A DNA stretch of 32,000 bases from Nitrosopumilales archaeon (GTDB lineage: Archaea; Thermoproteota; Nitrososphaeria; Nitrososphaerales; Nitrosopumilaceae). Of the stretch, positions 1 through 32,000 are shown one piece after another. The DNA lies in assembly GCA_007280335.1 (NCBI GenBank), contig QYQE01000045.1, forward strand, positions 12,158 to 44,157. Direction: 5' to 3'. The notes under the pieces are model-generated. The model ran no database searches, was not told the origin of the DNA, and worked only from the letters and a program-made list of their open reading frames with translations. How positions within the stretch are numbered: position 1 is the first letter of the stretch; each line of letters begins with the position of its first letter. Both the position numbers and the translations under genes were made by a program.

Positions 1-77
1 AACTGCTATTTTCAATTGAATCTTATTCTGAAAATACCTAATAAAAAGATGTGTAGTATTTTTTCTAATTCTAAATT

Positions 78-2987
78 CTATTCTATTAATATTGCAGGCT
101 TGAATGGCCTTGCAGTACGTGCTTTGTTTTTGGGATCGTATTTTTGGGCATCAGATTCCCCAAATACTTGTACCTCTACACCAAATTCTTTTTGCACAAG
201 AGAATTAATTTCTAAAAGAATTTTTTTCTCCTCTACAAGGCCTGACTTTGCCTTGGATTCTCTTGATTCTACAGGTTCTGATAAAATATCGTTAACAGTC
301 TTTTTGACAAAATCTGGATCCATTTTCACATTTTCTGTATCCTTATCTGCAATTAGAGATTTTATCAGGATCCCGATATTCATCTCACCTTTGATAACAC
401 TTGAAAGAATCTTTTGGTATGCCTTTGTCTTCCACGAGTCCGAAGTATAGATGATGATTCGCTTTGGTGAAATTTTGGTTACTTTGAGAATGTTTTTGAT
501 ATCTTCTAGTGTCGATTTGAGAAGGTTTTCTGACTGGAGTGCTGCAGCGTCAATCTTATTTTCAAGAACTGATGGCCACAAAGACTTTGAGACAACTCCA
601 GAATTTCCTAATTTATTCCACATCTCTTCTGCGATATGTGGTGCGAAAGGAGAAAGCATAGATACTCTTGCAGAAAAAATTTCATGTAAGGTACCAGATA
701 TGTTTTTTCTATTCTTTGCATCCGTTCTCTTTAGGTACCATTGTATGTCTGAATCAAATTCGTACAATACATAATGCAAGGCTTCACGCAATCTCATTTT
801 TTCCATAGCTGATGTAATTTCAAGGATAAGCTGTTGTAGTCTGCTTTGTAGCCATCTGTCTTCTTGCTCTTGATTGTTAGATTGGTCTGCTTTGTATTTT
901 GGGCATTCGCCCAACATATTTTCAAGCTTGTTTTTAATTCCTCTAACTGCTTCCAAATTAAAATCGGCATCCTGCAGTAGCTCTGCAGAAATTAAAATAG
1001 CTAATCTAATTGGGTCAGCACCATGAGTTCTAATTGCATCGCGTAGTGGAATTATGTTTCCCATTGATTTTGACATCTTTTTTCCTTCCATTAAGACAGA
1101 ACCATTTACCACTATTTCTTCAGGCCAGTATTTTTTTGGAAAGATTGCAATGTGATTAAAAACAAAGAAAGTTAGATGATTTGGAACAAGGTCACGCCCT
1201 GAATGTCTTGCATTAACAGGATAAAAATACTGAAATTCATTTTTAATATTTTCTAAAATATCATGTGATATTTTAGAAGATGAGGCGATTTTCTTCGAGT
1301 CTCCATCGCCCAAAAACACATAATCAAAAAATTCATCGCCGAGGTTTTCTGCCACTAGTTGTTTTTCATTTACATACTTTGCTAGAATATAGTATGCCAT
1401 GTAAATTACTGAATCTGATAAACTCTCAACTATCCAATCCTTGTCCCAAGGTAACTTTGTGCCAAGGCCATGTTGTCTTGCACATGCTCTTTCTCGAAGC
1501 CAATCTACAACATAATTGAATTCTCCTCGTATCTCTTCTGGGAGTATCTTCATCTCGTTTATCCACAAGTGTGTATCATCTTTCCATTTTTTGTTAGAAT
1601 AATCAAGAAACCACTGATTGTTGAGTAATTTTACTACACATTCAGATCCACATCTGCAACGTATTGGCCCATCATTTAGTTCAAACAAAATATCCGCATT
1701 ATTGCTTTGTAGAATCCATTTTTTGACTTCCTCTTTGGCATCTGCAACAGTTTTTTGCGCAAATCTTCCAGTGTTTTGTTTTAATTTTCCTCCGTAGAAT
1801 TCTTTGGCATAAAGCTCTTTTGTTGCCTCTTCAAGCTTAGGATTGTTTTGGTTTTCTATTTGGAATCTTTCAGTAACTTCCTTTGCAGGAATTTCTCCAT
1901 ATCCATCAGTTTGTATGATAGAAATTGGCAAAATTGTTTTTGCAATGGATGAAAGATTTTGATCATCACTTGACTTTTTAATATCTTCCAAAGCTTGATA
2001 GTCAAATGGTGCATGTGCTGGCACTGACATTACAATTCCAGTACCATTTTCACTTTTGACAAAGCTTGCAGGAAATATTACAATCTCTTCATTTCTATCT
2101 GGAATTTTGACTTTTTTGCCTACAAGTTCAGAGCCCTTTATCTCACCTATTACTTTGACTTTCTTATCAAGAAATTCTAGTTTTCTTGCGCATTCTGTAC
2201 TGACAATCCATGTCTCATTATCCACACTAGCAATCTTGTAAGTGACTTGTGGGTTTATCCACAGATTTGTCACACCAAATATTGTCTCAGGTCTAAGTGT
2301 GGCAGTTGGTATGATGTATTTTTCATATCTGAATTTGATGAGAATGTATTCTGTAAAACTTGGTTCTACATCTCCTAATGTATCATGTTGCGATACTGGA
2401 TTTTGATCCTTTGGACACCAACCAACAGGATGTGATCCTTGGATGACTAAATTCTTACTTCTTAGTTTTCTAAACTGCCACTCAATGAATTTATTATAGA
2501 CAGGGTCTATCGTAGTAAATTCTCTTCTCCAGTCTATCGAATAACCCATCTCTATCATTCCTGATTTTATTTCTTGATGGAAATAATCTGCAATCTTTAC
2601 TGGCTCAGAAAATTCTTTAATGTTTTTTTCTGGAACTTTGTATAATGTTCTAAAGGCTTCGATTAACTCCTTGTCATTTTCTTGAACACGTCTTGCCATA
2701 CCGAGAATTGGTGTTCCTGTATAGTGAAAGCCCATTGGAAAAAGGACGTTGTAGCCACGCATCCGCATAAATCTTGCATGAACGTCTGCCAAAGTGTAGG
2801 TTCTTCCATGACCTATATGCTGTGGGGAATTTGGATATGGATATGCTACTGTAACAAAGAATTTTTTTTGTGAGCTTGGATCTGCCTCGAAATACTTTTC
2901 ATCATGCCATATTTTTCTCCATTTGGATTCTATCGATAACCAATCTATCACAAAATCACTTTTCCAAAATCGATTTTTCTGCAGCAA
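78..2987 (-). CDS. leuS: Leucyl-tRNA synthetase (archaeal type)
   Basis: 969-aa ORF with the class I motifs HIGH (PQHIGHGRTY) and KMSKS (KMSKSMGN). The N-terminus is archaeal LeuRS-like (SIESKWRKIWHDEKYFEADP). The ORF-track start at 2987 is TTG. There is no in-frame ATG upstream of the HIGH motif. An in-frame GTG at 2951 would remove the 32-nt overlap with alaS. Confidence 0.95.
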   Translation of the reverse strand: MLQKNRFWKSDFVIDWLSIESKWRKIWHDEKYFEADPSSQKKFFVTVAYPYPNSPQHIGHGRTYTLADVHARFMRMRGYNVLFPMGFHYTGTPILGMARRVQENDKELIEAFRTLYKVPEKNIKEFSEPVKIADYFHQEIKSGMIEMGYSIDWRREFTTIDPVYNKFIEWQFRKLRSKNLVIQGSHPVGWCPKDQNPVSQHDTLGDVEPSFTEYILIKFRYEKYIIPTATLRPETIFGVTNLWINPQVTYKIASVDNETWIVSTECARKLEFLDKKVKVIGEIKGSELVGKKVKIPDRNEEIVIFPASFVKSENGTGIVMSVPAHAPFDYQALEDIKKSSDDQNLSSIAKTILPISIIQTDGYGEIPAKEVTERFQIENQNNPKLEEATKELYAKEFYGGKLKQNTGRFAQKTVADAKEEVKKWILQSNNADILFELNDGPIRCRCGSECVVKLLNNQWFLDYSNKKWKDDTHLWINEMKILPEEIRGEFNYVVDWLRERACARQHGLGTKLPWDKDWIVESLSDSVIYMAYYILAKYVNEKQLVAENLGDEFFDYVFLGDGDSKKIASSSKISHDILENIKNEFQYFYPVNARHSGRDLVPNHLTFFVFNHIAIFPKKYWPEEIVVNGSVLMEGKKMSKSMGNIIPLRDAIRTHGADPIRLAILISAELLQDADFNLEAVRGIKNKLENMLGECPKYKADQSNNQEQEDRWLQSRLQQLILEITSAMEKMRLREALHYVLYEFDSDIQWYLKRTDAKNRKNISGTLHEIFSARVSMLSPFAPHIAEEMWNKLGNSGVVSKSLWPSVLENKIDAAALQSENLLKSTLEDIKNILKVTKISPKRIIIYTSDSWKTKAYQKILSSVIKGEMNIGILIKSLIADKDTENVKMDPDFVKKTVNDILSEPVESRESKAKSGLVEEKKILLEINSLVQKEFGVEVQVFGESDAQKYDPKNKARTARPFKPAILIE

Positions 2988-5661
2988 GTAATGCGTCTTT
3001 TAGTTTTGTCACATCTTTTCCTCCGCCTTGACCAAAATTCTCATTTCCTCCTCCAGAACCGCCAAGGATTTTAGAAACATCACGAACTAAATCTCCTGCC
3101 TTCTTTGTTTTTATTGCCTCTGTACCTGCAAATGCAACTATTCGTATGCCGCTGTTTTTCAAAATCAATGCACAGTATATCATAGATGGGTCTATCATGA
3201 TTGTTTGCTCTCCTACCGCAATATGAAATTCTTCATCCATCTCCTCATCTATTGTAGTGTATAGTTTTACTTTGCCAAGGTTTTTTGCCTGAGATATTAC
3301 GTTTTTTGCAGTAGACTCTGATACTCGTTTGATCAATTGTTTTAGCTTCTTCTTGGATAAATCAGCATCTTTCATGGTGTGTTCAAATGATTCCATTATC
3401 TTTTCTTTACTAGAACCTAGTAACTTTACAATTTGTGAAATTTTTCTATCTTGATTTTGAGTATATTTTATTGCAGTCTCACCTGAAACAAATTCGATTC
3501 TTACAACCCCATCCTGAATTCTTTCTGCCTTTGTAATTTTAATGAGTCCTATCTCTCCTGTTTTTTTTACATGTGTTCCTCCACAAGCTTCCACATCATA
3601 ACCTTCAATGTTTACAATTCTGACTAGCTTTACTGGAACTACACCACCTTGGTAAATCCTAAATCCGTATTTTTGTTCAGCATGTCCTCTTTCAAACTCA
3701 TTAATCATGATAGGAATATCTCTTCTAATAGTAAAATTTGCCAAATCTTCAATTTTCATTATGTCATCTTCAGTCAAGTTAGAATGATGTGTTATGTCCA
3801 ATCTACCATATTCTTTTTCCTTAAATGCAGAGTGTTGCCAAATCCATGATCCTAGAGTTTTTCGTGCAGAAGCATTTAGCACGTGAGTGCTACTATGATT
3901 TCTTGTTATTCCATATCTACGAGATACATCTATTGCACATCTCACAGTTTCTCCCTCTTTCAGTGTGCCATCTTTGAGTTCATGAACTACAACATTTCCA
4001 TGTTTATTTACATCAATAACATCAAAGGCACAGATCTTTCCATGGTCTGGTTCCTGACCTCCTCCTCTTGGATAAAATGATGTCTTGTCTAAAACTACTA
4101 GTTTGTTTTTTATTATTTTGAGAACCTTGGCCTCAAACTCTTCTGGATCATGTTTATAGTATAATAGTTCGGTATCTGGAATTCCTTTCAAGTCAAGATC
4201 TTCTTTTTTCTCTTGTTTTTCTGATTGATGTAATTCTGATAATCTTTCATAAAAGGTAGGAGGAATTTCAGAAATTATTTGAGTCTCTTTTAAAAAGTCA
4301 GGTGTTATTCCGTCAGATTCGTATAGCCTGATAAGATCGTCAACGGTCAATTTTTTGTCTTGACTCTTTAGAGTACTTGCAATGCTTTTCATTCTTGTTT
4401 TTGATTCATTGTATCGCTCTCTTTCTATTCCAACTATGGTCTTGACATCATTTCTTGTTTCTTCTAATTCTGGATAAGTTGATTTTAGATAATCAATATG
4501 CATGTCAACTAATTCTTTTAGATCAAAATTCCAGCCAAACCTGTCCATTGTAGCTACTGTTCTTCTTAGAATCATTCGCAAGTTGTATCCCCCACCTACA
4601 TTACTTGGCAGGGCACCATCAGAAATTGCAAATACCAAAGTCCTAAGATGATCAGCAATTAAATAAATCCCCTCAAGTGGTGCTATTGTTTTATTGAATC
4701 TGTTTTCATCAATCCCTGCTTGTTTTGCAGCAATTTTTCTTGCAATTGATATATCGTTTGAATCGCTAAGGCTTTTTGCTAACGATATGAAATAATTTGA
4801 TATCGTTTTAGAATCAAGATCGATTCCTGCCTTTTGAATGAGATTTTTTGTAATAGGGCCAAAACAACAATCGTATGCAGTTGGGGTGCCCATAGTAATC
4901 CAAGCAAACCTCTCAAGGCCTGCTCCCATGTCTATTATTTTTTGATCCAAAACAGAATAGTTGTCTAGATCTCCCTGAAATTCAGTAAAGACTGCATTTC
5001 CAAGTTCCAGTCCTCTAACGAAATATTCCAATGAAGAACCAAATGAACCGCCCCCCGCCCAGACATCCTCTACAAAAACTACCTCTTTTTTATCAATACC
5101 AAATCTTTCTGTCAGTAGTCTGAAATCTAGATCAACACATTTGTCTTTCCAATATCCTTGCGAGTTTGGAATGCTGTGCTGACCAATCATACAAAAACTA
5201 GAAAAGTGTCTTCCGGTAACTCCAACATTTTCAATGTCTTTGAATCTAAGACAAATTTGTGGTACTACTAGAGGATTTGCAGGAAATTCAAAAACAACCT
5301 TGGATCCCATCACTCTTTGAAAGTCTACAATTGATGCTATTGTAAAATACAGATCATCGCGCCATCTGCAGACAACTGGGTATCTGCTAACTGACCTGTG
5401 ACCGTTTTGTACAAAAAAAGATTCTACTTCTCTCCATGCTTGAACATAATCAAATCTTTTCTTTGTAGGGGGATTACCAATAAATGAATAATTATTTTCA
5501 GAATCATCAGGACAAAAGTTTTGATTAATATCAAGAGTCCAGAAATATCGTTTGCATTTTGCGCATGATTTTCTTACAAATCCCTCATTTTCAAATAATG
5601 CTACTTTGTAATACCTATCGGGATCGGCAGAAAACTTTGCAAGAATTTGTTCCTTATCCAT
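2956..5661 (-). CDS. alaS: Alanyl-tRNA synthetase
   Basis: Long ORF 2956-5712. It has an archaeal AlaRS N-terminus (FVRKSCAKCKRYFWT), editing-domain motifs HxxxH (HSSTH) and CxxxH (EACGGTHV), and a Gly-rich C-terminal domain (GGSGGGNENFGQGGG). I set the start to ATG 5661 (MDKEQILAKF...), because the 5712 ATG would abut the divergent neighbour. Confidence 0.95.
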   Translation of the reverse strand: MDKEQILAKFSADPDRYYKVALFENEGFVRKSCAKCKRYFWTLDINQNFCPDDSENNYSFIGNPPTKKRFDYVQAWREVESFFVQNGHRSVSRYPVVCRWRDDLYFTIASIVDFQRVMGSKVVFEFPANPLVVPQICLRFKDIENVGVTGRHFSSFCMIGQHSIPNSQGYWKDKCVDLDFRLLTERFGIDKKEVVFVEDVWAGGGSFGSSLEYFVRGLELGNAVFTEFQGDLDNYSVLDQKIIDMGAGLERFAWITMGTPTAYDCCFGPITKNLIQKAGIDLDSKTISNYFISLAKSLSDSNDISIARKIAAKQAGIDENRFNKTIAPLEGIYLIADHLRTLVFAISDGALPSNVGGGYNLRMILRRTVATMDRFGWNFDLKELVDMHIDYLKSTYPELEETRNDVKTIVGIERERYNESKTRMKSIASTLKSQDKKLTVDDLIRLYESDGITPDFLKETQIISEIPPTFYERLSELHQSEKQEKKEDLDLKGIPDTELLYYKHDPEEFEAKVLKIIKNKLVVLDKTSFYPRGGGQEPDHGKICAFDVIDVNKHGNVVVHELKDGTLKEGETVRCAIDVSRRYGITRNHSSTHVLNASARKTLGSWIWQHSAFKEKEYGRLDITHHSNLTEDDIMKIEDLANFTIRRDIPIMINEFERGHAEQKYGFRIYQGGVVPVKLVRIVNIEGYDVEACGGTHVKKTGEIGLIKITKAERIQDGVVRIEFVSGETAIKYTQNQDRKISQIVKLLGSSKEKIMESFEHTMKDADLSKKKLKQLIKRVSESTAKNVISQAKNLGKVKLYTTIDEEMDEEFHIAVGEQTIMIDPSMIYCALILKNSGIRIVAFAGTEAIKTKKAGDLVRDVSKILGGSGGGNENFGQGGGKDVTKLKDALLAAEKSILEK

Positions 5662-5717
5662 CTTTGAGAAGTTTTCGGAATGACCGATATTAAGTATTAT
5701 GAAGCAACACATTAAAT

Positions 5718-6248
5718 ATGATCTTTTTTGAGAATGTTGCTATGTTCAGTAAAAAAACCTGGAAAGAAGGAGATCATGCTTTCATATCCGTTCAGGATGG
5801 AGAATTTAGAAATATTGTTGTTGGAGTGGTTACAGGCGTTGAAGATTCCAAGATAGGTATTAACGGTATTATAATAAACGCAGTTGGCCTCAAAAATAAA
5901 GTTGCTCAAGGCAAGGCAGGGCAGCAATCTATAGGACAGCTGAAAAATCCAGACCCAAAAGATTGCATATTGGCTTTGATATACAGAGTAGAACATGATA
6001 ATTATACTGGTGTCTTTGACGTAAACATTGATCCTGTAGTAAAAATACACAAAAGAATTCATAATGTAATTGATGGGTGGGTAAGAGAATCAATTCCAGA
6101 AATGATAAACAACGTTCTTTCACTGCCTGATGGTACAGAAAAAGATCAAGCAAAAAGAATTCTCAAGCAAAGAATGGATACCTTATATGATAAAGAATTG
6201 AAAAAATATATGTACTCTATTTGTCGCAGTCTTAAGATTCTAAACTAG
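5718..6248 (+). CDS. Hypothetical protein (orphan, no recognisable motif)
   Basis: 176-aa ORF with balanced, charged composition and a helical-looking C-terminus (DQAKRILKQRMDTLYDKELKKYMY). The competing antisense ORF 5712-6062 is F/Y/N/I-rich junk. An alternative ATG lies at 5742 (MFSKKTWKEG). Confidence 0.6.
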   Translation: MIFFENVAMFSKKTWKEGDHAFISVQDGEFRNIVVGVVTGVEDSKIGINGIIINAVGLKNKVAQGKAGQQSIGQLKNPDPKDCILALIYRVEHDNYTGVFDVNIDPVVKIHKRIHNVIDGWVRESIPEMINNVLSLPDGTEKDQAKRILKQRMDTLYDKELKKYMYSICRSLKILN

Positions 6249-6315
6249 TCTATTTTTTACATTTACAAGTTTTGTATCTTAGAATAATAAATTCAATTCA
6301 ACATCTACTCCATAG

Positions 6316-6325
6316 TTTTATATTA
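6316..6325 (+). promoter_or_regulatory. TATA-like box for the stand-alone P1 gene
   Basis: TTTTATATTA is centred about 29 nt upstream of ATG 6350, consistent with a leaderless or near-leaderless transcript. Confidence 0.4.
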
Positions 6326-6349
6326 TGCCTTTAGCAAATCCCGTTTACG

Positions 6350-6649
6350 ATGGAATACGTATATGCCGCATTACTTTTGCACAAGCAAAAGAAGGAAATT
6401 AACGAGGCTAATGTTACAAGCGTAATCAAAGCTTCAGGAGCTGCAGTGAATGAAGCACAAGTAAAGGCACTTGTAGCAGCACTCGCTGACGTAAACATTG
6501 ATGAAGCTATCAAAGCAGCCCCCGTAGCAATTGCAGCAGCACCTGCCGCAGCAGCATCTGGTGGAAAGGAAGAAAAGAAAGAAGTAGAGACACCATCTGC
6601 AAAGACAGAAGAACAAGCAATGGAAGGCCTCTCTGCGTTGTTTGGTTAA
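6350..6649 (+). CDS. rpl12: Ribosomal stalk protein P1 (archaeal L12)
   Basis: 99 aa. N-terminus [11 protein letters not shown], Ala/Pro hinge, acidic KEEKKE stretch, and the conserved stalk tail [13 protein letters not shown] at the C-terminus. Confidence 0.92.
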
Positions 6650-6685
6650 ACAACCAATTAAAAATTCAACAGCTTCAATTTTATC

Positions 6686-6698
6686 TTTTTAACTTTTT
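6686..6698 (+). terminator. Oligo-T terminator after the P1 gene
   Basis: TTTTTAACTTTTT, about 40 nt after the stop, in the convergent gap with the condensing-enzyme gene. Confidence 0.4.
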
Positions 6699-6726
6699 CA
6701 AGCATTTACTATGTAGGGATATCTTA

Positions 6727-7833
6727 TTAATGGACTTTGTAAAGAAATGCATCAGCGCCATCCCAACCATAATCGACTATTCCTCCAAGATCTCCTTTGC
6801 ATAAAATTTTTCGCTCTATTGACTCTCTCATTAATTGCATTGAGCTTACGGCGCCAGTATTCCCAGTTTCTCTCATTAGTTCATAAGTTAGTTTTGAATG
6901 GTTTTTTGTTATATGGCACCTTTCTCTAACATAATCAACAAACATCTTGCCTGCAGGATGAAGCCCCCAGAACTTTACTTTGTTGAAATCCTTAGGAAAT
7001 TTTTGTTTAATATAACAAACGTTTTGAGCAGAAAGATCTGCAGCAGTTTCTCTTAAAATTTTTGTATTTACAACCATATCGAAGGCTATCCTATGATAAC
7101 TATTAGGTGAAAGATTTATTGTGGCTTTTTTATAACCATTCATATTAGTATCTTTTCGTGAAGAAATTGTTTTAATGTCTATTTGTGCTATACATTTGTT
7201 TGATCCTTCTGATTGTGATACTAATGCACCAGATACAGCATCACTAAAAATTAAGAAATAAATAAAATTATTAAAATCATTTCTGTTTTTTATAGAAACG
7301 CGATCAATTTGTTTTATTCTATCCAAAAACCAACTTGTATAATATGTGCCTATAAGAATAAGCACATCTCCTTTGTAACCCAACGCAAAGTGTCCTGAAG
7401 CATTTCTAAGAGCTTCAGAGAAAGAAGAACATGCCATACCTTGGAAATTTTGTGTACGAACATCCTTGTTTAATCCCAGTCTAGCTGTAATTTCTACAGT
7501 GGGTGAAGGATCAAGATACTGCTGATTGTCGTTTATAGTTATAAGAAGGCTGATATCATCAGGTTTCCTTTTTGAGGAACGTAAGATCTTTTCAGCAATT
7601 TTTACATACATGTCATTAAGTCTAACGTCAGGTACCAAGTATTGTGGATCTTTAATTTTCACTTTTGATAAATCGTATGCTTTGAAAATTCTTTCTATAC
7701 CTAATTCTTTTTTGGCAAATTTTTTTACATCCTCATCTAATTTATCACTGAATAAACCATCCACAAGTTCTTCTACGCTATAATAATAGTCTGAGAAATT
7801 AACTTCTATATTTGAAATATCGATTACTGGCAT
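6727..7833 (-). CDS. Thiolase-fold condensing enzyme, type III polyketide synthase / FabH-like (Cys-His-Asn triad)
   Basis: 368 aa. Candidate triad: Cys135 in QGMACSSF (codon 7429-7431), His292 in FWGLHPAG, Asn325 in TGNTGAVSS. LIFSDAVSGALV corresponds to the (L/I)FGDGA loop. FWxxHP(G/A)G and the 33-residue His-to-Asn spacing match chalcone-synthase-type enzymes. ATG start; 3 nt downstream of the LLM gene stop. Confidence 0.75.
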   Translation of the reverse strand: MPVIDISNIEVNFSDYYYSVEELVDGLFSDKLDEDVKKFAKKELGIERIFKAYDLSKVKIKDPQYLVPDVRLNDMYVKIAEKILRSSKRKPDDISLLITINDNQQYLDPSPTVEITARLGLNKDVRTQNFQGMACSSFSEALRNASGHFALGYKGDVLILIGTYYTSWFLDRIKQIDRVSIKNRNDFNNFIYFLIFSDAVSGALVSQSEGSNKCIAQIDIKTISSRKDTNMNGYKKATINLSPNSYHRIAFDMVVNTKILRETAADLSAQNVCYIKQKFPKDFNKVKFWGLHPAGKMFVDYVRERCHITKNHSKLTYELMRETGNTGAVSSMQLMRESIERKILCKGDLGGIVDYGWDGADAFLYKVH

Positions 7834-7836
7834 ATC

Positions 7837-8772
7837 TTAAAAATTGTTTGCTAGATTATGTAACTTTTTAAAGAATTCAGTATTGTAACTGTTTCTTGGT
7901 AAATCAAAAGCTGAAACTACAGTTTTGATTTTAGTCCTATCGGAATACTCCATTATCTTCCTAGCGCATTCCTTAGCTCCACCAAAAATTGACAATTCTT
8001 CCACTAATTTATCACTAACTTGTTCTGATGCAGCAATAAGACCATACCTTATAAAATTCTCACGAATTAAACGAACTTCATTTTTATAGCCTGCTTTTTC
8101 TAAAGGTATAGAATAAAATTTATTCGCACCTACATAATTTGCGATAGTCATGCGTAAGGCATTTCTACTTTTTTCTTTTGAATCATCAACAAATGTTGGG
8201 AGGATCGAAATAATCTCAAATGAATTTTGATCTCTTCCTAAAGAAGATAATTTATTTCTAAGAATTTTAGTAATACGTCTGATTTCGCTTTCAGGTTTTA
8301 AAAAAAATATTACGCCATCAGCATGTTCTGCTGCGAGGTGAGTAATTTTATCACCTATCACCGCCCAAAAAATAGGACCTTTATATTGAAACTTTATGTA
8401 ATCAGTATACGTCATAATTCTTGATAATGGTTTCTCAAATTTCATACCATACATATTTTCAATAATAAGAGGGGCACTTGTTCCTAAACCCAGCACAAAT
8501 TTTCCGCCTGCCTTATAGTAGATCTCCCTAGAGAGTTTGAGTAACTTATCTTTACTCCTTGAAAAAATATTTACAATGCCAGTCCCTAATACCACATTTT
8601 CTACTTTTCCAGCTAGCCCTTGTAGAGCTTCAAAGGCATCGACCCCAATAAACTTCGGATGAGTTTCGGGAATAAAATAATAATTTAGCATCTGTGCATC
8701 TGCAATTATCGCTGCCTTTCTCACCGCAATTAAAGGCGCTCTTATACCAAGTTCTATACCTATACTTTGCAT
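7837..8772 (-). CDS. Luciferase-like monooxygenase (LLM) family oxidoreductase, possibly F420-dependent
   Basis: 311 aa. LLM/Mer-like features: N-terminal GIELG, IPETHP, VLGLGTS, and the C-terminal motif EELSIFGGAKECARKI, typical of LLM class F420-dependent oxidoreductases. Cofactor not determinable by eye. Confidence 0.8.
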   Translation of the reverse strand: MQSIGIELGIRAPLIAVRKAAIIADAQMLNYYFIPETHPKFIGVDAFEALQGLAGKVENVVLGTGIVNIFSRSKDKLLKLSREIYYKAGGKFVLGLGTSAPLIIENMYGMKFEKPLSRIMTYTDYIKFQYKGPIFWAVIGDKITHLAAEHADGVIFFLKPESEIRRITKILRNKLSSLGRDQNSFEIISILPTFVDDSKEKSRNALRMTIANYVGANKFYSIPLEKAGYKNEVRLIRENFIRYGLIAASEQVSDKLVEELSIFGGAKECARKIMEYSDRTKIKTVVSAFDLPRNSYNTEFFKKLHNLANNF

Positions 8773-8794
8773 TACTCTAGAATTGATTATTTAT

Positions 8795-8808
8795 CTAGTT
8801 TAAATGCT
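8795..8808 (-). promoter_or_regulatory. TATA-like box for the LLM / condensing-enzyme operon
   Basis: TTTAAAT (palindromic core TTTAAA, + strand 8799-8805) is centred about 30 nt upstream of the LLM ATG at 8772. It lies in the 101-bp gap after lpd. Confidence 0.35.
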
Positions 8809-8873
8809 TATTAGAAGATAAAAGCCAAAAAGAAGAGGAATAATTTTATCTATTAATCGAAGGCTATGGATTT

Positions 8874-10205
8874 CTAACGAATTGACTCGGTTTCTTTGAA
8901 AGGAAGATGTACAGCTTCACCACTAATATCCCTCAGAGCGTCTACAAATGATTCGGGGAGTGTAGGATGAGCATGTATTGTTTCAAAGATGTCTTCAATC
9001 TTTAGTTGCATTTTAATTGCAAGTCCTGCTTCGCCAATTATTTCCCCTGCATGCGGAGCAACTACGTAGGCTCCAACTAGTATATCGTTTCTCTCAAACA
9101 CCTTGACAAAGCCTCTAGTATCTCCTAAACAATTAGCTTTAGCACTTGCTGTAAGGGGAAATTGTCCAGATCTACCTTCCAACTTTCCTACAAATGCCAC
9201 TTCTGGATATGTAAATACACATACAGGTATGGAGCTATATTCCATCTTACTTTCTATTCCCATTAAATTTTGAGCAGCTATCTCTCCTTGTTTTGAGGCA
9301 ACGTGTGCAAGCTCATACATACCAGTGATATCTCCAATTGCAAAGATATTCTGAACTGTAGTCAGCATTTTCTCGTTGACAAGAATTCCGGTTTCATTGA
9401 ATTTTACACCAACATTATTTAATTCATCCGCGTTTAAATTAGGTCGCCTTCCTACGCAAATGAGTATTTTTTCTGCTTCTATATTTTCACCATTTACAAG
9501 AACCATGTTTTTTTCGATTGTTTCTACCTTTGACTTTGTCATTACTTTGATACCGTCTAGTCTCATGTACTTCTCAATAGTATTTCCAATTTCTTCTAGA
9601 TTATTAGGCAATAGATGATTCTCTGCCTCAATCAAGGAAACCTTGCATCCTAATGCATTTAAAATAGAAGCAAATTCACAACCACTGAAACCTCCACCAA
9701 TTATAATGATTGACTTTGGCAGATCCTCTAATTCTAGCACTGTAGTAGTTGATAGTATATTTTTGTTAAAATCATAATCAGGTAAACAAATAGGATAGCT
9801 ACCAGTAGCAATAACAATATGTTTTGCCTCTATTGTTTTTTGATTAACAACTATTTTATTTTGTGAAACTATACGTGCTTCGCCTACAATCAAATCAATA
9901 TGGTTACTTTCAAGGAGTAGTTTTATCCCGGAAGCAAGTTTATCAACTGTATTTTTCATTCTTAATCTTAAGAGTTTATAATCTAATTCAACCTGTGCAT
10001 TTAACCCATTTTTTTTAGAAGCCATTACTCTTCTCATTATGTCTCCCAATGAGTGAAGAAATTTAGTAGGAATACAGCCACGTTGTGTACAAGTTCCTCC
10101 AAGACCATTCTTTTCAATTAAACATATTTTGCCACCAAGCTGTGTAGCTCTAATAGCACAAGTATAACCACCTGGACCACCTCCAATTATCACTGCGTCA
10201 TACAT
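8874..10205 (-). CDS. lpd: Dihydrolipoyl dehydrogenase (E3 / glycine cleavage L protein)
   Basis: 443 aa. FAD-binding GGGPGG, redox disulfide GGTCTQRGCIPTK (CxxxxC), NAD fold IIGGGFSGCE, C-terminal His-Glu dyad HAHPTLPE. Confidence 0.93.
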   Translation of the reverse strand: MYDAVIIGGGPGGYTCAIRATQLGGKICLIEKNGLGGTCTQRGCIPTKFLHSLGDIMRRVMASKKNGLNAQVELDYKLLRLRMKNTVDKLASGIKLLLESNHIDLIVGEARIVSQNKIVVNQKTIEAKHIVIATGSYPICLPDYDFNKNILSTTTVLELEDLPKSIIIIGGGFSGCEFASILNALGCKVSLIEAENHLLPNNLEEIGNTIEKYMRLDGIKVMTKSKVETIEKNMVLVNGENIEAEKILICVGRRPNLNADELNNVGVKFNETGILVNEKMLTTVQNIFAIGDITGMYELAHVASKQGEIAAQNLMGIESKMEYSSIPVCVFTYPEVAFVGKLEGRSGQFPLTASAKANCLGDTRGFVKVFERNDILVGAYVVAPHAGEIIGEAGLAIKMQLKIEDIFETIHAHPTLPESFVDALRDISGEAVHLPFKETESIR

Positions 10206-10244
10206 AGACTCGATTAAGAATTCATAGCAATAAATCTTAGCAAA

Positions 10245-10979
10245 TTACCTTCCAAAATTCCATTTGTCTGAAGAATATTTTTCTTTAGCTACTCTCTCAG
10301 TTTCAATTTCTTCTTTATTACTAAGTTTATCATCAATCAGTATTGCATGAAATTTTTCTCTAAATCCTTCTCTTAGAGCGATTACGACCTCCTCAAACGT
10401 CCTATCTAAGCCAAATACCCTTTGTCTTACATCAGTGATTAATTTGTCCCTCATCTTTTCGGGGGGAACTTTCAATACTGAAAACATTTTTTCAATATCT
10501 GTATTTAATAAAATGGTTCCATGTTGTAGCAGGATATTTTTCTTCCTTGTTTGAGCATTGCCGGAAACTTTCTTACCATTGACGACAATGTCATTCAGTG
10601 GAGAAAATTTTGCATTGAATCCAAATTTGTTAATAGCTATTATTATGGCATCACATATCAACTTGTAAGAATCAATTATGTTCTGCGGATATCTTTTTGT
10701 TATGAAAGAATAGGTTAATTCAGAATCATGTAAAACTGCTCCCCCACCTGTTATCCTCCTGACAACATCAATACCAAGGTTAGCACACTTTTTTACGTTG
10801 ACTTCCTCATTCAATCTCTGGAAATATCCAATTGATACAGCTGGAGGCTCCCATCCATAAAGTCTTAGAACTGGCACTTCAGTTGTACCTTTCATTAATA
10901 CTTCATCAAGTGCCATATTCCATGATGCGGTATTTTTACCAGTCTCCAAAACCCTGATCTTATTAAATTTGAAATTCAT
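10245..10979 (-). CDS. lplA: Lipoate-protein ligase A, catalytic (N-terminal) domain protein
   Basis: 244 aa. LRLYGWEPPAVSIGYFQ, RRITGGGAVLHD, KVSGNAQTRKKNILLQHGTILL (lipoyl/octanoyl-AMP-binding Lys motif). It lacks the C-terminal accessory domain, which is encoded by the adjacent gene. Confidence 0.9.
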   Translation of the reverse strand: MNFKFNKIRVLETGKNTASWNMALDEVLMKGTTEVPVLRLYGWEPPAVSIGYFQRLNEEVNVKKCANLGIDVVRRITGGGAVLHDSELTYSFITKRYPQNIIDSYKLICDAIIIAINKFGFNAKFSPLNDIVVNGKKVSGNAQTRKKNILLQHGTILLNTDIEKMFSVLKVPPEKMRDKLITDVRQRVFGLDRTFEEVVIALREGFREKFHAILIDDKLSNKEEIETERVAKEKYSSDKWNFGR

Positions 10980-10980
10980 T

Positions 10981-11259
10981 TCAATGAATCAAGCATCCAA
11001 GAATTGCTTTTGTCAATGACTCTGAATCGAAACCAAATGCCTGTGAATCATCTAGACTTTCTCGGATCTTTTGTATAAGGGAATTTTTCTCTAATTTTGT
11101 ATCAATTAGATTTGTTTCGAGTTTATCCAGACTATCTTCAGGATAAAGAAAAAAATCTCCAGTAATCTTTATAGAATGAATTGTGTTACTTATCTCATCA
11201 TATTCAAGGGCAATCTTGATTAATTTTTGTGACTTCAAAACATTATGTACTTTTCTCAT
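10981..11259 (-). CDS. lplB: Lipoate-protein ligase accessory (C-terminal) domain protein, LplB-like
   Basis: 92 aa, 1 nt upstream of lplA. GDFFLYPED resembles the LplA C-terminal domain. The arrangement matches the bipartite LplA/LplB of Thermoplasma acidophilum. Confidence 0.72.
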   Translation of the reverse strand: MRKVHNVLKSQKLIKIALEYDEISNTIHSIKITGDFFLYPEDSLDKLETNLIDTKLEKNSLIQKIRESLDDSQAFGFDSESLTKAILGCLIH

Positions 11260-11272
11260 AGGAATTCAGTTT

Positions 11273-12715
11273 TTAAATTTGTAAATTTTCATTATCATGA
11301 TTTTTTTGGGGATGAATCCATTTTAGATTTGGTTTTCTTGCAGCTGTCACCTCATCTAATCTGCCAATAGGTGTTGTATATGGAGCTCCTCTGACCAGTT
11401 CAGGGTTTTCTTTTATCTCATCAGAAATGACTCTTAATGTTAATGCAAATTTATCTAATGTTTCTTTACTTTCTGTCTCCGTTGGCTCAATCATTAATGC
11501 TTCATTAACAATAAGTGGGAAGTAAACAGTTGGTGGATGAAAACCATAATCCATAAGTCTCTTTGCAATATTCAGTGCACTCTTTTCACCAAATTTTTTT
11601 GAAGATATAACGAATTCATGAGCACATGTTCGATCATAAGGAAGCTCGTAAACATCCTTTAAGAGAGTAAGAAGATAATTGGCGTTCAAGACTGCATACT
11701 CTGATACTTTTCTGATATTGGTTCCCCAAGCCAAGATATACGAATATGCCCTAACAAGCATACCGAAATTCCCATAAAAGGATCGAATTCTTCCAACTGA
11801 CTTTCCCTTTGTATTATTTAGGATATACTTACTTTCTTGTTTAACTACTCTAGGTGTGGGTAAATAATCAGACAAAAATGACTTTACTCCCAGCACTCCA
11901 GCCCCAGGGCCACCTCCACCATGTGGAGTTGAAAAGCTCTTGTGCAAGTTCAAATGAATCATATCAAAGCCCTGATCACCAGGTCTAGTTATTCCAAATA
12001 ATGCATTCATATTGGCACCGTCACAATAGGTCAAAGTTCCGTTCTTATGAGCAAGATCACAAATATCCAGAATATTTTCTTCAAAGAGTCCAAGAGTGTT
12101 AGGGTTTGTTAACATTACAACTGCAACATCGGAGGAAAGTGATTGTTTGAATTTTTGTAGATCCATATTACCTCGTGAATCTGAAGGAATTACAATAGTA
12201 TCATGCTTACACATTGCTGCTGTTGCAGGATTTGTTCCATGTGCAGAATCAGGTATTATTGCCTTCGTTCTTTTTTCATTCCTTTCCTTAAAGTAAGCCT
12301 TTGATATCATTATTCCCAAAAGTTCACCTTGTGCTCCTGCTGCTGGTTGCAAGGAAAATACATCCATACCCGTTATCTCCTTTAATTGCTGCTCAAGCTC
12401 CCACATTAATTGAAGTGATCCTTGGATACAATCCATAGGAGAAAAAGGATGAAGATCCCGAAAACCTTCTAACCTGGCCACATCCTCGTTTATCTTTGGA
12501 TTGTACTTCATAGTACAAGAACCTAATGGATAAAATCCAACGTCAACTCCAAAGTTCTTTTTTGATAAATTAGTGTAATGTCTAATAACATCAATCTCGC
12601 TAACATTTGGAAGAGGTAAATTCGTTCTAGTAAGATCCTTTGGTAATGTTATGGAAATATCTTCATCAGATAGGTGACCTGAATTTTGTTCATCATACTC
12701 AAATATCAACTTCAT
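11273..12715 (-). CDS. gcvPB: Glycine dehydrogenase (decarboxylating) subunit 2 (P protein beta)
   Basis: 480 aa. PLGSCTMKYNP and a PLP-lysine region NLHKSFSTPHGGGGPG. ATGA overlap with gcvPA at 12712-12715. Confidence 0.95.
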   Translation of the reverse strand: MKLIFEYDEQNSGHLSDEDISITLPKDLTRTNLPLPNVSEIDVIRHYTNLSKKNFGVDVGFYPLGSCTMKYNPKINEDVARLEGFRDLHPFSPMDCIQGSLQLMWELEQQLKEITGMDVFSLQPAAGAQGELLGIMISKAYFKERNEKRTKAIIPDSAHGTNPATAAMCKHDTIVIPSDSRGNMDLQKFKQSLSSDVAVVMLTNPNTLGLFEENILDICDLAHKNGTLTYCDGANMNALFGITRPGDQGFDMIHLNLHKSFSTPHGGGGPGAGVLGVKSFLSDYLPTPRVVKQESKYILNNTKGKSVGRIRSFYGNFGMLVRAYSYILAWGTNIRKVSEYAVLNANYLLTLLKDVYELPYDRTCAHEFVISSKKFGEKSALNIAKRLMDYGFHPPTVYFPLIVNEALMIEPTETESKETLDKFALTLRVISDEIKENPELVRGAPYTTPIGRLDEVTAARKPNLKWIHPQKNHDNENLQI

Positions 12716-13974
12716 AATGTTTCCCCTATTATTGATACATAGGACTCAATATCCTGAATCGTATTTGTTTCAGTGCAACAAATTAGTATTTTATCATCTC
12801 CTAATTCTAGACCACCAAGTATTCCTTTTTCACTTAGAATTGAAATAATTTCATCAGAAGGTTTTGGTGCCCTTAAAAGGAATTCATTGTAGAATGGTTT
12901 TTTGTTTAAAGGTTCAAAACCAATATTCTTCAATTTATCATGTAACAAATGTGCCCTACTGTAAGAAAGTTTTGCTGCAGTGGTAAGCCCACTTCTTCCC
13001 ATGAGTGCCAAATAAATAGTTGCAGCAAGAGCCATCAATCCTTGGTTTGTTGTTATATTGCTAGTAGCCCTTTCTCTTCTTATGTGTTGTTCACGCGCTT
13101 GAAATGTTAGGACAAATCCTTCATTTCCTTTAGAATCTGTGGTCATACCGCAAATTCTACCAGGAATTTTCTTGAGCAAAAAATCCTTAACAGCTATGAA
13201 TCCTAGATATGGGCCTCCAAAACTTATTGGAATACCAAATGATTGACCCTCTCCAACAACTATGTCTGTACCATAACTTGCTGGAGCTTTTAGCAATGCT
13301 AGAGACGTAGGTTCAACAACACAAGTAATAAACAATGCTCCAACTTTATGTGCACGTTCTGATAGTTCCCATGGATTCTCTATATTTCCATAGAAATCAG
13401 GATTCTGCGTTATTACACATGCTGTCTTATCATCAATTTCATTTGTTAACTCAAGATCAGCTCCATCACAATATGTCTTTAAGACTTCAGAATATTGAGG
13501 ATGTAAACCTTCCTGAACAAAAACACGTTTCCGTCCATTATGTGATGAAGAAAGTAAAGCTGCTTCTGACAAGGCAGATGCACCATCATATAATGATGCA
13601 TTTGCAACATCCATTCCAGTAAGTAAACATATGAAAGATTGAAATTCATATATTGCTTGGAGAGTGCCTTGATTCATTTCCGCTTGGTAAGGAGTATATC
13701 CTGTAGAAAACTCTCCCCTCATAAGCAAATGATTCACTGCAGAAGGAATGTAATGGTTGTAAGAGCCAGCTCCCACAAAGTATTTTAAAATTATATTTTT
13801 TTTGGCTAAATCTTGCATATGCCGCATTATCTCAAATTCACTCTTTGGTATAGAAAGATTCAATTTTCTTTTGAGGGCTGGCTTGAATTCCTTAACTAAC
13901 TCATCTATTGAGCTTATTCCGATTCGTTTTAACATTTCATTTCTTTCTATGTCAGTAATAGGTATGTAATCCAT
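12712..13974 (-). CDS. gcvPA: Glycine dehydrogenase (decarboxylating) subunit 1 (P protein alpha)
   Basis: 420 aa. FxGAGSYNHYIP, TPYQAEMNQGTLQAIYEFQ. Typical split P protein gene order. Confidence 0.95.
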   Translation of the reverse strand: MDYIPITDIERNEMLKRIGISSIDELVKEFKPALKRKLNLSIPKSEFEIMRHMQDLAKKNIILKYFVGAGSYNHYIPSAVNHLLMRGEFSTGYTPYQAEMNQGTLQAIYEFQSFICLLTGMDVANASLYDGASALSEAALLSSSHNGRKRVFVQEGLHPQYSEVLKTYCDGADLELTNEIDDKTACVITQNPDFYGNIENPWELSERAHKVGALFITCVVEPTSLALLKAPASYGTDIVVGEGQSFGIPISFGGPYLGFIAVKDFLLKKIPGRICGMTTDSKGNEGFVLTFQAREQHIRRERATSNITTNQGLMALAATIYLALMGRSGLTTAAKLSYSRAHLLHDKLKNIGFEPLNKKPFYNEFLLRAPKPSDEIISILSEKGILGGLELGDDKILICCTETNTIQDIESYVSIIGETL

Positions 13975-13984
13975 AACCAGTCAC

Positions 13985-14386
13985 CTATTTTATTTTCCCA
14001 ACGAAATTATCATATTCTGCTTTAGTCATTAAATTTTCAAATTCATTGATATTAGACGGTTTTATTTTTACCATCCACCCTAATTCATATGAGGATTGGT
14101 TTAGCCATTCAGGGTGCTCGAGTAAATCTTCATTGATTTCAACAACCTTTCCACTTATTGGACAGTAAATATCGGAAGAAGCTTTTATTGAATCAACTAT
14201 CGCCATTTCTTGCATCTGTTTATATTCATTACCAATTTTTGGTAATTCTATTGAAACTATATCTCCAAGTTGTTTCTGTGCAAAATCTGAAATTCCTATT
14301 ACTGCGAGTCCTTCCCTTATTGTCACCCATTCGTGTTCTTTGGAAAACCTAAACTCTTCTGCCACAACGGGTTTGTCATTTTCCAC
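13985..14386 (-). CDS. gcvH: Glycine cleavage system H protein (lipoyl carrier)
   Basis: 133 aa. KEHEWV and the lipoyl-lysine motif VDSIKASSDIYCPISGKV. The start codon at 14386 is GTG, and there is no in-frame ATG before the lipoyl domain. Confidence 0.93.
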   Translation of the reverse strand: MENDKPVVAEEFRFSKEHEWVTIREGLAVIGISDFAQKQLGDIVSIELPKIGNEYKQMQEMAIVDSIKASSDIYCPISGKVVEINEDLLEHPEWLNQSSYELGWMVKIKPSNINEFENLMTKAEYDNFVGKIK

Positions 14387-14395
14387 TATAAAACC

Positions 14396-15460
14396 CTAAT
14401 TTCGTTTATAAAATCTAGTACTACAAACTCTTGCCTTATACAGTTTACCTTCAATATCGATCTCAATTAATTGATTTAGCTCTACTTGCAAAGGTACAAA
14501 ACAAAAACCAATTGATTTCTTAAGAGTTGGAGAAAAGCTACCACTAGTTACAAAACCCGCCTTTGAACCATCTACTAGAACTTCATTACCATGTCTAGCT
14601 ATTCTTCTTTCCAGCACCTCAAATCCTACTAGTTTACGATTTACTTTTCCATTCAATAGTGCCATCTTACCAATGAATTCCTTTTCGAGCTTTACGGTCC
14701 ACTTTAGTGGTACCTCAAGAGGAGTTGTATTTTCATCCATATCATTTCCATAAAGCATAAGACCTGCTTCCAGTCTGAGTGTGTCTCTGCAACCCAGACC
14801 TGATGGTTTAATATTGAATCTAGATGCTGATTGCATAATCTTATTCCAAATCTCTACCCTTGAAGAATCAAAAAATATTTCAAAACCATCTTCCCCCGTA
14901 TATCCTGTTCTTGAAATCATGCAATCCGTTTGAAAGATGTCTCCAGAAATAAGATCAAATGGTCTTAATAGTTCTAAATTAGATTCACTTATTTCTTGCA
15001 TAGCATTACGTGCAAGTGGACCTTGAATAGCAAGTAAGGCAATCTCATCACTAACATTTTCGATCTTAGATGACTGTGAATGCTGAATTACCCATTGGAA
15101 ATCCTTCTCTCTATTTGATGCGTTAACTACAAGAAGGAAATCTTCTTTATTAATTCTATAAACTATCACATCATCAACAATGCCTCCACTTTCATAACAC
15201 ATAGGAGAATACAGGCCATGACCATCATTTAGTTTTGAGATATCATTGGTAACTAAATTTTGTATAGCATCATAAGCATTGGGGCCTTTGATTTTAAACC
15301 TACCCATATGTGAAACATCAAACAATCCGACATTTTTTCTAACATTGGCATGCTCATCAATTATTCCTGAATATTGCAAAGGCATCTCCCATCCGTGAAA
15401 ATCAACTATCTTTGCATTAAGTGATTTATGAATTTCATAAAAAGGAGTTCTCATTGGCAT
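14396..15460 (-). CDS. gcvT: Aminomethyltransferase (glycine cleavage T protein)
   Basis: 354 aa. TPFYEIH...FHGWEMPLQY, GLFDVSHMGRF, TGYTGEDGFE. ATG start at 15460. Confidence 0.95.
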   Translation of the reverse strand: MPMRTPFYEIHKSLNAKIVDFHGWEMPLQYSGIIDEHANVRKNVGLFDVSHMGRFKIKGPNAYDAIQNLVTNDISKLNDGHGLYSPMCYESGGIVDDVIVYRINKEDFLLVVNASNREKDFQWVIQHSQSSKIENVSDEIALLAIQGPLARNAMQEISESNLELLRPFDLISGDIFQTDCMISRTGYTGEDGFEIFFDSSRVEIWNKIMQSASRFNIKPSGLGCRDTLRLEAGLMLYGNDMDENTTPLEVPLKWTVKLEKEFIGKMALLNGKVNRKLVGFEVLERRIARHGNEVLVDGSKAGFVTSGSFSPTLKKSIGFCFVPLQVELNQLIEIDIEGKLYKARVCSTRFYKRN

Positions 15461-15483
15461 TTACTGTAATAGTACCTGAACTC

Positions 15484-15493
15484 TTATTATTAT
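15484..15493. promoter_or_regulatory. Single central TATA-like box (TTATTATTAT) shared by divergent gcvT and lipA
   Basis: The 53-bp spacer 15461-15513 has only this AT-only element. Its centre is about 28 nt from the gcvT ATG (15460) and about 26 nt from the lipA ATG (15514). That matches the archaeal TATA-to-TSS distance if both mRNAs are leaderless. Confidence 0.45.
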
Positions 15494-15513
15494 GTGTGAT
15501 AATCTCTCAAGGG

Positions 15514-16401
15514 ATGGAATTAATTAGAAAACCTACATGGCTTAGAGTAAAAATACCGTCTGGCGAAAATTATGTAAAAGTGAAACAAACACTTGGATTA
15601 GAATATCTTCATACAGTTTGTGAAGAAGCAAAATGTCCTAACATAGCAGAGTGTTGGGGATCTGGAACAGCTACTATTATGATATTGGGTGACATATGTA
15701 CAAGGGGATGTAGATTTTGTGCAGTTACAAGTGGTAAACCTGTATTTCTTGATCCGGAGGAACCTAATAGAGTTGCCAAAGCAATCAAATCATGGGGATT
15801 AAGATATGTAGTAATTACTGCTGTTTGTAGGGATGACTTGCCAGATGGAGGAGCAGATCATATGGCAAAGACGATAAAAGCTGTAAAATTGGAATGCCCA
15901 CAAACAATAGTAGAGTCATTAATTCCTGATTTTAGAGGATTTGATGATTCAATAAGTAAAATAATTGATTCACAGCCAGACGTTATAAGTCATAACATAG
16001 AGACTGTAAAAAGACTGACTCCCAAAATTAGAGATGCGCGAGCATCTTACGAACAAACATTACACATTCTTAAAAGAGTAAAAGAAATTGATTCAAGAAT
16101 TTACACGAAATCTTCAATAATGCTAGGCCTTGGAGAGAATGAGGAAGAAGTTTTTCAGACAATAAAAGATCTGAGATCAGTTGGGGTTGATATATTGACC
16201 ATGGGGCAATATCTTCAACCTACTCAGAAGCATTTGCCAGTTGTAGAATACTTGCCACCACAAAAATTCTATGATTATGAGATGAATGCAACACAAATGG
16301 GTTTTCTCTATGTGGCATCTGGTCCACTCGTCAGAAGTTCTTATAGAGCTGCAGAATTCTTTCTTGAAAATGCAATACTACGAAATAACGATATTAGATA
16401 A
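15514..16401 (+). CDS. lipA: Lipoyl synthase (radical SAM)
   Basis: Auxiliary cluster motif CEEAKCPNIAEC and radical-SAM CTRGCRFC. The ORF-track start at 15421 would overlap gcvT. The ATG at 15514 (MELIRKPTWLRVKIP) matches the usual LipA N-terminus. Confidence 0.93.
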   Translation: MELIRKPTWLRVKIPSGENYVKVKQTLGLEYLHTVCEEAKCPNIAECWGSGTATIMILGDICTRGCRFCAVTSGKPVFLDPEEPNRVAKAIKSWGLRYVVITAVCRDDLPDGGADHMAKTIKAVKLECPQTIVESLIPDFRGFDDSISKIIDSQPDVISHNIETVKRLTPKIRDARASYEQTLHILKRVKEIDSRIYTKSSIMLGLGENEEEVFQTIKDLRSVGVDILTMGQYLQPTQKHLPVVEYLPPQKFYDYEMNATQMGFLYVASGPLVRSSYRAAEFFLENAILRNNDIR

Positions 16402-16486
16402 AATACAAAAAGATCTGCCTTGAACTCCAAAAGAAATTTAATTTAACAACAATTCATCATATCAATTTTTTACAAGATAAATTTTA

Positions 16487-17353
16487 TTACAATAGATTAT
16501 AGTTTTTAGCTTTTCCAGCTAGTGCCTTTGCTTGCGCGTGAGCCTTTTGTATTACTTGATCCTTTGTCTCCTCTGTTAGAATTCCTGCTTCTAATGCAAT
16601 AGATCTTGCCTGTTGAGCTGCCCTTGCAAGTATTGCTGATACATTTTCTTTGGTGATGTAACCAATTTCGATAGCAAGAGACATGGCTTCTTGGTGTGCC
16701 TGTGCAAATGCATCACGATACTTTTCTACATCAATTACTAGTTCGTTCTTTGCATATAGGATGTCTTCTGCAACAGCTGCATCAAGTATTATGCCTGCTT
16801 CTACCGGTTTAACATCAAGCTTACTTAGTAATGTAGCAAGCTTTTCAGAAATAACCGCACCCTTTTTAGCAGGAATAGAATCCTTTGTTATCCAAATTGT
16901 TCCTTGATCAATTTTTGTAGCTACGCCAGCTTCTTTAAAGTCAGTAAGAATGGGACCTGGTGTGATGCCAGTATTTCCTGCCTTGATTACAACATCTATG
17001 CTTGCAATGTCTCCGCCACGAGCAGCCATCATTACCTTGTTTTTACCAAGTAAGATGTTTAGTTTGAAAGGAGTCATGTTTGTGAACATCAATACACACT
17101 GGCCAACTAGCTTGTCTATCATCTTGTCAATAGAAGGCATTTTCAACCCAGCTAATGCTTTTTGTGCAACTTTGTCTTTTATGCTAACGATTTCTACTTC
17201 GCCTTTGAATTTTTTTCTTAAAGGCAATAATTGCGATGATCTTACTTTTTCCATTCTGACAAGAGCAACTACATTGTATTTTTTTGGAAGCTCTTGGAGT
17301 TGTTGATACATCAACGATTTCTTTTGTGGATATTTTGTTCTATTTTGGTGCAT
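16487..17353 (-). CDS. rplP0: Ribosomal stalk protein P0 (uL10)
   Basis: 288 aa. The N-terminus is P0-like (YPQKKSLMYQQLQELPKKYNVVALVRMEKVRSSQL). The C-terminus has three helical repeats (AQAHQEAMSLAIEIGYIT / ARAAQQARSIALEAGILT / QKAHAQAKALAGKA), which would be P1-dimer binding sites. The gene lies 1 nt after the L1 stop. Confidence 0.9.
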   Translation of the reverse strand: MHQNRTKYPQKKSLMYQQLQELPKKYNVVALVRMEKVRSSQLLPLRKKFKGEVEIVSIKDKVAQKALAGLKMPSIDKMIDKLVGQCVLMFTNMTPFKLNILLGKNKVMMAARGGDIASIDVVIKAGNTGITPGPILTDFKEAGVATKIDQGTIWITKDSIPAKKGAVISEKLATLLSKLDVKPVEAGIILDAAVAEDILYAKNELVIDVEKYRDAFAQAHQEAMSLAIEIGYITKENVSAILARAAQQARSIALEAGILTEETKDQVIQKAHAQAKALAGKAKNYNLL

Positions 17354-17354
17354 T

Positions 17355-18011
17355 TTACTTCTTTTCTACTAGTGGTTGCTTAACGAGCTTTCCCATGGTG
17401 GTCTTTATCATAATTTTTTTAATGTTCTTATCTCCGCTTGGTAGCTTTTTTTCTACCAAGCTAATCACTGCATTAGCATTTGCAGTTAGATCTTCATCAG
17501 ACATTGTCTCATCACCTATCTTACATGCAAGAGAAAGTGAATTTCGTAGTCTGACACGTATGGAAGATCGGAATCTTTCTAAAATTGAATCAATTGGAGC
17601 ATTGAAAGGAACTGGTGTTGGCATCTTGCCTCTTGGACCCATGAACTGACCAAGAGTCTTACCTACAGTTGCCATAAGTGAGGTATCGGAAAGGAAAAAA
17701 TCAAAACCGTTAATCAGCTTTCGTGATTCGCGTTTGTTTGCACCTATTTTGTTTACTTCGGCCCCATCCACTATTCTGTCTGCATTAGCACTTTTTGCTT
17801 TCAAACCGAGATCTCCTGAAGCCACAACACAGACAGATGCTGGCTGACTAAGCGTTTTTGGAAGTTGAACAGTCTCATTTATTGCAAAACCCTTCTTTAC
17901 ATCAATATCTCTAAAAACCATGATTAGCTCTACGGATTGTTTGAACTTGCGTTGCTTCTGACCTTTCTTTGCATCTCCTATCATCTGCGTTAGATGAACA
18001 TCGCTAATCAT
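17355..18011 (-). CDS. rpl1: Ribosomal protein L1 (uL1)
   Basis: 218 aa. KQRKFKQSVELIMVFRDIDVKK and MGPRGKMPTPVP motifs. ATG start. Confidence 0.93.
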   Translation of the reverse strand: MISDVHLTQMIGDAKKGQKQRKFKQSVELIMVFRDIDVKKGFAINETVQLPKTLSQPASVCVVASGDLGLKAKSANADRIVDGAEVNKIGANKRESRKLINGFDFFLSDTSLMATVGKTLGQFMGPRGKMPTPVPFNAPIDSILERFRSSIRVRLRNSLSLACKIGDETMSDEDLTANANAVISLVEKKLPSGDKNIKKIMIKTTMGKLVKQPLVEKK

Positions 18012-18034
18012 TACGAAATCGTTTCTGAGACGCC

Positions 18035-18044
18035 TATTTAAAAT
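18035..18044 (-). promoter_or_regulatory. TATA-like box for the rpl1-rplP0 operon
   Basis: TATTTAAAAT is centred about 28 nt upstream of the rpl1 ATG (18011). Confidence 0.4.
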
Positions 18045-18156
18045 CGTTTACAGATGTGGATGGAATAATTTCATCCTTTGTAGTGAAATTTGAGTTACAA
18101 GAGTGTAAATCACTTGAGAGTTGAACCTACATTTTTAACTAGGAATAAAAAGTAAT

Positions 18157-18624
18157 TTGTTAAGTTTGCACAAATTCGATGAACTTGATATGAAAATTCT
18201 TACCGAACTTACAAAAGATGGTAATGTTTCAGTACCGAATCTTTCAAAAAGGCTAGGAATTAACACATCTGTTTTGTATAGTAGGATAAAGAGACTACTC
18301 AAAAAGAAACTGATAAAAAAATTCACGATTGTAGTAGATGAATCACTCATTGGCATAGGTGTGCGAGCTACAATGGGAATAAATCGCGATCCAAAACAAA
18401 AAGAGCAGATCCATAAGGCATTACTGAAAACTTCAGAAGTCATTATGATGTCTGAAGTGACTGGAAGATTTGATATGCTACTTACAGTACGTGCCAAAAA
18501 TCTAGAGGAATTACACTCTGTAGCAATAGGAAAGATCGGAAAAATAGAGGGAATTCAAAATACTGAAACCTTTGTTGAACTGCAACGAACAGAAAAAGAT
18601 CAATCTTACGAATTGAAAGAATAA
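18157..18624 (+). CDS. Lrp/AsnC family transcriptional regulator
   Basis: 155 aa. N-terminal wHTH (FDELDMKILTELTKDGNVSVPNLSKRLGINTSVLYSRIKRL) followed by an RAM/ACT-like domain (VTGRFDMLLTVRAKNLEEL). 18157 is TTG; alternatives are TTG 18166 and ATG 18190. Confidence 0.85.
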   Translation: MLSLHKFDELDMKILTELTKDGNVSVPNLSKRLGINTSVLYSRIKRLLKKKLIKKFTIVVDESLIGIGVRATMGINRDPKQKEQIHKALLKTSEVIMMSEVTGRFDMLLTVRAKNLEELHSVAIGKIGKIEGIQNTETFVELQRTEKDQSYELKE

Positions 18625-18625
18625 T

Positions 18626-19108
18626 TTACTTTAGTTTATCGTCCCATTTACCTGAGTTTATCTCGACAGTAACTTCTTTTGGATTTTTACCATCAATTTT
18701 TACTCCAAGTGGCAAACAGGTGCCCACAATTTCTTTTGCTGCACCTTTGATGTCTTGAGCATATGAAGAATCAATTTTCAACTTTGCAACTTTGATTATT
18801 GAATCCATTTTGATATCTCCAACCCATGTTGCTCCCGATGTTCCTGAACCTTTCTGAATGCCAGCTTCTTTTAGTATGAGTGCTGCCGCAGATGGAATTC
18901 CGACTTCGACTGTCCATTGTTTTGTTTTCTTGTCAACTGCAACTGTAACAGGGATTTTCATTCCCTCAAAGTCTTTTGTCTTCTCATTTATGGCAGTTAC
19001 AATTTGTAAAATGTTAACACCTAGTGGACCAAGTGTTGGACCAAGTGGAGGCCCTGCATTTGCCTGTCCTCCTGTAACGAGTGCGGAAACAGTTTGTATG
19101 TCTGCCAT
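18626..19108 (-). CDS. rpl11: Ribosomal protein L11 (uL11)
   Basis: 160 aa. GGQANAGPPLGPTLGPLGVN motif and KTKDFEGMKIPVTV. Confidence 0.95.
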   Translation of the reverse strand: MADIQTVSALVTGGQANAGPPLGPTLGPLGVNILQIVTAINEKTKDFEGMKIPVTVAVDKKTKQWTVEVGIPSAAALILKEAGIQKGSGTSGATWVGDIKMDSIIKVAKLKIDSSYAQDIKGAAKEIVGTCLPLGVKIDGKNPKEVTVEINSGKWDDKLK

Positions 19109-19145
19109 GATTTTTCTTTCCTAGAATCTGTAAATTTAATCCTTG

Positions 19146-19601
19146 CTACTGTGTTGATAGCTTTAGGTAGTTTGCATCAACAGTTACTGGTAATTGATAT
19201 GGCGCATCAAGCAAAATAACAGTAGCCTCTTCTTTTTCATGATCTATTCTGGTAACAGTTGCTTTCATTCCTTTAAACGGACCGCCTATAATTTCAACAA
19301 TCTTGTCTACTGCAAGCTCAGAGACTGTTGATTTCTTAACCAAGTAACCTTCTATGTCCTTGAACTGTAACTCACCTCTAAGTTGACCTCTGACGTGGCG
19401 TATTCCCTGTAATGCATCAAAGGCAGCATTTGCATTGATTGCTTCTACTACCACATATCCCTTGAGGTTATCCAAAAGTAAAACTGCTTGAATGTTTATT
19501 TTTTTTAGTTTTATTCTATTTTCTAATAATCCCATGACGACTTTTTCTTGTCCCCCAGTAGTCCTTACAGCAAAAAAGTGTGATTTTATTTCCTGAGTCA
19601 A
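19146..19601 (-). CDS. spt5: Transcription elongation factor Spt5 (archaeal NusG)
   Basis: 151 aa. NGN domain (FFAVRTTGGQEKVV...GYVVVEA) and a KOW motif (IIGGPFKGMKATVTRID). The start at 19601 is TTG (sequence gagtcaATG on the + strand reads TTG on the - strand). It lies 2 nt after the secE stop. Confidence 0.9.
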   Translation of the reverse strand: MTQEIKSHFFAVRTTGGQEKVVMGLLENRIKLKKINIQAVLLLDNLKGYVVVEAINANAAFDALQGIRHVRGQLRGELQFKDIEGYLVKKSTVSELAVDKIVEIIGGPFKGMKATVTRIDHEKEEATVILLDAPYQLPVTVDANYLKLSTQ

Positions 19602-19603
19602 TG

Positions 19604-19783
19604 CTATCTGTGTCCGAGATTAATTACTGCAAATACGAACTGAATTATAAATCCAACCGCACCTACGGTTGCTATTCCAAGAAGGACTAGTCTGAGATGT
19701 TGCATATAATCATCCTTGTCAGATTTTTTGGTAAGCTTAATTGTATTTACCATGTTCTTTAACATCTGTCTTGGGTTTACCAT
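19604..19783 (-). CDS. secE: Preprotein translocase subunit SecE (Sec61 gamma)
   Basis: Not in the supplied ORF track (59 aa). My hand translation: MVNPRQMLKNMVNTIKLTKKSDKDDYMQHLRLVLLGIATVGAVGFIIQFVFAVINLGHR*. It has one C-terminal TM helix preceded by a K/D-rich amphipathic segment, and sits in the conserved secE-spt5-rpl11 position. Confidence 0.75.
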   Translation of the reverse strand: MVNPRQMLKNMVNTIKLTKKSDKDDYMQHLRLVLLGIATVGAVGFIIQFVFAVINLGHR

Positions 19784-19822
19784 TGGGGGAAATTAATAAA
19801 GTCGACTTATATCTCTTATCTT

Positions 19823-20599
19823 GTGCAATTGCTTGTTGCGTATCAATCAGACCCCGCAGGCTCTAACTTGGCGTATCATATATCGCAAAACATGAAACAA
19901 GACGGTGAGATTTATCGCGGAAAAAATTATGATCTTGTAACAATTCCAACACCTACCATATCTGCAGACTGGCTTGAAGAAAAATATCATTATGATGGGT
20001 TTGTGTTTTTATCAAAGCATGCTTCTGAAACCGGCACACTGGCACTTACGTGTCACAGTACAGGCAATTTTTCAGAAGCACTATTTGGAGGAAGACCGCG
20101 ACAAGTTGCAATACCGCATCCACACCTGCAGAAATCCTACATGCAAATCTTGTGGGAAAAAAGAAACGATTTTACAAAATTTGAAATCACAATAGAGGCA
20201 ACACATCATGGTCCTACCGCATTAAACAAACCTGCATTGTTTATCGAAGTTGGAACAACAGAAAAACAATGGAACGATAAAGTACTATGCGGTTCTGTGG
20301 CTACAATTGTAGAAGATGCGATGTCAATGACACCACAGAAAAACGACGTGGCCATATGCTTCGGAGGAACTCACTATCCAGAAAAATTCACCAAAGAACT
20401 AATTGACGGTCAATATGCCTTGGGCACTGTTGTACCAAAACATGCTCTAGATCACATAGATGAGAAATTGTTTTCACACATTTTAGAAAGAAACAAGGAA
20501 GCAAAACGTGCTCTAGTAGACTGGAGTAGTTTGGGGGAAAATAAACAAAAGATAGTTTCACTTTTAGAAACAACAAATCTTGAGATGATGCGAGTTTGA
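19823..20599 (+). CDS. dtdA: D-aminoacyl-tRNA deacylase, archaeal type (DtdA)
   Basis: 258 aa. Motifs IEATHHGPT, LFIEVGTTEKQW, GGTHYPEKF, VPKHAL, all as in archaeal DtdA. The start at 19823 is GTG, with no ATG before ISQNMKQ. Confidence 0.85.
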   Translation: MQLLVAYQSDPAGSNLAYHISQNMKQDGEIYRGKNYDLVTIPTPTISADWLEEKYHYDGFVFLSKHASETGTLALTCHSTGNFSEALFGGRPRQVAIPHPHLQKSYMQILWEKRNDFTKFEITIEATHHGPTALNKPALFIEVGTTEKQWNDKVLCGSVATIVEDAMSMTPQKNDVAICFGGTHYPEKFTKELIDGQYALGTVVPKHALDHIDEKLFSHILERNKEAKRALVDWSSLGENKQKIVSLLETTNLEMMRV

Positions 20600-20892
20600 A
20601 GATTGAAGATAAAGTATACAAAAAACTACTTGAAGTTCCTCTCGGTATGGTGACTACATACGGCGAACTTGCTAGGGCTGTAGGTCTTACAAATGGACAA
20701 AGAGCAATTGGCAGAATCATGAACAAAAATCCATACCCTGTCATAGTTCCATGTCATAGAGTCATAAAATCAACTGGAAAAATTGGTGGATATGCATGGG
20801 GGGAACAGATCAAAACTAACATGCTATCAAAAGAAGGCGTAAAAATTAAGAATGGAAAAATTGTTGATCTAAAAATGATTTATAGATTCTAA
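20596..20892 (+). CDS. ogt: Single-domain methylated-DNA-protein-cysteine methyltransferase (MGMT/Ogt C-terminal domain only)
   Basis: 98 aa. TYGELARAVG, NKNPYPVIVPCHRVI (active-site PCHR), GGYAWG. TTG start at 20596, overlapping the dtdA stop (TTGA). The first ATG would truncate the conserved helix. Confidence 0.8.
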   Translation: MKIEDKVYKKLLEVPLGMVTTYGELARAVGLTNGQRAIGRIMNKNPYPVIVPCHRVIKSTGKIGGYAWGEQIKTNMLSKEGVKIKNGKIVDLKMIYRF

Positions 20893-21341
20893 GTGCGTTT
20901 TTTGTGTGTCTCTTCAATCAAAGTTCGAAGATGTGCCACGTTTCTGATTTGATTTCCACCTGCTTGTCTGTATAATTTCCAATACTCTGGGTTGGTTATC
21001 TCTTTTCTGCCCTTTGAAACATGGAGGCGATGTCGTAAAGCCTTTATCTTTCTTACATAAACTTGCTTTTTACCAATACGTGATCCCTTGGCTCCTTTCT
21101 TTGAACCTTGTTTTGTTCCGCGTTTGCGTCTTTGGGCTTTTTTATGATGTGCTCTGCCTTTAGATGTACCCTTTATTGGTCTGACCTCAATTATGTTTGC
21201 AGTAATTAGACTTCTAATGTTGTCTCGTGTAATTGCATCTGAAACATCATCCAAATACTGTGAGTCAAACTTTATTCTGTTTGCACCTACTCCCAACATC
21301 CTTGCAACAAGATGTCGTTTGGTTTTAAGATTTACTACCAC
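20889..21341 (-). CDS. rpl19e: Ribosomal protein L19e (eL19)
   Basis: 150 aa. NLKTKRHLVARMLGVGANRIKFD, then a basic K/R-rich middle and C-terminus. GTG start at 21341, with a 17-nt overlap on the L32e 3' end. Confidence 0.9.
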   Translation of the reverse strand: MVVNLKTKRHLVARMLGVGANRIKFDSQYLDDVSDAITRDNIRSLITANIIEVRPIKGTSKGRAHHKKAQRRKRGTKQGSKKGAKGSRIGKKQVYVRKIKALRHRLHVSKGRKEITNPEYWKLYRQAGGNQIRNVAHLRTLIEETHKKRT

Positions 21342-21726
21342 TTGTTGACACCCTTGCGTTAAATATCTTGAAATTTTTCTCTTTTGCTTTAGATACTATT
21401 TCTAATCTCTTCTTTTTTCCTACACCGTGACCAAGTCTTACGCCATCAGTTTTTGGATCAAGCTTCTCCAATTCCTTTACATTGTGAACTAAATTATCGG
21501 TATATCCTGATGGATGTAATCCTTTTGAAATATTTGGCCCGCCGTAACCAGCTTTGACAAGTGCAGGCCAACCCTTCTTAGATTTTCTCTGATGATTGTC
21601 AATTCCCTTTGGTTTTCTCCAGTTTTCTGCTAATCTAAAGTATCTCCAGCTCTCTTCTCTGACAAATTCAGGTCTGTGATCTGCTACTTTTTTTCTTAGC
21701 TCTAACAGGTCTTTGTTGATCGGCAT
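21325..21726 (-). CDS. rpl32e: Ribosomal protein L32e (eL32)
   Basis: 133 aa. RPEFVREESWRYFRLAENWRKPKGIDNHQR and GYGGPNISKGLHPSGY. Confidence 0.9.
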   Translation of the reverse strand: MPINKDLLELRKKVADHRPEFVREESWRYFRLAENWRKPKGIDNHQRKSKKGWPALVKAGYGGPNISKGLHPSGYTDNLVHNVKELEKLDPKTDGVRLGHGVGKKKRLEIVSKAKEKNFKIFNARVSTSGSKS

Positions 21727-21745
21727 GTAGAAGAACCTGCTTGAA

Positions 21746-21759
21746 TTTTAAAATAAATA
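21746..21759. promoter_or_regulatory. Central TATA-like box (TTTTAAAATAAATA) between divergent rpl32e and pckA
   Basis: 56-bp spacer 21727-21782. The box centre is about 27 nt from the rpl32e ATG (21726) and about 31 nt from the pckA ATG (21783). Confidence 0.4.
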
Positions 21760-21782
21760 CGTTTCTGGAGGCAAAATACATA

Positions 21783-23432
21783 ATGAGAAGAGATAATAAG
21801 GAAATTAGAGGCGGATCGTTTTACCCAATGATTGAGGATCTCAAGGCAACTATCACTGGCAAATTTATTACACAGCTAAAGGAGCAGGGCATCATTACAA
21901 GTAACATACACAGAAACCTATCCGTAAAATCACTCGTTGATATTGTACTTGAAAAAAATGAGGGCATCCTTACATCTAATGACTCTCTTTCAGTAAGGAC
22001 AGGAAAATACACTGGAAGATCCCCCGATGACCGCTATATCGTTGATGATTCTGAAACCCATGCTAATGTGGACTGGGGTAAAGTAAACCATCAGTTTCCT
22101 GAAGACAAATTTGACATGTTATATGAAAAAATGAAAAAACACATCGAGGGAAAAGAAATCTTTGTCTTTGATGGTTTTGTTGGAGCAGATCCTGATAACC
22201 GATTATCTATACGAATCATAACCGATCATGCATGGCAAAATCTCTTTGTAAGACAATTATTCATCAGGCCGTCAGACGCAGATCTTGAATCACACAAGCC
22301 AGAGTTTACTTTGCTTGCACTAAATGATTTCAAAGCTATTCCAGAAGTTGATGGAACCAGAAGTGATGCCTTTATCATATTAAATTACACAAAAAAAATT
22401 GTACTAATTGGAGCAACTTGTTATGCAGGAGAGATAAAAAAAGCAATGTTTTCTGTCATGAACTACATACTTCCACCGCGAGGTGTCTTTCCAATGCACT
22501 GTTCTGCAAACATTGGAAAAAAAGGCGACGTTGCATTATTTTTTGGACTGTCAGGTACTGGAAAAACAACACTTTCAGCAGATCCAAATCGAATGCTAGT
22601 TGGAGACGATGAACATGGATGGTCTGATAAAGGAATTTTTAATTTTGAAGGAGGATGTTATGCAAAATGTATTAATCTAAACAGAGAAGCAGAACCACAA
22701 ATTTGGGGCGCCATTAAATTTGGTTCAGTTTTAGAAAATGTTGTCATAGACAAAAAAACACTGACACCAGACTTTAACGATGGAAGCTTGACTGAGAACA
22801 CAAGAGCTGCATATCCACTTGACTACATTCCTGGTGCTATAACTCCAAGCGTTGGCGGAAATCCAAAAGTAATTGTGTTTTTAACAGCAGATGCGTTTGG
22901 TGTACTTCCACCTGTTGCAAGATTAACAAAAGAAGGAGCAATGTATCATTTCATGTCAGGATATACAAGCAAGCTTGCGGGAACTGAACGAGGTATTACA
23001 GAACCCAAGGCAACATTTTCAGAATGTTTTGGAGCACCTTTCATGTCAAGACATGCATCAGTATATGCAAAGATGCTTGGAGAAAAAATCACAAAACACA
23101 ACACCAAAGTCTATCTTATCAACACGGGATGGTCTGGAGGCCCATATGGCATAGGCAAGAGGATGAACATAAAACACACAAGGATGATGGTCACAGCTGC
23201 TCTTACTGGTACACTTGATATGGTAAAATATAGGCACGACGATGTGTTCAATTTGGATGTACCAGAAACATGTCCTGATGTGCCCCCAGAAGTACTAAAT
23301 CCAAGAAATACATGGGCAGAAAAAGAAGGATATGATAACTCGGCAAGAAAACTTGGGCAGATGTTTGTTGAGAACTTTAAGAAATTTGGAAATACTGCAA
23401 AAGAAATTCATGATGCAGGTCCACAGATCTAG
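21783..23432 (+). CDS. pckA: Phosphoenolpyruvate carboxykinase (ATP)
   Basis: TGKYTGRSPDDRYIV, kinase-1a GLSGTGKTTLS, GDDEHGW, FEGGCYAK, INTGWSGG. The ORF-track start at 21741 is TTG; the first ATG is at 21783 (MRRDNKEIRGG). Confidence 0.93.
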   Translation: MRRDNKEIRGGSFYPMIEDLKATITGKFITQLKEQGIITSNIHRNLSVKSLVDIVLEKNEGILTSNDSLSVRTGKYTGRSPDDRYIVDDSETHANVDWGKVNHQFPEDKFDMLYEKMKKHIEGKEIFVFDGFVGADPDNRLSIRIITDHAWQNLFVRQLFIRPSDADLESHKPEFTLLALNDFKAIPEVDGTRSDAFIILNYTKKIVLIGATCYAGEIKKAMFSVMNYILPPRGVFPMHCSANIGKKGDVALFFGLSGTGKTTLSADPNRMLVGDDEHGWSDKGIFNFEGGCYAKCINLNREAEPQIWGAIKFGSVLENVVIDKKTLTPDFNDGSLTENTRAAYPLDYIPGAITPSVGGNPKVIVFLTADAFGVLPPVARLTKEGAMYHFMSGYTSKLAGTERGITEPKATFSECFGAPFMSRHASVYAKMLGEKITKHNTKVYLINTGWSGGPYGIGKRMNIKHTRMMVTAALTGTLDMVKYRHDDVFNLDVPETCPDVPPEVLNPRNTWAEKEGYDNSARKLGQMFVENFKKFGNTAKEIHDAGPQI

Positions 23433-25474
23433 TTACGTCTTGCCACTAGCACAACCGTCACAGCAGCAATAATTACTCCAGAAATTATGATTATCTCTTT
23501 TATTGGAACTCCAAAGGTTTCTAGAAATTCAATTCCTTTTTTTGGTGCAGGTTTTTCAACTGAGATAATATCATATGCATTATCAATACCATGAGGCGTG
23601 GTTATTTGAGCTTCAATCCAATATTCGTCTGATTCATAGACTGTAAGTGATGAGGTTTGCTGTGGAACCAGTGACGTACTCTGAATTTGGTCAGAGCCTT
23701 TTTTAATTACAGAAATTTTTGCATAAGACCAGATGTCTGGATAATCAAGGCCAAAAGTTAAGGTTCCGTTATTTTCACTTGTGTTGATTGTACCCTTAGT
23801 TACATGAACCATAACAGGTGCATGATATGTTGTTGTACCGTCATTGATTGCAAGCATTCCATCAAAATCACCAGTTGTGTTTTTTTGCCTTGAAATTTTT
23901 ATGTTTAAAGAATTATTCTCAAGACTAGATTCTAACTTTAGATCATTTTGATCTGAGACAAATTTTGTTTGAACATTTGGTAATGTTCCTTGTATGGTTT
24001 GCAAATGTAGTGATCTTGTTTGATATGGTTTTTCTAAAGAGAGATTGAAGACAAGACTATGTGGAATTATTATTAAATTAGCAGAAAATGCTCTTGTAAT
24101 ATTTAATCTTCCACTCCCTGTGACATCAACAGATTCATCATTTCCATAAGCATCTGTAACAGGATCTGCTGTTGTAGAAAGAAGTGAGGCAACCTCATCA
24201 GGCTTGAGATTTGGATATTTTTGTAACAAAAGGGCCACTGCTCCTGTAACATGCGGTGCTGCAATACTAGTTCCACTTGTTAGGTTGTATGTTCCTCCCA
24301 TGTGGGTGGAATTTACAAACACGCCAGGTGCTACAAGATCAGGCTTGATATAAAATGGTGAAACTGGACCACGAGAACTAAATGGTGCAATAAAATCTGG
24401 ATGACTAAATACATCTAACTTTGCTATTGTTTCATTTTGAAGAGATTTTTTTAATGCAAGCCCGTCACTTTTTGACATTGATATGACTGGTATTGTCAGA
24501 TTGTTATTAGAGGTGGAATTGGGTTGAAAAAGCTCCCCAAAAAATATTCCAGGTTCGTTGTTGTAAACTATGAGAGCTTGGGCACCACCTTGTGCAGCAT
24601 TGCGTTCTTTTTCTGAAAAATAGATCTTCTCTCCTTTGATATCACTGCCTCTTTCTTCAAGCAAGATGGAATCTTTGGCATCGACATTAGCAAGATCTTT
24701 CATTCTACCGTATCCTCCAAAGACAATTTTTCCAGTAATTGGCTTTGATAATGGATTTGTGCCAAGCATTGAAAGCACTTGGTATTGGGTCTTGCCAATT
24801 TCTAGTGTTGAGACAATACTTTGTGTGATATTGTTGTATGTTGCACCAACTGTTATTGTATCTGGATCTTTTCCTGGGCTACCAATGGTGCCATAATCTG
24901 GACCATTATTTCCCGCTGCTACCACAACTATGATTCCATTTTTTACAGCTTCACTAACAGCTTGGTCAATCTCACCATTTGTCTTATTTACACCTAAACT
25001 AATGTTGATTACATTGACCTTGTCTTCAATTGCACGATGAATTGCTTTTACAATAAGATCTGATGATACCGATTCTCCGTTTGATGATACCTTGTATGAA
25101 AATAGCTTTGCCTTTGGTGCCACTCCCTTGAGGCTTCCATCTGCAGCGATTATTCCGGCTACTTCGGTACCGTGACCAGTAGTATCGATTGGTTTGTTGT
25201 CATTATCTACAAAATTGTATCCTCCAACAACCTTGCCGCCAGGACCAAAACCCAAAAGATCTGGATGGTCATAATCTACGCCTGTATCTATTATGCCAAT
25301 TTTGATTCCTTGTCCTTCAAATCCTTGTTCCCTTGGAATCTCAACACCAATCAGCGATGTATTTTTTTCAAGATAAAATTCAATTTTTTGTTCATCCTTT
25401 ATACTTGATACAATAAAGACAGTACATAAAATTACTACAAGAGAAAAGAATACAAATTTGTAATACTTCAACAA
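23429..25474 (-). CDS. Membrane-anchored subtilisin-like (S8) serine protease with PA-domain insert
   Basis: 681 aa. N-terminal signal/anchor (YYKFVFFSLVVILCTVFIVSS). Catalytic Asp (IGIIDTGVDYDHPDL), His (HGTEVAGIIAA) and Ser (SGTSIAAPHVTGAVALL). A PA-like insert lies between His and Ser (GKIVFGG...AQALIVYNNEPG). About 200 aa of beta-rich C-terminal region ends in a TM helix plus RRN. TTG start. Confidence 0.9.
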   Translation of the reverse strand: MLKYYKFVFFSLVVILCTVFIVSSIKDEQKIEFYLEKNTSLIGVEIPREQGFEGQGIKIGIIDTGVDYDHPDLLGFGPGGKVVGGYNFVDNDNKPIDTTGHGTEVAGIIAADGSLKGVAPKAKLFSYKVSSNGESVSSDLIVKAIHRAIEDKVNVINISLGVNKTNGEIDQAVSEAVKNGIIVVVAAGNNGPDYGTIGSPGKDPDTITVGATYNNITQSIVSTLEIGKTQYQVLSMLGTNPLSKPITGKIVFGGYGRMKDLANVDAKDSILLEERGSDIKGEKIYFSEKERNAAQGGAQALIVYNNEPGIFFGELFQPNSTSNNNLTIPVISMSKSDGLALKKSLQNETIAKLDVFSHPDFIAPFSSRGPVSPFYIKPDLVAPGVFVNSTHMGGTYNLTSGTSIAAPHVTGAVALLLQKYPNLKPDEVASLLSTTADPVTDAYGNDESVDVTGSGRLNITRAFSANLIIIPHSLVFNLSLEKPYQTRSLHLQTIQGTLPNVQTKFVSDQNDLKLESSLENNSLNIKISRQKNTTGDFDGMLAINDGTTTYHAPVMVHVTKGTINTSENNGTLTFGLDYPDIWSYAKISVIKKGSDQIQSTSLVPQQTSSLTVYESDEYWIEAQITTPHGIDNAYDIISVEKPAPKKGIEFLETFGVPIKEIIIISGVIIAAVTVVLVARRN

Positions 25475-25517
25475 TTCACATCAAATTTAGTTAGATAAAA
25501 TGCATTTGCAACCAAAG

Positions 25518-25527
25518 CCATAAATTG
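25518..25527 (+). promoter_or_regulatory. TATA-like box for sod
   Basis: CCATAAATTG is centred about 26 nt upstream of ATG 25549. Confidence 0.35.
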
Positions 25528-25548
25528 AATACACACATCACTTCTTAC

Positions 25549-26166
25549 ATGGCAAAATATGAACTTCCAAAATTGCCTTATGCGTACGAAGCACTAGAAC
25601 CTCATATTGATGCAAAGACGATGGAAATTCACTATTCCAAACATCATCAGGCATACACAAACGGTCTGAACACCGCTTTGGAAAGTCTTAGCTCAGAGTT
25701 GCAAAACATGGAACTAACAAAATTGCTCTCAAGCTTAGATAAAGTGACTGAGAATGTCAGGGGTGCAGTTAATTTCCACGGTGGTGGATATGATAACCAC
25801 ACACTATTTTGGAATAACATGAAACCAAATGGTGGAGGAACTCCTGGTGGCAAGGTAGCTGATGCCATCAATTCAGTTTTTGGAAACTTTGATGCATTCA
25901 AAGAAAAATTTTCCAAAGACACTGGTGCAATTCAAGGCAGTGGATGGGGCTGGCTAGCTTACAACTCGCAAAGCAAGAAAGTTGAATTTACAACGATGCC
26001 AAACCAAACTAGCCCTAAAACAAAAGGATTGATTCCTTTGCTAGGACTAGATGTGTGGGAGCATGCCTACTATCTGAAATATCAGAACAAACGTCCAGAT
26101 TACATCGTCGCATGGTGGAACGTAGTAAACTGGGACGAAGTAGAAAATAGACTTTCAAAAGTATAA
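25549..26166 (+). CDS. sod: Fe/Mn-family superoxide dismutase
   Basis: YELPKLPYAYEALEPHIDAKTMEIHYSKHH, NFHGGGYDNHTLFW, LGLDVWEHAYYLKYQN (metal ligands His/His/Asp/His). Start taken at ATG 25549 (MAKYELP); the ORF-track start at 25525 is TTG. Confidence 0.93.
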   Translation: MAKYELPKLPYAYEALEPHIDAKTMEIHYSKHHQAYTNGLNTALESLSSELQNMELTKLLSSLDKVTENVRGAVNFHGGGYDNHTLFWNNMKPNGGGTPGGKVADAINSVFGNFDAFKEKFSKDTGAIQGSGWGWLAYNSQSKKVEFTTMPNQTSPKTKGLIPLLGLDVWEHAYYLKYQNKRPDYIVAWWNVVNWDEVENRLSKV

Positions 26167-26175
26167 CATCTTCTC

Positions 26176-26187
26176 TTTTTTTGTTTT
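26176..26187 (+). terminator. Oligo-T terminator after sod
   Basis: T7-G-T4 tract 10 nt after the sod stop (26164-26166). Archaeal RNAP terminates at oligo-T. Confidence 0.5.
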
Positions 26188-26198
26188 AATCAGAGAAT

Positions 26199-26208
26199 GT
26201 ATTTATAG
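26199..26208 (+). promoter_or_regulatory. TATA-like box for the pfdA-ftsY-argF unit
   Basis: GTATTTATAG is centred about 28 nt upstream of ATG 26232. Confidence 0.35.
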
Positions 26209-26231
26209 CCGGGAAAGAGAATTTTTTGCAA

Positions 26232-26645
26232 ATGAGCGAAGAACAAGCCCAAGCATTGATGCAACAGATGCAGGCACTTGAAGCTTACATGTCAGATCTA
26301 CTGCAAAAAGAAGAAACTGTCATGAAACTTTTACACGAAGCAGTAGGTGCAATAGATTCTATGAAAGCACTAGGTGATACACAACTTGAAACTCTTGTAC
26401 CAGTGGGAATGGGGGCGTATGTAAAAGCAACAATACAACCAAATGAAAAATTGATTGTAAGCATTGGAGCGGGAGCTTCACTTGAACATGATAAAAACTC
26501 TGCAATTAATTATATTGAAGAAAGGATAAAGGAATTGGAAATTGTATTACAACAATTATCTACTCAAAAACATGAGGTTGCAGCAAGACTTGAGCATGGA
26601 CAGCGAGAAATGAATCGTATATTACAAGCAAGTCAAAGTAAGTAG
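26232..26645 (+). CDS. pfdA: Prefoldin alpha subunit
   Basis: Coiled coil, beta hairpins, coiled coil: QQMQALEAYMSDL...ETLVPVGMGAYVKATI...KLIVSIGAGASLE...AINYIEERIKELE. It sits in the conserved archaeal position upstream of ftsY. ATG at 26232. Confidence 0.85.
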   Translation: MSEEQAQALMQQMQALEAYMSDLLQKEETVMKLLHEAVGAIDSMKALGDTQLETLVPVGMGAYVKATIQPNEKLIVSIGAGASLEHDKNSAINYIEERIKELEIVLQQLSTQKHEVAARLEHGQREMNRILQASQSK

Positions 26646-26660
26646 TAAAGGTAAAATATC

Positions 26661-28112
26661 ATGTTTGAAAAACTAAGAAACGCTTTTTCTTCTGCAGCAA
26701 AGAGCTTTGGGCAAAAAGAACTTAAGGAAAAAGACATTGATGCGGTTCTTTTTGAGCTTGAAGTTGCACTGTTAGAATCAGATGTTGCAACAGAAGTAAT
26801 TGATTCATTAAAAAGTGATTTAAAACAGAAACTAATTGGTACTACTGTAGAAAAAGAACAGATAGCAAACATTGTAAAACAAAACTTACGACAACACATC
26901 TCCAACATGTTTGATGCCGCAGGAAAAGTTGACATCCTATCAAACATTGAAAAGAAAAAGAACACAGGCGAGCCATACATAATATCGTTTATGGGAATTA
27001 ACGGAACAGGGAAAACAACAACGGTGGCAAAGGTAGCATATCTTTTGCGAGAGAATAAATTTTCTGTTGTAATAGCTGCAGCTGATACATATCGAGCAGG
27101 AGCAATAGAACAAATAACTGAACATGCAAAGCGACTGAATCTAAAAATTATAGCACAAAACTATGGGTCTGATCCAGCTGCAGTTTCCCGCGATGCAGTA
27201 CTTTATGCTAAATCACACAAGATTGATTGCATCCTAATTGATACTGCCGGAAGAATGCAGACAAGCAAGAATCTCATGGACCAGATATCAAAAATTAACA
27301 AAGTGGTAAATCCTGATTTTAAAATATTTGTTGGTGATTCACTTGCTGGCAATGACACCATAAATCAAGCACGAGAATTTCATCAGTACACCAAATTTGA
27401 AGGCTCTATACTAACAAAAAGCGATGCTGATGCACGGGGAGGTGCGGCAATATCAATAGTAAAGGTCACATCAACTCCAATTTTGTATCTTGGAGTAGGA
27501 CAAGAATACAAAGACTTGAAGCCCTTTGACAAGGACTCATTTTTGGAATCATTGTTTGGCGCAGAAGAAATTTCAATTCTACAACCTGAAATCAAAATAC
27601 CACAAACCCCGATACCTGTACAGCACGAAAATATAGAAAAGCCGAAGATAATAGAAGTAGAACCAGAACCTGAACCAGAATTAAAGCCTGAACTAAAATT
27701 AGAACAAGTTAAACCAATACAAACAGAAAAGTTTGAAGAAAAAATTGAGCAACGAGTTGAACCAAAAGAAATTCCAAAATCAATAGAAAAAGAACAACCA
27801 AAGCCAAAACCTGAAACAAAATCTAAACCTGAAATGAAACAAGAGAAAATTCAGGTTGAAGATGAAGGAGATCCTTTTGCTGGAATTGCAACAAAAGACA
27901 TAGAAAAATTTTCTGATCTATATGATGTATCGCCACCTGAAAATGATAAAGAGGCAAGTGACTTGGCCGCTAAAATCAAAAAATGGATCTCACAAGGAAG
28001 ACCAAAACCAGATGAATTACAAAAAGAACAAGTAATAAAAGAAGAAACAATGGGGCAAGAAGATGTTAAACCTAAAAAGAAGCGCTCCTTATTTGGATGG
28101 GGAAAGAAATGA
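26661..28112 (+). CDS. ftsY: Signal recognition particle receptor FtsY with a long C-terminal charged extension
   Basis: NG domain at aa 1-300: GINGTGKTTT (G1), DTAGR (G3), TKSDAD (G4), GVGQEYKDLKPFDKDSFLESLFG (the normal C-terminal end). This is followed by 183 aa of E/K/P-rich sequence ending in KKKRSLFGWGKK. Confidence 0.92.
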   Translation: MFEKLRNAFSSAAKSFGQKELKEKDIDAVLFELEVALLESDVATEVIDSLKSDLKQKLIGTTVEKEQIANIVKQNLRQHISNMFDAAGKVDILSNIEKKKNTGEPYIISFMGINGTGKTTTVAKVAYLLRENKFSVVIAAADTYRAGAIEQITEHAKRLNLKIIAQNYGSDPAAVSRDAVLYAKSHKIDCILIDTAGRMQTSKNLMDQISKINKVVNPDFKIFVGDSLAGNDTINQAREFHQYTKFEGSILTKSDADARGGAAISIVKVTSTPILYLGVGQEYKDLKPFDKDSFLESLFGAEEISILQPEIKIPQTPIPVQHENIEKPKIIEVEPEPEPELKPELKLEQVKPIQTEKFEEKIEQRVEPKEIPKSIEKEQPKPKPETKSKPEMKQEKIQVEDEGDPFAGIATKDIEKFSDLYDVSPPENDKEASDLAAKIKKWISQGRPKPDELQKEQVIKEETMGQEDVKPKKKRSLFGWGKK

Positions 28113-29023
28113 AATTAAAAACTAAGGACCTCTTAACATTAAATGAACTTAGCAAAAATGAACTAGGCGGAATCATAGATGATGCTATGAAACTAAAAAA
28201 GGATCTCAAGGCAGGAATTTGTAAACCACTTTTAAAAAATAAAACACTGGCAATGATATTTCAAAAACCATCCACGCGTACGCGTGTGAGCTTTGAAACC
28301 GGGATGTTCCAACTAGGGGGTCATGCACTGAGTCTAACTTCCGATGAGTTGCAACTTGCGCGAGGAGAAACAATTGAAGATACATCAAAGACACTTTCAC
28401 GTTATGTTGACATCATGATGGCGCGTGTATACTCACATGAAGAAATAGAAATTCTTGCAAAAAATGCCACCATTCCTGTAATAAATGGTCTGTCTGACTC
28501 TTTCCATCCGTGTCAAATCTTGGCAGACCTTATGACAATAAAAGAAAAGAAGAAAAAACTTAGAGGTCTAAAACTTGCTTGGATTGGAGATGGTAACAAC
28601 GTTTGTAATTCAATGATTTACGGATGTGCTAAATCTGGAATTGATATTAGTATTGCAACTCCTAAAGGATACGAACCAGATTCCAAAGTTATCAAAGAGT
28701 CAAAAGAGTTAGTTGACATTAAACTACTAAATGATCCATTATCAGCTGTTAAAAACGCAGATGTAGTTGCTACTGATACGTTTGTATCAATACATCATCA
28801 GACAACTGACAGAACAAAGGACTTTCTTCCAAAGTTTCAGGTAAACTCCGATCTCATGAAAAAAGCTGATCCACACGCAATCTTTTTGCATTGTCTTCCA
28901 GCAAAACGTGGACAAGAAGTAACAAGCTCTGTAATTGACGGACGACAATCAGTTGTTTGGGATGAAGCTGAAAACAGATTACACGCCCAAAAGGCGTTGA
29001 TGATTGCATTGCTCCAAGTCTAA
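28109..29023 (+). CDS. argF: Ornithine carbamoyltransferase
   Basis: STRTRVSFE (carbamoyl-phosphate binding), SDSFHPCQILADL (HPxQxLAD), FLHCLPA (OTC-specific HCLP). ATG 28109 overlaps the ftsY stop (ATGA). An alternative ATG is at 28097. Confidence 0.9.
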   Translation: MKLKTKDLLTLNELSKNELGGIIDDAMKLKKDLKAGICKPLLKNKTLAMIFQKPSTRTRVSFETGMFQLGGHALSLTSDELQLARGETIEDTSKTLSRYVDIMMARVYSHEEIEILAKNATIPVINGLSDSFHPCQILADLMTIKEKKKKLRGLKLAWIGDGNNVCNSMIYGCAKSGIDISIATPKGYEPDSKVIKESKELVDIKLLNDPLSAVKNADVVATDTFVSIHHQTTDRTKDFLPKFQVNSDLMKKADPHAIFLHCLPAKRGQEVTSSVIDGRQSVVWDEAENRLHAQKALMIALLQV

Positions 29024-29071
29024 CGTTTATAAGAGCTTTACCGAAATTTTTTGTAAAAGAGGTATTAGTAG

Positions 29072-29560
29072 ATGGTATATTCGCAAATATTACGTAGATT
29101 GAGGGAAGAGAAGACCAATTATAGAAAAAGAAAACATCTTCTCATGGGCAGGAGAGACTATATCACAGTTCAAATTTCAAATGAAAATACTCTAGTTCAA
29201 ATTCATAAACCAGAAATGCAAGGTGACAAGGTTTTGGCATCAGCACATTCTCGATATCTTTTAGGTAAAGGATGGAAAGGTTCTAGAAAAAATATTCCGG
29301 CAGCTTATCTGACAGGATATCTTGCAGGAAAAAAGGCTCTTGGTAAAGGAGTAAAAGCTGCTGTTCTTTACAGTGGTACAAGAAAATACACACAACGAAT
29401 GGCAGCGGCATTGAAAGGTGTAATTGATGCAGGTCTTGAAGTGCCAGCTGATTCTGAAACATTTCCAAACGAAGAAAGAATTACAGGAAAACATCTCAAA
29501 GTACAAAACGAAATTAACAAAGTGAAATCTGCAATTGATGGTGAGGTTAAAACTAAATGA
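29072..29560 (+). CDS. rpl18: Ribosomal protein L18 (uL18)
   Basis: 162 aa. RRLREEKTNYRKRKHLL...ITVQISNENTLVQI...AAYLTGYLAGKKAL. GAGGT lies about 10 nt upstream of the ATG. Confidence 0.92.
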   Translation: MVYSQILRRLREEKTNYRKRKHLLMGRRDYITVQISNENTLVQIHKPEMQGDKVLASAHSRYLLGKGWKGSRKNIPAAYLTGYLAGKKALGKGVKAAVLYSGTRKYTQRMAAALKGVIDAGLEVPADSETFPNEERITGKHLKVQNEINKVKSAIDGEVKTK

Positions 29561-30189
29561 GTAGACAAGAACAACGACCAAGAGAAAGAAGAGAACCAGA
29601 AGAACAATGGGTTCCACGAACTACTCTTGGAAAGTTAGTAGAAAGTGGAAAAATCACATCCATGAAAGAAATTTATGAAAATGGTTACAGAATACAAGAA
29701 GCTGGAATTATCAAAAAACTTTTGCCGGGAATTAAAACTGAAGTAATTGATGTTGGAATTGTACAAAAACAAACAACCAACGGTGAATATACTAGATTCA
29801 AAGCTCTAGTTGCAGCTGGAGACGAAAATGGTTGGCTTGGAATTGGTCAAGGTAAATCAAAACAAATGAGAATTGCAATTGAAAAAGCTACAAACGCTGC
29901 ATATCTTGCTGTTAGTCCAGTAAAACTTGGTTGTGGAAGCTGGGAATGCAGATGCGATAATCCACACTCTGTTCCGTTTAAAGTAAGAGGCAGAGGCGGA
30001 AGTGTTGAAATTGAAATTATTCCAGGACCAAGGGGACTTGGATTAGTTGCAGGTGGAAACATTAGAAATCTGTTAAAGCTTGCAGGACTAAAAGACGTCT
30101 GGACAAAAAGCAAGGGTTCTACTAATACGATGACTTCGACATCAAAGGCAGTTCTTAACTGTCTAAGGCAGACATTTAGTCAAGGTTGA
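29557..30189 (+). CDS. rps5: Ribosomal protein S5 (uS5)
   Basis: 210 aa. WVPRTTLGKLV, FKALVAAGDENGWLGIGQGKSK, GPRGLGLVAGG. ATGA overlap with rpl18. Confidence 0.95.
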   Translation: MSRQEQRPRERREPEEQWVPRTTLGKLVESGKITSMKEIYENGYRIQEAGIIKKLLPGIKTEVIDVGIVQKQTTNGEYTRFKALVAAGDENGWLGIGQGKSKQMRIAIEKATNAAYLAVSPVKLGCGSWECRCDNPHSVPFKVRGRGGSVEIEIIPGPRGLGLVAGGNIRNLLKLAGLKDVWTKSKGSTNTMTSTSKAVLNCLRQTFSQG

Positions 30190-30195
30190 TGGTTT

Positions 30196-30663
30196 ATGGC
30201 AAAAGCTTTCTTGGTAGTTCGAATGAAAGGAACAGTAAATACGCCTTACTGGGCAAGGACTACACTTGATCTTCTGCATTTAGACAAAAGATTTAGAGCA
30301 ACAATAATTCCGGCCAAAGATAACACCAAAGGCATGCTGGATAAAATAAAACACTATGTGTCTTGGCAAGAAATTGATGTTCCTACAACAAAAGAACTCT
30401 TAGAAAAGAAGGCACGAAAAGAAGGATACAAGAAACTAACTCCGGAGGATATTGCAAAATTAGGATTCAAAAGTACTGATGATCTAGCCCAGTCATTGGC
30501 AGAAGGCACTGCTACATTATCAAAATTAAAAACGGTAAAACCATGGTTTGCCTTGTCCCCTCCAAGAGGAGGCTTTAAACGAAAAACGAAAAAAATGTAT
30601 GGTGAAGGAGGAATCTTGGGTAACCACAAAGAACTTCTTGCACAAGTGAGGATTATGATGTAA
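30196..30663 (+). CDS. rpl30: Ribosomal protein L30 (uL30)
   Basis: 155 aa. FLVVRMKGTVNTPYWARTTLDLLHLDKRFRATI. Conserved position between S5 and L15. Confidence 0.9.
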   Translation: MAKAFLVVRMKGTVNTPYWARTTLDLLHLDKRFRATIIPAKDNTKGMLDKIKHYVSWQEIDVPTTKELLEKKARKEGYKKLTPEDIAKLGFKSTDDLAQSLAEGTATLSKLKTVKPWFALSPPRGGFKRKTKKMYGEGGILGNHKELLAQVRIMM

Positions 30664-30664
30664 A

Positions 30665-31087
30665 ATGCCAACCAGATTAAGAAAGACACGAAAGTTTAGG
30701 GGAAGCAGATTCCACGGATGGGGACAAATTGGTCAACATAGAGCAAGTGGCCACAAAGGAGGTCTTGGTAGATCTGGCATGCACAAGCATCACTTTATCA
30801 AAATGCTTCTAAATGACCCAGATCATTTTGGTCATGATTCTACTCACCCGCCACATCCATACCTTGTAAAAAAATGGATTAGTGTAAGAGATCTGGACGA
30901 TTTCTTTGCAAAATTTGGAAAGCAAGAAGGAGGAAAAAAAGTAGTCGATCTTGCAGAACTTGGTTATGACAAACTGTTAGGAGGAGGACAAACCAAGAAT
31001 GCTTACATTATCAAAGTAGAGCGATTCTCTGCTTCTGCTGAAGAAAAAATAAAACAAGCTGGTGGCGAGGTGCTTGCAACCGCATGA
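30665..31087 (+). CDS. rpl15: Ribosomal protein L15 (uL15)
   Basis: 140 aa. RKTRKFRGSRFHGWGQIGQHRASGHKGGLG. Conserved position upstream of secY. Confidence 0.92.
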   Translation: MPTRLRKTRKFRGSRFHGWGQIGQHRASGHKGGLGRSGMHKHHFIKMLLNDPDHFGHDSTHPPHPYLVKKWISVRDLDDFFAKFGKQEGGKKVVDLAELGYDKLLGGGQTKNAYIIKVERFSASAEEKIKQAGGEVLATA

Positions 31088-32000
31088 TTGAAGAAGGAAC
31101 ACCAACAGGTTTTCTGCGAACAATAATTTCTAAAGCTGAAGTCTACATCCCACAAGTTCCAAAACCAAAAAAGAAAATTCCATTACAAGTCCGTCTCATG
31201 TGGTGTGGACTGGCACTTTTCATCTACATGATAATGGGCCAAACACCGCTTTATGGTGCAACAGTTCCAGCATTTGACTTTCTTGCATTTGCAAGAGTAA
31301 TCTTTGCATCGCAACAAGGAACACTAATCGAACTTGGAATTGGTCCTATAGTTACTGCAGGACTTTTGATGCAGCTCTTAAAAGGCTCTGAAATCTTTCA
31401 CCTTGATTTCAAGAAACCAGAAGATAGAGAACTATATCAAACAGCAACAAAGATTGTAACATATATCGTAATCGTTGCCGAGTCATCACTATATGGAATG
31501 GCAGTCTATGGTCCAAGACTACCAAGTCACGAGGCGGGTTTCATTCTAGTAGGCCAGCTTATTGGCGCATCAATTATCATCATGCTTTTAGACGAATTAA
31601 TTCAAAAGGGATGGGGACTGGGAAGTGGAATCAGTATGTTCATTGCTGCAGGTGTAGCACAACAAGTAGTCTGGAGCTTGTTTAGTCCAATACCTGCAGG
31701 AGATGGTGGACCTGTAGGTGTATTTGTAAACATTGCACATTCATTTATCACTGGAAACTTTTCTAATCTGTTTTTCCGGTCTAACCAACTGCCTGGTATA
31801 TTCGGCCTCTTTGTTACTGCTGGAGTCATGCTAATTCTAGTTTATACACAGGGAATGAAAATCGAGATTCCAATCGTATCTACAAAATACAGAGGATTTT
31901 CTGCAGTTTACCCAATCAAATTGATGTATGTGTCTAACATTCCAGTAATTTTAGCATCAGCACTTACTGCTAATGCTGTGTTTATTGGTCAGATGCTTTG
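31084..32000 (+). CDS. secY: Preprotein translocase subunit SecY (5' partial, runs off the window)
   Basis: Not in the ORF track because there is no stop in the window. I read the frame from ATG 31084 (ATGA overlap with the rpl15 stop) to the window end and found no stop. Translation: MIEEGTPTGFLRTIISKAEVYIPQVPKPKKKIPLQVRLMWCGLALFIYMIMGQTPLYG...QQGTLIELGIGPIVTAGLLMQLL...LDELIQKGWGLGSGISMFIAAGV. These are canonical SecY motifs. Confidence 0.9.
   Translation, partial: MIEEGTPTGFLRTIISKAEVYIPQVPKPKKKIPLQVRLMWCGLALFIYMIMGQTPLYGATVPAFDFLAFARVIFASQQGTLIELGIGPIVTAGLLMQLLKGSEIFHLDFKKPEDRELYQTATKIVTYIVIVAESSLYGMAVYGPRLPSHEAGFILVGQLIGASIIIMLLDELIQKGWGLGSGISMFIAAGVAQQVVWSLFSPIPAGDGGPVGVFVNIAHSFITGNFSNLFFRSNQLPGIFGLFVTAGVMLILVYTQGMKIEIPIVSTKYRGFSAVYPIKLMYVSNIPVILASALTANAVFIGQML

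What the first reader, a model, noticed from the sequence alone, without database searches (positions are those of the whole stretch)
6727..8772. Two-gene operon: chalcone-synthase-like Cys-His-Asn condensing enzyme plus luciferase-like oxidoreductase in an archaeon
Seen in sequence: the two ORFs are 3 nt apart on the minus strand and have their own TATA-like box. They lie 101 bp downstream of, and co-directional with, gcvT-H-PA-PB-lplB-lplA-lpd. The 368-aa protein has a candidate triad of Cys135 (GMACSSF), His292 (FWGLHPAG) and Asn325 (GNTGAVSS). The His-to-Asn spacing is 33 residues. That equals Medicago CHS2 (Cys164/His303/Asn336) and differs from E. coli FabH (His244/Asn274, 30 residues).

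Established knowledge: archaea lack a classical FAS II/ACP system. Type III PKSs use acyl-CoA directly. Bacterial type III PKS plus flavoprotein cassettes (Streptomyces SrsABC, for example) make alkylresorcinols and alkylquinones. LLM-family F420 enzymes include a ketoreductase acting on polyketide lipids (mycobacterial phthiodiolone ketoreductase).

Inference, two hypotheses: (a) a minimal pathway for a phenolic, pyrone or quinone lipid; or (b) an ACP-independent source of a short or medium acyl chain such as octanoate, feeding the adjacent LplA/B-LipA lipoylation route, whose acyl donor in archaea is unclear.

Weak side observation: the gene looks more AT-rich than its neighbours. By hand count, 7261-7320 has 11 G+C of 60, against 27 of 60 for 18841-18900 in rpl11.
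Basis: partly seen in the sequence, partly recalled or inferred. Interest (0 to 1): 0.72.

Follow-up and report, generated by a model that had tools for sequence, protein, structure and literature searches.

The report
Orphan condensing-enzyme pair beside lipoate genes
Ammonia-oxidising archaea carry a conserved, uncharacterised gene pair (a chain-building enzyme of the fatty-acid/polyketide type plus an F420-type reductase) attached to their lipoic-acid and glycine-cleavage genes, which makes it a concrete candidate for how archaea without a fatty-acid synthase obtain the eight-carbon chain of lipoate.

Summary
Two minus-strand ORFs, 3 nt apart, lie 101 bp downstream of gcvT-H-PA-PB-lplB-lplA-lpd, and lipA is divergent upstream. 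The organism is a Nitrosopumilaceae archaeon.

The 368-aa protein has a high-confidence CHS/KAS III-type thiolase fold. Its Cys135/His292/Asn325 triad is invariant and aligns to the catalytic residues of solved enzymes. It falls below every curated family threshold and is about equidistant from type III PKS, FabH and plant 3-ketoacyl-CoA synthase. The family is very small and seen only in Nitrososphaerota.

The 311-aa partner is an LLM-fold protein. Its closest structures are all F420 enzymes: Mer, then the β-keto reductase PepI.

The LLM lies immediately upstream of the KS in 29 of 30 readable loci. In 24 of 27 loci with enough flank, the pair touches the lipA/lplAB/gcv block, in three different gene orders. 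The nearest outgroup condensing enzymes are coupled to a 3-hydroxyacyl-CoA dehydrogenase or an MDR reductase.

Best reading (about 0.45): an ACP-independent, malonyl-CoA-driven acyl-CoA elongation module that supplies octanoyl for GcvH lipoylation. An aromatic-polyketide role is less likely. Nothing has been shown biochemically.

The parts
6727..7833 (-). KS368: orphan Cys135-His292-Asn325 condensing enzyme with a CHS/KAS III/KCS-like thiolase fold
   Evidence: ORF. Only sub-threshold Pfam and NCBIfam hits. AF2 pLDDT 92.4. Foldseek top hits are type III PKSs at TM 0.75-0.83, with KAS III nearly tied. Triad invariant.
7837..8772 (-). LLM311: luciferase-like (TIM-barrel) oxidoreductase, most probably F420-dependent, coupled to KS368 by a 3-nt gap
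   Evidence: Pfam Bac_luciferase 93.9 bits. The ten best NCBIfam hits are all F420-LLM classes. The only PDB sequence hits are Mer. AF2 pLDDT 91.9. The top 18 Foldseek hits are all F420 enzymes, Mer then KvPepI.
8798..8809 (-). BRE/TATA-like motif AAGCATTTAAAC, 26 nt upstream of the LLM311 start codon: a probable internal promoter
   Evidence: Sequence. Conserved in L001-L003, with variants in L006 and L007. In L010, L008/9 and L014 the lpd-LLM gap is 34 nt or less, or the genes overlap, so the pair is co-transcribed with lpd there.
8814..8840 (-). T-rich tract just after the lpd stop codon (ttcctcttctttttggcttttatcttc): a possible archaeal oligo-T terminator or attenuator
   Evidence: Sequence only. 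Not tested.
8874..10205 (-). lpd (dihydrolipoamide dehydrogenase, the L-protein of the glycine cleavage system)
   Evidence: Pfam Pyr_redox_2 and Pyr_redox_dim.
10245..10979 (-). lplA (catalytic subunit of lipoate/octanoate-protein ligase)
   Evidence: Pfam LplA-B_cat, 168 bits.
10981..11259 (-). lplB (C-terminal-domain subunit of lipoate-protein ligase)
   Evidence: Pfam Lip_prot_lig_C.
11273..13974 (-). gcvPB (11273-12715) and gcvPA (12712-13974)
   Evidence: Pfam GDC-P and GcvP2_C.
13985..14386 (-). gcvH (lipoyl carrier H-protein, the presumed acceptor of the C8 chain)
   Evidence: Pfam GCV_H, 136 bits.
14396..15460 (-). gcvT
   Evidence: Pfam GCV_T and GCV_T_C.
15421..16401 (+). lipA (classical lipoyl synthase), divergent from gcvT. 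The true start is probably about 30 codons downstream of the listed GTG.
   Evidence: Pfam LIAS_N and Radical_SAM. Homologues are 288-299 aa.

Best explanation
KS368 and LLM311 form a two-enzyme, ACP-independent acyl-thioester elongation module. It serves cofactor biosynthesis, most probably by making the octanoyl chain that LplA/LplB attach to GcvH and that LipA converts to lipoyl.

Proposed mechanism:
1. Cys135 of KS368 is acylated by a short acyl-CoA starter. His292 and Asn325 promote decarboxylation of malonyl-CoA, which gives a 3-ketoacyl-CoA two carbons longer. The triad, fold and conservation are shown. The substrates are inferred. Malonyl-CoA is abundant in these archaea because acetyl-CoA carboxylase drives their 3-hydroxypropionate/4-hydroxybutyrate cycle (established knowledge).
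2. LLM311 uses F420H2 to reduce the KS product, most likely the beta-keto group. The LLM fold and its closest similarity to F420 enzymes are shown. The substrate is inferred.
3. Dehydration and enoyl reduction are borrowed from promiscuous enzymes of the carbon-fixation cycle, namely crotonyl-CoA hydratase and acryloyl-CoA-reductase-type MDRs. This step is inference only.
4. After three rounds the C8 acyl group is released and ligated to GcvH by LplAB, and LipA inserts the sulfurs. These genes are present in the cluster. The flux through them is inferred.

The same module could also feed pimeloyl-CoA for biotin.
For: KS chemistry:
- High-confidence CHS/KAS III fold.
- Invariant Cys/His/Asn aligned to the catalytic residues of solved enzymes.
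- Phe196 aligns with the gatekeeper Phe of 2-pyrone synthase, the equivalent of CHS Phe215.
- His-Asn spacing of 33, as in the CoA-using CHS and KCS, not the 30 of FabH.
- With a family-only profile the best solved relatives are plant 3-ketoacyl-CoA synthases, which are acyl-CoA elongases (4e-13).

Reductase:
- LLM fold with the top 18 structural neighbours all F420 enzymes.
- The second neighbour group, KvPepI, is a proven F420H2-dependent beta-keto reductase (PMC12081711).
- AOA make F420 (PMC7554672).

Module:
- LLM directly upstream of KS in 29 of 30 loci, with gaps of -8 to +13 nt.
- Identities of the two proteins co-vary, r = 0.98.
- The nearest outgroup KS, P0134, overlaps by 4 nt an upstream 3-hydroxyacyl-CoA dehydrogenase in the same position. 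P0142 is followed by an MDR reductase. This suggests a KS-plus-reductase module whose reductase has been swapped.

Link to lipoate:
- 24 of 27 loci with at least 3 kb of flank have the pair abutting lipA/lplAB/gcv/lpd.
- There are three gene orders: A, after lpd; B, before lipA, in L011 and L013; C, between lpd and lipA, in L014.
- In L008/9 the far flank is replaced by mobile elements, yet the pair stays with the cluster.
- In B-type loci a much more divergent version of the pair (33-41% identity, against a predicted 62%) sits at the other edge of an otherwise closely related cluster.

Need:
- Archaea lack ACP, and the octanoyl donor is acknowledged as unknown (PMC10332631).
- The AOA ancestor lost the 2-oxoacid dehydrogenase complex (PMC7554672).
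Against: - There are no biochemical data.
- Gene order across the whole region, including ribosomal proteins and tRNA synthetases, is conserved in Nitrosopumilaceae. A-type adjacency alone is therefore weak evidence.
- The D-type lineage (L015, L016, L021, L041) keeps the pair but has no lipoate or GCS gene within 10 kb.
- In L012 the KS looks intact while the LLM is degraded.
- No locus encodes a thioesterase or CoA-transferase to give the free acid that LplA-type ligases use.
- No dedicated dehydratase or enoyl reductase is present.
- The top structural matches of the KS are aromatic or pyrone-forming type III PKSs.
- The LLM is closest to Mer, a C1-pterin reductase, and shares its Glu in the 'GIE' motif. 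That is equally compatible with other chemistry.
- Thaumarchaeota reportedly have homologues of the thiolase/DUF35-type archaeal FAS, which could supply fatty acids instead (10.1101/2024.07.05.601840).
- Chain length cannot be inferred from the sequence.
Confidence: 0.45

Rival explanations
1. A minimal type III polyketide pathway. KS368 iteratively condenses malonyl-CoA onto an acyl-CoA starter and cyclises the product to an alkylpyrone, alkylresorcinol or quinone-type lipid. LLM311 tailors it by reduction or hydroxylation.
For: The Foldseek top 30 are almost all type III PKSs: ORAS, Pks11, biphenyl synthase and CHS, at TM 0.75-0.83. The best single-sequence PDB hit is the alkylpyrone synthase Pks11. 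The nearest outgroup proteins score best against DpgA, a type III PKS, in NCBIfam, though far below its cutoff. The His-Asn spacing is 33, as in CHS.
Against: The pair is a vertically inherited, single-copy core feature of small, streamlined genomes, embedded in a primary-metabolism cluster. No methyltransferase, hydroxylase or transporter accompanies it in any of the four context types. Chal_sti_synt_N is not detected, and the C-terminal domain is below threshold. The GFGPG loop is replaced by DYGW(D/E)G. The outgroup partners are 3-hydroxyacyl-CoA dehydrogenase and an MDR reductase, which process reduced chains. KAS III and KCS score as well or better by profile.
Confidence: 0.15
2. A BioZ-like role. 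KS368 condenses glutaryl-CoA, or malonyl-CoA methyl ester, with malonyl-CoA towards pimeloyl-CoA for biotin. Biotin is essential for the acetyl-CoA/propionyl-CoA carboxylase of these autotrophs. This role could replace or add to octanoyl synthesis.
For: Thaumarchaeota have bioF, bioA, bioD and bioB but no known early steps, and the origin of pimeloyl-CoA is an open question (PMC6138646). BioZ is a FabH-like Cys/His/Asn enzyme (same paper). The D-type loci show that the pair need not sit with lipoate genes.
Against: No bio gene lies within 10 kb in any locus examined. The linked ligase is LplA/LplB with Lip_prot_lig_C, alongside LipA and GcvH, which makes it specifically the lipoate machinery.
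Confidence: 0.12
3. LLM311 is a Mer-like F420-dependent methylene-tetrahydrofolate (or pterin) reductase that processes the C1 unit released by the glycine cleavage system. KS368 is functionally unrelated or has another role.
For: Mer is the only PDB sequence hit (1.5e-9) and the best structural match, at TM 0.79-0.83. Glu7 in 'GIEL' aligns with Mer Glu6 in 'GIEF', the residue targeted in the E6Q mutant entry 8qq8. The gene follows the GCS genes.
Against: LLM and KS are coupled by -8 to +13 nt in 29 of 30 loci, including the D-type loci that have no gcv genes nearby. The two proteins co-evolve, r = 0.98. The Mer equivalog models are missed by a wide margin, 56.6 bits against a 348.7 cutoff. 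Identity to Mer is only 17-20%.
Confidence: 0.07
4. The adjacency to the lipoate and GCS genes is a historical accident of a slowly rearranging genome region. The pair makes some unrelated small molecule or acts as an acyltransferase.
For: The whole 30-kb region is syntenic across Nitrosopumilaceae. Orders A, B and C are circular permutations that could arise from a few local events. The D-type lineage is unlinked.
Against: Adjacency survives at least two different breakpoints and the replacement of the far flank. In the B type a strongly divergent copy sits next to the same cluster.
Confidence: 0.15

Closest known systems
Type III polyketide synthases (CHS, 2-pyrone synthase, M. tuberculosis Pks11/Pks18, N. 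crassa ORAS)
   Same: Same thiolase alpha-beta-alpha-beta-alpha fold, with the best Foldseek hits at TM 0.75-0.83. Cys-His-Asn triad with 33-residue His-Asn spacing. A Phe equivalent to CHS Phe215. Stand-alone protein of about 360-400 aa. Presumably CoA-linked substrates.
   Different: Only 13-17% identity. The Pfam N-terminal domain is undetected and the C-terminal domain is below threshold. The GFGPG loop is replaced by DYGW(D/E)G. There is an extra segment around the near-invariant Trp168. The genomic context is primary cofactor metabolism, not tailoring enzymes.
Plant 3-ketoacyl-CoA synthase (KCS/FAE1, condensing enzyme of the acyl-CoA elongase)
   Same: Best-scoring solved relative with a family-only profile (9kqg, 4e-13). 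Cys-His-Asn triad with 33-residue spacing. It works like the proposed mechanism, acyl-CoA plus malonyl-CoA giving a 3-ketoacyl-CoA that separate reductases then reduce, with no ACP (function from established knowledge).
   Different: KCS is about 500 aa with an N-terminal membrane anchor, and it makes very long chains. KS368 is 368 aa with no hydrophobic N-terminus. Pfam FAE1_CUT1_RppA scores 19.5 bits against a cutoff of 27.
KAS III / FabH and BioZ
   Same: Same fold and triad. Foldseek E-values are nearly tied with type III PKSs (3gwe, 3gwa). It is second by profile (3il4, 2.5e-11). 44 of 45 family members weakly hit ACP_syn_III_C. In bacteria and mitochondria, FAS II supplies octanoyl-ACP for lipoate, and BioZ supplies pimeloyl-ACP, so the physiological logic is the same.
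   Different: FabH has a His-Asn spacing of 30 and uses malonyl-ACP. Archaea have no ACP (PMC10332631). The NCBIfam FabH models score 30-40 bits against cutoffs of 249-292.
F420-dependent LLM oxidoreductases: Mer, KvPepI, Adf, Fgd, mycobacterial phthiodiolone ketoreductase
   Same: Same TIM-barrel LLM fold. The top 18 structural hits are F420 enzymes. PepI is an F420H2-dependent beta-keto reductase acting after a condensing enzyme (PMC12081711). LLM311 has a Mer-like N-terminal 'GIE' Glu and a near-invariant His38.
   Different: Identity is 14-20%. All NCBIfam F420-LLM subfamily cutoffs are missed. Neither the cofactor nor the substrate has been shown. No other LLM is known to be coupled to a KAS III/CHS-like enzyme in a lipoate cluster; this statement rests on my own knowledge plus the negative literature searches.
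Archaeal thiolase/DUF35 fatty acid synthase complex of Sulfolobus acidocaldarius (bioRxiv 10.1101/2024.07.05.601840)
   Same: ACP-independent, CoA-based chain elongation in an archaeon. That preprint proposes it as a source of precursors for lipoate and biotin.
   Different: The Sulfolobus system uses a non-decarboxylative thiolase with NAD(P)H-dependent SDR and MDR reductases. The authors state that no decarboxylating condensing enzyme was found there. The system here would be malonyl-CoA-driven and F420-dependent.

Membership tests
Type III polyketide synthase (CHS-like) | Cys-His-Asn catalytic triad at the CHS positions, with His-Asn spacing of about 33 | tested here: met
   C135, H292 and N325 are invariant. 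They align to the triad of Pks11 and 2-PS. The spacing is 33.
Type III polyketide synthase (CHS-like) | Pfam Chal_sti_synt_N and Chal_sti_synt_C at or above gathering score | tested here: not met
   The C-terminal domain scores 21.0 bits against a cutoff of 27, and the N-terminal domain is not detected. Only 1 of 45 members hits the N-terminal domain, at E = 0.002.
Type III polyketide synthase (CHS-like) | Conserved GFGPG loop near the C-terminus and gatekeeper Phe215/Phe265 (CHS numbering, from established knowledge) | tested here: inconclusive
   The loop is DYGW(D/E)GA, not GFGPG. F196 aligns with 2-PS Phe220, the equivalent of CHS Phe215. The Phe265 equivalent cannot be placed.
Type III polyketide synthase (CHS-like) | Iterative condensation followed by cyclisation to an aromatic or pyrone product | not testable with these tools
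   This needs enzymology.
KAS III (FabH) | NCBIfam FabH models at or above cutoff | tested here: not met
   PRK09352 scores 40 bits against 249. TIGR00747 scores 30.4 against 292.
KAS III (FabH) | His-Asn spacing of 30 and use of malonyl-ACP | tested here: not met
   The spacing is 33, and FabH shows a 3-residue gap in the alignment. Archaea have no ACP (PMC10332631). The absence of an ACP gene in this genome was not tested.
Plant-type 3-ketoacyl-CoA synthase (FAE1/KCS) | Pfam FAE1_CUT1_RppA at or above gathering score, plus an N-terminal membrane anchor | tested here: not met
   19.5 bits against a cutoff of 27. 24 of 45 members hit weakly. The N-terminus, MPVIDISNIEVNFSDYYYS, is not hydrophobic.
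   KS368 has no HMG_CoA_synt hit. Thiolase_N is hit weakly by 2 of 45 members. The triad is Cys-His-Asn.
Luciferase-like monooxygenase superfamily (LLM) | Pfam Bac_luciferase at or above gathering score, with a TIM-barrel fold | tested here: met
   93.9 bits against a cutoff of 27.9. AF2 pLDDT is 91.9, with LLM structures as the matches.
F420-dependent LLM class | Membership of an F420-LLM subfamily model, and F420 rather than FMN binding | tested here: inconclusive
   The ten best NCBIfam hits are F420 classes (2e-28 to 1e-11), against 8e-4 or worse for FMN classes, but all fall below their cutoffs. The top 18 structural neighbours are F420 enzymes. Cofactor binding was not tested.
Mer (methylene-H4MPT reductase) | Equivalog models TIGR03555 / PRK02271 at or above cutoff | tested here: not met
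   56.6 bits against 348.7, and 79.8 against 276. Identity is 17-20%.

The most novel reading that the evidence does not exclude
Ammonia-oxidising archaea possess a dedicated, minimal, ACP-independent and F420-dependent fatty-acyl elongation system. It consists of a decarboxylating CHS/KCS-like condensing enzyme plus an LLM beta-keto (or enoyl) reductase and borrows the remaining steps from the HP/HB carbon-fixation cycle. Its physiological purpose is to make the C8 chain of lipoate, and possibly the C7 chain of biotin. That would make it an archaeal functional analogue of mitochondrial FAS II, and the first decarboxylative fatty-acid-type condensing enzyme with an assigned role in archaea.
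Probability: 0.35. Interest if true: 0.85.

Novelty: new variant of a known kind. Interest (0 to 1): 0.68.

Why it matters
Lipoate is essential for the glycine cleavage system. In bacteria and mitochondria its octanoyl chain comes from ACP-based FAS II. Archaea lack ACP, and recent papers explicitly leave the donor unknown (PMC10332631; 10.1101/2024.07.05.601840).

Ammonia-oxidising archaea are chemolithoautotrophs that grow in mineral media and are among the most abundant cells in the ocean, so they must make the chain de novo.

This finding gives a specific, clonable two-gene candidate. It is conserved across the group and physically tied to lipA, lplAB and gcvH. That turns an open question into direct experiments: an in vitro assay with acyl-CoA, malonyl-CoA and F420H2, and complementation of lipoate or octanoate auxotrophs.

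It would also extend F420 biochemistry to primary fatty-acyl metabolism. It would add a fourth branch, beside type III PKS, KAS III and KCS, to the Cys-His-Asn condensing enzymes. It may bear on the equally unsolved origin of pimeloyl-CoA for biotin in Thaumarchaeota (PMC6138646).

Tried and rejected
- **HMG-CoA synthase or thiolase identity.** Rejected. There are no such domain hits and the triad is Cys-His-Asn.
- **Foreign origin inferred from AT-richness.** Rejected. GC3 is within the neighbours' range and the family is inherited vertically.
- **Assigning the KS to one named family.** No result. Pfam, NCBIfam, PDB sequence and profile searches and Foldseek give near-ties among type III PKS, KAS III and KCS.
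- **Taxonomic identification of the D-type and B-type lineages from neighbour proteins.** No names were returned beyond 'Thaumarchaeota/Nitrososphaerota archaeon'.
- **First metagenome scan, with a profile that was too diverse.** Failed. The second mostly returned marine A-type loci.
- **The genome-contig scan was run with a single protein.** It returned only 7 close loci, so no genome-wide presence/absence profile against lipA, lplA or bioF could be built.
- **Literature searches for any prior description of this pair in AOA.** Nothing found in the held library. That library omits most subscription-journal papers.
- **sigma-70 promoter/terminator scan.** Not used, because it does not apply to archaeal promoters.


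Full report
**Observation**

The window is a housekeeping region of a Nitrosopumilaceae (ammonia-oxidising) archaeon. Loci from Nitrosopumilaceae, Nitrosotenuis and Nitrosotalea MAGs are collinear with it at 60-90% protein identity. One metagenome contig (L027) is 98-100% identical.

KS368 is at 6727-7833(-) and LLM311 is at 7837-8772(-), 3 nt apart. They lie 101 bp downstream of lpd, in the run gcvT-gcvH-gcvPA-gcvPB-lplB-lplA-lpd, and a classical lipA is divergent from gcvT.

A BRE/TATA-like motif, AAGCATTTAAAC, sits 26 nt before the LLM start codon. It is conserved in the closest loci. In other lineages the lpd-LLM gap is 34 nt or less, or the genes overlap, so the pair is co-transcribed with lpd there.

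At gene level the AT-richness is mild and absent at third codon positions, so it says nothing about origin.

**The condensing enzyme**

KS368 has only sub-threshold hits to ACP_syn_III_C, Chal_sti_synt_C and FAE1_CUT1_RppA in Pfam, and to FabH and DpgA models in NCBIfam. Scanning 45 family members individually does not change this.

An AlphaFold model built on 37 homologues is confident, with pLDDT 92.4 and pTM 0.92. It matches the CHS/KAS III thiolase fold. The top PDB hits are type III PKSs (ORAS, Pks11, biphenyl synthase, CHS, Steely1) at TM 0.75-0.83 and 13-17% identity. KAS III structures fall within a factor of about 15 in E-value.

A profile made only of family members ranks plant 3-ketoacyl-CoA synthases first (4e-13), then FabH (2.5e-11), then type III PKSs (3e-10). 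The family is therefore an orphan branch, roughly equidistant from the three known Cys-His-Asn families.

- Cys135, His292 and Asn325 are invariant down to 30% identity.
- They align to the catalytic residues of solved enzymes.
- Phe196 aligns with the CHS Phe215-equivalent.
- The 33-residue His-Asn spacing matches the CoA-using CHS and KCS rather than FabH, which has 30.
- The CHS GFGPG loop is replaced by DYGW(D/E)G.

The family is small. An exhaustive profile search of 1.84 billion representative proteins found 17 with E < 1e-30. Every member with a source name is Thaumarchaeota/Nitrososphaerota.

**The partner**

LLM311 is a clear Bac_luciferase-fold protein, at 93.9 bits. Its ten best NCBIfam hits are all F420-dependent LLM classes, though all fall below their cutoffs, and FMN classes score about 20 orders of magnitude worse. 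Its only PDB sequence hits are Mer.

The AF2 model (pLDDT 91.9) has F420 enzymes as its 18 best structural neighbours: eight Mer chains at TM 0.79-0.83, then KvPepI. KvPepI is an experimentally characterised F420H2-dependent beta-keto reductase that acts on condensing-enzyme products, with His62 as proton donor (PMC12081711).

LLM311 has a near-invariant His38 and a Glu7 that aligns with Mer Glu6. AOA are known to encode F420 biosynthesis and several luciferase-like hydride transferases (PMC7554672). F420 dependence is therefore well supported but not shown. The bond that is reduced cannot be read from the sequence.

**Genomic context, the main new evidence**

I compared 38 loci carrying a family member.

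- The LLM lies directly upstream of the KS in 29 of the 30 loci that show at least 900 bp of upstream sequence, with gaps of -8 to +13 nt.
- The one exception, L012, carries a degraded LLM remnant.
- Identities of the two proteins to the window's co-vary, r = 0.98 over 13 loci that are not phylogenetically independent.

Of 27 loci with at least 3 kb of flank, 24 have the pair abutting the lipoate and glycine-cleavage genes. Three gene orders occur:

| Type | Gene order | Loci |
|---|---|---|
| A | lipA< >gcvT-H-PA-PB-lplB-lplA-lpd-LLM-KS | window and most loci |
| B | LLM-KS> <lipA >gcvT-...-lpd | L011, L013 |
| C | gcvH-...-lpd-LLM-KS> <lipA >gcvT | L014 |

In L008 and L009 the far flank has been replaced by transposases, a ParE toxin and a TnpB-like gene, yet the pair remains attached to lpd.

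In the B-type loci the GCS and lipoate proteins are 64-78% identical to the window's, as close as those of Nitrosotalea and Nitrosotenuis. Their LLM and KS are only 33-41% identical. The value predicted from the other loci is 62%, with a residual SD of 3.6. The B-type KS clade is basal in a neighbour-joining tree. Whether this reflects replacement, ancient paralogy or acceleration is unresolved. In each case a divergent version of the module sits next to the same cluster.

A fourth lineage (D: L015, L016, L021, L041; GC 43-56%) keeps the pair between an M50 peptidase and a nucleotidyltransferase, with no lipoate gene within 10 kb. I could not determine whether those genomes have lipA or lplA elsewhere.

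**Outgroup**

The nearest non-family relatives are 21-26% identical and do reach the Pfam CHS and KAS III thresholds. Two of them show informative partners.

- P0134 overlaps by 4 nt an upstream 3-hydroxyacyl-CoA dehydrogenase, in the position the LLM occupies here.
- P0142 is followed 7 nt later by an MDR zinc-ADH-type reductase and preceded by succinyl-CoA-synthetase-like genes.

This pattern points to reduced-chain, CoA-thioester chemistry: a condensing enzyme plus a beta-keto or enoyl reductase, with the reductase replaced by a non-homologous F420 enzyme in the AOA family. It does not point to aromatic polyketide formation.

**Interpretation**

The best-supported reading is an ACP-independent elongation module. 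KS368 performs a malonyl-CoA-driven Claisen condensation on an acyl-CoA. LLM311 reduces the product with F420H2. The remaining dehydration and reduction are borrowed from the HP/HB-cycle enzymes that these autotrophs already have. That last step is inference from established knowledge of the cycle and was not tested here. The product serves LplAB, GcvH and LipA.

This fits a recognised gap. Archaea lack ACP, archaeal lipoate ligases are thought to need free octanoate, and the donor is unknown (PMC10332631). The only described archaeal FAS uses a non-decarboxylative thiolase, and its authors note the absence of decarboxylating condensing enzymes in Sulfolobus (10.1101/2024.07.05.601840). The AOA ancestor lost the 2-oxoacid dehydrogenase complex (PMC7554672), so the GCS cluster is where lipoate-related genes would be expected to gather.

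I put about 0.45 on the lipoate link. I put about 0.8 on the narrower claim that the pair is a condensing-enzyme-plus-reductase module acting on CoA thioesters.

**Caveats and rivals**

- Whole-region synteny is conserved in Nitrosopumilaceae, so A-type adjacency alone is weak evidence.
- The D-type loci are unlinked.
- No locus encodes a thioesterase, dehydratase or enoyl reductase.
- The best structural hits of the KS are pyrone- and resorcinol-forming PKSs.
- The LLM is most like Mer, so a C1-reductase role next to the GCS cannot be excluded. The tight LLM-KS coupling away from gcv genes argues against it, however.
- A BioZ-like role in pimeloyl-CoA synthesis is a serious alternative or additional function. 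Thaumarchaeota have bioFADB but no known early steps (PMC6138646). No bio gene is linked in any locus, though.
- Thaumarchaeal homologues of the thiolase/DUF35 FAS might make the pair unnecessary for octanoate.

**Comparison and novelty**

By function, the pair is predicted to work like the plant KCS-based elongase or FabH-initiated FAS II, feeding lipoate as mitochondrial FAS II does. By membership, KS368 fails the tested defining criteria of type III PKS (domain thresholds and GFGPG loop), KAS III (model cutoffs, spacing, ACP) and KCS (domain threshold, membrane anchor). LLM311 is an LLM but not Mer.

I found no description of this pair in the held literature. I rate it a new variant of a known kind: known catalytic machinery, a new family, a new reductase partner and a new physiological context.

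Interest is fairly high. It makes the open question of the archaeal octanoyl donor directly testable in a globally important group. The functional claim rests on context and homology only.

Noticed in passing
window 5718-6248 (+): A 176-aa ORF has no Pfam hit. It is nevertheless conserved at 48-75% identity beside the ribosomal P1 stalk protein gene in every A-type locus. It is a conserved hypothetical protein of Nitrosopumilaceae.
   Followed up: partly
L011 9098-11113 and L013 9080-11113: The B-type loci carry LLM and KS only 33-41% identical to the window's, while the adjacent gcv, lpl and lipA proteins are 64-78% identical. The pair also sits on the opposite edge of the cluster, convergent with lipA. 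This could be xenologous replacement, ancient paralogy or acceleration; it is unresolved.
   Followed up: partly
L012 9437-9903: The LLM upstream of an apparently intact KS is a degraded remnant. Fragments matching residues 4-20, 20-67 and 230-329 lie in different frames, and the middle is missing. This is either decay of the module in that organism or an assembly artefact.
   Followed up: partly
L008/L009 11100-21098: Immediately downstream of the KS, the usual P1/hyp176/AlaRS/LeuRS flank is replaced by a mobile-element island. It holds a ParE toxin, a Cas12f1-like TnpB, DDE transposases, DUF3800 and a DNA methylase.
   Followed up: no
L013 13125-18708: About 5.5 kb of ORFs without Pfam hits is inserted between gcvT and gcvH, splitting the glycine-cleavage operon.
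   Followed up: no
L017 3464-5376; L019 4735-6543: The nearest outgroup condensing enzymes are coupled to reductases. One overlaps by 4 nt a 3-hydroxyacyl-CoA dehydrogenase. The other is followed 7 nt later by an MDR zinc-ADH-type reductase and sits next to succinyl-CoA-synthetase-like genes. These may be further uncharacterised CoA-based elongation modules in other uncultured prokaryotes, probably archaea.
   Followed up: partly
window 15421-16401 (+) and 2956-5712 (-): Two start-codon calls look too long. lipA as listed starts at GTG 15421 and overlaps the start of gcvT, whereas homologues are 288-299 aa. The alanyl-tRNA synthetase ORF begins with 17 odd residues before a plausible Met ('MDKEQ') and overlaps the leucyl-tRNA synthetase ORF (78-2987) by 32 nt.
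   Followed up: no
L027 (Ga0105164_10000193), whole locus: This metagenome contig is 98-100% identical at protein level to the window over about 17 kb. It comes from the same population as the window's source.
   Followed up: no
window 7837-8772 (-), residues 4-11 and 35-39: LLM311 carries a Mer-like N-terminal 'GIEL' motif, in which Glu7 aligns with Mer Glu6. It also has a near-invariant 'PETHP' His38. These are candidate catalytic acid residues whose roles could discriminate C=O, C=C and C=N reduction.
   Followed up: partly
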